From assembly GCA_963833425.1 (NCBI GenBank), contig CAWHXP010000005.1, positions 64,001 through 128,000 of the forward strand: a stretch of 64,000 nt of DNA, given 5' to 3'. This document shows, in pieces, positions 1 through 64,000 of the stretch. A model generated the notes under the pieces. The model saw only the letters and a program-made list of their open reading frames with translations. It ran no database searches and was not told the origin of the DNA. This stretch comes from an uncultured Methanosarcinaceae archaeon. Lineage in GTDB: Archaea > Halobacteriota > Methanosarcinia > Methanosarcinales > Methanosarcinaceae. Each line of letters starts with the position of its first letter. The first letter of the stretch is position 1. The translations under genes and the position numbers were made by a program.

Positions 1-2892
1 GTTGGGGGTTTGAAGACTAATTTTGCAGTTGAATATCTCGCCAAAAACGGGCTTGCTAATATAGAACTTTATAAGCTTGAAGAACTTGCCAAAGGAGTTG
101 ATGGACATCCTCTGGCTCTAAAACTTCTTGTAGAATTAGTAAAGAAATTTGGAGAAGAAGATACCATAGAGGATCTAAATATATATCAGGAACAAAAACA
201 GGACACAATATTAAAAGCGAGAAAGCTCTTTGACAAACTAGTAGGGAAAGAAAAAGCTCTAGTTGAGCGTATTTCTGTCTATCGTGAGCCTGTGAAGATA
301 GAAGGGCTTAAAGAGATGTTTATGGAGAAGACATCTTTAACTGATATTCAAAGGCTTAGGAATAAGTCACTATTAGAAACTGATCTTAGTGGTAAGTATT
401 GGCTTCATCCTCTGGTACAAGAGTTCTCTTACTACGACCTTGAAAACAAAAAAGAAGTACATAAGCTTGCAATGAATTATTACCTTTCTCTATCTATTCC
501 TGAAAAGCCTGTAAAAAAAGAAGATATCCAGTCTCTTATTGAAGCACACTACCATGCCTACACGGCAAAAGAATACGATCAGGCTTTCAACATCATATTT
601 GACAATAAATTGAATGAATATCTTGATCTCTGGGGCAATTATACAGTACTTATTGATCTCTACTCAAAATTATTGCCAGATAATCATTTTAAAACCGAAA
701 TTCTTCTGAAAGATAAAGGAAGTCATGGTATAGTCCTTGGGAATCTAGGGCTAGCATACCGTGATCTTGGAGAGATAAGGAAAGCAATTGAGTATTATGA
801 ACAAGCACTCAAAATTGCTAAAGAAATTGTGGATAGGCAAGATGAAGGAATTTGGCTTGGAAATCTGGGGAGTGCATACAGTGATCTAGGAGAGACGAAA
901 AAAGCAATTGAGTATCTCGAACAAGCACTAGAAATTGCTAAAGAAGGAGACAGGAAAAATGAAGGAATTTGGCTTGGAAATCTAGGGAATGTATACCGTA
1001 ATTTGGGAGAGACGAGAAAAGCAATTGAATATCATGAACAGGCACTAGAAATTGCTAAAGAAACTGGAGACAGGAAAAATGAAGGAGGTCAACTTGGAAA
1101 TTTGGGGAACGCTTACTATAATTTGGGAGAGACTAAAAAAGCAATTGAGTATTTAGAACAGGCACTAAAAATTGCTCAAGAAATAGGAGACAGGCAAGGA
1201 GAAGGAGCAGACCTTGGAAATATGGGGAACGCTTACTATAATTTGGGAAAAACGAAAAAAGCAATTGAGTATTACGAACAGGCACTAAAAATTGCTCAAG
1301 AAATTGGGTACAGGCTAGGAGAAGGAATTTGGCTTGGAAGTCTAGGGAACGCATACAGTGTTCTAGGAGAACAGAAGAAGGCAATTGAGTATTCTAAACA
1401 GGCACTAAAAATTGTTCAAGAAATTGGGTACAGGCAAGTAGAAGGAACTTGCATTGGAAATCTTGGGAATGCATACAAGGATCTTGGAGAACCGAGAAAC
1501 GCAATTAAATATTATGAAAAAGCACTCAAAATTGCTCAAGAAATTGGGGATAGGCAAGGAGAAGGAACAGACCTGGGAAATCTGGGGTTAGTATACAGTG
1601 ATCTAGGTGAGACTAAAAAAGCAATTGGATATTACGAGCAGGCATTGCTAATTTCAAGAAAAATAGGTGATAGACGCGGAGAAGGAACTTGGCTTGGGAA
1701 TCTTGGAAACGTTTACAGACAACTGGATAAGATTACAATAGCAATTGAATATTACAAGCAGGCACTAGAAATTGCTCAAAAAATTGATGATAGACGAGGA
1801 GAAGGTGCAGCTCTTGGAAATCTGGGGTTAGTATATAGTGATCTAGGTGAGATTAAAAAAGCAATTGAATGTTATGAGCAGACTTTGCTAATTTCAATAG
1901 AAGTAGATGATAGACGCGGAGAAGGAATCGCTCTTGGAAATCTGGGATTAGTATATAGTTATCTAGGTGAGATTAAAAAAGGAATTGAACATTATGAGCA
2001 GGCATTAAAAATTTCGAAGGAAGTGGGGAATAGACACGCTGAAGGTGCGATTCTTGGAAATTTGGGGAATGCATATAGCCAAGTTGGTAAGATTACAACA
2101 GCACTTGAATATTACGAGCAGGCTTTGCTAATTTCAAGAGAAATAGGTGATAGACGCGGAGAAGGAAATCGTATTGGAAATTTGGGGTTAGTATACAGTG
2201 ATCTGGGTAAGGTTACAACAGCAATTGAATATTACGAGCAGGCTTTGCTAATTTCAAGAGAAATAGGTGATAGACGCGGAGAAGGGACTTGGCTTGGAAA
2301 TCTAGGGCTAGCATACTCTAATTTGGGAGAACCGAAAAAAACAATTGAATATTTTGAACAGGCATTCAAAATTGCTCAAGAAATCGGGGACAGGCAGGTA
2401 GAAGGAACTTGCATTGGAAATCTTGGGAATGCATACAGTGATCTGGGAGAGACAAAAAAAGCAATTGAGTATTATGAACAGTCACTCAAAATTGCTCAAG
2501 AAATAGGGGACAGGCAAGGAGAAGGAATTTGGCTTGGAAATCTAGGGAGAGCATACTATAATTTGGGAGAGACGAAAAAAACAATTGAATATTTTGAACA
2601 GGCATTCAAAATTGCTCAAGAAATAGGGGACAGACAAGTAGAAGGAACTTGCATTGGAAATCTTGGGAATGCATACAGTGATCTGGGAGAGACAAAAAAA
2701 GCAATTGAGTATTATGAACAGTCACTCAAAATTGCTCAAGAAATTGGGGATAGGCGAAATGAAGAAGTTTGGCTTGAAAATCTGGGGAAAGCATACAAGG
2801 ATCTTGGAGAGACGAAGAAAGCAATTGAATATCATGAACAGTCACTCAAAATTGCTAAAGAAATTGGAGGTAGGCGAAATGAAGGAACTTGA
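1..2892 (+). CDS. STAND/NB-ARC-type protein with C-terminal TPR array (5' part lies outside the window)
   Basis: Frame is open from base 1. GHPLAL (GxP motif) and WLHPLVQEF (winged-helix/MHD-like motif) are followed by 18 ~40-aa repeats EGxxLGNLGxxYxxLGExxKAIEYYEQALxIAxEIGDR. Confidence 0.85.
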   Translation, partial: VGGLKTNFAVEYLAKNGLANIELYKLEELAKGVDGHPLALKLLVELVKKFGEEDTIEDLNIYQEQKQDTILKARKLFDKLVGKEKALVERISVYREPVKIEGLKEMFMEKTSLTDIQRLRNKSLLETDLSGKYWLHPLVQEFSYYDLENKKEVHKLAMNYYLSLSIPEKPVKKEDIQSLIEAHYHAYTAKEYDQAFNIIFDNKLNEYLDLWGNYTVLIDLYSKLLPDNHFKTEILLKDKGSHGIVLGNLGLAYRDLGEIRKAIEYYEQALKIAKEIVDRQDEGIWLGNLGSAYSDLGETKKAIEYLEQALEIAKEGDRKNEGIWLGNLGNVYRNLGETRKAIEYHEQALEIAKETGDRKNEGGQLGNLGNAYYNLGETKKAIEYLEQALKIAQEIGDRQGEGADLGNMGNAYYNLGKTKKAIEYYEQALKIAQEIGYRLGEGIWLGSLGNAYSVLGEQKKAIEYSKQALKIVQEIGYRQVEGTCIGNLGNAYKDLGEPRNAIKYYEKALKIAQEIGDRQGEGTDLGNLGLVYSDLGETKKAIGYYEQALLISRKIGDRRGEGTWLGNLGNVYRQLDKITIAIEYYKQALEIAQKIDDRRGEGAALGNLGLVYSDLGEIKKAIECYEQTLLISIEVDDRRGEGIALGNLGLVYSYLGEIKKGIEHYEQALKISKEVGNRHAEGAILGNLGNAYSQVGKITTALEYYEQALLISREIGDRRGEGNRIGNLGLVYSDLGKVTTAIEYYEQALLISREIGDRRGEGTWLGNLGLAYSNLGEPKKTIEYFEQAFKIAQEIGDRQVEGTCIGNLGNAYSDLGETKKAIEYYEQSLKIAQEIGDRQGEGIWLGNLGRAYYNLGETKKTIEYFEQAFKIAQEIGDRQVEGTCIGNLGNAYSDLGETKKAIEYYEQSLKIAQEIGDRRNEEVWLENLGKAYKDLGETKKAIEYHEQSLKIAKEIGGRRNEGT

Positions 2893-3060
2893 CTTGGAAA
2901 TCTGGGGCTAGCATATAAGAATCTGGGAGAACGAAGAAAACAATTGGGTATTATAAACAGGCACTAAAAATTGCTCAAGAAATTGAAGATCCCAGAATAA
3001 TTGATTTTTGTGAGAGAAATCTTGAGAAATTAAAAATTCGAAAAATAAACTTCTCTGGCT
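2893..3060 (+). pseudogene. Decayed 19th TPR repeat and original C-terminus of the upstream gene
   Basis: After the TGA (where other repeats have TGG/TGC) the frame continues LGNLGLAYKNLGE. After a 1-nt shift it reads KKTIGYYKQALKIAQEIEDPRIIDFCERNLEKLK. Confidence 0.75.
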
Positions 3061-3181
3061 TATGTGCAAAAAATCAGTCTCTGTTACAAAATCGGTGTAG
3101 ACCATCACAATTAAGAAAGTTAATTAATCTCATAACTGCGAAAAATATACAAAACGAGACCCTTCTTCAGACTACCACCAT

Positions 3182-3526
3182 TTGGGAATGATTGCGCAGG
3201 AGCGTCAGAAGTTTGAAGAGGCTGAAGAATTGTATAGAAAAGCGCTGGAGATTTTTGAACGTTTGGGGCTTGAAAGATACGCGGCTGCAGACTACCACCA
3301 ATTAGGAATTGTTGCACAGGAGCGTCAGAAGTTTGACGAGGCTGAAAAATGGTATAGAAAAGCGCTGGAGATGTATGAATGTCTGGGGCTTGAAAGAGAT
3401 GCTGCTACAGGCTATCTTCATTTGGGAATGATTGCGCAGGAGCGTCAGAAGTTTGACGAGGCTGAAGAACTTTATAGAAAAGCTCTAGATATTTTTAGCA
3501 GATCAAAGTCGAAAATAACTAGATAG
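3182..3526 (+). CDS. TPR repeat protein fragment (~3 repeats, probably a 5'-truncated remnant)
   Basis: 120-bp near-identical repeats HxLGxxAQERQKFxEAExxYRKALE. The repeat pattern starts upstream of the ATG (~3170), with no N-terminal domain. Confidence 0.65.
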   Translation: MGMIAQERQKFEEAEELYRKALEIFERLGLERYAAADYHQLGIVAQERQKFDEAEKWYRKALEMYECLGLERDAATGYLHLGMIAQERQKFDEAEELYRKALDIFSRSKSKITR

Positions 3527-3766
3527 ATGTCAAAGGCAATGCTGTACTCTAACAGGCAAATATGGACGATTCGAAAACTCAGACCAAAGCACTTTACGCC
3601 AGAAGAATGTTAAGACCTAGCAAAAAGAAAGCTAAAAGAAAATATGAACAAACAGGCTATGTAGATTAACCTTTAATTCAGGGAAATAGCAAACTTAACA
3701 TAAATTACTTGGGATAATAGAGAAAAAGAAGGCGCCATTTAAATTTTGGTAAACCCTAGCATGATA

Positions 3767-4135
3767 TCATTTCCTATTCATTATTACTACTTCTCCATGA
3801 TCGAAATTTAAAGTGGGATATCCTTCATAACAATTATCACATAACACAGTCACAGTTGGACTTTTACCGCGCTGTCGTATAGTTTTTATCATTCCACATT
3901 TTTCTAACTCATCCAATGCTCTTGGAAAAGCCCAATCAGGGATAGGTAAATGTATATTTATATCTTTCAAGGTGACTACTAAATTTGTAGATTTTTTAAT
4001 ACCTTTTAAGTGCCAAATGTACATAGCCACCCTATAAGTATGCCCAACTGAATTTGAAGGTAGCTTCACAATCCATTCTAAAGGCAATTGGGGTATGAAG
4101 TATCCTTTTATTTTATCTCTAGAATTTACTAACAT
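3767..4135 (-). CDS. Small winged-helix DNA-binding protein, candidate replication initiator
   Basis: 122 aa. C-terminal RALDELEKCGMIKTIRQRGKSPTVTV fits a wHTH recognition helix plus wing. Lies directly downstream of polA and the repeat array. Confidence 0.6.
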   Translation of the reverse strand: MLVNSRDKIKGYFIPQLPLEWIVKLPSNSVGHTYRVAMYIWHLKGIKKSTNLVVTLKDINIHLPIPDWAFPRALDELEKCGMIKTIRQRGKSPTVTVLCDNCYEGYPTLNFDHGEVVIMNRK

Positions 4136-4237
4136 GATTTTACCCCATTTAATATTATTTCTAAATGTTAAGAGTAAATAAATAAGAAATATAAAGATAT
4201 ATAAGTAGTAAAATCACTATCAAAAGGCTTTAGAATT

Positions 4238-4345
4238 TAGCTGTGTAGCTAATTAATTTTAGCTGGAGAGCGAAATACATTTTGCTGTGCAGCTAATTAA
4301 TATTGCTCTATAGCTAGATTGGAATTTGGCTCTACAACTAAATAG
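4238..4345. repeat. Five iteron-like direct repeats, candidate origin or operator array
   Basis: GCTGTGTAGCTAATTA (4240), GCTGGAGAGCGAAATA (4262), GCTGTGCAGCTAATTA (4284), GCTCTATAGCTAGATT (4305), GCTCTACAACTAAATA (4329). Spacing is 22, 22, 21, 24 bp, with a very AT-rich tract at ~4140-4235. Confidence 0.65.
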
Positions 4346-4387
4346 AAAAGTCTGTCCAGGGTTTTTGAGTCTTATTTACGATGTTTT

Positions 4388-6157
4388 TTACTCTTGTTTT
4401 ACTTCTTTGAGTATCCGCATAATAAGATTCCAAGTTTCTGCACCTTTCTCATCTATATACCTTTCAGGATAACGAACAATACCGGCATCTGTTTTCAATC
4501 TGTTACCAGCACCTAGAACAATTTCAGATGCATCACACATCAGCTTTCTCGCTATCTCTATCTCTTTGTCTGCCGCCTTTTCATCGCACTCAATCATCAC
4601 TGCATCGTGAACTGGAGCAACAATTTTAATTTTATTTTCCGAGAGAAGGATGCATGCCACTCTAAGAATTTCAGCTCCAGTAGCTTGAATTGGGAAATTT
4701 CGGACGGTCAACATTTCCTTGTTGCTGGAGCCTGAAACAATCATTTTCCATTTATAGCAGGTTTCAATCCTTTTCATCAAACAGGCTTGAGTCCAGGTCA
4801 TATCTACCCAACGCCAGTAAATTTTAAAAATTCTTTTATGATGACTAAGCAGTTCCTTTGCATAAGGTGTAGGCTTACCAATTTTAAATCCAAGTGATTC
4901 TGCACCCAAGCCATACTGGACACCAAGTACACAAGATTTAAAGAGTTGTCTCGCACTGCCATGCGTTTCTTTTGTAGCGTCTGCTGGAACTGCACCTGCT
5001 AATTTTGCAAAAGCCAGATACGGATCCCCACTTTTATATGCCTCAATCATATTAGGGTCCTTAGAGAGAATTGCTGCAATAAAAAACTCTTGTTGTGAAT
5101 AATCAATATATGCAAGCACTTTTTCCTCAGTCGGTTTTATTAGACTTCTCAGACTAGCAGGAAGTCCAAACATAAACCGAACTCTTAATTCTCCTCTATT
5201 CTTTTTCTCCTCGTCATCCTTTGGGGCATTTCTACCTGTCTTAGTCCAGTAGGGAGAGATTAAAGTTCGACTTCTGCCATCTGAACCAGCCACTATAGAC
5301 TTAAAGTTTAGCCCACCAATAAGAGTTTTTAATTCCTTCAAAGGCCCTATTTCAGGATGGATTTCTGCCATTTCCTTGAATGTTTCCTTATCGGTTTTTG
5401 GCAGACCAGTGTCAGTTCTCGGCCACGCCCAATTGTTGACTTGAATAAATCTCTCAAAATTATTTATTTTAAAACTGGTTCCTTCGTAAATTCCAAATTT
5501 GTCAATATTTTTTATCAGTTTAAATTTTATTTTTTCCCAGTTTTCTTGCAACTCTTGAAGTAGATCGGTATCTATTGGTATACCAGTATATTCGATTTCA
5601 GCCACAGATTTCATATACTCCCCCCGATAGAGAGAAGTGGGTATGTCGAAATCAGGGACCATAATCATTCGTTTGAATAACTCGGCTGTTTCAAGTACGT
5701 CAGATTCGCAATAACTCATAATATATTCTTGATCTTCTTCAGAGTAAGGAGCTCCAGCTAAAATACGATCTCTGGCAGCATCTTTCTCCACTTTGCTAAT
5801 AGTCTCTATGCCAAAAGCTTTACAGGCATCCAGCAGGTTTGCACCTCTTCGTTCATAAGAATGATTAGAAAAGCACCTGTACTCTACGAATGAATCAATT
5901 ACATTGAATGGTAAAGGCCAGCTTAAGACCAGGTGGCACCCCCACTCTGCTGAACTCATATGAGCAACAAATAAATCATTTTCACCTATTGAGTAGGGCG
6001 GCTGATGATTGCTTTCTTCGAAAAGCCACAGTCTTTTAGTTTCTCCAGAAATTATTTCATGGGAAACAACACAAACAGGTATTGGACGTTCGCTAGGCTT
6101 TGCGATAAATTCAAAATCAATCACATAAATATGATTAAAAAATGATAGGGGGAGCAT
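4388..6157 (-). CDS. Family A DNA polymerase (3'-5' exonuclease + polymerase, no 5'-3' exonuclease)
   Basis: ExoI VIDFEF and ExoIII YCESD; TKTGR; motif A AYIDYSQQE; motif B RQLFKSCVLGVQYG; motif C APVHDAV. 589 aa. Confidence 0.92.
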   Translation of the reverse strand: MLPLSFFNHIYVIDFEFIAKPSERPIPVCVVSHEIISGETKRLWLFEESNHQPPYSIGENDLFVAHMSSAEWGCHLVLSWPLPFNVIDSFVEYRCFSNHSYERRGANLLDACKAFGIETISKVEKDAARDRILAGAPYSEEDQEYIMSYCESDVLETAELFKRMIMVPDFDIPTSLYRGEYMKSVAEIEYTGIPIDTDLLQELQENWEKIKFKLIKNIDKFGIYEGTSFKINNFERFIQVNNWAWPRTDTGLPKTDKETFKEMAEIHPEIGPLKELKTLIGGLNFKSIVAGSDGRSRTLISPYWTKTGRNAPKDDEEKKNRGELRVRFMFGLPASLRSLIKPTEEKVLAYIDYSQQEFFIAAILSKDPNMIEAYKSGDPYLAFAKLAGAVPADATKETHGSARQLFKSCVLGVQYGLGAESLGFKIGKPTPYAKELLSHHKRIFKIYWRWVDMTWTQACLMKRIETCYKWKMIVSGSSNKEMLTVRNFPIQATGAEILRVACILLSENKIKIVAPVHDAVMIECDEKAADKEIEIARKLMCDASEIVLGAGNRLKTDAGIVRYPERYIDEKGAETWNLIMRILKEVKQE

Positions 6158-6726
6158 TAAAGCTCACCCCTGAGTTTCTTTAAAACCGGATGGTTATGGT
6201 CATCAATGAACTTGTCCTTGAAAGCTAATTCGATAGCTTTCACCATATTCTCTGGTTCCTCAGGCCATTCCGGGTCTGGAAGTTTACTCATTGATAAGAT
6301 CATGTCGTAAGCTCCAATTGAGTCATTCGTTTGAAGCTTTAGCCATTGAGTTTCAGCTGCTGTGTAAGCTAACCTTCTGGTTCGATTATATTCATGATCC
6401 TTACCATCTGCGTCAGGTTTGGGAATTTCTGAGAGAAAGATTTCACCTGACCCGTAAGTAATGCCGGCGTAAATTCTGACGAGTCTTAACTTTTTTGTTT
6501 CTATTACCTCTGGGTACAGAGCCGGATCGAGAAGAAATTTTCCTTCTCCATCACCTTTTCCACCTAAATCTAAGAGATAAGTGTCAAATTTCCATTCAGA
6601 CCCAGGCCTGATCCTAAAGAATTCCACACCAGGTTTAGGTTTCTTGATTGGGATGGAAGTTACTACACGTTTAACAACGATGGATATAGTTTCAGTAACT
6701 TGGAGAGCCTCAAAGTTAAAAGGCAT
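6157..6726 (-). CDS. Conserved-looking hypothetical protein coupled to polA (possible SSB or polymerase accessory factor)
   Basis: 189 aa with a GGAGG RBS. Its stop overlaps the polA ATG (TAATG). It resembles, from memory, proteins encoded upstream of similar PolA genes in bacterial integrated elements (C-terminus PxPEWP...AFKDKFIDDHNHPVLKKLRGE). Confidence 0.75.
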   Translation of the reverse strand: MPFNFEALQVTETISIVVKRVVTSIPIKKPKPGVEFFRIRPGSEWKFDTYLLDLGGKGDGEGKFLLDPALYPEVIETKKLRLVRIYAGITYGSGEIFLSEIPKPDADGKDHEYNRTRRLAYTAAETQWLKLQTNDSIGAYDMILSMSKLPDPEWPEEPENMVKAIELAFKDKFIDDHNHPVLKKLRGEL

Positions 6727-6880
6727 CTAAAAAACCTCCATCGTTGAAGTAAAATTTTCTAGACTATACATGCGACTGCTAGGTGCAGAGCTAAAAAAGG
6801 AAACTATATTTGATATGGAAACTATATTATTCATGATGCATCACTTTTTATTTATGGGTCGATCTGTTCTTTTGGGTCAC

Positions 6881-7264
6881 TCATGATGAAAGCAAGCATC
6901 CTACAGTGATGGTTTGCGAAATTCCCGACTGCTTGGCCGCTGCGGATATTCGCGAATCACTAACTGCAACGTTTTTAATTAAGATGGCTTTTGCTTTATC
7001 ATATACATACTCTGTTTTGAGTAGCAAAGCAATCCCCAATCTAGTTTTACTGTTTTCAGAGTTGCCTCTCCTCTTATCGATGGATGCTCTTATTGGCAGG
7101 AGACGTGCCTGAGCTATTTTTTCGATTTTGATCATTGTTTTATGTACATTGGAGAGATGATGATCAAGTTCCGCATCTATCGTTAAAGTTTTATTTTTAT
7201 AATATATTATGCATAATGATACCTTCGATATTTTGGGACTTCCCGTAATCTTGCTTTTAAGCAT
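6881..7264 (-). CDS. Hypothetical protein of the element
   Basis: 127-aa ORF with GAGG RBS, overlapped by the stop of the upstream small ORF. Confidence 0.5.
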   Translation of the reverse strand: MLKSKITGSPKISKVSLCIIYYKNKTLTIDAELDHHLSNVHKTMIKIEKIAQARLLPIRASIDKRRGNSENSKTRLGIALLLKTEYVYDKAKAILIKNVAVSDSRISAAAKQSGISQTITVGCLLSS

Positions 7265-7427
7265 TTATCCTCACTCCTACCGTTTTTAATATGTCTTTCG
7301 CAATAACCCGATTTAGAGGATTATCACTTTTCAACATGAGCAATAAAACGTCGTTATTTTGTTCACTAACAAGTCTTGCCCATTCTGAGAACGAAAAAAA
7401 TTTATCTTTTCTGGTTATAGAGTTCAT
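7257..7427 (-). CDS. Small hypothetical protein (56 aa, absent from the ORF track)
   Basis: MNSITRKDKFFSFSEWARLVSEQNNDVLLLMLKSDNPLNRVIAKDILKTVGVRINA. Starts just after the stop of 7429-7638 (AGGTGA RBS) and overlaps the next start. Confidence 0.6.
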   Translation of the reverse strand: MNSITRKDKFFSFSEWARLVSEQNNDVLLLMLKSDNPLNRVIAKDILKTVGVRINA

Positions 7428-7428
7428 T

Positions 7429-7638
7429 TCATTCACCTTCTTTCAGATGGTTGATGTTAATCTCGGTTCCACTGGCCCGGCAAGACTCTACAGGAACTGA
7501 GGTTATGATAATTCTTTGTTCATTGTCCATTTCGATCTTTACGTTTTCAGGATTATCTGACCTGATCCACTGTATTGGCAGTCTAATTAAATAGCTACCG
7601 GCTTGTCTAAATATTGACATTTGGCCTAAATTTATCAT
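7429..7638 (-). CDS. AbrB/MazE/SpoVT-like small DNA-binding protein
   Basis: IFRQAGSYLIRLPIQWIR...VKIEMDNEQRIIIT fits the swapped-hairpin pattern. GAGGT RBS; TATA-like tract at 7679-7690. Confidence 0.65.
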   Translation of the reverse strand: MINLGQMSIFRQAGSYLIRLPIQWIRSDNPENVKIEMDNEQRIIITSVPVESCRASGTEININHLKEGE

Positions 7639-7722
7639 TTAAGTACCTCAATTTTACTTCGATACGATTAACGTCATAATTTTATATATAGATTCTATAT
7701 ATTGGTGAGTAGATTTATTAGA

Positions 7723-7763
7723 ACAACATGTTGTGAGACAAAACTAAATATCCAACATGTTGG
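7723..7763. promoter_or_regulatory. Pair of palindromic operators (core CAACATGTTG) in a divergent promoter region
   Basis: Perfect 12-bp palindromes ACAACATGTTGT (7723-7734) and CCAACATGTTGG (7752-7763). Confidence 0.6.
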
Positions 7764-7797
7764 TAGATTATCAGCATTATTTAAAAGAAGTTACAGC

Positions 7798-8658
7798 ATG
7801 TCTTATAACATGGAAGAAAAATATATCCAGGAAAAAACAATAAAAGATAGAATCTTAGGAAGTTTAGTATATTGTCCGAAAACAAACACTCAACTGTTGC
7901 AAGAGCTGAGTTATAGTAATAAACAACATGGTAATATTTCTAAACAATTACATCAGCTCAAAACAGATGGGTTCATTGTTGATGAAAAAGAAAAATCCCC
8001 AAATATAGATGACTATGCTACGTCATGGTCAATAGTCCCAAGTCTAGAAAATGTTAGATATATAGCAAAAGATCCAGATTTGGTACCAGTGCTGCAAAAG
8101 AAAGATTTTGCTCTTGAAGTTATGGCTGAGAACATTCGTGTTTCAATCATTCCAGATGTTATTGTGGATATAGATGCTATTAGTTCTCTTAAAAGTAAAA
8201 AAATAATTATAGGAGCTAAAGAGGAATTATATTTACTTCTAGAAGAGCCTAAAAGAAAATTTAAGGAAATGTTAAGATTATCTCCTGCATTCTTCAACCT
8301 TCATCTACTCCATGAAGTGTACAACATGATGTCTTGGAGTGATTTTGAAAGGGAAATTGAAGAATTACGATATATAGCTAAATTTCAACTTATCCCTTCT
8401 CTTAAGATAGTAGAGTATTATCTATATCAGAATTCATATGATTTTAAAATGTGTGTTAAAAGAGATATGTTTTTTGAAAAATTAAGTGATGAGAAAAAGA
8501 ACTACTTGATTGAAATAGAAAATTATTTGAATGAAGAAGAAAAAAATAGTGATGCCATCAGAAACTCCATCCTAAAAGTCATCACACATCCTGAATATAA
8601 TTCTGTATTGAAGGAAGAAGAAAAAAATATTAAGACCATCAAAAAAGCCATCATGTAA
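7798..8658 (+). CDS. Putative regulator with N-terminal winged HTH
   Basis: IKDRILGSL...PKTNTQLLQELSY...NISKQLHQLKTDGFIV is an ArsR/MarR-like wHTH pattern. An ATG at 7798 or 7810 is more likely than the TTG at 7702. Confidence 0.6.
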   Translation: MSYNMEEKYIQEKTIKDRILGSLVYCPKTNTQLLQELSYSNKQHGNISKQLHQLKTDGFIVDEKEKSPNIDDYATSWSIVPSLENVRYIAKDPDLVPVLQKKDFALEVMAENIRVSIIPDVIVDIDAISSLKSKKIIIGAKEELYLLLEEPKRKFKEMLRLSPAFFNLHLLHEVYNMMSWSDFEREIEELRYIAKFQLIPSLKIVEYYLYQNSYDFKMCVKRDMFFEKLSDEKKNYLIEIENYLNEEEKNSDAIRNSILKVITHPEYNSVLKEEEKNIKTIKKAIM

Positions 8659-8794
8659 CCGGAATATAATTCTGCATTGAAATAAATTTTCTCTAAATAT
8701 CGTTTTACCTAAATTTCTAAAAATATTAAAAGAATTTGTATTACAATTTATTGTCTAATTGTGGAATTGGTTTCGTTATAGATAGCCATTTAAA

Positions 8795-10126
8795 TTACTT
8801 TTCATTTTTAAGCATGGCCTCCTTTAATGTTGAAATTTCATCAAGCTCCCTTTTTAATTCGTTCTTCATTTCCCATATTTTTTCAAGATCTGCATATTGC
8901 ATATAGTCAGCTTTGATAGATTCGGTGGCTTTCATGTTTTCTATCTCTGCCTTGAGTTCCTGCAGTTCAGATCTTTCGTCTTTTCTTTCCTGTGTCATAA
9001 TGTCAGTAATTCGCTTGTATGCATCTTTATCTTCCTTCATTTGAATGAAAGCGGGGTGCTCCGTAGGATCGATTGATTTTTCAATAGTTAGATATGAGAT
9101 ATATTTTGTATACTCTTCCTTCAATTTCTCAGGGGAAGCTCTATAATATGCCTCGTGTGTCGCATCCAATTGGTGCCCGAGCAGGAAATCCACAAAAAAT
9201 AAACTGGCATGTTCATTGAGTAACGTGGTATTAAAGAATCTCCTCATATTATGTGATCTGTTGATATTATATTCACCACTTCCTGAACTGGTCTGAGCTT
9301 CTTCATTCAGTCTATGATAAATTGATATTATCGTTTCTTTACTTAGCTTTCTGAGCTCTTCTTTATCTTTCATTTTCTTAGCTGTCAGATATTCAAAAGG
9401 CACAGCCCTGGTGACAAACAAATATCCTTCTTTAGTAGTAACACGTTGTTTTTCGAGTTGTTGCTCTTTTATTTTGCTTTTATAATTAGGCTCCCTATTT
9501 CGCCAATTAAGATAATCCTGAATTGCTTTTGAAGCTTCGGGAGATAAGAAAGTATAGAACTCATAGTTTTTCTTTTTTCTGACAAGGTGTAGCGTTGTTA
9601 TGCCTGTCTTTGGGTCATAACCATCTACGAAATCACTAACTCTAAGATTGGAGATATCCACAGCACTCAATCCACTACTGACGCCCACTAACACAAGAGC
9701 ACGCTCAAGGGGATCACAAACATTAAGGATTTTTCTTATATCATCCTTAGTTGGTATTTTCTTTCGTTTTAATTCCGGTCTTGCATTTGTCGTGCCTTTT
9801 GGGAGTACTGGCAACTGAATATTATACAATCTATAGAATGAGCATACTCCAGTCATTCTGCTTTTAATAGTCAGTGGAGCAATATCTTTTCTCTCCAAAT
9901 GTTCTCTAAACTCTCGGAGATAACTGGTTATATTTCTCTCACGCATCAAGAGTCCAGCGCGAATCTCTTTTTCGGCTTCTTCTATAAGCTGTAATGGCGT
10001 GTTATGGGTGAACTCAGTAAATTGCTGCATTGATTGCAAATACACCCTTCTTGTTTCATAAGCCGCTTTGATTCCGGATAGCCAATCCTTAATTATTTTG
10101 TCGTTCTTTAACTCATTAACTTTCAT
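8795..10126 (-). CDS. Tyrosine recombinase/integrase with C-terminal coiled coil
   Basis: SSGLSAVDISNL, SHNMRRFF (HxxR), LLGH and catalytic Tyr region HEAYY. 443 aa. Confidence 0.9.
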   Translation of the reverse strand: MKVNELKNDKIIKDWLSGIKAAYETRRVYLQSMQQFTEFTHNTPLQLIEEAEKEIRAGLLMRERNITSYLREFREHLERKDIAPLTIKSRMTGVCSFYRLYNIQLPVLPKGTTNARPELKRKKIPTKDDIRKILNVCDPLERALVLVGVSSGLSAVDISNLRVSDFVDGYDPKTGITTLHLVRKKKNYEFYTFLSPEASKAIQDYLNWRNREPNYKSKIKEQQLEKQRVTTKEGYLFVTRAVPFEYLTAKKMKDKEELRKLSKETIISIYHRLNEEAQTSSGSGEYNINRSHNMRRFFNTTLLNEHASLFFVDFLLGHQLDATHEAYYRASPEKLKEEYTKYISYLTIEKSIDPTEHPAFIQMKEDKDAYKRITDIMTQERKDERSELQELKAEIENMKATESIKADYMQYADLEKIWEMKNELKRELDEISTLKEAMLKNEK

Positions 10127-10284
10127 TTAAAGTCACATCCTAAAATAAATACCTATACAAATTTATAATTGTATTCATTGATATCCATACAGATGATTCA
10201 CAAAACATAACATTCTATGCTACCATAAACATCACAAATATTTTGACGACAAAAAAATATTTGTGAAGCAACAAAAAAAATATC

Positions 10285-10502
10285 TAGAGAGTATTTCGAT
10301 GATCTCCGATTTTTGGCTGGTTGCTTATTCAAAATTTAGTACTAACTAGTCCCTAAAAAGCAATGCAGATTAATTTCATATAAAATTCTGATCGTGTTCT
10401 TAGTCATTATAGATATTTCGAAAATCATCGATTTCAACAAATTGCTTATATATTGATTATAAGCAACCAGCCAAAAATCGGAGATTATCGAAATACTCTC
10501 TA
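10285..10502. repeat. 44-bp inverted repeat (1 mismatch) around a 130-bp spacer; right arm is part of a ~90-bp MITE
   Basis: TAGAGAGTATTTCGATGATCTCCGATTTTTGGCTGGTTGCTTAT (10285-10328) matches the reverse complement of 10459-10502. Confidence 0.9.
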
Positions 10503-11231
10503 TAAATTTGAGCTTTTTATCATTTTCTGGCTTTTTTGTTATTTTAAATATTGTGTGTTAAAGTCAAGATAGTTTTAGGGATGGAATTGGTACTAAATTA
10601 TGAAAATTACCAAAAATAATGAAATATTACATATTTAATATTATAATATTGTTTGCCTTTATAATTAGTTATGTGGAAACAATTTTTGTTCATAAACATT
10701 TTTTCGTGTAAATAATTAGAAATAAAGTATAGTGCATATTATTTTTGCAGCTTATATCTAATAAATTGTGAGCTAGCAGATACAAATGAAAGAATTGCCC
10801 GGAAGATGTTGTTTAGGAATATTATTGTTCAGGCAATATACCTTTGGAGTTGGGATAAGGAACATAACTTTCAGGAACATAACTTTCCGGGTTTTTCTTC
10901 CAATCATTTTTCAGTTGTGCCCGAATGGGGTAATGCTGTGAACGTTAAAATGACTATGAAATTGTCCCGTCATCGGGATGTAGATTTAAGAAATAGGTAA
11001 CAACAAAAGTAACACTTTTTTACAAATTGTATCTTAATCGAATAATGGTGACGAATGTATGAATGAACTTACCAGTAGATTATTCTTCCAGAAACGAATT
11101 GGACTATTAATTGGTTCATAACGAGTATTATAATAATACAATATTAAGATAAAAATATAGTTCCAAATTTATTATCAAAAATCTAAGGTAAATGGGGGTA
11201 AAATTAAATTGTATAAGTTTGGAGGGATTAA

Positions 11232-12578
11232 TTGAAGAGACAATTGCGATTATTATTTATAGGAACTTATGTTCCAAAGGAGTGCGGAATTGCTACATTT
11301 ACTTATGATCTTTTAAATTCGGTTTCTGTAGGAAATAACGACATTCATTGTGAAGTTATTGCTTTGATTGATCCTTCTGAAAATTATAATTATTCAGAAG
11401 AAGTTGTTTTTCAAATTGAAAGAAACAAACTCGAAGATTACTACCGAGCTGCAGATTTTATAAATCGTTCCGATGCAGACGTTATCTGTCTTCAACATGA
11501 ATTCGGTCTTTTTGGTGGAGAAGCAGGAGAATACATTTTCGCTCTTATATCAGAAATAAGTAAACCTGTAATAACAACAATGCACACTGTGATCCTAGAG
11601 CCTGAACTTGAGTATCAAATATCCACTGAAAAGCTAGTAAGGTATTCCGAAAAGCTTGTTGTAATGAGCCAGACTGCGATCGATATGCTAAAAGATATTT
11701 ATAATGTTTCGGAAGATAAAATAGAATTAATTCATCATGGAGTTCCTGACTATCCATTTAATGAATGTGGTAAGTATAAAAAGATGTTAAATTTGAAGGG
11801 GTCTCCCCTTGTTCTTACTTTTGGCTTGTTGAGCCAAAATAAAGGAGTCGAAAGTATTCTCAAAGCCCTTTCTGATGTTGTAAATCAATATCCTGACCTT
11901 GTTTACCTTATTCTGGGCGCCACGCATCCTATGATCAAAAAGAAATATGGAGAAGCATACAGGCAATATCTTAAGAACATGGTTTCCAAACTTGGGCTTG
12001 AGAATAATGTAGTATTTCATGACAAATTTGTTGAAAAAGAAGAGCTATGTAATTATATCCTCGCCAGCGACATTTATGTATCTCCCTATCTTTCCAGAGA
12101 ACAGATAGTAAGCGGCGCTCTGTCCTATGCCATAGGTATGGGAAAAGCAATCGTTTCCACTCCTTATTGGTATGCTGAGGAAATGCTTTCCGATAATCTC
12201 GGGTTGCTTGTCGATTTTGGAGACACTGAAGGCTTTAAAAAATCACTTTTATACTTAATCGAAAATACAGAAGAGTGCAATAATATGCGCAAAAATGCCT
12301 ATGATTTTGGCAGAAAAATGATATGGGGAAGCGTAGGTAAAGAATATACTACTGTCTTCTATGAAGCATTAAATAACTACACTAACTATCCCGAAATACA
12401 AAACATCGTTAATTTCCTTCCAAATGAGTTGCCTGAAATAAAAGTTGACCACCTTAAGCTATTGACCGATAATCTGGCCAGTATACAGCACACCTATCTT
12501 GGTATACAAGCTCTCCATTATTTTTCCAGGGCTGATGATGGGGGGCAAAAGGTTTCCATCAATCCAAAAAAAAGGTGA
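11232..12578 (+). CDS. Glycosyltransferase family 4, probably C-terminally truncated
   Basis: GTYVPKECGIATF, QHEFGLFGG, IHHGVP, TFGLLSQNKG and SGALSYAIGMGKAIVSTPYWYAEE motifs. GGAGG RBS before the TTG start. Confidence 0.88.
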   Translation: MKRQLRLLFIGTYVPKECGIATFTYDLLNSVSVGNNDIHCEVIALIDPSENYNYSEEVVFQIERNKLEDYYRAADFINRSDADVICLQHEFGLFGGEAGEYIFALISEISKPVITTMHTVILEPELEYQISTEKLVRYSEKLVVMSQTAIDMLKDIYNVSEDKIELIHHGVPDYPFNECGKYKKMLNLKGSPLVLTFGLLSQNKGVESILKALSDVVNQYPDLVYLILGATHPMIKKKYGEAYRQYLKNMVSKLGLENNVVFHDKFVEKEELCNYILASDIYVSPYLSREQIVSGALSYAIGMGKAIVSTPYWYAEEMLSDNLGLLVDFGDTEGFKKSLLYLIENTEECNNMRKNAYDFGRKMIWGSVGKEYTTVFYEALNNYTNYPEIQNIVNFLPNELPEIKVDHLKLLTDNLASIQHTYLGIQALHYFSRADDGGQKVSINPKKR

Positions 12579-12770
12579 TTTAACTTGAAATAAAAATCAA
12601 AAATATAGGAATCCGAAAGGATTGACCGATTGGACTGAAAAATCAATAAGCTTAAAAACCTCAAACTATCCCAATCGTGAATTTGATCATACTGTCTTAT
12701 GTACTTGAATTAAATCCTCAAGTGCGTAAGTCGTAACATATAATAGAACTAAGTATCAGGAGTAAAAACT

Positions 12771-13268
12771 ATGGTAACTGGAGATATTCCATTATTTTTG
12801 ACTGCAAAGACGATAAACGGAGACAAAGTCATCAATATGGCTGGAGAGCATTTGGGAAAGATTGAAGATATAATGATTGATCTAGAAAATGGTAGAGTAG
12901 CATATGCAGTACTCTCTTTTGGTGGGTTCCTGGGTCTTGGGAATAAATTTTTTGCTGTTCCCTGGGAAGCTCTTTCAGTGAGGCCACATGAGCACGCTTT
13001 CGCTCTTGACGTTAGCAAGGAAATACTGGAGAAAGCGGAAGGCTTTGATAAAGACGACTGGCCTTTAACTTGTGAGCAGCTCACCACTTCGACTCATGAG
13101 TGGCTCGCCAATATCTATACTTGCTACGGATGCAAGCCTTATTGGCAGACAGAGATTTTAGAACTGACAGAAAAAGAAAACATAGAAGAAGGAGTTAAAG
13201 TTGAGCCCGTACACCCCTCTGAAAATAGAGGAGGTAAAAAGAGAGGCCTTTTGGACACCTGCAAATAA
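12771..13268 (+). CDS. PRC-barrel domain protein
   Basis: GEHLGKIEDIMIDLENGRVAYAVLSFGGFLGLGNKFFAVPW. Confidence 0.9.
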   Translation: MVTGDIPLFLTAKTINGDKVINMAGEHLGKIEDIMIDLENGRVAYAVLSFGGFLGLGNKFFAVPWEALSVRPHEHAFALDVSKEILEKAEGFDKDDWPLTCEQLTTSTHEWLANIYTCYGCKPYWQTEILELTEKENIEEGVKVEPVHPSENRGGKKRGLLDTCK

Positions 13269-13961
13269 GGAGGCTAAGGTATTAGAGGCTGGTTATTGAT
13301 TAAATTTGATAAAACGAGCTCATGATCCTTTTTTGGGATAATGTTTAGAGATTCTTATGTTTGCTATTTTCAGTAACAAGCAGCCACGGCTCATCAATAT
13401 TCCAACAACAAAATTGTAAGAAACCGACATTGTAGAAAACCAATCTAAATCAGTTTCATGAGGCTGAAAATAAATATGTAAAAATGTATCAGATCATTCA
13501 ATTCAGATTAATGGCTAGTCTTAGTTTCAAAAGATTTATGCACAGTCAAAAAAACAAGATATAACTTTGAATATTAAGAAGAAAACAGAAGCATAAGGGT
13601 ATTTTACACATTGCAATATCAACAATTGCATCAAATTCGAGAGAATAGAATTTGAAAATATATATAGGATTATACGCGGTTGAACTGAGAAATAGATAAG
13701 CTTCTAAACCTCTCACTGTCTCAAAAGTGAATTCGAACACAAAATCTATTGACTTTGATTTGATACTTCAAGTATGTAACTGCTAATACCGTCACTTAAT
13801 AAAATTCATTGGTCAAATTACCTTGACTATGTCACAGTATGAGGTAAAAATGTCATCATTAGATCTCATATGCCAAATATATTATTCATAGTAAAATTTA
13901 TGATCATAAATGGAGTAACTTCTGATATGACAAAGTCTAATTACGATATGGAGAGTAAAAT

Positions 13962-14120
13962 ATGGCGGATTTGATAGGACTTGCGGTTATATTTTTAGTA
14001 TTAGCACTGATTGCATTTATATTGGGCGCACGAGGAATTGCTGGTTTCTCTATGGAGATTGCGAAGTGGCTTATCATAATTTTTATTGTACTTGCAATTC
14101 TCACGTTTTTCTTCAGATGA
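13962..14120 (+). CDS. DUF1328 (UPF0391/YtjA-like) small membrane protein, 52 aa, absent from the ORF track
   Basis: [52 protein letters not shown]: two hydrophobic helices around LGxxGIAG. GGAG upstream. Confidence 0.85.
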
Positions 14121-14264
14121 CAGAAACCTCTAATAAAGTATAAGATATTAATCTAGGACTAACGCAGTTGAAGAGGGCATTTTAATATTTGACCTTTGGA
14201 TAAGGGATTTATATCTAAGATATTATAAAACAATTTTTCAAATTTCCCTTAATTAAATTAGGAG

Positions 14265-14642
14265 TTGAGTTGTATGGGAATAGTTGAAGAAACACAAGTT
14301 GCGAAGAACATGAGTTTCGTGCCGGCAACTGAAATAAAAGGATCTAGGGTTGTCAACGTCAAAGAGGAAAACCTTGGAAAGATTGAAGAAGTGATGATTG
14401 ACCCTGAAAATGGAAGAATAGCATACGTTGTACTTTCTTTTGGCGGCTTGCTAGGGATGGGTAACAAATTATTTGCTATCCCGTGGGACTCTTTTGAGTA
14501 TAATCGCGGTGATTATATTCTGAGGTTGGACAAATCTATCCTAGAAAAAGCAGAAGGTTTCGACGAAGAAGCATGGGCGCTGACTCGTGATGAGTTATTA
14601 TCTGTATATAAGCGCTGTGGGATTCAACCCTATTGGAAGTAA
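14265..14642 (+). CDS. PRC-barrel domain protein (paralog of 12771-13268; start may be a few codons downstream)
   Basis: LGKIEEVMIDPENGRIAYVVLSFGGLLGMGNKLFAIPW. Confidence 0.9.
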   Translation: MSCMGIVEETQVAKNMSFVPATEIKGSRVVNVKEENLGKIEEVMIDPENGRIAYVVLSFGGLLGMGNKLFAIPWDSFEYNRGDYILRLDKSILEKAEGFDEEAWALTRDELLSVYKRCGIQPYWK

Positions 14643-14854
14643 GCAAACCATTTTCGGCTGATTGCATGGAAATTGCTGTTCCCGATCCGATTTTCTCACC
14701 AGAGAAATACAGGAAAAGACGTAAGGTTCTCGGAAATTTCACTATTTTTGAGAACATCCCCTCTTCCATTGATGAATTTATTCACGGATTACGGGTCTAG
14801 GAAGGCAGAAAATGCAGGTTCGAGTCTTGCAAGAGACAAATAAGAGTGAAAATT

Positions 14855-15013
14855 ATGGCAGAAACAGTAGCAATTTGGGAACCGACCGAATATAGGAGTG
14901 TATGTCCACATTGCAGTGCAACAAACTTGAGTAAAATACCAGCTATACGTTATGTTTGTACTGATTGCAACAAAGAATATATGGCTACAGTAGCTCACAC
15001 AGAAGAAGATTAA
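14855..15013 (+). CDS. Zinc-ribbon microprotein, 52 aa, absent from the ORF track
   Basis: MAETVAIWEPTEYRSVCPHCSATNLSKIPAIRYVCTDCNKEYMATVAHTEED; two CxxC motifs. Confidence 0.7.
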   Translation: MAETVAIWEPTEYRSVCPHCSATNLSKIPAIRYVCTDCNKEYMATVAHTEED

Positions 15014-16276
15014 CTTATGCTATCTATCAAAGAGCAAGTCAATTCCAAAACGAAAAATGAAATTCTTCGAATAAAAGGCACCAACAAATGAAAGTACTTT
15101 TTACCTTACTTTTTTTGACTATTGATTTCATTACTACCTTTGGAGTAAAGTTGTACTAGATTTGGTTTTTCAGAACCGTCCCAAAACTAATCAGCGAATT
15201 ACCATCAAGGTTTAAATGTGACTTTAATCAGATATGCCAAATTATCTTTGGAATAATTCCACTGCCTAAATTGATTAAATGATCTGAATGGATCTTTAAG
15301 ATAATTCCACTAGCAAAATTTTTGTTTAGAAGTATATCCAAGCTTCAATAGTTAACGATCTCAGCCCATTTTTTAAAAGTATGAATAGTAATGAAATCTA
15401 GATTATATCCAGGTTTACATCACGCATATTTTGGGGAATTTTTGTGGAAATCAGTGCAATACATCATGATTTCTGAAAGATACAAATCTCTCGGAACTTT
15501 TCTCCCTTAAAGTAAAAATTCTTGAAAAAGTAGGTTACTACCAATCTATGGTCTGATGAGAATTATTCTGTAGCTCGAAACCGAAAGTCTTCAAAGCTTG
15601 CTCTGCAAAGTGTAGAGAGCAGTTCCATCCACTATTTTTCCAGCAACACAATTGACTCTATTAGGACTTACTTATTTTAAAGGACAAAACTAACTACAAT
15701 AGAACATTGTTGTCAAATTCACCATTTAAACAGTTGGAGGTTTAATGTTACTTATTTTGTATCTCAAGTGTGCAAGTCCTATCTATATCTTGTATTTGGC
15801 ACTTCGCCGTTTCGTGTGGGATTGGAAACAATTTTTTAGTTGAAAAGTAACTACACAATAAATAGGCATCGAGAATGGATATAATTTCCATAAATAACTG
15901 TTTGCAAATATAACATATACTTGTTGCATTTAGGAAGTAATTTTAAATAACTAACTCGAAATAACAAAGAGCCTTGTATTTTTTAATCCCTACTCTAAAT
16001 CACTTTTGCTGACATGATTAAGTTAGGTGTTTTATGAGATGATTAGTTTCTTCTTTTGGCTAACACTATCCTACAGAGATTTCTGATAAACTTGATATAC
16101 TATTTTGCCAAAAAAATCTGCTAGACATCGTTCATGTTAAACATTTCAGATTCTAGAGTAGTATAAGTTTTATTTTTTAGATATGTTCTTTTTTGTAATT
16201 TTATGGCGAAGCCAGCTTAAGAACTAAATTGTCTATGATCTTTTGGAGAACTTTTAATAGCTGAATCATATTATTC

Positions 16277-16365
16277 AGAAAATTTCGATGAACCTCCAAT
16301 TTCAACAAATTGTTTACATACGCCTTATAAACAACCAGCAAAAAATTGAATTTATCTAGATCCTC
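16277..16365. mobile_element. ~90-bp IS5-related MITE copy
   Basis: Shares ATTTCAACAAATTG...CAACCAGC with 10410-10502 and 51433-51524. Ends resemble AGAGnATTTCGATAA. Confidence 0.65.
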
Positions 16366-17343
16366 ATCAGTGCAATTTGTGCAATGATTTTTTTAATCTA
16401 CTTTATCTGTCTTTTCAGAAATAAATTCTTCAGATCTCATGAATTTTCAACTATAAACATAGATGCTGTATTAAATGAATCATAAATAAAAATCCAAATC
16501 ACTTTTTGATTCACATGCAAAAAAATCACATTTTTTTGATATAACCCAACTTTTAAGAGCTAAAATTCCATCATCATATATAGCGAAACTTTGCTGTTGT
16601 TTCTCAACGGAAACTAGAAACTAGTGTTAAACACTTTTATAAATGTTTGAACCACAAGACTTTTTACTATTTCGATCAATCCAAATCACTAATTCATTGG
16701 GCAGTGAAATCATCTAAAAGACTAATATTAACATCCGTGATCAAAGTTACATATGAGCCTCTGATAGCAATTAATTGATTATTTTATAAAGTTTTTTTAA
16801 AAACCAAAATTCGGACGAACTCCTGGCCGAAATAAAAATGGGTTCAATGTTTACAGGAGAGTAAGGTAAAGAATAATTCATTCATTCAAGCTTATTATTG
16901 AAGAAATTCATGTTAATTCTCAGGAGAGATCTATTCTCATTCTATCCCCAGTTTCTGGGGAAGAGAAAATCATGCAACGATTTGTTTTTTTGAACATAAG
17001 TTGCTGTTTCAATTTTTTTTAATAATAACGCTAGCTTGAGGCTACCCGAGTTTGCTAAGTTTTGTTGATGATTTATTTCCTTCATTCTCTTGTTTAAGTT
17101 TATTTATAGATCCTGAATACTGGTTCCTTTTGAAACGTTGCCTGTTATTTGGGACATGTTTGATTTTTCCATTGGCTAGCGTAACCACTCATTGTTGAAA
17201 GAGCAGAAATAAATAAATTGAGAGTAATAACAGTTAATAGAAGATAAATTTCTCATTGAAAATTCGCATTTATATCTTGTATTATATTATTGTGAAAATC
17301 ACTTTCTTTATTTATCAATGAAGATTCCAAAGATATAGATATT

Positions 17344-18859
17344 TCATTCTTTCAGCCTAAGGTTTTTCTTTCTTATACAGCATCCTAATCCGCACAGAAA
17401 AGTTGTGACACTATTTTCGACAAAATCCGCATCAAAATCCCCAAAAATAGTTATCCTGTAAGATACAGCTAGCCTTTCGATCCAGTTATTCCCGATGTAG
17501 TTTTCTACCAAATTAGATCCCCGATAGATATCACTAATTTCACAAGCTGCAAGATTTTTGTTTGTACTTACAGCTTCAAGGATTATTTCAGGGTCAGCAC
17601 CAATGGGAATAAGAACTGAGATATCCCTAATCGAATGCTTAAGATTTTCTTTTCTCCATTGTCTTAGTTCAGATTCTGAAAGGAGTCGAAGGTTTTCAAG
17701 CTTAAGTTGTATGAATCTATTTTTTATTTGAGGAGCAGTGCCTTTTGAGGTTAGCTTTTTGAGAACCACCTCATTCTGGCTAAATTTTTCAAGAGTACCT
17801 ACATGAATATTTCCGGAATAAAAAGTGAGAAAAGCCACAGACTTTCCCGACGGAGTTTAGTATAGTTTCATATTCAACTATTTTGGAATTGATCAACTTA
17901 TCCGACTTGCTAAGGGCTTGAGCTGTATCTCCGTACTTTCGAGCAGCAGCCTTCATTTTTCTTGCAAATCCCTCTTCATCGTGAGCCCTTACCAGGCTAG
18001 AGATCTCTTCACACTCTTTGATGAAAGTCTTATGGACTTCCAGGACTCCGGGATTTTCCATCTGGATGAGAGCATAAAGGTAGGGATTCTGACCAAGAAT
18101 TCGGCCTACGAAATCCAGCATTATGTCATAAACCGGGCTTACGAATTTCCGGGATTTTTTTACATCAAAGTCCAACCTGTCAATTGTCGTCCCTATGCTG
18201 ATATAAGCAAAATGAGTGAGTCCCTGAACAACTGAAACAAGCATGTCGTGTTCAACAGCGGTGGTGATTTCAACATTTGCTCCGCTTTCTTCAAAAAGTT
18301 CCCTTATTACTGGGAACCATTTCTCCGAGCGTCCCTTAACGGGAACAAGAATTATAGTCTGCCCTCTGATAGTCTGAATAGTTGGACCGAACATTGGGTG
18401 TGTTCCCAGAATTTCTACATCCTGAGGGACAAATTTTCTCATGGCTTCTACTGGCTTTACTTTAACAGAAGTAAAATCCATAAGAAGGCTCCCAGCCTTC
18501 ATTTTTGGAGCAATTTCTGCAATCGTATCTTCAGTTACGTTGATAGGCACAGAGACTATTAAGATATCACTTTCAGAAATCGTTGATTCAAGATCCGAGG
18601 CAAACGGAACTTCCAATTTTCTGGCAATTTCAATTTTGCCGCTTTTTCCCCAAACTGTAACTTCATAATCTTTTTCTTTGAAAAAATTGGTGAACCACTG
18701 TCCCATCTCTCCGGTTCCACCGAGAATCAACACTTTAGTTTTTCCGGAATTCTCTCTTTGTTGAGGCACTTTAGAAGCATGATTTTTTGTATGATTTTTC
18801 TGAAAATGGCACTTAGATTCGTCTATCTCCATCCATTTTGTCTCCATGTCCGCATTCAC
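17344..18859 (-). pseudogene. tyrA: Prephenate dehydrogenase split by a frameshift (N-terminal 17789-18859, C-terminal 17344-17838)
   Basis: ILGGTGEMG Rossmann motif, DFTSVK, HPMFGP, VQGLTH. Removing one base from the A5 run at 17820-17824 joins the frames as ...VCGFSHF-YSGNIHVGTLEK... Confidence 0.8.
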
Positions 18860-19698
18860 GCTTTTAAAGTTTCCAAAACAGCTTTTTTCATGATTTCCAC
18901 TGGAGGTTCAATTCCAGTCCAGAGCCTAAAAGCCTCAGCTCCCTGGTAAACAAGCATTAATACTCCACTTACTGTTTTTGCACCTGTAGATTTTGCTTCT
19001 TTCAAAAGCTTGGTTTCCAAGGGGTTATAAACAATATCAAAAACAGTAAGTTCAGGGTGAAGTTCTTCTGCTGTTGCAATAGAATTTTCTGTGTTAGGGT
19101 GCATTCCCAGAGTTGTGGTATTAATCAGAACATCTGCCTCCTTCAGAAGATCCTTTAATCCTAGGAGCCCAGCTCCCTTTATCTTCCCTTGGAGGTCCGC
19201 ACTTGAGATATCCTTTGCAAGTTCGATTGCTTTTTCTTCAGTTCGGTTTACTATAGTGATATCTGCTCCATCAGCTGCAAGCTGAAAAACAATAGCCCTT
19301 GATGCCCCTCCTGCCCCTGCAATCACTATTTTAGACCCCTTTATTTCTACTGCAGCATCTAAAAGCGCCTTTTTTGCACCCAAACCATCGGTATTATATC
19401 CGGTTATTTCCCCGAATTTATCGAAAACAACAGTATTTATGGCTCCTATACTCTCTGCCAATGGATCAGGCTTAATGCAATCTAGTTTCAGAGCCCATTC
19501 TTTCAAGGGCACGGTCAAGTTGAGCCCTCCAAATCCCATAGCATTTGCTCCAAGGATTGCCTTTTCCAGCTTCTCTGATTTAACATTAAATGCATGGTAG
19601 ATGCAATCCATCCCGAGAGCTGAAAAAACTGCATTATGCATCATTGGTGAAACTGAATGGCTTATAGGATCCCCAAATACGCCAAAAATTTGCTTCAT
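18856..19698 (-). CDS. aroE: Shikimate dehydrogenase
   Basis: GDPISHSVSP, NLTVPLK, NTDG, GAGGA and DIVYNP motifs. Confidence 0.95.
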   Translation of the reverse strand: MKQIFGVFGDPISHSVSPMMHNAVFSALGMDCIYHAFNVKSEKLEKAILGANAMGFGGLNLTVPLKEWALKLDCIKPDPLAESIGAINTVVFDKFGEITGYNTDGLGAKKALLDAAVEIKGSKIVIAGAGGASRAIVFQLAADGADITIVNRTEEKAIELAKDISSADLQGKIKGAGLLGLKDLLKEADVLINTTTLGMHPNTENSIATAEELHPELTVFDIVYNPLETKLLKEAKSTGAKTVSGVLMLVYQGAEAFRLWTGIEPPVEIMKKAVLETLKA

Positions 19699-20423
19699 TC
19701 GAGCAGCTCCATAATTTTCCTTAATTTGTCTACAGGAAGTTGTCCGAGAGGTGTTAATATTGTACTTTCAACAGACGCATAGGTCAGAACTGAACCGTAA
19801 AAAGGAGCAATTACTCTTGTATGTTTTCCGAGCTTGCCCATCGCAATAGTACATACTGCTCTTCCTGCTCCCCCAACATCCAGTGTAACTCTTAGCAGAT
19901 CCACTACATCTTTCATCGATTGCGGCATAACAGCAAGTTTAGCAATATCTGCTCCTGCTATAAATGCATCTTCAAGTGTTGCTTTCATTTCCGCAAAAGA
20001 AGGAGCTTTTGAAAAGTCATGAGAAGAAATGATTACAGTTTTCCCATTGTTTTTTGCCGTTTCTACAGCTCTATCTCTATCTTCCTCATCTATAGAGAGT
20101 TCTATGTCAACTGCATCAGGTCCGTCTCTAATGGATAAAAGATCTTCAATGAGCCCAATTCTTTCTGCTTCCTGCCCGTCCCAGTTCCCCCCTTCTATGT
20201 ATGAACGGTTTGTGATAATTATCGGAAGGTCTGTTAAGTATTTTATTTTTCTGATGGTTTCTGCTGCTATATCTAGATCCTTGATTCCTAGCAAATCCAG
20301 CCTTATTTCCAGGATATCAGCCCCTAATTCAGCTGCTTTCTTCGAAGTTTCAAGCGGTTTTTCAAGGATAACTGCAATAACTGCAGGTTTTTTCTGAAGG
20401 TCAAGGGGACCAATATGAATCAT
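19695..20423 (-). CDS. aroD: Type I 3-dehydroquinate dehydratase
   Basis: EIRLD, SSHDF, AKLAVMP and IAMGKLGKHTR motifs; operon context. Confidence 0.93.
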   Translation of the reverse strand: MIHIGPLDLQKKPAVIAVILEKPLETSKKAAELGADILEIRLDLLGIKDLDIAAETIRKIKYLTDLPIIITNRSYIEGGNWDGQEAERIGLIEDLLSIRDGPDAVDIELSIDEEDRDRAVETAKNNGKTVIISSHDFSKAPSFAEMKATLEDAFIAGADIAKLAVMPQSMKDVVDLLRVTLDVGGAGRAVCTIAMGKLGKHTRVIAPFYGSVLTYASVESTILTPLGQLPVDKLRKIMELLE

Positions 20424-20475
20424 TACTATCTCCAGATTTCCGTTTGCAATGACGGATTATTTTTATTCTGGCAAG

Positions 20476-21627
20476 TTACTTCTCTACAATCGTTTCTTCA
20501 ATACTTTTGCCGAAATGTCTGGCTCCCTCTTCCATGCGAACCAGAACTTCATCTCCTTTCTTGAGTTTGGCAACTGAGATCGGCGTTCCATCTTTCCCTA
20601 CTAGTTTAATAGTCTCTGCATTTTGCAAGATTGCAGTAAGAGTTCTGTCCCTGGCTTTTGCTTCGATAAGCATAAGAGGACGACTTTCGATCTTGACTCT
20701 GCCCACAATGCCTTCTCGCTGTTTTCCTTTTGAATTCACAATAGTTACTGTATCTCCTGTCTGGAGCTCCGAAAGATAGTTGGTTTTTTTGCCTATCTTG
20801 ATATAGGAATGAACTGCCCCTGCATTTACTCTAAATGGACGAGCTGCAACGTAAGGACTTTCATCAGATTCAGAGTTTACGAGGAACATTCCTTTTGCTT
20901 GAGAACCTATGAGCATGCCTTCTCCTCGTTGCATGAGGTTGCACGTATCTACGCAGACTCTATCTCCCATCCCGAGAGTTTCAACTCTGCTCACAATTGC
21001 AGATTCAAGTTCGATGGTTTCATTTTCCAGATCTCTCGCAGCCTTTATTGCATCTTTTATATCCTGAGGGTTCCCACTGTCAAGAAGAACGCCATCTACT
21101 CCGGTTTCAAGAATTTGAAAGGCTAGTTTTGCTTCTTCTGCGCTCTTTACTCCATAGATTATCTTTACTTTATGATTCTGGAGTTCAGCAATCAGATTTT
21201 CAAGAGGGATAATTTTCCAATCCGTGCCTGTTACAAGTAGGTAATCGCAAATTTTCCCCATTTCAGCTGCAAAATGTTCATAAAGTTTGTCCCTTATGAC
21301 TACGTATCCACCCACTAAGCTTCCTTTGTTTATGAGAAGAGTTGCTGTATTTATATCGATAGAACCAGAAATTTCAGGGGGAAGGGATTTTGTCCCATCC
21401 CCTTCTCCCCTTTTTCCAATAATCACAATTTCAGCCCCAAATTTATTGTCATGGGCAAAGGTTGCTATTGTAATGTTTCCCAGTTCTCGGACCTTTAGTA
21501 CATCGCCAGTGTTTACAAGAACGCAGTCAGCTCCTGATTCAAGACCTGTAGTGATCCTCTCTTTCTGTTCTTCCCATCCACCTTCATCGGCTTTTATCCA
21601 GACACTTTTCTTTTTCAAAGGCTTCAA
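20476..21627 (-). CDS. aroB': 3-dehydroquinate synthase II (archaeal AroB')
   Basis: DWKIIPLENLIA, GDRVCVDTC, RPFRVNAGAVHSY and LQNAETI motifs. Confidence 0.95.
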   Translation of the reverse strand: MKPLKKKSVWIKADEGGWEEQKERITTGLESGADCVLVNTGDVLKVRELGNITIATFAHDNKFGAEIVIIGKRGEGDGTKSLPPEISGSIDINTATLLINKGSLVGGYVVIRDKLYEHFAAEMGKICDYLLVTGTDWKIIPLENLIAELQNHKVKIIYGVKSAEEAKLAFQILETGVDGVLLDSGNPQDIKDAIKAARDLENETIELESAIVSRVETLGMGDRVCVDTCNLMQRGEGMLIGSQAKGMFLVNSESDESPYVAARPFRVNAGAVHSYIKIGKKTNYLSELQTGDTVTIVNSKGKQREGIVGRVKIESRPLMLIEAKARDRTLTAILQNAETIKLVGKDGTPISVAKLKKGDEVLVRMEEGARHFGKSIEETIVEK

Positions 21628-21712
21628 CTCCGTAACTTCTTGTTTTCACTTAGGCCTTCACTTTTTTAGTTTTTATTTTTGGGTAATTATCTCGCGATTT
21701 AATATCTTGTGA

Positions 21713-22510
21713 TCATTTCAGCTGCTCCAGAGCTTCTTCTGCAGGTCTTCGATGGTGGACGATTTCGCAGATGGCACGGGTAAGTCTGACAGGATCTTTG
21801 TGCTGGAAAACATTTCTGCCAATTGCAGCTCCTCTAGCTCCGGCTTCCATTGCTCCATCAATCATTTCCAGAAGCTCTAGGTCAGTTGAGGTTTTAGGTC
21901 CTCCTGCAATAATTACAGGCACAGGACAGCCCCTAATCACATCTCTGAAACTATCAGGATCTCCAGTGTATACGGTTTTTACAAAATCAGCTCCGATCTC
22001 AGCTCCGATTCTTGCAGCATGTGCTACATTTACAGGATCATGTGGATTGGTGATTTTTTTACCTCTTGGGTACATCATAGCAAGAAGAGGTATACCCCAT
22101 TCAGTACAGTCTCTAGAGATTGTTCCGAACTGCTCAAGCTGATCTGCTTCTGTTTCGGATCCGACATTAATATGCAGAGAAACAGCATCTGCTCCGATTT
22201 TAATTACCTCCTCAACTGTGCAAACCTGAACCTTGGCATTTGGGTCAGGACTTAGGATGGAAGAAGCACTGATATGCACGATGAGCCCTATATCGTGGCC
22301 ATATCCTCTATGCCCATATTTTACCATTCCTTTCTGCATGAGGACGGCGTTTGCACCTCCTTCGGCTACCTTATTAACTGTATCAGTTACATTGATCAGT
22401 CCCTCAATAGGTCCATCTGATATTCCATGGTCCATGGGAATAATGACAATGTTTCTGCTCTCCCGGTTCATCAGTCTTTCTATCCGTATTTTCTTACCAA
22501 TATCTGACAT
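21713..22510 (-). CDS. aroA': 2-amino-3,7-dideoxy-D-threo-hept-6-ulosonate synthase (AroA', DhnA-type aldolase)
   Basis: PMDHG, AMMYPRG, GADFVKT, AGGPK and GRNVFQ motifs; first gene of the aro operon. Confidence 0.93.
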
Positions 22511-23046
22511 CGTAATACACCTAAATTATGGATTGACACATTTCATCCTTAAATTTTGTTTATCTATTTACTTTGTCTATCGTTATCATCAACTAGGGCA
22601 TTTGCTAGCATGTAGCATACTAGCACGCTACATCTATTTAAATATATCTTGTAAAATTGTAAAATTATTTACACTTTCCAATCAAAAGAAATATTCTTGA
22701 TATTTTATAGGTTAATTTGTAGCGATTATCACCACAGAGGAATTATATTTTAGAGAGAATTTTTAGAAACTTCAAAATTTGGATGAGTTTTCACATGGAA
22801 CATATATATAAATCCTTTAACACAGAAGTTTATCAGAATTCATCCCACTTAATAGACAAATATTCTAAAATATAAATATAGATTAAAAGTAATAAACTCT
22901 AAAATTCAAAGCCTTTTTCCTACTAAAAGAGTTACAGATCATGAACTTGAACAGATACGAGAATTAAAATAGGATTAGATTGGCTAATTGAATAAATTCA
23001 GAGCTTCATAACAATATCATCATACTAAAAAGAAAAGGAAGGAATT

Positions 23047-23616
23047 ATGAGAAAAATAAAAATTCTTGTTGTCAATAACTATGGACAATTCTGCCACCTT
23101 ATTTACCGGGCTGCCCGAGATCTTGATATGGATCCGAAGATCATTTCAAATACAATGACTATCGAGGATATTATTGCAGAAGAGCCCGATGGACTGATCC
23201 TAAGCGGAGGGCCAGAAATTGATCGGACAGGTTTATGTAGTGATTATGTCCGGGAAATTGATCTCCCTATTCTTGGAATCTGCCTTGGCCATCAGATAAT
23301 TGCTTTGGCTCATGGAGGACATGTCCATGCCGGGAAAAAAGGTGGGTATGCAGAGGTTGATATAGAAGTGATCGAAGAAGATGATATCCTTCGGGGACTT
23401 GGCCCAAAAATAACTGTATGGGCTTCGCACGCAGACGAGGTTGCTATTATCCCTGAAGGTTTTATCCACCTTGCCCGCTCAGATATCTGTGAAATCGAAG
23501 CCATGCGTCATTCTACAAAGCCAATTTATGGTATACAGTGGCATCCTGAGGTTTCCCATACAAATCAAGGAGAAGAAATGTTCATGAATTTTTTTGAAAT
23601 TTGTGATCAGTACTGA
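23047..23616 (+). CDS. guaAA: GMP synthase glutamine amidotransferase subunit A
   Basis: LSGGP, GICLGHQ, SHADEV and QWHPEV class I GATase motifs. Confidence 0.93.
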
Positions 23617-23733
23617 GATCTCAAGGGTTCTATACGACTTTATTGATCAAATATTTGGATTGTAACAAGTAAAATTAAGTTTGCAGATGAGCAGATAAGC
23701 TATAACAATACGGACAAAAAAAGTCAGGGACGA

Positions 23734-25056
23734 TTACATCCCTAGTTTTTTTTTCATCATCTTCTGAATATTGAATTTCCCACCTTTGAAACCTTTTAGA
23801 GCCATCTGCATGGTCTTATGATATTTCAGTAACTCCCTTACATCTTCAGGACTGCAGCCAGAACCCCTTGAAATTCTTTTGATCCGTGAACCCCCTATGA
23901 TCTTTGGATCCTTCATTTCATCTTCTGTCATTGAATCCATGATTATCTTATAACTTTTCATTTTATCACTTGTAGCCTGGAACATTTCGTCTGAAAGCTT
24001 CACACCCCCTAAGCCCATTGGTAGCATGGACATAATTTGCTTGAGAGGTCCAATTTTGTTCATTGCTTCAAGTTGTTTGTACATATCCTTTAGAGTGAAG
24101 CGCCCCTGCATCATACCTTCAACATTCATATCTTCTTCACTCAATGTTTCCTCAGCTTTTTCCATCAGACTTTTGAGGTCGCCCATGCCAAGAAGTCGTG
24201 AAATAAACCGATCAGATTCAAATTTTTCAAGATCTTCAGCTGTTTCCCCAACACCTATGAAGGCTATAGGAGATTTTGTTTCGGAAACAGCTGACAGTGC
24301 CCCACCTCCTTTTGCTGTACCATCAAGTTTCGTTATTATTACGCCTGTAATCCCTATTGAAACATTAAAAGCATGAGCTTGCTGGCTTGCCTGCTGTCCT
24401 ATACCTGCGTCCAGAACCATGAATTTGTGATTTGGCTTTGCAACCTCATTGATCCTCTCCATTTCCTCTATCAGTTCGGCTTCAAGAGCATGCCTACCTG
24501 CAGTGTCCACAATTTTTATGTCGTATTTCTCAATGGCTTTCAGACCGTTTCTTGTAATTTTCACAGCATCAGGGTTTCCTTCTTCTCCGTAGAAAGCGAC
24601 ATTGAGATTTTCACAGAGAGTTTTAAGTTGATGGTAGGCTCCGGGGCGGAAAGTATCTGCGGCAATGACACCTGCTTTAAGTCCTTTTCGCTGGAAGTAA
24701 CGTGCGAGCTTTGCAGTACTTGTGGTTTTTCCACTTCCCTGCAACCCCACCATCATTATTGTCTGGGGCTTGAGCTGAATATCCGCTCCCTTCCCGATTA
24801 TTTCCATCAGTTCTTGGTAAACGATTCTGACTACGTGCTCTCTAGGATTTATTCCCGCAGAAGGATCTTCTTTCATAGCACGCTCTTTAATTTTCTTGGA
24901 CATGTCCATAACAAGTTTTACGTTTACATCCGCCTGAAGCAGAGCCCTTTGGATGTCCTTTATTACTTCGTTGACCGTGCGCTCATCAATTCTCCCCGCT
25001 CCAATCAGTTTCTTTAGAGCCCCTTGTAAGGAGTCTCCTAGTTTTTCCAGTACCAT
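23734..25056 (-). CDS. srp54: Signal recognition particle protein Srp54
   Basis: [36 protein letters not shown]; Met-rich M domain. Confidence 0.97.
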
Positions 25057-25809
25057 ATGAAAATCGTCCTATAAGTTTTTGAGAATGAATAAAAATATAA
25101 CTACACTTTGTTGACATTATGTAAGAGAATATCTTTATTTGATAAACCTTAAGTCTCGGAAACTTAAAAAAAATATAGGTAAATGGATCCTAAATATAAA
25201 TCAGTAACCGGCTATAAAAAAGTTCCTAGATACAAAATTGGGGATTCATAACAAAAGATTAAAAGAGGATAGATTTTTTTATTTCAGTCGAACATCCCGT
25301 AATCCCATCCCTATGCAAGCTTCTTTCATTCTACTGGATTAAATTGTGAAGTTTTTAAGAGGATGAATCCCAAATTTAAGGTTAAATACATTGCCATTGA
25401 CTTCAATAATATTCTATATTATGGAATTAGAAATGCCTGGTACATAACTAAGAAAATTAAAACTGAAGAATGAACTTCTTGAGATAACCTTTCTGTATTT
25501 TATGCATAAACATAGTTTAACAGTATAAATTCTAAATAGAAACTTTGGTCAAAAATTATAAATTATACAACTCAAAAGACAGATAATAAATATTTAGTAG
25601 AGTCCGGAAATAAGTCAAAAATTAGTTGACCATAATATCACCCAGTTTTTCACAAAAATACCAAAGAGTTTGGTTGCACTAGCGAACTCAAAAAGATATT
25701 ATAAAAAAATTATACCAAACGAGAACACTTGAATATGAGATTGGTATCCTTACTACTCTATTTATTTGATATAAATCCACTTGAATTTATCTGAGTGAAT
25801 ATAAACGGA

Positions 25810-25895
25810 AGAGATTTTCGAATGAAATAATTGAGTAGATTATGGAACTTATAGAATCATATCAGAGTGAAAATCAGATTTTTATCGAAATTTTC
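25810..25895. mobile_element. Possible IS5-related MITE (diverged)
   Basis: 86 bp bounded by AGAGATTTTCGAATGAA and TTTATCGAAATTTTC. Confidence 0.4.
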
Positions 25896-26089
25896 ACAGT
25901 ATCAAAAATAAAAATTGGAGATAATCTTTATTTACAGGTATGATGTTTCGGCTAAATTTCCAAAAAACCGGATTCATTTTGAAGACTGCGGAGCTTTGCT
26001 CTCACGAGACAAAGGGAAAAATCGTGGAGTAATCTCAGATAAGGTAAATGATTAAGAAAAAATAGATTTTAAAATTATAAATATGTTAT

Positions 26090-26460
26090 TGGGACATACA
26101 AAACAGATGTAAGGACTGAAGTAGCCAATCTTTCACTTATACCTTGGAGCCTATTATCTATTTAAGGTATGTGAACTCTTTGGAATGGTTAAAGATCAGA
26201 TCGAATATGTCAGTGATCCAAGGGTTGACTACGTATATAAGTTTGTCAATGCTAAGTCGAGAATTGGAACTGGAAACTGCGAAGATCAGCAAATTCTCCA
26301 GTTTATACATAAACCATCGATACAAAATACCGAACTGATAAATCTGGTTACTGGTTCTGCTTGACCTGAATTCTATGCTTTATGTAGGCGGACAAGAGCA
26401 ACGGCTCGGGCGAAAGTTTAGGCTGCTGAAATAAAGAAACCATCCAGGAACTGATCCTTT
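26090..26460 (+). pseudogene. Transglutaminase-like domain protein remnant (limits approximate)
   Basis: Broken frames give DVRTEVA...GAYYLFKVCELFGMVKDQIEYVSDPR...IGTGNCEDQ, resembling the YxSDP...GDCEDxA transglutaminase-like motifs. Confidence 0.55.
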
Positions 26461-26632
26461 ACAAAAACTAAATAAGTGGAAGTTATAGATATCAATTCCT
26501 GAAGTATTACTAAACATATGTTATGAGTCAGTGCCTATATTGAATTTTATCGTGTCAGTTGTCTAACCCCAGTAAATATTTTGTATTTTTAATCCACACT
26601 CAGTGCTAATTACAGAGGAGTGTTTACAATTT

Positions 26633-27949
26633 ATGGAAGTTCCGGAAATAGAAAGAAATATAGGAATCAGTCTATACTCCACGGATACCGAAGGCCTTGG
26701 TGGGAAGCTCCGCCAGGAAGTGGAGGACTTTATTGTTAAAGAGATCACGAACAGAGAAGAAGGAGAGGAGGGTAAGTATCTTATTCTCGAGCTCATAAAA
26801 CGAAACTGGGATACTCACCACTTAACCAGGACTCTCGCAAAAATACTACAGATTAGCCAGAAGAGGATTAGCATTGCAGGCACAAAAGACAAACGTGCAC
26901 TTACCACGCAAAAAATCAGCATCTTTGACATTGATGCTTCAAGAATTGAAAATATACATTTGAAAGACGTAGAGATAAATGCCTTGGGACGCTCCAAAAA
27001 ATCAATAGAAATTGGAAATCTATGGGGAAATGACTTCATAATTACAATAAGGAATATACCAAGTTCTCCTGAGGAAGCAAAAAAACTTCTAGAAAAAATT
27101 ACAAATGAAATCCTGTTCCAGAGTGGGACCCCCAATTTCTTTGGAATACAGCGTTTCGGTTCTATCCGACCTGTTACCCATCTGGTAGGAAAAGCCATAG
27201 TAGAAGGAGATTTCGAAAAAGCTGCCATGCTTTATATAGCCGAGCCTTTTCCTGATGAACCAGATGAAACAAAAAAAGCTCGTCTTCTAGTTAAAGAGAC
27301 ACGCGATTTTAAGGAAGGACTTAAAACCTATCCACTCCGCCTTGGTCATGAAAGAGCCATGATGAACCATCTGATCGCAAACCCGAATAATTTTGCAGGT
27401 GCCTTCCTAATTCTCCCAAAAAATCTTTACACACTATTTGTACACGGCTACCAATCATATATTTACAATATGATCCTCTGTCGCAGAATCAAAAAAAGCC
27501 TCCCCTTAAATCAGGCTATAGAAGGTGATATTGTCTGTTTCAAAAATAATCTCGGACTTCCAGATTCTTCAAAGACCGAACAAGTTACAGTCGAGACCAT
27601 AGATGCAATGAATCGCCTGATAAAAAAGAAACGGGCCTTCATAACCTCTCCTCTACCAGGCTATAAAACAGAATTTGCTTCAGGCATCCCAGGTAAAATT
27701 GAGCAAGAGGTGATCCAAGAACTCAAAGTCCCTCTAAACGGTTTCAATGTAGAAGAAATTCCTGAAATGAGTTCAAAAGGTATCCGCAGGGAAATACTTA
27801 TGCAAGTGGAGCCAAAATTTGAAGTTGCAGAAGACGATCTGAATCCAGAAAAATCAAAGGTAGTGCTTGAGTTCATGTTACCCAAGGGAAGTTATGCAAC
27901 AACATTACTCAGGGAGTATATGAAAGTAGATCCTTTGTATATGAGCTGA
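26633..27949 (+). CDS. truD: tRNA pseudouridine(13) synthase
   Basis: EDFIVKE, AGTKDKRALTTQ, PNFFGIQRFG and LPKGSYAT motifs. ATG at 26633 follows a GAGGAG element. Confidence 0.96.
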   Translation: MEVPEIERNIGISLYSTDTEGLGGKLRQEVEDFIVKEITNREEGEEGKYLILELIKRNWDTHHLTRTLAKILQISQKRISIAGTKDKRALTTQKISIFDIDASRIENIHLKDVEINALGRSKKSIEIGNLWGNDFIITIRNIPSSPEEAKKLLEKITNEILFQSGTPNFFGIQRFGSIRPVTHLVGKAIVEGDFEKAAMLYIAEPFPDEPDETKKARLLVKETRDFKEGLKTYPLRLGHERAMMNHLIANPNNFAGAFLILPKNLYTLFVHGYQSYIYNMILCRRIKKSLPLNQAIEGDIVCFKNNLGLPDSSKTEQVTVETIDAMNRLIKKKRAFITSPLPGYKTEFASGIPGKIEQEVIQELKVPLNGFNVEEIPEMSSKGIRREILMQVEPKFEVAEDDLNPEKSKVVLEFMLPKGSYATTLLREYMKVDPLYMS

Positions 27950-28501
27950 AAATTAACAGAGTAAACTCTTCAGCTTGAGTGTCGATGGCTCAGACGCTTG
28001 TTTATTTAAAATAGAGTTTTTTGCTCTTTAAAAATATTAGTCATCCACACTTACTGAGTGCCAGAAACTGCTCTAAGAACTGAAGGATAAAAATGAAAAT
28101 GCAAATAACAAAGATCCAGTTCAATTTTTAAAATTATCACGCTAATAAGAGACTTTTCATTAATTTCTTGTATTTAGATTTTAATTCTAAATCTTACAAA
28201 ATAATAAATTTTTTAAGTTCATTGAATTTAATTCTGGTCGTAATCAATTAGGCATTGTACCAAAAGTTTTGTAAAATGTAATTGATTATGTGTCTTTTCT
28301 TTCACTGCAAAAAATGGATTCAGAGTCTATAGTTTTACTGACAAAGCTTCTGTTTTTATTGATTTCATTTATGCATAGTTTTAGACACAAAAACGGTGTA
28401 TTTTGCACTAATTGATGCCTATTATACTTTTTTGTAATTATGAAACTAATAATGAATTCCATGATATAAGATACTGGCTTATTGTGGCTTCATTGAGCAA
28501 A

Positions 28502-28705
28502 TCAACTTTTAATTAAGAAAATTTGAAATTTCCTTTCAATAATGACAAAACTTATTGTTTTAAAAGACTCTACAAAAATATCTATGCCACTTTCCGATTT
28601 ATCTTCTCCTATTGCATAAAAGCCCATAAATGCTATCTTTGTTGCTACTTCTTTTTCATAGCACAAAGAAAATATTTTCAAACAATTATTTGAGTAAGGG
28701 AACAT
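28502..28705 (-). pseudogene. Degenerate minimal nucleotidyltransferase (MNT antitoxin-like)
   Basis: KIAFMGFYAIGEDKSESGIDIFVE is an eroded FGSYARGE-x4-SDIDILVE motif. Confidence 0.5.
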
Positions 28706-28988
28706 TCTCTATATTTGTATAAATTTGTAATCATAATCTAAACATATTTTAATTAAAAATCAAGAAAATAATAAGACTAACATTTGTATAAAAAATCCAT
28801 CTAAGATAAATATAGCCAAACTTTATTAGATTAAACAACATCTGAATAACTTCATAATATTTAATTTTTTTTATAATTGCTTATTAATAAATACTTATGA
28901 TTCTAGAGTATATTTATACTACTAACACTATTTAAATTGATAATGGTCTTATTTTAAAGAAAATGACTTATTTAAATGGGGGAAATAA

Positions 28989-30446
28989 ATGTTAAATAAA
29001 CGCAAATTGTATTCTATAACCCTAGTTTCAATAGCTATGGTTTTTATGCTGGCGAGCACCGCAGGTGCAGCGCCATATGCATATATTACAAACACTGGCA
29101 ACAATTCTGTCGGTGTAATTGACACAGGCAATAATACTGGTAACGGCACTGTACCTGTAGGACCTGTAGAATCCAGTCCTTTTGGAGTTGCAGTCGCCAC
29201 TATACCTGTAGGATCTTATCCTATTGCAGATGCAGTCACACCTGATGGAACAAAAGTATATGTGGTGAACGAGAATAGCAACACTGTTTCTGTAATTAAC
29301 GCAGCTACAAATACTGTTAAAGCCACGGTGAATGTAGGAAACGGTCCTGTAGGAGTTGCAGTCACTCCGGATGGAACAAAAGCATATGTAACAAACTACA
29401 ACAGCAACAATGTTTCTGTAATTAACACAACCACAAATCAAGTTATAGAAGCGGTGCCTGTAGGAAATAATCCGTTTGGAGTTGCAGTCAGCCCAGATGG
29501 AACAAAAGCATATGTAACAAACTACGACAGCAACAATGTTTCTGAAATTAACACATCAACTAACAGAGTTACAGCCAATGTGAATGTAGGAAACGCTCCT
29601 TTGGGAGTTGCATTCACACCTGATGGATCAACAGCATATGTAGCGAACAACCATGGTGATACTGTAACTGTAATTAACACAGCAACTAATACTGTTAAAG
29701 CCACGGTGAGTGTAGGACATTATCCTAATATATGTGCAATCACTCCAGATGGAACAAAGGCATATGTGACAAATTTTGGCAGCGGCAATGTCTCTGTAAT
29801 TAACACATCAACTAACACTGTTATAAACGTACCAATAGAAGAACACCGAGTAGTAAACTCAGATGCAAATATATATGCGTCAAACACCGCTAGTGGTATC
29901 TCACCAAAAATAAATGTAGGAGTCGAACCTGCTGGAGCTGCAGTTACCCCAGATGGAACAAAGGTATATGTGGCAAATTTTGGCAGCAACAATGTCTCTG
30001 TAATTGACACCGCTACAAACACTGTTACAGCCACAGTGAGTGGATTTAATGGTCCTAGTTCCTATGGACTGTTTATAGGCCCCGCCGGAACTCCAGCTCT
30101 GGATCTGGTAAAGTTAGCAAATCCAATGATTTATACCGACGAAGGGCAGACAATAACATACACCTACACTGTAAAGAACTCAGGACAAGTGACTCTAACA
30201 GCACCGATAATTGTCACAGATGATAAATTTGGCACAATAATTATACAAAGCACTGGTGTCCTTAGTCCAGGTCAAAGTGTTACAGGACCAGCAGTTACCT
30301 ACCAAATAACAGACAAAGACATTGATAGACGTTCTGTGACTAATTTGGCAACTGCAGAAGGTTCATTAGGAATTAAGAAAATTACTTCAAACTATGCTGC
30401 TGGGGTAGTTCTCTATGAACATCCAGAAGAACATTCACGCTATTAA
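28989..30446 (+). CDS. Secreted YVTN beta-propeller surface protein with C-terminal Ig-like domain
   Basis: Signal peptide ending AGA-APYAY; repeated VTPDGTKAYVTNxxSNNVSVINT; C-terminal GQTITYTYTVKNSG...VTNLATA. Confidence 0.9.
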   Translation: MLNKRKLYSITLVSIAMVFMLASTAGAAPYAYITNTGNNSVGVIDTGNNTGNGTVPVGPVESSPFGVAVATIPVGSYPIADAVTPDGTKVYVVNENSNTVSVINAATNTVKATVNVGNGPVGVAVTPDGTKAYVTNYNSNNVSVINTTTNQVIEAVPVGNNPFGVAVSPDGTKAYVTNYDSNNVSEINTSTNRVTANVNVGNAPLGVAFTPDGSTAYVANNHGDTVTVINTATNTVKATVSVGHYPNICAITPDGTKAYVTNFGSGNVSVINTSTNTVINVPIEEHRVVNSDANIYASNTASGISPKINVGVEPAGAAVTPDGTKVYVANFGSNNVSVIDTATNTVTATVSGFNGPSSYGLFIGPAGTPALDLVKLANPMIYTDEGQTITYTYTVKNSGQVTLTAPIIVTDDKFGTIIIQSTGVLSPGQSVTGPAVTYQITDKDIDRRSVTNLATAEGSLGIKKITSNYAAGVVLYEHPEEHSRY

Positions 30447-32639
30447 GGAGATTTTGGATCTGAATAGAGGCTATTGAGGTGCTGTTGTACCGCCGGTGAG
30501 GTCTGGTGGTCCTATATAGTCTTATGTATAGTAGTGAACATTATGGGTATGGTAGTGAACCGCCTTGTACAAACAATCTAAAAATAGCAAAACAGAGAAA
30601 AATCACTAAGTGTGAATTAAATAAAAAATAGTCGGATTTCCATTTTTATTAAATGGAAGCGGGGATTGCAACGACGAACTTAGATCCTTGCTTTGATAAT
30701 CCTAAATTGTGGGGGCCTGATGCCCCTGATTATAGTTTCAAAACTAAATCTGAGTTAAGTCGCTGTCGATCTAAAATAAATGTATGGAAATTTTGAAACA
30801 GAATATAGTTAATTATATCGAATTTATGAAAATTCTATAAAATCGATAAAAAAGGAATTGGCTATATTACATTCACGAGTATAATGCAGGGTATCCACTT
30901 CTGAAACAGTGGGTATCCGACATTATAGTCATGAAATGAGACAACAATTAATAGCAGATTTGTAAAACATAAAAGCAAGTTGGACTGGGAATTAACCGCT
31001 TTTGTTCAACATCAATTAGGTATGCGTTTTTCTACATTTTTGAGTTTGTGAGTTAGGTACTAATGAATAAACTAGTAACAGAAAGTTGATATTGAGAATA
31101 TACTTGTATTTATAGCAAAATCTATGTAAGGATCGATATTATATTTATCAATATTTTATCAAATGAGAAAAATGAAGTTATAAAGCACCAAAAGTTTCCT
31201 ATTGGTCTTAAACTTGTAGATGGAGCATAAAAAGAATATCAAAAACACTTCCCCTAGTTCTTTTCTCAAAATCTTTTTATGGCATTGAAAAATTAATTTT
31301 TTGATTCAATTTATTCATATTTTTAGTTTTGTTTAGAGATTATATAATTATTATCCCTTATTTTTCGATTAGGATGGTTTTTAGGCTAATTATTTCCAAG
31401 TATCCCATAGCTCCATATGTTCTATGAGTCCCATAAGCTCCATGAATAATAGATCACAATGTTTTCTTATTTCAGATGGAAATTAAGAAATTCAGAGATC
31501 TGATCCCAAAATCTATGTATAAGTAAAAAAGAAAGACAAAAACTTTGTCAGCATAACAATTAACTCTGAATTCTTTTTCTGTTGTTAAAGAAAGGGATTG
31601 AGAACAATCACATTTTATATAACTTTTGGTAAACTGTCAAATGAATCGCAGAGTCAAAATAATAGCGTATATTCTAATAATTTGTGAATTTAAACCTCTC
31701 ATTGAGGTGTGTATATGATCGAAAACATAAAGCATTTTATGCTATTCGTCAAAGAATATGATGAGGTGCTTGACTTTTAGATTAATAAACTTGGCTTTGT
31801 AAGAATCACATATATTAACCCGACACCAAAATGGCGTTTTTTGTCCGTCGCCCCAAAAAACCAAGTATGAAAATAATTCTCCATTGCCCAACGCATCAAT
31901 GGATGGCAAAGCCGAAGCAGAGAAGCAGGCTGGACTCATAGGGAAAATCGCCTCCTGATGTTTAAAGTAGATGATTGAAGACGTGCAATGAGCTAAGATC
32001 GAAAGGCGTACTGATCGTAATGGAGCCGAGAAGGCGTCTATTGGTATGGCGTGTATCGTGGATATATATCCGCCGTGGCTCATCGAGCATCCAGAGTAAA
32101 AAAAAAATCATACAATAAATTAAGTTGTTTTTATCTTTTGATGGCTGTTTACCGAAAATTCTGTAAATTTTGAGTCAAATTTTTGCATTCTGTTTGTAAT
32201 TTTATTCTTTCGGTATGGAATTTTCTACCAGTAACTTCTTCAGATTTCCAGTTTTGCGGAAAAATTGGCATACTGCACAGCGAACAGAAAAATGTCTCGG
32301 TTATTTTATAGCAAAACTATGCATCGAAAAGATCAAAAAGTCTTATGTGTCCTTTGATTAAGGCTCGATATTGGTAAGATAGAGCCTGTTATAAAGATAA
32401 TTCATTTTATTTTTAAAAATATAACAGGAATTAAGAAAGTAAAAAACAGTTCTACAGTAAATCCAGAAGATGAAATTAACAAACTGAGGAAATTAATTTA
32501 GAGAAAAGTCGAGATTCAGTTAAAAGAAAATAGTGAATTCAATGGATTTTGGAATCGTATCCACTCGTTGGTATTTTGATCGATACAAATGAATCAGAAT
32601 CAGAAAAAGGACACTTCCAAAAATGGAAATCTCAAAATT

Positions 32640-33177
32640 GGAATCTTACATAAAGGCATTCATCGATAGTCAAGGATATACAAACATACCCTCACTGGGC
32701 CATGAATGCTGCATGAACAGTATGTATAGGTATCGTTTTGTTTTTAAACTTAAGATCGTGTGTGCGCAAGCATTGCCAATCAGGGTACATGTGAATCCAA
32801 GCTCTTTTGCAGCCTTGATAGCAGTGTCTATATATATGGCGTATTGCTCCGCAAGCTACAAGGTTAGTTACATGCTTTTCTTCCATTTTGGAGAGGAGTT
32901 CGTTATGAAAAAAGTGTTAGGAAAATGTTCCTCAATGACAGCTTCTCTGGAAGAGGAATAAGGTCGCATGAAAATCTATTCTCAGAGTTTCGTGTATAAA
33001 GAAGTAGTCTTTGGTCTCTTAAACAAATGTTTGACAAGAAAACCAGCTTATCTGAAGTACGGAATATTTTAAGGAATTCTGTTGCCTTTTCTACTGCTTC
33101 TTTCATGTTTACAAGTTCCATCTCGCCGCCTGAAAAATAGCCATATTGGATATCAATAAGTAGAAAAGTTTTTTCAT
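32640..33177 (-). pseudogene. Isochorismatase-family cysteine hydrolase, multiply frameshifted
   Basis: Fragments LLIDIQYGYFSGGEMELVNM, EEHFPNTFF, VTNLVACGA and THDLKFKNKTIPIHTVHAAFMA lie in different frames. Confidence 0.75.
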
Positions 33178-33407
33178 ACTACTGAATGGAGCTTCCAACA
33201 GTAATATTTCTGATTGTTTAATTCAGTTGAGTGCCCTGAAGATTGCTGCGGAGATGAAAACAACAAAATTTTTAGAATTGAAAGTAAGTAATTTAGAACA
33301 GATGATCAAACCTTGGGTAACTTTGATTTGTTTTGGTATCTATTTTTACATAGTTACGCGTTCTAATGATCAACCGATTTGTTTATAATAAATTGTACAG
33401 TATCCTT

Positions 33408-34505
33408 CTATTTCAACAGGGTTCTGGAGTTGATAAAGCTACTCCGGATCATGTGGTCTGCAAGAACAAGGGCAACCATGGCTTCAGCAACTGGTACCAT
33501 ACGCGGAGGGATTGTAGGATCATGCCGTCCTTGGATCATTATTTTAGTGTTTTCTAGGGTCTTGAGATCAACAGTTTGCTGAAGTTTTCCTATGGAAGGA
33601 GTAGGCTTTACTGCAGCCCTGCAAACGATATTCATCCCCGTTGAAATTCCTCCAAGAATACCACCTGCATTATTGCTAATACAAGTGATTTTTCCATCCT
33701 CGATTCGGAAATGATCATTCATTTCACTTCCACGCATATGGGCAGCCTCAAATCCGGCTCCGATTTCAAAGCCCTTAATTGCAGGAATACTCATAAGTGC
33801 TTTTGCGAGGTCCGCGTCCAGCCGATCAAACACAGGTTCTCCTAAGCCTGAAGGAACACCTTTTGCAATAACTTCGACAATGCCACCGACGCTGTCTCCT
33901 CCGTGCTTAAGGTCTGCAACTTTTTCAAGCATTTTTTTGGCAGCTTCAGGATCGGCACATCTCACATGGTTTTTTTCTACATTTTCAAGTATTTCTTCAA
34001 AAGAAAGAGTTTTAGCCCGAATACCCCCTAGTTCGAGTACATGTCCGACAATCTGGATCCCAAATGTGGAAAGCAGGAGTTTTGCGAGGGCTCCACCTGC
34101 AACTCTGCCTATTGTTTCACGAGCTGAAGATCTGCCACCTCCTCTGTGATCCCTTATCCCGTAACGGACTATATAGGTAAAATCAGCATGCCCAGGGCGA
34201 GGAGTATTTTTAAGATCATCATAAGCCGAGGACTTTACATCCGCATTCCACACCAGCATAGAAATGGGAGTGCCTGTGCTAACTCCTTCGTAAACACCTG
34301 AAAGTATATCAACTCTGTCAGCCTCATTTCTTGGAGTGGAAACTTCACTCTGTCCAGGGCGCCTTCTGTCCAGCTCCTTCTGAATATCAATTTCTGAAAA
34401 AGAGAGTCCGGCAGGTAATCCGTCTACCACAACTCCTACAGCCCTGCCGTGGGATTCGCCCCATGTGGTAATTCGAAACATCTGCCCAAAAACATTTCCA
34501 GCCAT
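33408..34505 (-). CDS. aroC: Chorismate synthase
   Basis: [31 protein letters not shown] and GRHDP motifs. Start set at MAGNVFG. Confidence 0.97.
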
Positions 34506-35379
34506 AATATTAACTTGCTTTTTTGCTATTTGATTCTTGAGGTTATTGCAAGGGAGGCTCAATACTCACAAATAATTCAGAAATTATCCCCGTAATTTCT
34601 CCATCATCTTTTTGTTGATCCTTCGATAGATAAGGGTTATTTCCGAGAGGTATTTCAGTAAGCTGTGTAAGCTACAACCTGCTACTTTATTAGAAGAACT
34701 GGTGCATGTTGTGCTTTTATTTTTGCAACCTGTTTCTGTGTATAATTTTTAGCTTGACCAGATATTGTCTTGTCTCAAAATAACTTTGATAATCTTTCCC
34801 AAAATATTTCTTATAGATTCTCAAAACAATATTCTTACCCACTTTCCAAAGATGTACATAATAATGCCATCTATTTCCTCAATATGACAGTAACTTAAAA
34901 ATTGATCTAAGTTTCAATAATAGTGGGCAAATAGGCAAACAAATTCGACATTAATATATACTACAGGATATTGGTTACTAAAAACACCGAATATTTTCGA
35001 TATCTTCGTGCTCCCATTTTACCGGTTCACCTATATTGTTATACTTTATCCGTTCAGTTCTCTTGTTCATTTATATTCATTATTCAAAGGCCCGATAGGA
35101 AATTTATCCAAGAATCTCTAAGTGCAATTTCTGACATGAAGATTTGTAGAGAACAAAAATTAATTAAGATGATGGACAACTGAATTGTAATAGCACAAAA
35201 AGGTGTATCTCCTTTTGTCTATAAGCATGACCTATCACTTAGAAAATAATTTTTGCTACTTTTATGAAAAAATATTATCGTTTGAACAGTAATTATCAGT
35301 TTTTAGTTTGACAAAATTATTTAAATTATGAGTCAACAAAAATAGTTTTGTTCTTCTAACCTCATAAAATAACATTTTT

Positions 35380-36057
35380 TCACTTCTCTATAAATATCGC
35401 ACTGGAAGGACATAGATCCTTCAAAACACATATTTCACATTTAGGTTTTTTTGCCTGGCAGATTTTTCTCCCATGATAAATCAGGATCATGGAGATTGAA
35501 TCAAGCTCCTCCTTTGGTATAAGGGATACCAAATCAGCCTCGATTTTCTCAGGATCGGAATTCTTTGTAAAGTTTAATCTCCTTGATACTCTTTTTACAT
35601 GTGTATCGACAGCTATGCCCTCTATTACTCCAAATGCCCTCGCAAGCACTATATTTGCTGTTTTTCTCCCGACTCCAGGTAAAGTAACAAGTTCTTCCAT
35701 TGTCTCAGGAACTTTTCCATTATAGTACTCGACGATCATTCTTGCAGCACCTTTGATATTTATTGCTTTATTTTTGTAAAAACCGGTAGAATAAATATCA
35801 TTCTCAAGTTCGATGATATCTGCATTTGCATAATCATTTGCAGTACTGTATTTTTTAAACAACTTCTCAGTTACCCTGTTAATCTGGACATCTGTAGATT
35901 GGGCAGATAGAATAGTTGCTATAAGAAGCTCTAGAGGGTTACGATAATTGAGGGAAGGCTTCGCATCAGGGTACGTCTTCTTAAGAATAGCTAAACAGAC
36001 CTGTACTCTTCGTATCTCATCAGAATTACTATTAGCCGTAGAGTATTTCGGGAGCAT
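35380..36057 (-). CDS. nth: Endonuclease III (start uncertain; ORF open to 36123)
   Basis: LSAQSTD, HhH LPGVGRKTAN, AVDTHV and C-x6-C-x2-C-x5-C Fe-S motif. Confidence 0.95.
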   Translation of the reverse strand: MLPKYSTANSNSDEIRRVQVCLAILKKTYPDAKPSLNYRNPLELLIATILSAQSTDVQINRVTEKLFKKYSTANDYANADIIELENDIYSTGFYKNKAINIKGAARMIVEYYNGKVPETMEELVTLPGVGRKTANIVLARAFGVIEGIAVDTHVKRVSRRLNFTKNSDPEKIEADLVSLIPKEELDSISMILIYHGRKICQAKKPKCEICVLKDLCPSSAIFIEK

Positions 36058-37015
36058 CAAGAATAAATTTGAATTGAATGCTGATAAATTTTTGCCCGAA
36101 AATTCAAATCTTTTAAAGAACATTGGAGGAGAATTTAGACAATGGATTTATTACTGGCACCATAATCAATCACTATAAGCATATGACAAAATTTAGGAGC
36201 TTATTAAAATCCTCTACAAGTAATCCTTCAAAAATTCTTATAAAATGTGATTTCAGTCACATGTTATGTGATCGAATTGAACAAAAAAACGATACTAAGC
36301 TATGTAGAAATCATCTAAGTTGTTCATTTTCCTCCTCTTTTCAAAACATTGTATTACGATATATCCCCATACTTTTCCTACAAAAAACGAAAAATCTAAA
36401 TGTCATGTGATAAGTAAAGACATGATTAAGAAAGAATTCATTCACTGATTAGATAGGAAATAAGATCAGGTTTAATAATAGTGTAAGAAAAAATAGAATA
36501 AAATTTTGGGGAAATTAGAAGACAGCTGCACTTAATCTTTGATAAAATTAAATACTATCAAAGGAATATAGTGGAGACAACGTTCTCTATTGTCAAAAGG
36601 AAGTTTGGATAGTACTCCTGACAAGAAAGTTCCATAATAAGTCAAATAAATAAAACGGAAACTGCTGGTCTGTAACGTAAACAAAAAGATAGTCGAGATA
36701 ATTTGCATTAAATTAAATATTTCTACAGACCGTTTTTAGATAATTATGTTCTACCTTGCAATGTAGTTTTGTTAGAGTTTGTATCAGAACTGAGTTTAAT
36801 TTTACTATACAGTAACTATTTTGTAAATTAAAATGTTGTTATTTTGAGAATATATTAAAATTTATATAAAATTAATAACTAAAAGCAATGTAACAATGAG
36901 TTTAATAAATAAAAAATATAATTTTTCAGCAGAAATTTTTTTCGTGAATTATGCATTAAATTCATTTTTGTAGTTATATTCAAGCATCAATACCTGACAC
37001 ATCAAGAGGCCGAAA

Positions 37016-38608
37016 ATGAAAAAAGTGAGATATGATAAAGCAAGTAGAGGGTATAACCTAGTAAAGGCTTTTGGAATCACTTTACTGGCGCTTTTTATAC
37101 TAGTTAGTATCGCCGGAGCAGTGCCATTTACAGATATTCCGGATACCAGCAGCAACAATGTCTCTAATTTAAATAAGTCTGATGAAGCAATAAGAATATA
37201 TGACGAAGCAAATGAAATTAACTCGCAGGATGCACAAGCTTTAGACAGTAAAGGAATTGCTCTGGATTATTTAAATAAATCTGATGAAGCAATAAAACCA
37301 TATTGCAAAGCGATTGGGATTAATCTGCAGGATTCGAAAATTTTGGACAATAAAGGAAAAATCCTTTCTGACCTAACTAAATCCAATGAAACATTAAAAG
37401 AATCTGACAAAGCAAACAACTCTGATGAAGAAACAAAAGAATATAACAAAGCAAACAACTCTGATGAAGCAATAAAAGCATTTGACAAAGCAATTGAAAT
37501 AAATCCGCAGGATTCAGATGCTTGGATCTATAAGGGAAATGTTCTTTCTGATTTAAATAAATTCGATGAAGCAATAAAAGCATATGAAAAAGCGATCGAA
37601 ATTAACCCGAATAATTCAGATGCTTGGTACAACAAAGGAAATACACTATATGCTCTAAATAAATCCAATGAAGCAATAAAAGCATACGACGAAGCAATTA
37701 AAATTAACCCGCATTATTTAAAAGCGTGGGAAGGTAAAGGAGTGGCTTTTGACAATTTAAACAAGCCTGTAGAAGCAATAAAAGCATATGACAAAGCAAT
37801 TGAAATCAATCCGCAATATTCAATGGCTTGGAGTAATAAAGGAAGCTCTCTAAATCATTTAAATAAATCCGATGAAGCAATAAAAGCATATGACAAAGCA
37901 ATTGGAATTGATCCACAGAATTCAAGAGCTTGGAACAACAAAGGTATAGCTCTAGTGAAATTAGATAAATTAGACGAAGCAGTAAAAAATTTTGATAAAG
38001 CACTTGAAATTAACCCACAGGATCCAGATGCTTTGTATAATAAAGGAATTGCGCTATATAAATTAAATAAATTTGATGAAGCAAGCAAAACATATGACAA
38101 AGCGATTGAAATTAACCCTCTTTCAAATACATGGGCCAATAAAGGAAATGCTTTAAATAAACTTAATAAATTCGATGAAGCGATAAAAGCTTATGAAAAA
38201 GCAATTGAAATTAATCCCCAAAATTCGGTGGCTTGGTACAATAAAGGAAAATCTCTAGATAACTTAAATAAATCCGATGAAGCATTAAATGCATTTGACA
38301 GAGCACTTGAAATTAACCCGCACGATTCAGAAACTTGGAACTGCAAAGGCTATGCTCTGCATAAATTAAATAAATCCAATGAAGCGATAAAAGCATTTGA
38401 TAAAGCAATTGAAATTAATCCCCAAAATTCAATGGCTTGGTACAATAAAGGAAATGTTCTATCTGACCTAAGTAAATCAGATGAAGCAATAAAAGCATAC
38501 GACAAAGCAATTGAAATTGATCCCCAAAATTCAATGGCTTGGTATAAAAAAAGACTTGCTTTACATATTCTCACATCAACAACAAGTATAAATCAATCCT
38601 TAACTTAA
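37016..38608 (+). CDS. Secreted TPR repeat protein
   Basis: Signal peptide followed by about a dozen 34-aa TPRs AWxNKGxxLxxLNKxDEAIKAYDKAIEINP. Confidence 0.9.
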   Translation: MKKVRYDKASRGYNLVKAFGITLLALFILVSIAGAVPFTDIPDTSSNNVSNLNKSDEAIRIYDEANEINSQDAQALDSKGIALDYLNKSDEAIKPYCKAIGINLQDSKILDNKGKILSDLTKSNETLKESDKANNSDEETKEYNKANNSDEAIKAFDKAIEINPQDSDAWIYKGNVLSDLNKFDEAIKAYEKAIEINPNNSDAWYNKGNTLYALNKSNEAIKAYDEAIKINPHYLKAWEGKGVAFDNLNKPVEAIKAYDKAIEINPQYSMAWSNKGSSLNHLNKSDEAIKAYDKAIGIDPQNSRAWNNKGIALVKLDKLDEAVKNFDKALEINPQDPDALYNKGIALYKLNKFDEASKTYDKAIEINPLSNTWANKGNALNKLNKFDEAIKAYEKAIEINPQNSVAWYNKGKSLDNLNKSDEALNAFDRALEINPHDSETWNCKGYALHKLNKSNEAIKAFDKAIEINPQNSMAWYNKGNVLSDLSKSDEAIKAYDKAIEIDPQNSMAWYKKRLALHILTSTTSINQSLT

Positions 38609-39844
38609 AAAACACCATCGAACTTGACTCAAATATAAAGAAAAAACAAAGAAGATGACGATTTTAAAAGATTATTGAAGTACGAACAATCTAGAGAACT
38701 TATTAAGTAAAACTAAATTATTTTTGAAATTATTTACGCTTAAGATCTTGAAATTGTATACTCACGAAAAAGATGGAAAGACATGGGAAAACTTTTTTAT
38801 TCCTTTTCTCCTGTATTGCGTGAACAATAGTACTTTATAGGGACTTTAAATCCTGTCGCATCACTTGCCGTAATATAGACCCAGGTATTCATGTTAGTAG
38901 AAAAATTTTAAAATTTTTGACAAAACAAGATTGAACAAAGAAGAGGAAATTCTGAATACAACTTTTGAATCTTAGTGAAATGGGGAGTCTTATTAAGATC
39001 GAATTTTTCTTCTGTATCGTTCATTAGGTAAATAAGTTATACAAAATCATGATACTCTGTGCTGAGATGCCACTTCAATAAAACCAGAACAAAAAAAATT
39101 GATGCCGGGTATTAACATGCTTGGAATATTTGCAGAAACAAATGTCATTCTGAAAGCTTTAACAGTTTTAAGGCTGACTGAACAAATTTTATGTACTTAT
39201 TCGATTTCAATATTGTATTCCTTCGTTTTTAGTAGGAAAAGTATGGGGATATATCATAATACAATGTATGAAAAGAGGAGGAAAATGAACAACTTAGATG
39301 ATTTCTACAGAGTCACAAAATGGTAAACGCGAAAGGAAGGAAACATAGAACCGTTTTCAGGATCTTCTGTGCTGTTGGTGAATCCATGCCCCTAAGTGTA
39401 TTAAGTGTTAATTTTCACTGTAAAGATTATAAAAAGCGAATTAGCAACACTATTAAAAACGTCCAAAATAACTTAAGGGTTATCTACAATTAGTTGCTTC
39501 ATCTTCCAGTAATTAAGTTCCCCGTGTAAAGAATGTTCTCGTTTTAACTCATTGAAACAGATCCACCCTAAATAACCTCAATGAAGGCAGAACAAAAAGA
39601 CCGGATAATAGCTCAAAATGCATTTTGGAAATAAAATCAACCAAATTATAGAGGATTATCAACTCTAAAAATGGCAATTTTTTTATCTCATCTTGAATTT
39701 AAAATAATTACTAAAGATTTGGGTTCCTACTCAATAAATTTGGAATAGAACCTTATTTTCTGAACAGATTTTACCTAAAAAAGTGTTGCATCCATTCTTC
39801 TTCACTCAACAATTATATATGATTCCTTAAAGTATCTTCCATTT

Positions 39845-41185
39845 ATGACTCTTGAGCCCGTTCATATGCATAAGATCTCGGAGTTTGCAAAAAGAATCGA
39901 TCGATCGTTTGAGCTTGAGGATCCTAAGGCAGGTACTGATATTTATAATCTCCTTGATGAGTTGAAACTTGATGGAAAAGTTATTCTTAAGTCTATAGAC
40001 AGGCTCTTTCGAGGAATTGTCAAGACTGGGTTGATGTCACAGGGTGCAGACCCGTATCCGGTTACTTATGCCTGTGACAGTGGAAGCACAAATCCAAGAA
40101 CTTATGACAGCGGACTTTTTGTGGACTTCTGCCATTGCGGGCTGGCTGCAACACCTTCTGATCTTGATATCCTGAAATACAGGACAATTGTATGTGCTGC
40201 TTATTCCTCTTCACAGAGAGCGACTATGCAAGCTACAGAAGGCTGGGAAATCTTTGATGAAGGGTTTGGAAGGGCTAAGTTGGTCACAATTGCAGCTGAC
40301 GAGGTGAAAAAAAAAACATCTGATATGGTCCATAATTTTGCAATGTACCTGGCTGAATCCGAGCATATCCTTTTTATGACGGACAAAGTGAATCCCGAAA
40401 GCTTTTTCATAATGGACGGACCGATTTATCCAAAGCAGCTCATGTACTGGATGGTGCTGGATGACAAGGAAGTAAAAATCCGACAAAACGACAATGCCCG
40501 AAAAATACTCCAGAATTACATTGACATCATGGACAATTTTCTGGAAAAACGGAGGCCTTTAATCGGATTTGTAAAAAATCCTATTGACAAGCAAATTATG
40601 GACAGTATTCGGAAGAAGAGGATAGCTATTGAACTACCCTGGACGCTTGACTCCCAATTTTTCCGAAATATTCTCTCCCCAGAAAAAATTGATAGTAAAT
40701 GTGGAAAGAGGCATGCTGGTAGAAATTCAAAAAATAATTGGAAAAATGGCATATATAATGGTTCCAGGAGTACTTACATTACTTATACTAACTGGTTTTT
40801 ACAGCCTAATAAGTTTTATGAGAGGCTACTTAATGGAACTTCACCCCTTGCAGCTGGTGATACGCTTCAACAAAAACTCCGGCACAGTTTTCCAGCTGAA
40901 GATTACGCCCTTTGTTTTTTCATGCTTTATGTACCCTCTAAGGATGTGGTCTTCAAGGTAGAAACTCCTTATGGGCTTATTAAGGACAATTTCCTGCGCA
41001 TGCAAATTACCAAAAAAGTGCTTTTTGATCTTTCTCTACATGGCTTTCCTCTTACCCTCACAAAAGTAGACAATCTCTCAAAAATTAGGAAAGTGGAGCG
41101 GCAAGAGATCGATAAATTCTTTGGAAATATGAATCCTGATTTAAATTATAATGATACTCGATGGGGCAATATTATTGAAATATGA
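39845..41185 (+). CDS. nurA: NurA-family nuclease
   Basis: ACDSGS, IMDGPIYP and GFVK acidic motifs; overlaps the downstream HerA-like ATPase. Confidence 0.8.
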   Translation: MTLEPVHMHKISEFAKRIDRSFELEDPKAGTDIYNLLDELKLDGKVILKSIDRLFRGIVKTGLMSQGADPYPVTYACDSGSTNPRTYDSGLFVDFCHCGLAATPSDLDILKYRTIVCAAYSSSQRATMQATEGWEIFDEGFGRAKLVTIAADEVKKKTSDMVHNFAMYLAESEHILFMTDKVNPESFFIMDGPIYPKQLMYWMVLDDKEVKIRQNDNARKILQNYIDIMDNFLEKRRPLIGFVKNPIDKQIMDSIRKKRIAIELPWTLDSQFFRNILSPEKIDSKCGKRHAGRNSKNNWKNGIYNGSRSTYITYTNWFLQPNKFYERLLNGTSPLAAGDTLQQKLRHSFPAEDYALCFFMLYVPSKDVVFKVETPYGLIKDNFLRMQITKKVLFDLSLHGFPLTLTKVDNLSKIRKVERQEIDKFFGNMNPDLNYNDTRWGNIIEI

Positions 41186-43178
41186 AGATTCCGATATTTT
41201 GGCTTTTATCTCCGACAAACCGAAAAAAGAGCCTGCAACTCAAATTAATTTAGATGCAAGAGAAAATAGAGAATTTGAGCAAATTCCTGAAGAGGATAAT
41301 TTTGTAAATAAGACGAGGGATAAGGTTGTGAATTCCCTCAAAGGCACTTTCAATCAGGATACAGCGCTTACATCTGAAACTCATTCTTTTTTCCCAGATT
41401 CTTCTATAAAATCCCAGGCTGTTAAGCTTTCTGAAAAAGAAGTTTTTCCCTTTGAAACCTTCGGAGGTTATGACGGCGAGACCTTAAATCTGTCCCCGTC
41501 TTCAGAAGCCTTCGGGATTGTTACCATAGGGATAGATCCTCTGGAAATAACCCCCTCAGGAGCTGTAATCACCGGTTTCATTACATCTTCAAGGCGGAAC
41601 GAAATAAGGCTCGGGACTTATGTGGTTTTGCCGTATGAGAGTGGAGAACAACTTTTTGCCCGTGTAGGTAAACTTCAGTATAGGCAAGAATTTGTGGTAG
41701 ATGACGCAACTGAAATACACTCAAGGAGAATTCTCAGTGCCCGCAGAGATCCGATATATGAAGCTGACTACAAATTTCTTGCCTGCCTTGACCCTCTTTG
41801 CATCCTGTACCGCAAGATCGATGGTACACTTACAAGAAGGATGGCAGACAGAATCCCTCGCCCCAACACTCCTATTCTACCTGTTACGAATAGAATTGAA
41901 GTGCAGACAGGGCTCAATATTCCTGAAGAGGGCATTTTCCTCGGGCACCTGAGCGTCGGGGGAGAACTTGTAAAAACCCATTCTGAGCCTGAAACAGTTG
42001 CATATTACCTCCGAAACGACTATTCTATGGGCGATCCTCTTATTTTCAGGCATATTCTTATCTGCGGGAGCACAGGGACAGGAAAAACTTTCCTTTCAAA
42101 AAATATTCTCCGCCAGTTCATGACAGAATACAACAGGTACAACGTGCGGAGTTCCCCTCATAAAGCCAGTAAAAATCCCTGCCTGGTTATTATGGACCCT
42201 CAAGATGAATATTCCCAGCTTTTTGAGGATAATGATACTTTAACAGAGGAAGATAATTTCAAGTTTGAATCCGAAAAAGTTGTTTATGGCAGGGTTCAGT
42301 CTACAAAAGCTTTTATAGCAAAGGTAAATGGGCAGAAATATTCTGGAGATAAGACAAGAGCTGAACAAATTGAGTTTACAATTCCTTTTTCCCTCGTAGA
42401 GCACAATTCATGGCTTATTGCAGCAGCTGGAATGTCAGAGCTTCAGTACATAGGGCTTGAGGTGCTTCTTGGAGATTTCTTTAAATCAAGCGTATCCCAT
42501 ACTTACCGTAATTTCATCGATCATATTGACAATGAGAGTACACGCTCATTCTACGTAGATAGCGGAAAACTTCATGAGTCTTCTTTTGACGGGATTGTTA
42601 GACGAACAAAAAGTCGATTTTTTTCGAAAGTCTTTGACCAGGATGCAACCTCAATTACCGATATCCTAGGCAGAATCTTCAAGCCGGGGCAAATTTCGGT
42701 TTTCCCAACCGAATATATAAGCGCTCCGAGAATCCGAGACCTTATAGTGCTCACTATCATGAGCCTGATAGTAGACAACAAGCTCAGCACCTCAGGTAAT
42801 GATGCTATCAAAGAAACGCCAATAATTTTGGGACTTGACGAAGCTCACCGTTATCTTTCTAGGGCAAATGGAGAACATGCTCGCCTAATCATTTCCCGTT
42901 TTGCTGATGCAGCTCGTCAGGGTAGAAAGGAAGGCCTCGGTCTTTTTTTAATCACGCAGGACCCCCAAGATATTGATGACACTGTTTTCAAACAGATCAA
43001 TACGAAGCTGATCCTTAACCTCAACAACGACGCAGCAATTACGTCTCTGAAAGTTCCGAAAGAGTATGAACGGAGAATTCCTTATCTTAAAAAAGGGCAA
43101 ATGATAATTAATTCCCCGGATAACAGCGATATCGTGGAAATAGTTGGGCTTTCTAATTGTTTAGTAAGACATGTTTGA
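41151..43178 (+). CDS. herA: HerA/FtsK-family ATPase (start possibly TTG 41175)
   Basis: HAS-barrel-like region, Walker A GSTGTGKT, DPQDEY, Walker B LDEAH, RQGRK and ITQDP. Confidence 0.88.
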   Translation: MILDGAILLKYEDSDILAFISDKPKKEPATQINLDARENREFEQIPEEDNFVNKTRDKVVNSLKGTFNQDTALTSETHSFFPDSSIKSQAVKLSEKEVFPFETFGGYDGETLNLSPSSEAFGIVTIGIDPLEITPSGAVITGFITSSRRNEIRLGTYVVLPYESGEQLFARVGKLQYRQEFVVDDATEIHSRRILSARRDPIYEADYKFLACLDPLCILYRKIDGTLTRRMADRIPRPNTPILPVTNRIEVQTGLNIPEEGIFLGHLSVGGELVKTHSEPETVAYYLRNDYSMGDPLIFRHILICGSTGTGKTFLSKNILRQFMTEYNRYNVRSSPHKASKNPCLVIMDPQDEYSQLFEDNDTLTEEDNFKFESEKVVYGRVQSTKAFIAKVNGQKYSGDKTRAEQIEFTIPFSLVEHNSWLIAAAGMSELQYIGLEVLLGDFFKSSVSHTYRNFIDHIDNESTRSFYVDSGKLHESSFDGIVRRTKSRFFSKVFDQDATSITDILGRIFKPGQISVFPTEYISAPRIRDLIVLTIMSLIVDNKLSTSGNDAIKETPIILGLDEAHRYLSRANGEHARLIISRFADAARQGRKEGLGLFLITQDPQDIDDTVFKQINTKLILNLNNDAAITSLKVPKEYERRIPYLKKGQMIINSPDNSDIVEIVGLSNCLVRHV

Positions 43179-43463
43179 TATTCTTCAGGCATAAATCTGC
43201 AAAAATCGAACAATTTTCCTGTAAAAATGAATCTTATACTCCCTGTTCAAATAAACTGATGTTTTAATGAACAATAGACAATAAAACAATGGTCAGTTTC
43301 CTTAGCCATAAAGTCTATTTTAACAGAGAACAAATTTCTGGGTTAAGGGAAGCACTTTCAGAGCCAATACCAATAGAATAGTCATTATACACAGTTGATG
43401 AAGGGATGTTCTTTCGGTTTCATTTTACATCAAAAGTTTTATTATAGGCAAATGCGTAGTTTA

Positions 43464-43499
43464 CATCTCAATATTGAGATGCATCTCAAAATTAAGGCA
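43464..43499. promoter_or_regulatory. Palindromic operator upstream of ribK-ribB (candidate RbkR site)
   Basis: Perfect 18-bp palindrome CATCTCAATATTGAGATG (43464-43481) abutting a degenerate copy CATCTCAAAATTAAGGCA. Lies downstream of a BRE/TATA-like AAAAGTTTTATTATA. Confidence 0.65.
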
Positions 43500-43514
43500 A
43501 AAAAGGTGCTGATA

Positions 43515-44210
43515 GTGCATGATATAGAATATCTGAAAAAACTCGCCCTTATAGGGGCAGTAAATAAAACAATTAAAGTATCTTCGAGTGAGTTTCAAAA
43601 GCATATTGTAGCAAGTTCCAAGACCGCAGCAAGAAAACTAAAGCAATTGGAAGAAGAAGGGCTGATCGAAAGGAAGATCGTCCCCGGTGGCCAGTTGATA
43701 AAGATAACAGAAAAGGGAATTGAAACTCTTAAGAATGAATATAGGGAGTACAGCAGTATCTTTTCTTCAGAGTCCTATAGCCTGGAACTTGAGGGAAACA
43801 TCTTTAAGGGACTTGGCGAGGGCCAATATTATGTAAATATACCTGGATACAGAAAACAATTTGAAGAAAAATTATGTTTCTCACCTTTTCCTGGAACTCT
43901 TAATATAAAAGTTTCCGGAAATAGTTTGACTGTGCTAAATAGATTACTGGAACTTCCGGCTGTCCAAATAGAGGGCTTTAATGATGGAAAACGCACTTTT
44001 GGGGGTGGGAGATGCTATCCTGTTAGTGTAAAAGGTATCGAAGCTGCTGTGGTAGCTCCTGAAAGAACGCACTACCCTTCAGATTTGATTGAGATCATTG
44101 CACCGGTAAAATTAAGAGATACCCTTAGCTTAAAAGACGGAGACAGAGTTGTAATACAGATTAAAAAAAGGGTCTGGAGAGCAAAAAATGAGCGAAAATA
44201 CTGTATATGA
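43515..44210 (+). CDS. ribK: CTP-dependent riboflavin kinase with N-terminal wHTH (RbkR-type)
   Basis: wHTH SSKTAARKLKQLEEEGLI; GLGEGQYY, PFPGTLN and PERTHY motifs. GTG start after an AGGTG RBS. Confidence 0.92.
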   Translation: MHDIEYLKKLALIGAVNKTIKVSSSEFQKHIVASSKTAARKLKQLEEEGLIERKIVPGGQLIKITEKGIETLKNEYREYSSIFSSESYSLELEGNIFKGLGEGQYYVNIPGYRKQFEEKLCFSPFPGTLNIKVSGNSLTVLNRLLELPAVQIEGFNDGKRTFGGGRCYPVSVKGIEAAVVAPERTHYPSDLIEIIAPVKLRDTLSLKDGDRVVIQIKKRVWRAKNERKYCI

Positions 44211-44928
44211 GTGTCTTAAATACAGAAATCAGAATATCAAAAGGGCTCTAAATGCCCTGAGTGCCGGGAAAATGATCCTGATTTATGATTCGGACTCAAG
44301 AGAAGGAGAAACCGATCTGGTAATTCCTGCAAAAGCAGTAACCTACAAAGACGTGAAACGGATGCGAAAAGATGCTGGTGGCCTTATCTGCGTTGCAGTA
44401 GACCCTTTGGTTGCTAAACAGTTAAGATTACCCCTTATGGCGGACTTAGTTAGCGAGGCCAGCAAAACCAGTGACTTTCTTGAAGAAATTGTGGAAAAGG
44501 TAGGGGACCTTGATTATGATTCACGTTCATCTTTTTCTCTTTGGGTCAATCACAGAGATACTAGAACTGGAATTCCGGATGATGAAAGAGCCCTTACTAT
44601 CCAAAAAATCGGAGAAATTACAGAAAAAAATATTTCTGGAGACATAACTCGTTTTGGAAACGATTTCAGAACCCCGGGGCATGTAGCCCTTCTGATAGCT
44701 GCTGAAGGCCTATTGGATGAGCGCAACGGACAAACCGAACTTTCAATTGCTCTCGCCCGTATGGCTGGAATTACTCCCGCAATGGTAGTTTGCGAGATGC
44801 TGGATGACAACAATGGTAAGGCCCTTTCCAAAGAAAAGGCAAAAGAATATGGCAAAGATAATGGACTTATATTCCTGGAAGGACAGGAAATAATTGAAGC
44901 TTATAAAATCTGGGCAGGTTCTGGATAA
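44188..44928 (+). CDS. ribB: 3,4-dihydroxy-2-butanone-4-phosphate synthase
   Basis: DSDSREGETD, GGLIC, TGIPDDERA, PGHV, GQTE and CEMLD motifs. Confidence 0.95.
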   Translation: MSENTVYECLKYRNQNIKRALNALSAGKMILIYDSDSREGETDLVIPAKAVTYKDVKRMRKDAGGLICVAVDPLVAKQLRLPLMADLVSEASKTSDFLEEIVEKVGDLDYDSRSSFSLWVNHRDTRTGIPDDERALTIQKIGEITEKNISGDITRFGNDFRTPGHVALLIAAEGLLDERNGQTELSIALARMAGITPAMVVCEMLDDNNGKALSKEKAKEYGKDNGLIFLEGQEIIEAYKIWAGSG

Positions 44929-45533
44929 TAATCAACTTTCTTTTTCCACTATCTTCCGTTTTTGTTCAGCTACATTTTTTTTCTTGGTTATTTGTTTATA
45001 TTGTGCCCTTGATTCTTCCGGCTTTTCGCAGATTTCCTCTAAAATAATATTTTTCACAACTTGTTCCCATCATGATATTTTTTTAATTCATTTAATTTTG
45101 CAATTTGCATCACTATTCGTAACTAGACATTCTGCCACTATTCAGTTGGAAGATATCTATTTTAATGTAATAGATACTACTGATTATTAACTGGAGGAAA
45201 AAAAAATCAAACTTTTGGTTTCCTCACCCCGCTAAAGCCACCGATTATATTCACACCAGAGCTCTGGGTATAAATGAATTATTCAAAATCAAATATTTTA
45301 AGGAATTTAAATAACCTCTTATTTTTACGGATCATAGATATAATATCTATCAAGCATATGAAATCATTAAAGATTTTATTGAAATCCTCACATTTTTATA
45401 GACTCAAAGGTTTTACATGAAGTAGTTACATTTTATAGCGCAAAGATAGCTTAAATTAAAGGTATTCGAGAAGTTTCCATCTACGCGGCAAGCTACAGGT
45501 ATTGACTAAATTAATTGAGAAACCTTACGAATA

Positions 45534-46133
45534 TCAGCGGTTGAATATTTTATCCAAGAAATACTGATGGATTCGAAGGTCATCGGTTAATTCCGGATGG
45601 AACGCAAGAGCCAGTATATTTCCCTGTTCTGCCATAACTATCAGATCGTCGAGAGTTGAAAACACACTCACCTCAGGTCCACAGTTGACTATTCCAGGAG
45701 CTCTGATAAATACGCCTCTAAAAGGAGAATCGAGAATTTCAACTTTAAGTTCCGTTTCAAAAGAATCCTTCTGCCTCCCAAAAGCGTTCCGGTTGACTTT
45801 AATATCCATAATCCCGAGTAGCTCCTGTCTAGTTTTTTCTATCTGCTCATCTCCTTCCTTTGCGAGCACAATCAACCCTGCACAAGTACCAAGAACTGGA
45901 ATTCCCTTCGCAGCCACATCTTTTATCTCTTCAGCAATTCCCTCACGGGCCAGAAGCCTGCAAAGAGTTGTACTCTCCCCTCCAGGAATCACAATCCCAC
46001 TACATTCAGGAACAAGACCCTGATGCTTTATTTGAACTATCTCTGCATCTCTCCCTCTTTTCACAAGAGCTCTCTTTAAAACATCAACATGCTCAGAAAC
46101 CGCACCTTGGATAGCGATTACACCTATCTTCAT
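45534..46133 (-). CDS. pdxT: PLP synthase glutaminase subunit
   Basis: PGGEST, GTCAGLI, RNAFGRQ, FIRAP and FHPEL motifs. Confidence 0.96.
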   Translation of the reverse strand: MKIGVIAIQGAVSEHVDVLKRALVKRGRDAEIVQIKHQGLVPECSGIVIPGGESTTLCRLLAREGIAEEIKDVAAKGIPVLGTCAGLIVLAKEGDEQIEKTRQELLGIMDIKVNRNAFGRQKDSFETELKVEILDSPFRGVFIRAPGIVNCGPEVSVFSTLDDLIVMAEQGNILALAFHPELTDDLRIHQYFLDKIFNR

Positions 46134-46501
46134 AAGAACACCATTTTCTAGAAATTAACTTTTTTGTTGGATTTAAAATTTTGAAAAATTAGGTACTATT
46201 AAGCCCGAGAAAAACAATATAAATAACTATCTTTACTACGATTCAATGAGCAAATTTCGGTGGGATGATTTTGTTTAACGCAGGCTATTGATTACATTTC
46301 TTACTTTTCAATCAATTGAAAACAAGAAGTATCTATCGCACCAAAATAGAGCTCTCTCAACGATTTTTGGTGGGCTAGATATTTATAAAATCAAATCAAT
46401 TTATTCTCACAGACTTGTAAGAAAGACGTATTTGTTAGATTTGAGTCTTTAGTCCTCTTGAGTGAAGCAAAAAGTACTCCCTGAAGATCTATTCGAATTT
46501 T

Positions 46502-47407
46502 TCACCAACCTCGTTCCTGAAGAGCTTCTTCTATGGGGATCATATCTGCGCTGATGCCCTTCATTCCGGAACCAATACCTTTCGATATCTCAGCAAGTCT
46601 TGCAGGGTTATCATAGTCATTTACACCTTCAACAATTGCTTTTGCCATTTTTTCAGGACTTTCAGCTTTAAAAATGCCTGAACCCACAAAAACTCCATCA
46701 GCTCCAAGTCGCATCATAAGAGCTGCATCCGCAGGGGTTGCAATTCCACCAGCCGCAAAATTAACCACAGACAAGCGCTGCATCTTTGCTGTTTCGATCA
46801 CGAGCTCTATCGGAGCTTCAATCTCCCTGGCAACCAGGATCAGTTCTTCTCTTGTCTTACCAGAAAGTGCACGTATTTCCCCCATAATCTGCTTCATGTG
46901 CTTCACTGCTTGGCTGACATCACCTGTTCCAGCTTCTCCCTTGGTCCGGATCATGGCTGCCCCTTCGTTAATCCTTCTAAGGGCTTCTCCGAGATTTCTA
47001 GCTCCGCAGACAAAAGGCACTGTAAACTGTGTCTTGTCTATGTGGAAGAAAGGATCAGCTGGGGTCAGCACTTCGGATTCGTCTACCATGTCAACACCAA
47101 GTGCCTCCAGAATTTCGGCTTCTACAAAATGCCCTATTCTAGCTTTTGCCATTACAGGGATAGTAACAGTATCAATGATTTGTTGAATTATTTCAGGATT
47201 TGCCATTCGGGCAACTCCACCAGCTTTCCGAATATCTGCAGGAACAGCCTGAAGGGCCATGACAGCCACCGCTCCGGCTTCTTCTGCGATTCTGGCTTGT
47301 TCAAGGGTTGTTACATCCATGATCACACCCCCTTTCTGCATCCTTGCAAAGCCCCGCTTGATAAGTTCTGTCCCGTGTCTCAATTTTTCAATGTCCATGA
47401 ATAGCAT
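46502..47407 (-). CDS. pdxS: PLP synthase lyase subunit (start may be 47398)
   Basis: [32 protein letters not shown] and [12 protein letters not shown] motifs. Confidence 0.97.
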
Positions 47408-48002
47408 CCTCTTGTTTTTGTCTTATTTATGATAATACACCTTTGGAAAATACTTTAATAAGTTTTAAAGTTGTCAAGTTTTTTCCATTAATCACAACAA
47501 AAAGTTAAGGTTTCAGTTTGTTGTTTTTCTAGTGTATTGTGAATACTCTCAATAGTTAAAAGCATTATTTAAGTCATTTCTTAATTAAAAAATACAGAAT
47601 AGACTAACTTATGACAATTTGAAATGCTTCTTTTAGGTAAAATATTGCAGTCATTTACAGTATTTTGAATCTACTGTAAATTTGAAATCAAATTTTTGCA
47701 TATTTTATAAAATTTGGTTCCCCATGATAATGAATTTTCTGTGTGATAATTTCTTGAGATTTTTAATTTTACAGAAAAATGAACATAGTTTTTCTTTTCA
47801 TAACCTATTATTTTGATCTACTTGTTTAATGCAATACATTGCAAAACCTTAATGCAAGTATTACTATATACGCACATGTTAATTTTCAAGCCTCCTACCA
47901 CTATTTAGCCCCATATATTATGCTACCTAATTATTTTTGAAGCTTAAAGTTCCCCTTGACCATGTTTTAATAGGCTGAGGACTTTACTGGAAAGGTGCCG
48001 AT

Positions 48003-48340
48003 AGAGGATTCTGATTTGCGTCTGATTTTGTTCCCTTCGCAGGAACCCTGCCCAAATAGTTCTCACTAATTTCTGTATTTAATCAGATTTTTTCTTTTCT
48101 TGTTCATAATTCGTTTTGATTTTAAAGATATCTTCCACTATACTTAAAATACTCCTCTTATTTTCAATGTAATCAATGACGGAGATCACACAAAAAGCTG
48201 TACAAACATCTTCAGAGTCGTTCTTTGAACATTAGTGGCAAGAAACGTTCCTGTTTTGACTATCTTTTGTAGTTATTGAATAGTCAGTTCCCTTGGAGTT
48301 CTTTTTGAATGACTGATCTTAATTCGCAATTATATCATTT
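48003..48340 (-). mobile_element. IS5 transposase 3'-end remnant
   Basis: 48118-48310 aligns by eye with 61372-61566 (GATTTTAAAGATA-CTTCC-CTA...AAAAGC-GTACA). Confidence 0.65.
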
Positions 48341-48652
48341 ATTCCTTCCTCTAATGAACCTGTACTCCAAAGAATGATGAGGGTGTTCAACTGAGAACGT
48401 TTTACCTGGCTGTTTTCATCAAAAAAAAATCTCAGAATAGCTTTTTCCTCTGTTAAAGAAGAAATGATAGGCTGGATATTTATTTAATTTCTATTTATTT
48501 TTTATGATAGTGTACTGAAAGTTTTGTAAAATTTATTGATCCCATTCATTTAATTCGCTACATAAAAAAACGCTGAGCCAATAGCTATGCTAATATAAAT
48601 TCTTTCATTATTTTTGAGATACATTCTCGTCTAAAAATCAATTAAGGATCGC

Positions 48653-49690
48653 TCAAGATCGCTTTAAATACTTCTGTACAAGCTCCGTATCTTTCAGTAA
48701 CTTAAAACTCACAAATCCTCCTACTAAAATATTTGTATAAAAAGTAAAAGCTCTCCATGCTGCCACTGCAATTCCGAGAATACTTACCGGCATAAAGGCT
48801 GAAAATATAGAAATTGCGGCAAATTCCGCTACTCCACTTGAACCCGGAGTCAAAGGTACAACAATAATAATGAGGAGCAGTACTTGCGCTGCAAAACAAA
48901 TTAATACAGAAGGAGGCTGATTGAGGCCAAGAAGAATTACTGGTAGAGAAGAAAAATCAACTATCCAGTATAAAATTGTATATGCGATTCCATAGAATAA
49001 ACCTACACGTCCTTTGGTACAAAAAAGATATATACTTTCATGAAACTCATCAATTTCTGCATCAATAAACTCCAAAAATTTATCTAGTTTCCCTCCAATT
49101 TTTTTACCACTAAAACGCTTGATCACCCACGCCACAAGACTGTTTATGGCAAGTTTAACATAACGAGGTCGTAGTAACGCAAAAAGCATTATGAAAAGAC
49201 TAATTATTGAAAGAAGTTCCCCTAATTCTAAAATTACGTTCATTCGTGGATCTGACAATATACCATGGAATAGGTATATAGAAAAAGGCGCAGCTAACAA
49301 CATTAATATAGCATCCAGTACGCGTTCACCCAAAATAACTGCAGTAGCCCTTCCAATTGGCACCTGATCCTGCCTTAGTAAATGAATCCTTAAAGGCTCT
49401 CCACCTATAGAAGAAGGAGTCAGAGCTGCAACGAAGGTTCCTGAAACTACAATTTCAAAAGATCTGAAAAGTCCTACTTTATGTCCGAGTGCAGAAGTCA
49501 TTGATTGTATGCGCAAACCCCATATAACGAAGGAAAATAAGTGAATAACAAACGCAGCTAATATATATCCAGGCCGAATTTCCCTCATAACTTCAATTGT
49601 AGTCTTATTAAGAGTGAAGATTAGAACGACTGCGATAGAAAATATACTAATCAAAATTGATCTTGTTACCCATTTAGTGTATTTTTTCAT
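48653..49690 (-). CDS. Flippase-like / lysylphosphatidylglycerol synthase TM-domain (UPF0104) membrane protein
   Basis: Multiple TM helices; TPSSIGGEPLR, ERVLD, PLTPGSSGVAE and WR motifs. Confidence 0.85.
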   Translation of the reverse strand: MKKYTKWVTRSILISIFSIAVVLIFTLNKTTIEVMREIRPGYILAAFVIHLFSFVIWGLRIQSMTSALGHKVGLFRSFEIVVSGTFVAALTPSSIGGEPLRIHLLRQDQVPIGRATAVILGERVLDAILMLLAAPFSIYLFHGILSDPRMNVILELGELLSIISLFIMLFALLRPRYVKLAINSLVAWVIKRFSGKKIGGKLDKFLEFIDAEIDEFHESIYLFCTKGRVGLFYGIAYTILYWIVDFSSLPVILLGLNQPPSVLICFAAQVLLLIIIVVPLTPGSSGVAEFAAISIFSAFMPVSILGIAVAAWRAFTFYTNILVGGFVSFKLLKDTELVQKYLKRS

Positions 49691-50937
49691 GAAAGCACAA
49701 TCCAGTTATTAACCTAACTTCACCAATTAAAGGAAAAAATGTTTTTTTATAGCCCTTAGACCAAATAAAGCAAACGATTTTTCCTAAAGGCTCAGAGGAA
49801 TATATTTCTTCCGATCTTAACATGCCCACAAGATTTTGTATTACTTCCCGAGTTTTGAATTATTACAACCGCCGGATCCTGGAGATAATGATGAGTTTTT
49901 GCGATACTAGAAGATATTAAAAAGTCTCATTCTTAACTTGACACTGGCAACTTGAGCTCATTTTCGATGCTTCACAAAACTACTTTCACTAATATAGACA
50001 ATTTAAGAATTCCTTATTACCATCTTTGGTTGGTGTCCATAAGTCATTGATCATTCCACAAAAAGAATACATCTTTTGCTTTTGAGGAAAATGTAAATGG
50101 TCATTTGCTTAAGGTTTTCAGTAGCTTATGGCCAAGCCAAATTTCTTAAGAATCTACTCTTTTCAGTGGATTATATACTTCAGTATTCCATATGTACCGG
50201 TAATTGAAATCTCGTACTTTTGTTTGAATTTATTCAGGAAGATCGTAAAGTAAAGATCAATAGCATTATATATTTTATGCAATGGTGCTTAATTTTCTAA
50301 GGAATCCATATCTCTACCCTACCGAGCCCGTTGGAAATCCTATGAGCATGAGTAGCCACTACAAAGGCATCTTTAAGGGAAGTATGGCTAAGGCGTCCAG
50401 TTAGCCTCCTCCGACTGATTCCGGAAGTTTAAGTATAGATTCAATATCTCAGGGAATTTGCTGTTATATTTTTGGAAAATAATTATTGAAGTTCCCTTAG
50501 GATATAATTATTGAGATAAATACGAAAAAGGGATCTCAAAGCCATTGTTATAATATTAATGGGAAATTTGGTGAGTCTTCGCATGAGTCCATCGATATAC
50601 ATGCTTGATAATTAATATTTGCAATATAAAAGTTGAGATATGGATTATATCACAAAAGCTAAACTATTCCAAATTGTATATCAGAGCACAAAGATCATTC
50701 TCTTCACTCAAGTGGACTGAGGAGAAATATAATCTGAAAAAGCCAGTGAATTAAAAAGTTGAGGTGGAAAAATTATAAAGCTAACCTCTAAATTCAAACA
50801 GGAATGAAATCTTTATAGATATGATCATCTACTCGATTACCGAGGTATTGTGCAGATTTATTATACGTATTTACAATATATTTAAATTTAATTCATCAAT
50901 TAATTTAAAATTAGATTAATTATTCCTCTAAAGGAAA

Positions 50938-51009
50938 AGCCAAGATCCGGATTCGAACCGGAATGAAATCGCTCTGCAGGCGATTGCGTAGCCACTCCGC
51001 CATCTTGGC
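50938..51009 (-). tRNA. tRNA-Cys (GCA)
   Basis: GCCAAGATGGCGGAGTGGCTACGCAATCGCCT-GCA-GAGCGATTTCATTCCGGTTCGAATCCGGATCTTGGCT. Full cloverleaf, U73 discriminator, CCA not encoded. Confidence 0.97.
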
Positions 51010-51432
51010 ATTTTTACATAATTTTATTATGATGCTCAGCATTCGTGTAGGTGAATTAAAGGAATTTCTGATATATAAATATTTAGTTTAAGGGGGCTAC
51101 TTCCTAAATAAACACATATTATTCAAATATATTTAGTTCTCTCATAGAAGGAGATATCCCAATTGGAAAGTAAACCTTGGTAAGACGGCTAATCCTGCTA
51201 CAACAATAGCCAATATTAGCATGAGAATAGTGGAAAGGAGTATATATCTAACAGATCTCCCCACGATAACATTATGTACAGAACATACTACTCACAAAGT
51301 AGACATATCTAGTAAATCCAGATGGTCAAACATAGTGGAGAATCCAGGGAAATGCCATCTTGAAGGAACATAAAATATGAATCTTACAGCATCCTCGCAA
51401 CTTCCAGACTCTAAGTACTCTATAAAAAAATA

Positions 51433-51524
51433 TAGATCATATAATTAAACCCCAATTTCAACAAATTGCTTAAATATTCTTTTATCCACAACCAGCTTAA
51501 AACTGGGATCTATTAAAAATCTAT
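51433..51524. mobile_element. ~90-bp IS5-related MITE copy (degenerate ends)
   Basis: ATTTCAACAAATTGCTTA...CAACCAGC core shared with 10410-10502 and 16277-16365. Confidence 0.6.
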
Positions 51525-51526
51525 AT

Positions 51527-52715
51527 AGAGAATTCAATAAACTTCTAGCATTCGATCATTGGGGAGTTTAAGTCTCTCAATATCAATTTTCACTCATGAA
51601 AACTCGTAATCATTTTGCTCTTAAAGATGAATAAATAAATCTTCAATTAGTTAGAGACAAATTTGCTGAAACTTAATCCTTAGAGAATTTCAATAAACTC
51701 CTAAATAGCTAATTGTTGGAGAGTATCAATATCTTAAAATAACTTATACTAATAAAAAACTTACTGATTTTACTCTTAAAGAAGGATACATACGTCTTCA
51801 GTCACCTGGACACAAACTTAATAAAATTGATTTCTTAATTGATCGAAAAACTTTTCGTATCATTTTTGACTTCATATATTTAAACGAAATAATTTTATGA
51901 GGCAGACCAACACTGAAGTAATCATCATGTCAAGAATTGTTTTTTTTACAGTAAATACATGATCTTTCCTACTTTGAATTTGAGAAACAATGTATTAAAT
52001 CAAATTTCTTCCAGAAATTTCTTGGTTTTCTTGAGCAAATACTGACGGTATCATAGTCTGATATTCAAAAAAACATTTATAATGCAATGAAAAGAGATCA
52101 TAGACAATTGCAAAGCCATCTTGATTGCCTTTTTTGGAAATAAACACTGAGGCGATACATGATGCTACTTTTATCCATTCAGATCTTCGAAATACAAAAG
52201 AGAGAGCTCGAGGAAATTAAGCAAAAACAAGGAGAAAAAGAGGCTATGCTTAGAAAAAAAATCACAGTAAGTCATACTTTGAATATAAATTTCATAGCAA
52301 AATAAACAGGAATTATGAGCTGATAGGAGATTCAAAACAACAACTCCGTAACTTCATTATTCTCAGGTAGATTTATCTGAAAAAAATGAGTGATTTACAG
52401 AAACACAGGATACTTTTGAGCAAAATCAAAAGCTATGATTCAAAAATGAAAATAGCAGAAAAAGAACATCCTACGGGAATGAGTGATATATTAAGAAACC
52501 ATAGATCAGCTTAAAAAAAAGCCAAGTGGAACGAGTTTATGCAGTAACTAAAAAGATATTTAAAGCGGGGAAAGTTCTTGTCACACTGTCCAAAGTGTGA
52601 GTCTGAAAATTTTTTGTAGCTTTTTGTCATAATATCTATTATTTGATTACATTGTAAATAAAAAGAATATTTTACGGTTAGTGGAAGCTATATTTGAAAT
52701 CAAAGAATGAAAATT
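51527..52715 (+). mobile_element. Truncated IS5 left end (51527-51681) followed by a nearly full-length, heavily decayed IS5 copy (51682-~52715)
   Basis: Two TIR-like starts, AGAGAATTCAATAA and AGAGAATTTCAATAA, each followed by MKTxxxFALK-like coding remnants. The second is colinear with the 61261-62395 transposase through to its 3' end. Confidence 0.75.
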
Positions 52716-52751
52716 ATTAAGCCGATATTTTCAGGATGCATGGAGCCTTCA

Positions 52752-53795
52752 CTACTTTTTTTCAGCATTATTAGACCACCAGTTACAGATTTCTTCTCCA
52801 CTTGCAATCCATGCTTTTTTGCTGGAAACGTATTTCAGGAATTTCTCATAATGCCTAAGATTCTCTTCCCCAACTAATGTATTGTTGTGCCAGAGGACAG
52901 TAACCACACCATTGTACTGCTCTACTTTATCGACAAGTCTCTTTATGAGTTCACATGCCTTTTTGATGTCAAGGCGCATATAATCTCGTAGCAAAGTTCG
53001 ATCCATAATTATAAGAGGTATTTCGAGGATGTCTATCTGTTCTTCTGTATTTAGATTAAATGGCTTGAATGGGTGGCATACGCCATTTCTGAAACCTGCG
53101 CAGTCAGGGTACCCAAATGTTGTATCGTACTTGAAGCCTGCTTTGCTCAACAATTCCCATGTATCCGGAACTTTAAACCTTAAATAATGATTCCTGTACC
53201 CTACAACCCGTTTCCTAAGAACCTTTTCAAGCCTGTGCTTTTTTTCTATCATATCCTCTAAATTCTTGTAGGATTCATGTCCTCCATGCAGGCCGACTTC
53301 ATGCCCATAGTCAGATATAAAAGATAATTCGGATTCCAGATCCTCAATTTTGTAATTGAAGTCCTTCTCTCCAGGATGTAAGGCCAGAAAATAGAATGTG
53401 GATTTTGCATTGTATTTTGCTTCCAACGTCATTATTTCTCTAAAATTCCAATAAGGGTTCCAATTCTTGTTGGTTCTGGAAAAGAGTGTTTTCATAGCAT
53501 CCATTAATTTCCCTTTAGACAATGCTTTAGTTGTTTCAACTATCTGGTATATTCTTTCGGGATAGATCACATCAATATCATGAGTAAGACAGACTGCAAA
53601 TTTTTTCCCGTCTGGGTACTCAGGGCAAAAACCATTTTCTATCAGAAATCTGGATACTTTGGGATCAAAAACATCTCTCTGAGTACTTAAATAGTAAGGA
53701 AACCTATCATACATGTCAGAAAAAGTCAAATTGTATTCTTCTTTTTTGGTAAAAAGATCCCAAAGTTCCTCTTTGGTTTTTAGTATTTCAATCAT
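52752..53795 (-). CDS. Polysaccharide deacetylase family protein
   Basis: LTHDID, EVGLHG, RNHYLRF, YDTT and LWHN motifs. Confidence 0.88.
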   Translation of the reverse strand: MIEILKTKEELWDLFTKKEEYNLTFSDMYDRFPYYLSTQRDVFDPKVSRFLIENGFCPEYPDGKKFAVCLTHDIDVIYPERIYQIVETTKALSKGKLMDAMKTLFSRTNKNWNPYWNFREIMTLEAKYNAKSTFYFLALHPGEKDFNYKIEDLESELSFISDYGHEVGLHGGHESYKNLEDMIEKKHRLEKVLRKRVVGYRNHYLRFKVPDTWELLSKAGFKYDTTFGYPDCAGFRNGVCHPFKPFNLNTEEQIDILEIPLIIMDRTLLRDYMRLDIKKACELIKRLVDKVEQYNGVVTVLWHNNTLVGEENLRHYEKFLKYVSSKKAWIASGEEICNWWSNNAEKK

Positions 53796-53852
53796 GGTCT
53801 TACCCTTTTGCAGAATATGAAAAGCTGAACTAATCTCTCAAATAAAAGAATT

Positions 53853-55295
53853 TTATGCTCGTACTATCATATGTTCGTTCTTATCACCCCTCCCAATCCC
53901 CTTATACACAAATCCCTTGCTAATAAAATCATCCGGTTCAATTACATTTCTACCATCAACGATAATCGTATTCTCTTTTCCAGTGACTTTCCTTATCCAA
54001 TCAGCCTTCAAATTAAAATATTCGCTGTGATCAGTAAAGAACACAACAGCATCTGCATCCATAATAACCTTTGTAAGGTCATCCGAAATCTCGATTCCAG
54101 GATAATTCGTAACATACGGGTCATGAATCACTACTTTGGCTTCTGCTTTCAGGCAGAGGTTCCTATAAGACTCTGAAGGGGTGTTTCTAGCGTCGTCCGA
54201 GTCGCGGATAAAGGCCCAGCCAAGCATAGCAATCTTTGCACCTTCCACTCTCTTTCCAATTTTTTCAAAGGCTGCAATAGTGAGGTTATACATGTGCGTG
54301 GGCATGAAATCATTAATTTTTCTTGCAAGTATGTAGATTGAATCTGTATCTTCGGGGTAATCCAGATGTGAATTCCCAATCTTGACTCCTCTTTCCAGGT
54401 GGTAAGTGTCCTTAGTAAGGCAGTGACCTCCGACACCTGCACCGGGCCAAAGAACAGCTCTTGTGATACCTTCTCCTTTTAAGCTGTCCACACCTTTCCT
54501 GACATCATACACATTTATACCCATACCTTCGCAGTAAAGAGCAAGTTGGTTGATTGCTGCAATCTGGAGGTCACGGAAAGTGTTCTCAGCAGTTTTTGTG
54601 ACCTCAGCCGCAGTTGCACTCATCGGAATTACTTTTCCTACAGTCAACACAGGGGAATATAACTCAACTGCTCTGCGGGTACTTGTCTCATTGATACCGC
54701 CAACTATTCGATCATGTTCCCGGATATTTTTTAAAAGTCTTCCTACCATTACTCTTTCAGGAGCATGGGCAAGAGCAAAGTCTTCTCCTGCTTTAAGATC
54801 GGATTCTTCTTCAAGAATCTGTTTAGCTATACCTTCGGTTGTGCCAGGGGTGATCGTGGACTCGAGTACTACAAGTATACCTGGTCTCATATATTTCCCT
54901 ACATTTCTAATACCATCAAAAAGTGCGGAAAAATCGGGTTCTAAGTCTTTAGGATTTGCAAAAGGAGTCTGAATTGCAAGGGTGACTGCATCAAGTTTGG
55001 AGATTTTTGAAAAATCTTGAGTGCATTCTAGCTTGCCAGCTTTTACTACTCTGGCAATAAGGTTTTCAAGGTCTGGTTCATCTCCTTTAAGAGGGCTTTC
55101 TCCCCTATTGAGCATATCGATCTTATAACCTGAACTTCTGGAATTGCGCTGAAAACCGAAAACTTTTTTAAAACATGGGGCATCTGCAAAAAGAACCGCT
55201 GAAGGTATGCCTACATACCCCATCCCTATAACTCCTATTTTTTTTATATGGCCACGTTCCTTTAGAAGTAGTTCTAATTTATTCATGACTATCAT
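53853..55295 (-). CDS. UDP-N-acetylhexosamine 6-dehydrogenase (WbpA/WecC-like)
   Basis: GMGYVG, LESTITPGTT, PERV, KTAENTFRD and GVGGHCL motifs. Confidence 0.9.
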   Translation of the reverse strand: MIVMNKLELLLKERGHIKKIGVIGMGYVGIPSAVLFADAPCFKKVFGFQRNSRSSGYKIDMLNRGESPLKGDEPDLENLIARVVKAGKLECTQDFSKISKLDAVTLAIQTPFANPKDLEPDFSALFDGIRNVGKYMRPGILVVLESTITPGTTEGIAKQILEEESDLKAGEDFALAHAPERVMVGRLLKNIREHDRIVGGINETSTRRAVELYSPVLTVGKVIPMSATAAEVTKTAENTFRDLQIAAINQLALYCEGMGINVYDVRKGVDSLKGEGITRAVLWPGAGVGGHCLTKDTYHLERGVKIGNSHLDYPEDTDSIYILARKINDFMPTHMYNLTIAAFEKIGKRVEGAKIAMLGWAFIRDSDDARNTPSESYRNLCLKAEAKVVIHDPYVTNYPGIEISDDLTKVIMDADAVVFFTDHSEYFNLKADWIRKVTGKENTIIVDGRNVIEPDDFISKGFVYKGIGRGDKNEHMIVRA

Positions 55296-55367
55296 CCCTA
55301 AATTGTTTTTCAGATATTACCGGTTTCTAGAGGTTTTGAGATTTTGCTTTCTCAGGGTCTTTTACGA

Positions 55368-56306
55368 TTATTTTCCTACTTCAATTAATCTTCCTTCTTG
55401 ATAGGACCGTATAGCTGCCATTGCTACTTCAAGAGCGTGTTTTCCGTCTTCTCCACAAGGATTAGGTTTTCTGCCTGTCGCAGCGCAGTCTATGAAATAC
55501 TTTAGTTCATTTTTTAGTGGTTCACTGTGCTCCACCTTGGCTTTTCTTATCCATTCATTATCATGAAGTTGTACCGTTTGATTTATATAGTCCAGATATG
55601 CAACTCCCTTCACTCCTATTGCTGTAAGCTGTCTTACTTTATGTGGGGTCAGCCAGTTTGTTTCCACAACCCCCGCAAAGTCATGATCCATACGGAGAAT
55701 AATTGAGGCGTGGTCTTCAAATGAGTGGATGTCTGCACCTGCAATAGCATAAACATTATTTATTTTTTTGCCGTAAAGGTACGAGATGATGTCTATGTCA
55801 TGGACCCCTATATCTAAAATTACTCCCACATCTCTTATCCTCGGATTATAGGGCCCGACTCTTTTTGTTGAGATTGAAACTATCTTGCCCAAGATTCCTG
55901 AGTTTATGATTTCTTTAAGCCGTATGACTGCTGGGTTAAAACGCTCAATATGTCCTATCATAAGGACTTTTTCTGCTTTTTTTGCGGCTTCGATCATCAT
56001 CTCAGCGTTTTCAGTCGTATCTGCAATCGGTTTCTCCACAAGGACCTGCATTCCTGCATCAAGGGCATCGAGTGCTACCTGCTTGTGCAATTTTGTTGGT
56101 ACAACCACACTTACAGCATCAAGTCCTTCAAGAAACATTTTTTTGTAATCTGTAAAGGCCTTTGTCTTGAATTGTGTAGCCATAAATTCAACGCGTTTCT
56201 GGTCTATATCCGATATCCCAGCAAGTTCCACACCCTCCATTTCACTATAAATCCTTAAGTGGTTCTGTCCCATGGCACCAGTACCTATTACTCCTACTCT
56301 GATCAA
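55368..56306 (-). CDS. Gfo/Idh/MocA oxidoreductase, UDP-GlcNAc(A) 3-dehydrogenase (WbpB/GnnA-like)
   Basis: GTGAMG, VEKP, GHIERFNP and DIGVHDID motifs. Likely TTG start at 56306. Confidence 0.88.
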   Translation of the reverse strand: MIRVGVIGTGAMGQNHLRIYSEMEGVELAGISDIDQKRVEFMATQFKTKAFTDYKKMFLEGLDAVSVVVPTKLHKQVALDALDAGMQVLVEKPIADTTENAEMMIEAAKKAEKVLMIGHIERFNPAVIRLKEIINSGILGKIVSISTKRVGPYNPRIRDVGVILDIGVHDIDIISYLYGKKINNVYAIAGADIHSFEDHASIILRMDHDFAGVVETNWLTPHKVRQLTAIGVKGVAYLDYINQTVQLHDNEWIRKAKVEHSEPLKNELKYFIDCAATGRKPNPCGEDGKHALEVAMAAIRSYQEGRLIEVGK

Positions 56307-56350
56307 AGTCTCACTTCCTGTTTCTGAAACCGCAGTGGCTGGAAAACTAT

Positions 56351-57433
56351 TCAATTAATTGCATAAAATTCTTTGGATGTTTTAACTATCTTCTGCAAGT
56401 CGTCTCTGGATAATCCAGGGTGTATTGGGAGGGAAAGGACCTCCTCAGCTGTTTTTTCTGAAATCGGCAGAAAATCTTTATATCCAAGGTCCCTGTAGAA
56501 GGGCTGTTTGTGAATGGGTATAGGATAATGGATTCCTGTATATACTTCTCTTTTTTTCAGAAAAGCTGCTAGTTTATCCCTATTTTTGGCTCTGATAGTG
56601 TACTGATGGAAAATATGAGTACAATTTTCTTTTGTGACTGGAGGCACAATCCCAGATATTTCATTGAGGCCATCTGAAAGAATTCCTGCGTTTATCTTTC
56701 TATCTTTTGTAAATTTGTCCAGTTTTCCGAGCTGCACAATCCCAATTGCGGCTGCAATATCAGTCATGCGAAGATTAAAACCCAGCATTTCATGCAGGTA
56801 GCGAACTTTTGAGCCGTGGGCTCTGATCATTTTTGCTTTCTCTGCAATTTCTTTTTTGTCAGTGGTGAGCATCCCCCCTTCGCCAGTTGTCATATTCTTT
56901 GTCGGATAAAAGCTGAACGCTCCTGTCCCGAAGCTTCCTACTCTTTTTCCAAGGAATTCCGCGCCATGGGATTGGCAAGCATCCTCGATTACAAAAAGAT
57001 TATTATCTTCAGCAATTTCCATTATGGCTTTCATGTCCGCAGGGTGTCCGTAAAGGTGGACTGGCATGATAGCCCTAGTTTTTGAAGTGATCTTTTCCTT
57101 GATTCTTTCTGGATCTATGTTAAAAGTATCTAGTTCGATGTCTGCAAAGACAGGTATTGCCCCTGTGTAGAGGATACTGTTTGCGGTGGCAATAAAGCTG
57201 AAGGGGCTTGTAATCACTTCATCCTCTTTTCCTATGCCGTGAGCTAGAAGCGCAATGTGCAGAGCTGCAGTACCAGAGTTTACAGCCGCTGCATAATCAC
57301 AGCCAATGTACTCAGAAAAAGCACGTTCGAATTCTTCTACTTTCGGGCCCTGTGCGATCATGCCTGAATTCAGGACTTCTGTTACCGCATCAATCTCTTC
57401 TTTACCCAGCAGAGGTTTAGCAATCGGGATCAT
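56351..57433 (-). CDS. DegT/DnrJ/EryC1/StrS aminotransferase (WbpE-like)
   Basis: NSGTAALH, PVHLYG, EDACQSHG and SFYPTKNMTTGEGG motifs. Confidence 0.93.
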   Translation of the reverse strand: MIPIAKPLLGKEEIDAVTEVLNSGMIAQGPKVEEFERAFSEYIGCDYAAAVNSGTAALHIALLAHGIGKEDEVITSPFSFIATANSILYTGAIPVFADIELDTFNIDPERIKEKITSKTRAIMPVHLYGHPADMKAIMEIAEDNNLFVIEDACQSHGAEFLGKRVGSFGTGAFSFYPTKNMTTGEGGMLTTDKKEIAEKAKMIRAHGSKVRYLHEMLGFNLRMTDIAAAIGIVQLGKLDKFTKDRKINAGILSDGLNEISGIVPPVTKENCTHIFHQYTIRAKNRDKLAAFLKKREVYTGIHYPIPIHKQPFYRDLGYKDFLPISEKTAEEVLSLPIHPGLSRDDLQKIVKTSKEFYAIN

Positions 57434-57492
57434 TTTTTGACCTGTTTAATGTTGCTATAATTTTCCTTTACTTAATTTTAATTAATATATAG

Positions 57493-58161
57493 TTATATTT
57501 TATTAAATTTATTTAAATCAGTTGGAAGTTCTCGTATTTTGGCGGGCACGCCAATCGCAAGTTTCCAAGAGGGTACGCTTTTTGTTACAAGTGCTCCTCC
57601 GGCAACCATTGCTCCTTCTCCAATTTCCACATCTGGAAGTAGGGTTGCATTTGCACCTATCGAAGCACCTTTTCTCAAAACAGGACCTTTCAACTCATAT
57701 TTTTTCCGGAGAGGATATTTATCGTTGGCTAGAACAGCACAGGGCCCTATAAATACACTATCTTCGATAACAACATTGGTAGGAATATATACATTGCCCT
57801 GAATGCTGACATTGCTTCCGATATTCACATGGCCGTCTATAATGACATTGGTTCCAATAAGAACATTATTTCCTATTTCAGTGTTTTCTCTAATCATTAC
57901 ATTATGTCCAGTTTTTAAGTTTTCACCAGTGTTTACATTGGAAAATATCGTTGATCCTATCCTTATAATCGAATTCTGGCCTATGGTACAGCCCGGGAAA
58001 TCAAAATCTTCAATTTCTATGTTCTGTTTCAGGATATCCATAAGGACCTTGTGTTCAGGATATCCAAGAATCACATTTTCCAGTATTACAGTGTCTTTCC
58101 CGATTACAGAGGTACCGTATATTTTAGAAGAACTATGAATTTTAAAATTAGGTGAGTTCAT
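57493..58161 (-). CDS. Hexapeptide-repeat N-acetyltransferase (WbpD-like)
   Basis: Left-handed beta-helix repeats; FIGP...NDKYP and GASIGANATLLP motifs. Confidence 0.88.
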   Translation of the reverse strand: MNSPNFKIHSSSKIYGTSVIGKDTVILENVILGYPEHKVLMDILKQNIEIEDFDFPGCTIGQNSIIRIGSTIFSNVNTGENLKTGHNVMIRENTEIGNNVLIGTNVIIDGHVNIGSNVSIQGNVYIPTNVVIEDSVFIGPCAVLANDKYPLRKKYELKGPVLRKGASIGANATLLPDVEIGEGAMVAGGALVTKSVPSWKLAIGVPAKIRELPTDLNKFNKI

Positions 58162-59334
58162 TGTCCCTCTCGTTTTTCTACTTTGTTAATTGACACGGAA
58201 AACTTTCTCCTAAAACATTAAATTTTCATGGCCACTCTTTTAATGTTTTTGCTTCTTAAATTTCCAATGATAATGATAATCTGTATGCACGGAATAAACC
58301 CAAATAATAGGTTTTAGCCATATTTTCCCGAAGTTCACTCTCATTAATTTGCATAATTACCTTAATTTTTGGGTGAATACTCTTTATAATTATTTAAACT
58401 ATTTGGTTTATTTTCCCTTTCTATCGTTTATCTTGCATTTTCGGATGAATTTCTTACCATATTTTCCATGGCATCCACTATTGTACAACACAGTCCCGAA
58501 TATTCATTACAACGGACTTCGATAAATCTCTGATTTTCATGAGTCATTTGTATGCAATTTGTAAGCATATGGCAATATGAAGGAGTTTTCTCTATAATCC
58601 TCATATATCCAATGGATACAACTTATATAAAAAATTAATAACATATAGAACTTTCAGGACCAAAAGATATAATTTGTTGTCGGGCTATTTTTTGTAAAAC
58701 TAGATACATTATTGTGACTCTGGTCTTTCTGTTATTTTATCTTTATTTTGGATTTAATGGCTCTCTATTAATATCTTTATGTTCTAGCATAACGTTTTGA
58801 TGCTTATATTCTCAAACGCATCACCAAAATTATAATTCATGAATAAAATTTTTATTAGTATTCAAATTGATGTAATAATGAAAAGATATTTCTACAGCTT
58901 TAAAAATAATTTGGAATAACATCAATTGAATAATGAGGAGAATTCTAATTATCAGTGATAAGCGGTGTCACATCAGTTCAAAGATTATTTTTTAAAATCG
59001 GAACAAATTGCGTAAAAATTATTGGAGATGATGGAGTTTCTGATTATACGGTGTAGAATAAATACACTTACGATATCATTACAGCCAGTTTGCGTTCTGC
59101 ATCTCCCTAATTATGCCATGTCGTAGATACAATAACTTTATCTGATGAAGCAAAATAGAATTATATGAGATTCTTTATGCTTAATCTCATACTGCAAAAT
59201 TTTCCAATAATTTTCTCGAATCTTCAACCCGTTAACTAAGGTAAAAAATACAAAAAAATAAGAATTTTCCCAGATATATGATATTTTTAATATATAAAAT
59301 AAATTTTTATTCATCTCCGTTTTTTATTCGCGGA

Positions 59335-59560
59335 TTTGAAAGATAACTTCCACTATTCTCAAAATACTCCTCTTGTTTTCAATATCATCAAAAGATATCG
59401 ATTATACCAAAAAGCTGTATGCAACATCTTCAGATCCGCTCTTTGGATAATAATTACAAGAACTGATCCTGCCTTGGATATTTTGTAGTTGTTGCGTAAA
59501 TTCGTTCCCTGAAAACTTTTGAAGAACTAATAATCTTATTTTTTAATATATTCTTATCCC
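59335..59560 (-). mobile_element. IS5 transposase 3'-end remnant
   Basis: Similar to 48118-48310 (shared AAAATACTCCTCTT-TTTTCAAT and AAAAAGCTGTA) and to 61372-61590. Confidence 0.65.
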
Positions 59561-61260
59561 ATATAATGTTTTTATTAATTTTCATTGTTGCTTCATAATA
59601 TTCTGATTTTATATTTTAAGTGAGTATTGTCTCAATATTTTCGTTTATTACGAACAATTTTTAGGTATAAATCAGAATTATGTTACTACTGTCTTCGTAG
59701 TAAACTCGAATTTTACCAAATGAGGAATGTGTATTTCCGGTCAAGTATTAAAATTTCCTCATTGTCCTTAAACATCGAAGCGAAGCATAGAAAACACAAA
59801 ACAACGTAAAAAAATTAGCCATGTTATAGAATTATTTCTCAATCTACATATTTATAATAATTGGCACTTATAATGAATATTTATTCTACTGCCCATATCT
59901 TGATAAGAAACTTTTTTAATAAGTTAAAGCATATTTAATAATATGGATTGTAAGGATAACGAAAAACTTGAGAATGAAAGTTCAAGTTTAATTTATATTA
60001 TAACGATTATTGCAATAGCATTAAGCTTTTTAGGGATAATTGTATCTATGAGATAACTTTTTTCACAAGGTAAATAAACGAAGGAACTTTTAAAACTATT
60101 TATGAATGTAAAACCCATTCCGTTTTTTTAAAAAAACAATCAATGCTTGCAAATAAGTCAGTTTACATTTTACAAAAAAGAGACCGAAGATTACTTCGGA
60201 TTAAAAACTTGTAGGTTATTCAGTATTTACTGTCTTTTTGTGATTTCTTAAATTATTTCCAGAATGTCTAAGCCCTACTCATTTATTTTTCCAACCAGCT
60301 ATCTAAGGGGTCAGACTTGCATTTGAAGAACTACTCTTTATTTTATTGGTATTTTTCCACAGGAATAATTTTATTTAAGTTTTGTTTATAATATATTTTT
60401 CAAAAGTTATGAGTCGGGTTTCTAGGATATATGAGGATGAAAGCCAAGCAAAGGAATCCGAGACCAGTCATGCAAAATTTTTAAGACTAAAGCTGGAATT
60501 CCTTCGAGGATAAAAGACAAATTATTCTCCATTGAAAGCCTTCTGTTAAAACTTGGAAGATTCTTATTAGAACATTTAAAAAATTTTTAGGTAAGTAGTT
60601 GATTCGTAAGTTGGAGTAAACTTCAACAAAAGTACAATTTTCACGGTTTTCACGAACTGAATTCTCTGAAAAATGTTCAGATAGAATAAAAATATTCGAA
60701 TTTGCAATTCATAGATTTAATGATTGTCACTTTTTATATAGCAATACTATGAAAATTTTTTCTTTTTCATCGAATTTCGTAAAAACTCCTGAAAAAGTAA
60801 CTGAAACTCAGAACCATGTAAACTTAGTCAGAAGCGTTTTGGTGCTGACTTTGGGAGTAAAATTAACAATTTATCAGGCTTCTACATGCCTTTCAAGTTT
60901 AATAAGATACATCCCATAGAATAATCTAGCCTCATGAACTTTTCAAAAAGCTATTTCATTGGCTCTTTTATTTGCTCAAAGAATGTTTGATACCCTTCCC
61001 ATGCCTCATATACCTTCCCGCAAAAAGTAGGCGCAAATTCGAAACTTATCATCTGGAAGAAAAACTCCTTTGTGGTAATTTTCTTCATCAGATCTGTCGA
61101 AATTTTTGAATCTATTTGCCATTTTTGCATCATATCCTAAATTGTTACAATTCTCAAAGAATTCTCAGAACTTTTATCCTCAGAATTTATGTTGAATTAA
61201 TTTTTATTTTAACCTGAAAAATGAACAGTAAAATATACTAGAGGATGCTGATTTATCTTT

Positions 61261-62395
61261 AGAGGATTTCGATAAACTTCGGATTTTATTTCTTAGCAGG
61301 AATTTCTCAGATCTTCCCCTCAATTTCTCTATTTAATTCCTCTTTTTGGCTTTACTTATTCTCAATTCTTTGATTTTAAAGATAGCTTCCGCTATCTTCA
61401 ATATACTTTTTTTATTTTCAATGTCCTCAATTGATGGAGATTATAACAAAAAGCCGTACACAACATTTTTAGATTTACTCTTTTAACAGTAGTAACAAAA
61501 ACTCTTCCTGCTTTGGAAATTTCTTTTGTTACTGAATAAACTCTTTCCCCTGGGACTCTTTTTGAGCTAATTCTCTTATTTCTTAATATATCCCTTATTC
61601 CCAGAGTATGTCTTTTGACTGCTCTTTTCATTGTTGCATTATACCCTTTCGTTTTTGCTCCAAAGTATCCTCTGTCCTTATAAACCACTTCATTTTCCTC
61701 TGTCAAATCTACATACGAATCATGTACTGACGCAGTTGTTGTTTGAATCTTCTGATCAGCTCATAATCTCTGTCTATTATATTATGAAGCTTATATCCAA
61801 AGTGAGACTTACCTCCCTTCTTTGTCCATGTTCCTTCTCTGCTTCTTCTTGTTTTTGCCTCATCTCTCTGCTTTTGCATGTCCTGGATCTGAATGGATAA
61901 AAGTAGCATCCTGAATCATTCCCTGCTTTATCTGTAAACCCAGAGCAGCAAGTTGGCTTTGCAACTTTCCCCATATTTTCTTTGAAATTCTCGATAATTT
62001 TCTCCCTAAATAGCCATACAGTAGTACTGTCAGATACGTATTCCAGAAATCCAAGGAATTTCCTAAAAGAAATTCGATCTATACACTGTTTCTCAAGTTC
62101 AAAATCAGAGAGCTCATGCCATTGTTGTAAAACAAACATTTTGAACATCACAATGACATCAGTTTCAAGTCTCCCTCATGAAACGGTTTTGTTAATATAC
62201 ATAGACTCAAGAATGATACGAAACGTTTTCCAATCAATTAAGGAATAAATTTCAGCAAGCTTATCTCCAACAGATTCAAGAAGTTTATACTCTTCTTTAA
62301 GAGCAAAATCAGTAAGAGTTTTCATGAATATACATAAATATTGACAAATTTAAAGTCAACCATTCTCAAGAGCATGGAGGTTATCGAAATTCTCT
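61261..62395 (-). mobile_element. IS5-family insertion sequence with pseudogenised transposase (61398-62325)
   Basis: 15-bp TIRs AGAGGATTTCGATAA / AGAGAATTTCGATAA. Transposase fragments MKTLTDFALKEEY, LQQWHELSD, MIQDATFIHSDPG, FGYKLH and YKDRGYFG, broken by one in-frame TGA and several frameshifts. Confidence 0.92.
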
Positions 62396-63414
62396 TGAAA
62401 TAGCATTTCAGGATGCGAAAGGAAAACTGTGAAATGAAGTCCACTTTACTGATAAAATCCCATTTAAATTTTAAAATTAGATATTTCTACTTGAGATTCA
62501 TACCTATGGTACTTAGAAATTACATTCCCTAAAGAGTACAATTACATTTTTAAGGTACTCCAGTCTTAACTTATCGTTTTAATTTCCGCTTTGATTAGCT
62601 CTTTAATTATTTATTCGAAAACTATTTATGACTAAATTTTTGAAATTTGTTTCTCCTGGATATTAACTAAGAACCTATACATATTGTTTTTAAGGTTGAG
62701 ATGCCTTCCACATTGTCGATTCACTTGATTTAAATGTATACTTGATCAGGCTTAATTTCGTGTGAGTCGATACTTCGTACCATCTAGAGTATTTTTATAA
62801 ATATTTTTGTCGTTTGGGATACTATCTAATTTTTAGCACTCCTGTCTATTAATTTCCATAGAACTGGTATATAAAACACTTTGATTCTTATATATGAACC
62901 TGCTAGTCGAAAGATCTCTGGAGTAAGGACGCACAAAGGGTCAGAATAGCACAGCATAAACAATTGTTACCTTTGAAATATTTGGAATTTATTTTAATTC
63001 CATTCATTTGAGTTGTGTTTCATAAAGTTACTTATAAAAGCTTCTTTCTGTTTGAAGGTGCTGAAAAACAGTTATCTGATCATCTTATTGACTCTGATAG
63101 CCTGAAAGTAAATAATTTTGTCCATTTGATAAAAATTAATTAAAGGAAGTCTGTTTGGCTGTGCATATTATTTTGAAGGAAGTCAGTTATAAAATAGCCA
63201 AACTTAGATAAGTTGAAGCTGGAACTGTTCCCTAAACAAATATGATGAGTAGCCTTAATATTTAAAACATAAATGAGAAATGAAGAATTTAAATAATCCC
63301 CTATTATTCTATCATATATATATGGTATATAAGTGACTTGTGATAATCAAATGTTTATTGGATCCTCAATAATAATATCATATACTAGAGTTATAGGCCA
63401 ACACGTAATCGGGT

Positions 63415-64000
63415 TCACTCTACCATAAATCTTGTAAGACTTCCATGAGCTTCCAAAATTTCTTTTAAGGAGAGTGAAATCTCAAAATCTTTTCCTTTGA
63501 TTTTTAGGACGTCGCCTCCGACCTTGCCGATTATAGCACAAGGTATATCCTCGAAGATTTTCTGCACAGCTTCTGGCTCAGCTGTAGTAAGCAAAGCTCT
63601 TGCAGGTGATTCTGAAAATAACAGCTCATCAGCATTCATTTCTCCAATTTTACTCAGATCTATCTTTGCACATAATTTTTTGCACATCCTTGCGAGTCCC
63701 ACACCGATCCCTCCCAAAGAAATGTCATGTGCCGAGCTTAGTTTTCCACTCTTGACAGTTTTGATTATGGCTTTTATTATTTCTGGAGCGTTTTTCGGGA
63801 CTGAAGGCACTTTTCCGGTGTTATTAGCTCCTAAACAAGCATAATACTCAGAACCTCCCATTTCTGGGATTGTTTCTCCCACCAAGATAATTGTATCTCC
63901 GAATTTTGCAAAAAAGCCTGATGGAATAGGAGTTTCGAGATCTACTTTCCCTATCATCCCTATTGAGGGAGTCGGAAGAATTGAAGTTCTGAATTCGTTA
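63415..64000 (-). CDS. purL: Phosphoribosylformylglycinamidine synthase subunit II, 3' part (gene starts beyond the window)
   Basis: ILPTPSIGMIG, MGGSEY, SAHDISLGG and LFSESPAR motifs; frame open to the window edge. Confidence 0.92.
   Translation of the reverse strand, partial: NEFRTSILPTPSIGMIGKVDLETPIPSGFFAKFGDTIILVGETIPEMGGSEYYACLGANNTGKVPSVPKNAPEIIKAIIKTVKSGKLSSAHDISLGGIGVGLARMCKKLCAKIDLSKIGEMNADELLFSESPARALLTTAEPEAVQKIFEDIPCAIIGKVGGDVLKIKGKDFEISLSLKEILEAHGSLTRFMVE

Follow-up and report, generated by a model that had tools for sequence, protein, structure and literature searches.

Does a small integrated element of the Methanosarcinaceae replicate with a DNA polymerase of its own, and one of family A? 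We know of no use of family A polymerases in archaea, and the described integrative elements with a polymerase of their own encode, to our knowledge, family B enzymes. The DNA that was analysed (hereafter the window, 64,000 nt in full) contains the segment in question at positions 3767–10126. The original prediction for this segment was a self-replicating integrative element or virus satellite, built around a family A polymerase (PolA) and lacking a visible primase, helicase or capsid.

Gene order of the element

The eight open reading frames and the repeat array predicted earlier were all recovered, the predicted 56-aa frame being the one at 7257–7436 counted from its first ATG. The segment has the following features.

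3767–4135, minus strand: winged-helix DNA-binding protein, 122 aa (fold and family matches)
3807: similarity break, 40 nt before the winged-helix stop codon, inside the 3' end of the gene
4234–4316: repeat array, family D4 (TRF period 22, 3.9 copies)
4388–6157, minus strand: family A DNA polymerase, 589 aa (PF00476)
6157–6726, minus strand: 189-aa protein of a large unannotated family, apparently coupled to PolA
6881–7264, minus strand: 127-aa protein, poorly conserved (ORF listing)
7257–7436, minus strand: 59-aa protein from GTG, 56 aa from the first ATG (ORF listing)
7429–7638, minus strand: first gene of the operon, 69 aa (homologues at the same position)
7639–7797: divergent control region between the 318-aa gene and the operon (repeats and sequence reading)
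7702–8658, plus strand: divergently transcribed protein, 318 aa from TTG, about 286 aa if from the ATG at 7798
8795–10126, minus strand: tyrosine integrase, 443 aa (PF00589)

As read from the sequence, the order is thus integrase, divergent regulator, small regulators, 189-aa protein, PolA, 22-bp array and winged-helix protein. Homologues of all the operon ORFs occur in the same order in other genomes, which places this order beyond chance. The comparison set comprised 80 related loci (given as L numbers below), nine of them archaeal and 71 bacterial, the latter from at least 11 phyla.

The 443-aa ORF is a tyrosine recombinase according to its match to PF00589 (Phage_integrase; E 4.3e-11, 43.3 bits, cut-off 27.1). 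It also matches the integrase profile phrog_1 (1.9e-20) and the NCBIfam model XerA_Arch (1e-17, under the cut-off of that model). Its positional counterparts in L002, L004 and L008, integrases as well, are 38–41% identical to it, and its last approximately 48 residues (8798–8941) share 60–63% identity with the tails of a second type of integrase in L001, L003 and L006.

The divergently transcribed 318-aa protein had been labelled a winged-helix regulator, but no family match stands behind this label: the protein matched nothing in Pfam, NCBIfam, PHROG or PADLOC. Weak homologues (25–37% identity) are found at the same position and in the same orientation in L002, L004 and L005, and ORFs of 336–406 aa fill the place of the gene in L001, L002, L005 and L006. 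Judged by its position, the protein is a putative master regulator of the switch. The control region at 7639–7797 contains an AT-rich stretch and a palindromic site (core CAACATGTTG) present twice, 29 bp apart, as the direct repeat D13 (7724–7738 and 7753–7767); the palindromic sites are a putative operator.

Homologues of the 69-aa protein (31–37% identity) occupy the same position in L002, L004, L005 and L006. It had been called AbrB-like, and the match behind this name is that of the L004 homologue to PF04014, with an E-value of 0.003 under the cut-off; the protein possibly has an AbrB/MazE-type fold. The 59-aa ORF overlaps its 69-aa and 127-aa neighbours by 8 nt each and has homologues in L001, L003 and L006 (50–63% identity). 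For the 127-aa protein partial matches of 41–45 residues (39–49% identity) were obtained in L002 and L005, and no match in Pfam, NCBIfam, PHROG or PADLOC.

The polymerase, its partners and the repeat array

The 589-aa ORF belongs to family A, matching PF00476 (DNA_pol_A) with an E-value of 4.4e-27 and 95.5 bits (cut-off 34.3) and phrog_17 with 7.5e-49. The only match related to family B polymerases was PF10108 (E 0.044, under the cut-off). A profile search of solved structures returned the large fragments of Pol I as best relatives (top 8jrb, E 2.6e-28). The N-terminal 3'-5' exonuclease domain is present and the 5' nuclease domain is absent. In an alignment of 22 sequences the exonuclease motifs DxE and YxxxD are preserved, with D14 and E16 near-invariant and Y149 and D153 invariant. 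Family A polymerases have three motifs named A (D..E), B (R..K..Y) and C (HDE), and the residues D352, E357, R403, K407, Y415, H517 and D518 are invariant in the same alignment. Motif C of the element reads HDA, with the alanine aligned to the glutamate of the VHDE of Pol I, a residue that is important for catalysis. HDA was found in 116 of 120 homologues, the remaining four lying outside the search pattern. The PolA gene is broken in L003, L005 and L006, for which errors in the long-read MAG assemblies could be an alternative cause.

An acquisition of the module from bacteria, as originally proposed, is not supported by the PolA tree. The archaeal polymerases form one side of a well-supported branch and are not nested within the bacterial ones, and when the tree is rooted with three very long outgroups the root falls on the archaeal side.

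The 189-aa gene is situated directly upstream of PolA in 73 of the 80 loci; in six of the other seven the contig begins within PolA. In the window its stop codon overlaps the PolA start (TAATG), an arrangement suggesting translational coupling of the two genes. Searches of Pfam, NCBIfam, PHROG and PADLOC left this partner protein without a match and hence without a family name, and all source names read 'hypothetical', yet its family comprises 5,565 distinct cluster representatives (E<=1e-3). The family alignment showed no conserved acidic or Cys motif, and the profile had no match among the sequences of solved structures. The AlphaFold2 model (pLDDT 92, pTM 0.83) found nothing at E<=1e-3 among solved structures, where the core of RB69 gp32 came first (E 0.11, TM 0.30) and PRD1 P12 took ranks 8–9. 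Among predicted viral structures the single match at E<=1e-3 was an uncharacterised Gordonia phage protein, and six of the top 50 were annotated as SSB or DNA-binding. The fold matches are weak overall, with phage SSBs at their head; we propose that the protein may be a polymerase accessory or ssDNA-binding factor.

The winged-helix family is present in 75 of the 80 loci, in 72 of them directly after PolA. The AlphaFold2 model of the 122-aa protein (pLDDT 82) resembles the CodY DNA-binding domain (E 1.6e-3) and ArsR/MarR types, and the RepA_N initiators 4pt7/4pql appear at ranks 12 and 16. A Pfam scan of 44 members gave GntR (6), MarR_2 (6), TrmB (6), HTH_36 (3) and RepL (1). We propose that the protein could be an origin-binding initiator, a regulator, or both.

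The array at 4234–4316 separates the PolA stop from the winged-helix start and consists of approximately four to five units of 22 bp with a short palindrome in each (e.g. AGCTGTGTAGCT), and from the array to the winged-helix start the sequence is AT-rich. Arrays with a period of 20–24 were found at this junction in 15 of the 80 loci, plus L003; their density is 0.43 per kb at the junction versus 0.014 per kb elsewhere (about 30-fold). The units are palindromic and differ in sequence by lineage, as expected for an iteron-type origin or an operator. Tandem repeats of about two helical turns beside a DNA-binding gene and an AT-rich stretch have the layout of iterons; an operator would look alike. 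The array is proposed as a candidate iteron origin and/or operator for the winged-helix protein, and may be an operator alone.

Distribution of the three-gene module

With the frequencies given above, the 189-aa, PolA and winged-helix genes form a conserved module, and similar trios are, as suggested at the outset, widespread in bacteria: at least 551 of 597 matched stretches were confirmed. The three-gene core is present in thousands of bacterial islands. The predicted link to tyrosine integrases held as well. An integrase lies within 5 kb of the module in 58 of the 80 loci, the nearest one being on the PolA strand in 55 of the 58, and 29 of the 36 loci having at least 5 kb on both sides contain one. 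The integrase adjoins a tRNA or tmRNA gene in at least 14 loci, and 20-nt att repeats bound elements of 12.5 kb (L049) and 13.5 kb (L066). Beyond the trio, the next commonest gene cluster was an AlpA-like HTH in 16 loci; the others were smaller. Besides the integrase and a small excisionase-like HTH, the trio is the sole content common to thousands of islands inserted at tRNA or tmRNA genes.

The neighbourhood scan concerned the 63 loci annotated in no other way, which have 289 ORFs within 2.5 kb of the trio, and covered the first 150 of these, from 33 loci. The 150 ORFs included neither a primase or helicase nor a capsid, portal or large terminase gene, and the same result was obtained for eight further loci and for seven archaeal loci, so that the predicted absence of a primase, helicase and capsid extends to every element examined. 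Bacterial members carry cargo such as SIR2_2 (L049), AAA_15 together with Schlafen/AlbA_2 (L073), DUF499 (L068) and a methylase (L066). In the closest MAGs two and three copies per genome were present among the matches listed.

None of the 31 whole-contig loci had a terminal overlap, and neither an excised circle nor a free replicon or a virion form was observed. The trio family was absent from 50,697 phage records, where the 189-aa protein had no match and the best match of PolA (31.6% identity) was to a distant relative that lacks the 189-aa gene; it was likewise absent from 72,556 plasmid records. Consequently, no autonomous form is known. Our literature search found no description of such PolA-trio elements. 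If the trio is a replicon, it would be a new, very common and unannotated replicon type.

Packaging gene, limits of the element and possible mode of replication

In all six of the closest Methanosarcinaceae relatives the element ends with a gene for a terminase small subunit. The gene matches phrog_4102 with E-values of 2e-20 to 8e-24 over profile positions 9–141 of 166, and its best virus match (30% identity) is in Methanobacterium virus PhiF3, where the matching gene, ORF8, comes immediately before the large terminase and the portal; profile and position in the virus agree on the assignment. L060 has a different terminase small subunit (PF05119, phrog_83) and an HNH nuclease after the trio, and a terminase homologue is present in L061. 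With the two models used, terminase small subunits were found in 8 of the 80 loci. By analogy the gene in the relatives would be a hallmark of a PICI-like satellite, and it lends real support to the virus satellite that had been offered as one option. The element is likely a virus satellite. As a gene for virus packaging is present in its nearest relatives, the element may be the first example of a satellite of tailed archaeal viruses, and the terminase gene of these methanogen elements points to such satellites.

Like PICIs (e.g. SaPIs), the element is a small site-specific island with an integrase, a divergent regulator pair heading a rightward operon, and what is probably a replication module of its own. 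The integrase and the divergent pair, with putative regulatory functions, are also found in L001, L002, L004, L005 and L006. Neither the window nor the relatives scanned contain capsid, portal, large terminase or lysis genes, and the terminase small subunit gene, a candidate for redirecting the packaging of a helper, is absent from the window and present in the six closest relatives, L060 and L061. The replication modules of PICIs consist of a primase and an initiator-helicase; in contrast, the element has in that place a family A polymerase and two small proteins. It also differs from PICIs in its archaeal host, its size of about 7.5 kb, an integrase co-directional with the operon and the lack of the terminase gene in the window copy. 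A preprint on tycheposons describes PICI-like forms that carry terS or MCP and 'polymerases, primases, helicases'.

Blastn aligned the window with L001–L005 at 84–89% identity from 3807/3808 to about 6730–7140. Left of 3807 the window lacks the spacer and the terminase small subunit gene of the relatives. No homologue of this gene was found anywhere in the window, and no att repeat was detectable for the window copy. Because gene and repeat are missing and the similarity ends within the winged-helix gene, the window copy is probably truncated, and lacking both it may no longer be mobile. The host nifH-nifI flank (95% identity) begins at 13540 in L002 and at 13064 in L006, 137 and 36 bp past the terminase gene, and in L005 the host MC1 gene adjoins the integrase; from these bounds the element comprises roughly 7.5 kb. 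The rest of the window is ordinary chromosome with aro genes, SRP54, TruD, and riboflavin and PLP synthesis genes, and has no virus structural, primase or replicative helicase genes. The surroundings of the element had been described as rich in pseudogenes. Non-overlapping ORFs with a minimum length of 90 aa account for 61% of the window, which also contains fragments of a TPR gene (3182–3526) and of a transposase (61777–62148).

On balance we favour, with moderate confidence, the reading that 3767–10126 is a copy of a Methanosarcinaceae family of integrative elements of about 7.5 kb which carry a terminase gene when complete, the copy in the window probably being truncated at the winged-helix end.

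An integrative plasmid-like element that replicates itself after excision and needs no helper, the terminase-like gene of the relatives serving instead as an HTH regulator taken over from elsewhere or as a factor that interferes with viruses, is unlikely, though it deserves consideration: the two models detected no terminase small subunit in 72 of the 80 loci, the other genes of the window copy are all intact without it, and bacterial members carry defence-type cargo, which is typical of islands in general. Against this stand the match of the relatives' gene to terminase small subunit profiles over most of the profile length, the canonical place of the PhiF3 homologue before the large terminase, the fact that archaea and Polynucleobacter have recruited terminase small subunits of unrelated families to the same place after the trio, and the absence of the module from all plasmid records searched.

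It is less probable still that the trio is cargo which serves defence, repair or an immunity based on DNA synthesis; the winged-helix protein would then regulate the module, and the array would be the operator of this protein. PolA matches the PADLOC model RTasPolA, filed under DRT (E 2.4e-28), but this match is no stronger than the generic one to PF00476, no reverse transcriptase lies nearby, and the term 'RTasPolA' was not found in the literature searched. The unusual motif C in nearly all homologues, the absence of primase, helicase and Rep alike, and the defence genes near the trio in some loci would also fit a cargo role. Across phyla, however, the constant partner of the integrase is the trio and not any cargo gene, and the fixed position of the trio beside the integrase and excisionase-like genes, together with the two-turn palindromic repeats, is the layout of a replication module.

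That 3767–10126 belongs to a larger provirus or plasmid which has its primase, helicase and structural genes outside this segment is very improbable: the similarity to complete elements does end abruptly at 3807, L002 and L004 share about 4 kb more beyond the integrase (88–90% identity) and L001 has about 7 kb between its winged-helix and terminase genes, but these 7 kb encode sulfatase, DUF1269, PRC-barrel and SDR proteins and no virus genes, the window outside the element is chromosomal, and the relatives, themselves without primase or helicase, are closely bounded by host nif and MC1 genes.

For the integrative element that we favour, here taken as a satellite, the following mode of replication is conceivable, with the trio as the minimal replisome of the original prediction. 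The switch at 7639–7797 would hold the operon off, and upon induction the integrase would excise a circle. Winged-helix dimers, bound to the palindromic 22-bp units, would mark the origin or open it, and there the proofreading PolA would extend a primer of outside make, the element itself making none. The likeliest primer would be the operon transcript running through the array, comparable to the Pol I-dependent plasmids pAMbeta1 or ColE1; alternatively, the primer might come from the host primase. The 189-aa protein would act as partner of PolA on the displaced single strands. In complete copies the terminase small subunit would pass the amplified DNA to the large terminase and the capsids of a head-tailed helper virus, as in PICI satellites. 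The window copy may be stranded, having lost the terminase gene and one end.

In the theta replicons of ColE1 and pAMbeta1/Inc18 the primer at the origin derives from a transcript and is extended by a family A polymerase; in pAMbeta1 the origin lies just downstream of the plasmid initiator and is bound by it. Similarly, the operon transcript of the window must cross the array between PolA and the DNA-binding gene. ColE1 and pAMbeta1 rely on the Pol I of the host, whereas the element encodes its own polymerase, and the likeness is one of a proposed mechanism, not of homology. In an archaeon without Pol I an element-encoded polymerase would be necessary. The pair of PolA and 189-aa protein also recalls phage T7, whose gp5 is a proofreading family A polymerase without 5' nuclease domain and has the SSB gp2.5 as partner; the T7 replisome additionally needs a primase-helicase and thioredoxin. 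This likeness would apply if the weak SSB fold lead holds, and the sequences are distant, with phage PolAs at most 32% identical and no phage match for the 189-aa protein.

Casposons and pipolins are likewise integrated elements that bring their own DNA polymerase, and pipolins have direct-repeat flanks and tyrosine recombinases. Their polymerases are of family B (protein-primed or primer-independent) and casposons integrate by Cas1. The element, in contrast, has a family A enzyme and no Cas1, no priming activity is predicted for PolA or its partners, and it falls into neither class. The satellites pSSVx and pSSVi and the haloarchaeal SRCE satellites are proposed to exploit the morphogenesis machinery of a helper virus. 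Unlike the element, they belong with spindle-shaped viruses, have capsid or ATPase homologues and replicate with Rep or a primase-helicase, and none is tied to head-tailed viruses or has a terminase subunit. According to a 2025 preprint, the archaeal satellites described until then were two in number, pSSVi and pSSVx, both of spindle-shaped viruses.

Considerably more tentative is a wider reading, which we regard as possible: the family A polymerase, the 189-aa family and an iteron-binding initiator would constitute a third kind of self-synthesising element, present in thousands of bacterial islands and a methanogen clade and starting without a primase from a transcript or a borrowed 3' end, and its Methanosarcinaceae branch would comprise the first PICI-like satellites of archaeal head-tailed viruses. 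If this is true, the primer supply of a polymerase-only module becomes directly testable. Cultured carriers exist in M. mazei (genes DU38_05225/05230), Methanolobus sp. ZRKC3 and Methanosalsum natronophilum AME2, and they make experiments feasible.

The PolA module and its proteins

The original prediction placed an operon, a divergent regulator gene and an integrase gene at positions 3767–10126 of the window. All of the open reading frames that it named were found with the same coordinates in the ORF listing. The features with assigned families or fixed limits are:

3182–3526: fragment of a TPR gene, left of the element and abutting its apparently truncated end
4234–4316: array with a period of 22 bp in the gap between PolA and the 122-aa gene, next to an AT-rich stretch
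4388–6157, minus strand: PolA, a family A DNA polymerase of 589 aa (PF00476, phrog_17)
8795–10126, minus strand: tyrosine recombinase of 443 aa (PF00589, 43.3 bits, cut-off 27.1)

The 589-aa ORF matched PF00476 with E 4.4e-27 (95.5 bits, cut-off 34.3) and phrog_17 with 7.5e-49. None of the ORFs of 122, 189, 127, 59, 69, and 318 aa had an above-threshold family in Pfam, NCBIfam, PHROGs or PADLOC. The PADLOC label 'RTasPolA' was rejected as a sign of defence, being a generic polymerase match. The genes are tightly packed: the stop codon of the 189-aa gene and the start codon of PolA share the sequence TAATG, the three small genes upstream in the operon have 8-nt overlaps each, and a gap of 252 nt separates the PolA stop codon from the start of the 122-aa gene. 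A scan of 3000–11300 against Rfam gave a single match at chance level (mir-4850, E 0.093).

Among 7,999 candidates scored, 2,987 relatives of PolA were found at E≤1e-3, the Methanosarcinales proteins being 50–91% and the bacterial proteins 41–46% identical. A genome scan with one genome per species confirmed at least 551 of 597 matched stretches, and 80 loci (9 archaeal and 71 bacterial) were kept for comparison. All-against-all clustering of their ORFs yielded three near-universal clusters, namely PolA (80/80 loci), a protein of about 129 aa (75/80) and a protein of about 200 aa (73/80). The last comprises the homologues of the 189-aa protein, and its gene always immediately precedes PolA; of the seven loci lacking it, six are contigs that begin inside PolA. 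The ~129-aa cluster comprises the homologues of the 122-aa protein, whose gene immediately follows PolA in 72 loci and precedes the 189-aa gene in two (L038 and L066). The trio had been expected to form a conserved module that also occurs in bacteria, and the synteny search bore this out with 73–75 of the 80 loci, 71 of which are bacterial. When the 189-aa family was searched exhaustively with its profile, 5,565 cluster representatives were obtained at E≤1e-3, of which 1,818 reached E≤1e-30; every source name seen was 'hypothetical protein' and no member carried a Pfam domain. The element is real and belongs to a large, unannotated family.

PolA retains the exonuclease residues D14/E16 and Y149/D153 and the polymerase residues D352, E357, R403, K407, Y415, and H517/D518; the 5' nuclease domain is absent. 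Its motif C reads HDA (residue 519) as compared to HDE in Pol I enzymes. HDA is invariant in an alignment of 22 sequences and was found in 116 of 120 homologues, the remaining four falling outside the search pattern. This motif may signal altered catalysis or metal use.

The 189-aa protein was modelled with a pLDDT of 92 and a pTM of 0.83. Foldseek found no significant analogue among the solved structures of the PDB; the weak top matches were phage single-stranded DNA-binding proteins (SSBs), the RB69 gp32 core (E 0.11) and PRD1 P12. Among the predicted viral structures of BFVD one match reached E 5.9e-4. Of the top 50 there, six carried an annotation as SSB or DNA-binding. A profile search against the sequences of solved structures pointed to no firm function, and the best score in the ESM Atlas (0.85) came without a named family. 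Fused longer forms of the protein were not found, which is weak evidence. Its invariant residues are G108, W128, P152, F169, H179, and G187, accompanied by near-invariant aromatic and basic residues. We consider a primase unlikely because the alignment contains neither an acidic triad nor a Cys cluster.

The 122-aa protein is a winged-helix protein (model pLDDT 82) with fold matches to CodY and to ArsR/MarR types; RepA_N plasmid initiators appeared at ranks 12 and 16. Pfam matches among 44 members of this family were GntR, MarR_2, and TrmB (six each), HTH_36 (three) and RepL (one).

Integrases, neighbouring genes and the repeat array

Tyrosine recombinases were detected with a two-round local profile. 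The expected linkage of the trio to integrases elsewhere was found in 58 of the 80 loci, where no more than 5 kb separates a tyrosine recombinase from PolA; it was seen in 29 of the 36 loci that extend for 5 kb or more both to the left and to the right. Of the 58 integrases closest to PolA, 55 share its strand, and 32 are situated upstream versus 26 downstream. At least 14 bacterial loci have a tRNA or tmRNA gene directly adjoining the integrase, and exact 20-nt repeats of the tRNA end bound a 12.5-kb element (L049) and a 13.5-kb element (L066). Such a repeat was not found in the 10-kb flanks of 15 of the 17 tRNA-adjacent bacterial loci tried. The trio belongs to integrative elements.

Besides the trio and the integrase, the commonest neighbour is a small AlpA/MerR-type HTH protein (16 loci, and two smaller clusters of 5 each), for which PF05930 was confirmed in L029, L030, and L037. 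The other neighbouring genes are variable and include SIR2_2, AAA_15 with Schlafen/AlbA_2, DUF499, methylases, resolvases, and IS elements. We scanned the first 150 of the 289 ORFs situated within 2.5 kb of the trio in 63 loci, these 150 coming from 33 bacterial loci, and a further 90 ORFs of eight other loci. No primase, helicase, Rep protein, relaxase, capsid, portal or large terminase was found among these 150 and 90 ORFs. A Cys-rich protein of about 101–146 aa (cluster 15) is encoded just after the winged-helix gene in eight betaproteobacterial or methylotroph loci (L028, L034, L037, L041, L052, L055, L070, and L075), and all five of the eight that were scanned matched phrog_3678 (function unknown). 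The Methanosalsum element L009 carries a P-loop protein with an HTH and a serine resolvase (13295–14170 and 15574–16197) between the trio and an opposite-strand tyrosine integrase; the P-loop protein matched phrog_5484, 'DnaA-like replication initiation protein' (E 5.8e-12), and weakly Zot.

The PolA family is present neither in cultured phages nor in plasmids. Among 50,697 phage records the best match was 31.6% identical, a distantly related polymerase that is encoded at the end of a partial Silvanigrella phage record and has no adjoining 189-aa gene. Plasmid matches of PolA reached 28% identity at most. The 189-aa protein had no phage match, and a bacterial member of its family had no plasmid match. 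Terminal overlaps that would point to free circular forms were found in none of 31 whole-contig loci. Another small PolA-bearing replicon is the cyanobacterial plasmid pAL20118a (NZ_CP149438.1, 12.2 kb), but its family A polymerase is a different one (28% identical), labelled 'bifunctional 3'-5' exonuclease/DNA polymerase' and paired with a DnaB-like helicase. This plasmid also carries a recombinase family protein and a tyrosine-type recombinase/integrase.

Tandem arrays with a period of 20–24 were found between –150 and +300 nt from the PolA stop codon in 15 of the 80 loci and additionally in L003, where PolA is fragmented; these are all 9 archaeal and 7 bacterial loci. The density of arrays is 0.43 per kb at this junction versus 0.014 per kb in the remaining 1.16 Mb. 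The units are short palindromes whose sequence varies by lineage while period and place are constant, which would fit binding of the units by dimers of the winged-helix protein that is encoded next to the array. The array could be an iteron origin and would fit an operator equally well.

Relatives in Methanosarcinaceae and the copy in the window

The trio of the window shares 84–89% DNA identity with five loci from two Methanosarcinaceae MAGs, which hold three and two copies of the element per genome, respectively. Cultured carriers are M. mazei (DU38_05225/05230), Methanolobus sp. ZRKC3, and Methanosalsum natronophilum AME2. The gene order is constant: the integrase is followed by an opposite-strand gene of 336–406 aa, a gene of about 68–78 aa, small genes, the 189-aa gene, PolA, the array, and the winged-helix gene. 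A gene of 138–165 aa lies 0.4–0.9 kb beyond the winged-helix gene (7 kb beyond in L001) and matches terminase small subunit profiles in all six of the closest Methanosarcinaceae relatives (phrog_4102, E 2e-20 to 8e-24, covering positions 9–141 of 166). Among virus records, the product of this gene is most similar to ORF8 of Methanobacterium virus PhiF3 (30% identity, E 3e-10), an ORF that directly precedes the large terminase and portal genes of this virus. The host nifH-nifI1-nifI2 flank starts 137 bp after this gene in L002 and 36 bp after it in L006, the two flanks being 95% identical, and in L005 the integrase is bordered on its outer side by a host MC1 gene. These limits define an archaeal unit of about 7.5 kb without structural genes. 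An integrase, a switch, a replication module, and a lone terminase small subunit match the layout of satellites of the PICI type (phage-inducible chromosomal islands). For the relatives of the window's element, the interpretation as a satellite has a good foundation; it may also hold for the probably truncated copy in the window.

By the two models used, a terminase small subunit is present in only 8 of the 80 loci. In the Polynucleobacter locus L060 the trio is followed by a different one (PF05119, phrog_83) and by an HNH nuclease, and L061 has a homologue. This suggests that terminase small subunits were recruited independently in the archaeal and the Polynucleobacter elements.

Several further features of the relatives were observed. 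L002 and L006 contain divergent elements at the same site upstream of nifH-nifI1-nifI2 (13540 onward and 13064 onward, respectively) in related genomes; their PolAs are about 91% or 55% identical to that of the window, and their integrases are of different types. The polymerase or the 189-aa gene is split or shortened in L003, L005, and L006, and the 189-aa gene is affected in L002 and L004; this could be real decay or homopolymer errors of long-read assemblies. The integrases of the elements are of two types that have nothing in common except the last 48 or so residues, which are 60–63% identical (window 8798–8941 and the 3' ends of the integrases of L001, L003, and L006), and the DNA similarity of L002 and L005 begins inside the 3' end of the integrase gene (L002 7414). 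Together these place the module boundary for integrase swapping within the gene.

In the window, similarity to the complete elements ends at 3807, 40 nt short of the winged-helix stop codon, and no homologue of the terminase gene was found anywhere in the window. This copy is probably truncated at its winged-helix end, perhaps by recombination between copies. No tRNA was found in 1–20000, and a comparison of 2800–3900 with 10050–11300 gave no sensible direct repeat of at least 10 nt as a flanking att repeat. Three 120-nt tandem repeats (3153–3512), which share 77–85% identity with the reference copy, encode the TPR units of the TPR fragment. On the right, beyond the integrase, come an inverted-repeat element with arms of 51 nt, the gene of a glycosyltransferase, and PRC-barrel genes. 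The inverted repeat (10278–10328 and 10459–10509), whose arms are 94% complementary and 130 nt apart, is situated next to the integrase gene and looks like a small MITE-like repeat; 10415–10478, a part of it, is 91% identical to 18069–18132 of L004, outside the element there.

The remainder of the window is ordinary chromosome. An intergenic repeat of 100–240 nt occurs in multiple copies (48190–48306, 51515–52630, 59408–59520, and 61507–62395) and shares 72–79% identity with the DNA that directly precedes the second-type integrase in L001, L005, and L006; it could be a family used as integration target or a genus-wide intergenic repeat. At 39845–43178 the gene of a 446-aa protein without a family match overlaps the next gene, which encodes a 675-aa HerA-like ATPase (PF01935, PF05872), a pair that may be a defence or DNA-processing system.

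Origin and proposed mode of replication

The phylogenetic tree separates the 12 archaeal PolAs, which come from Methanosarcinaceae and from one MAG each of Methanoperedens and Methanocalculus, from 70 bacterial rows by a branch with an SH-aLRT of 99. With outgroups the bacteria were monophyletic (100) and the root fell among the archaeal rows. We distrust this root, as the branches leading to the three outgroups are about 4 changes per site long, and the three do not group on one side of a branch. The tree is that of a single ancient transfer between archaea and bacteria, in either direction. The only argument for a bacterial origin of the PolA module is its much wider bacterial spread.

The original prediction proposed a self-replicating element based on PolA, and replication driven by the trio is the best hypothesis. 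A putative switch at 7639–7797 with two palindromic sites 29 bp apart would control the element, which the integrase would then excise. The winged-helix protein would load onto the array, and PolA would extend a borrowed primer. By analogy with Pol I-dependent plasmids, the best candidate for this primer would be the operon transcript crossing the array. Displaced strands would be handled by the 189-aa protein, and in complete copies the terminase small subunit would pass the DNA to a helper virus.

Neither an integrative element based on PolA nor an archaeal satellite bearing a terminase gene was found described in the main texts of openly accessible papers up to the last few weeks. A 2025 preprint names pSSVi and pSSVx as the only archaeal satellites described before that preprint.
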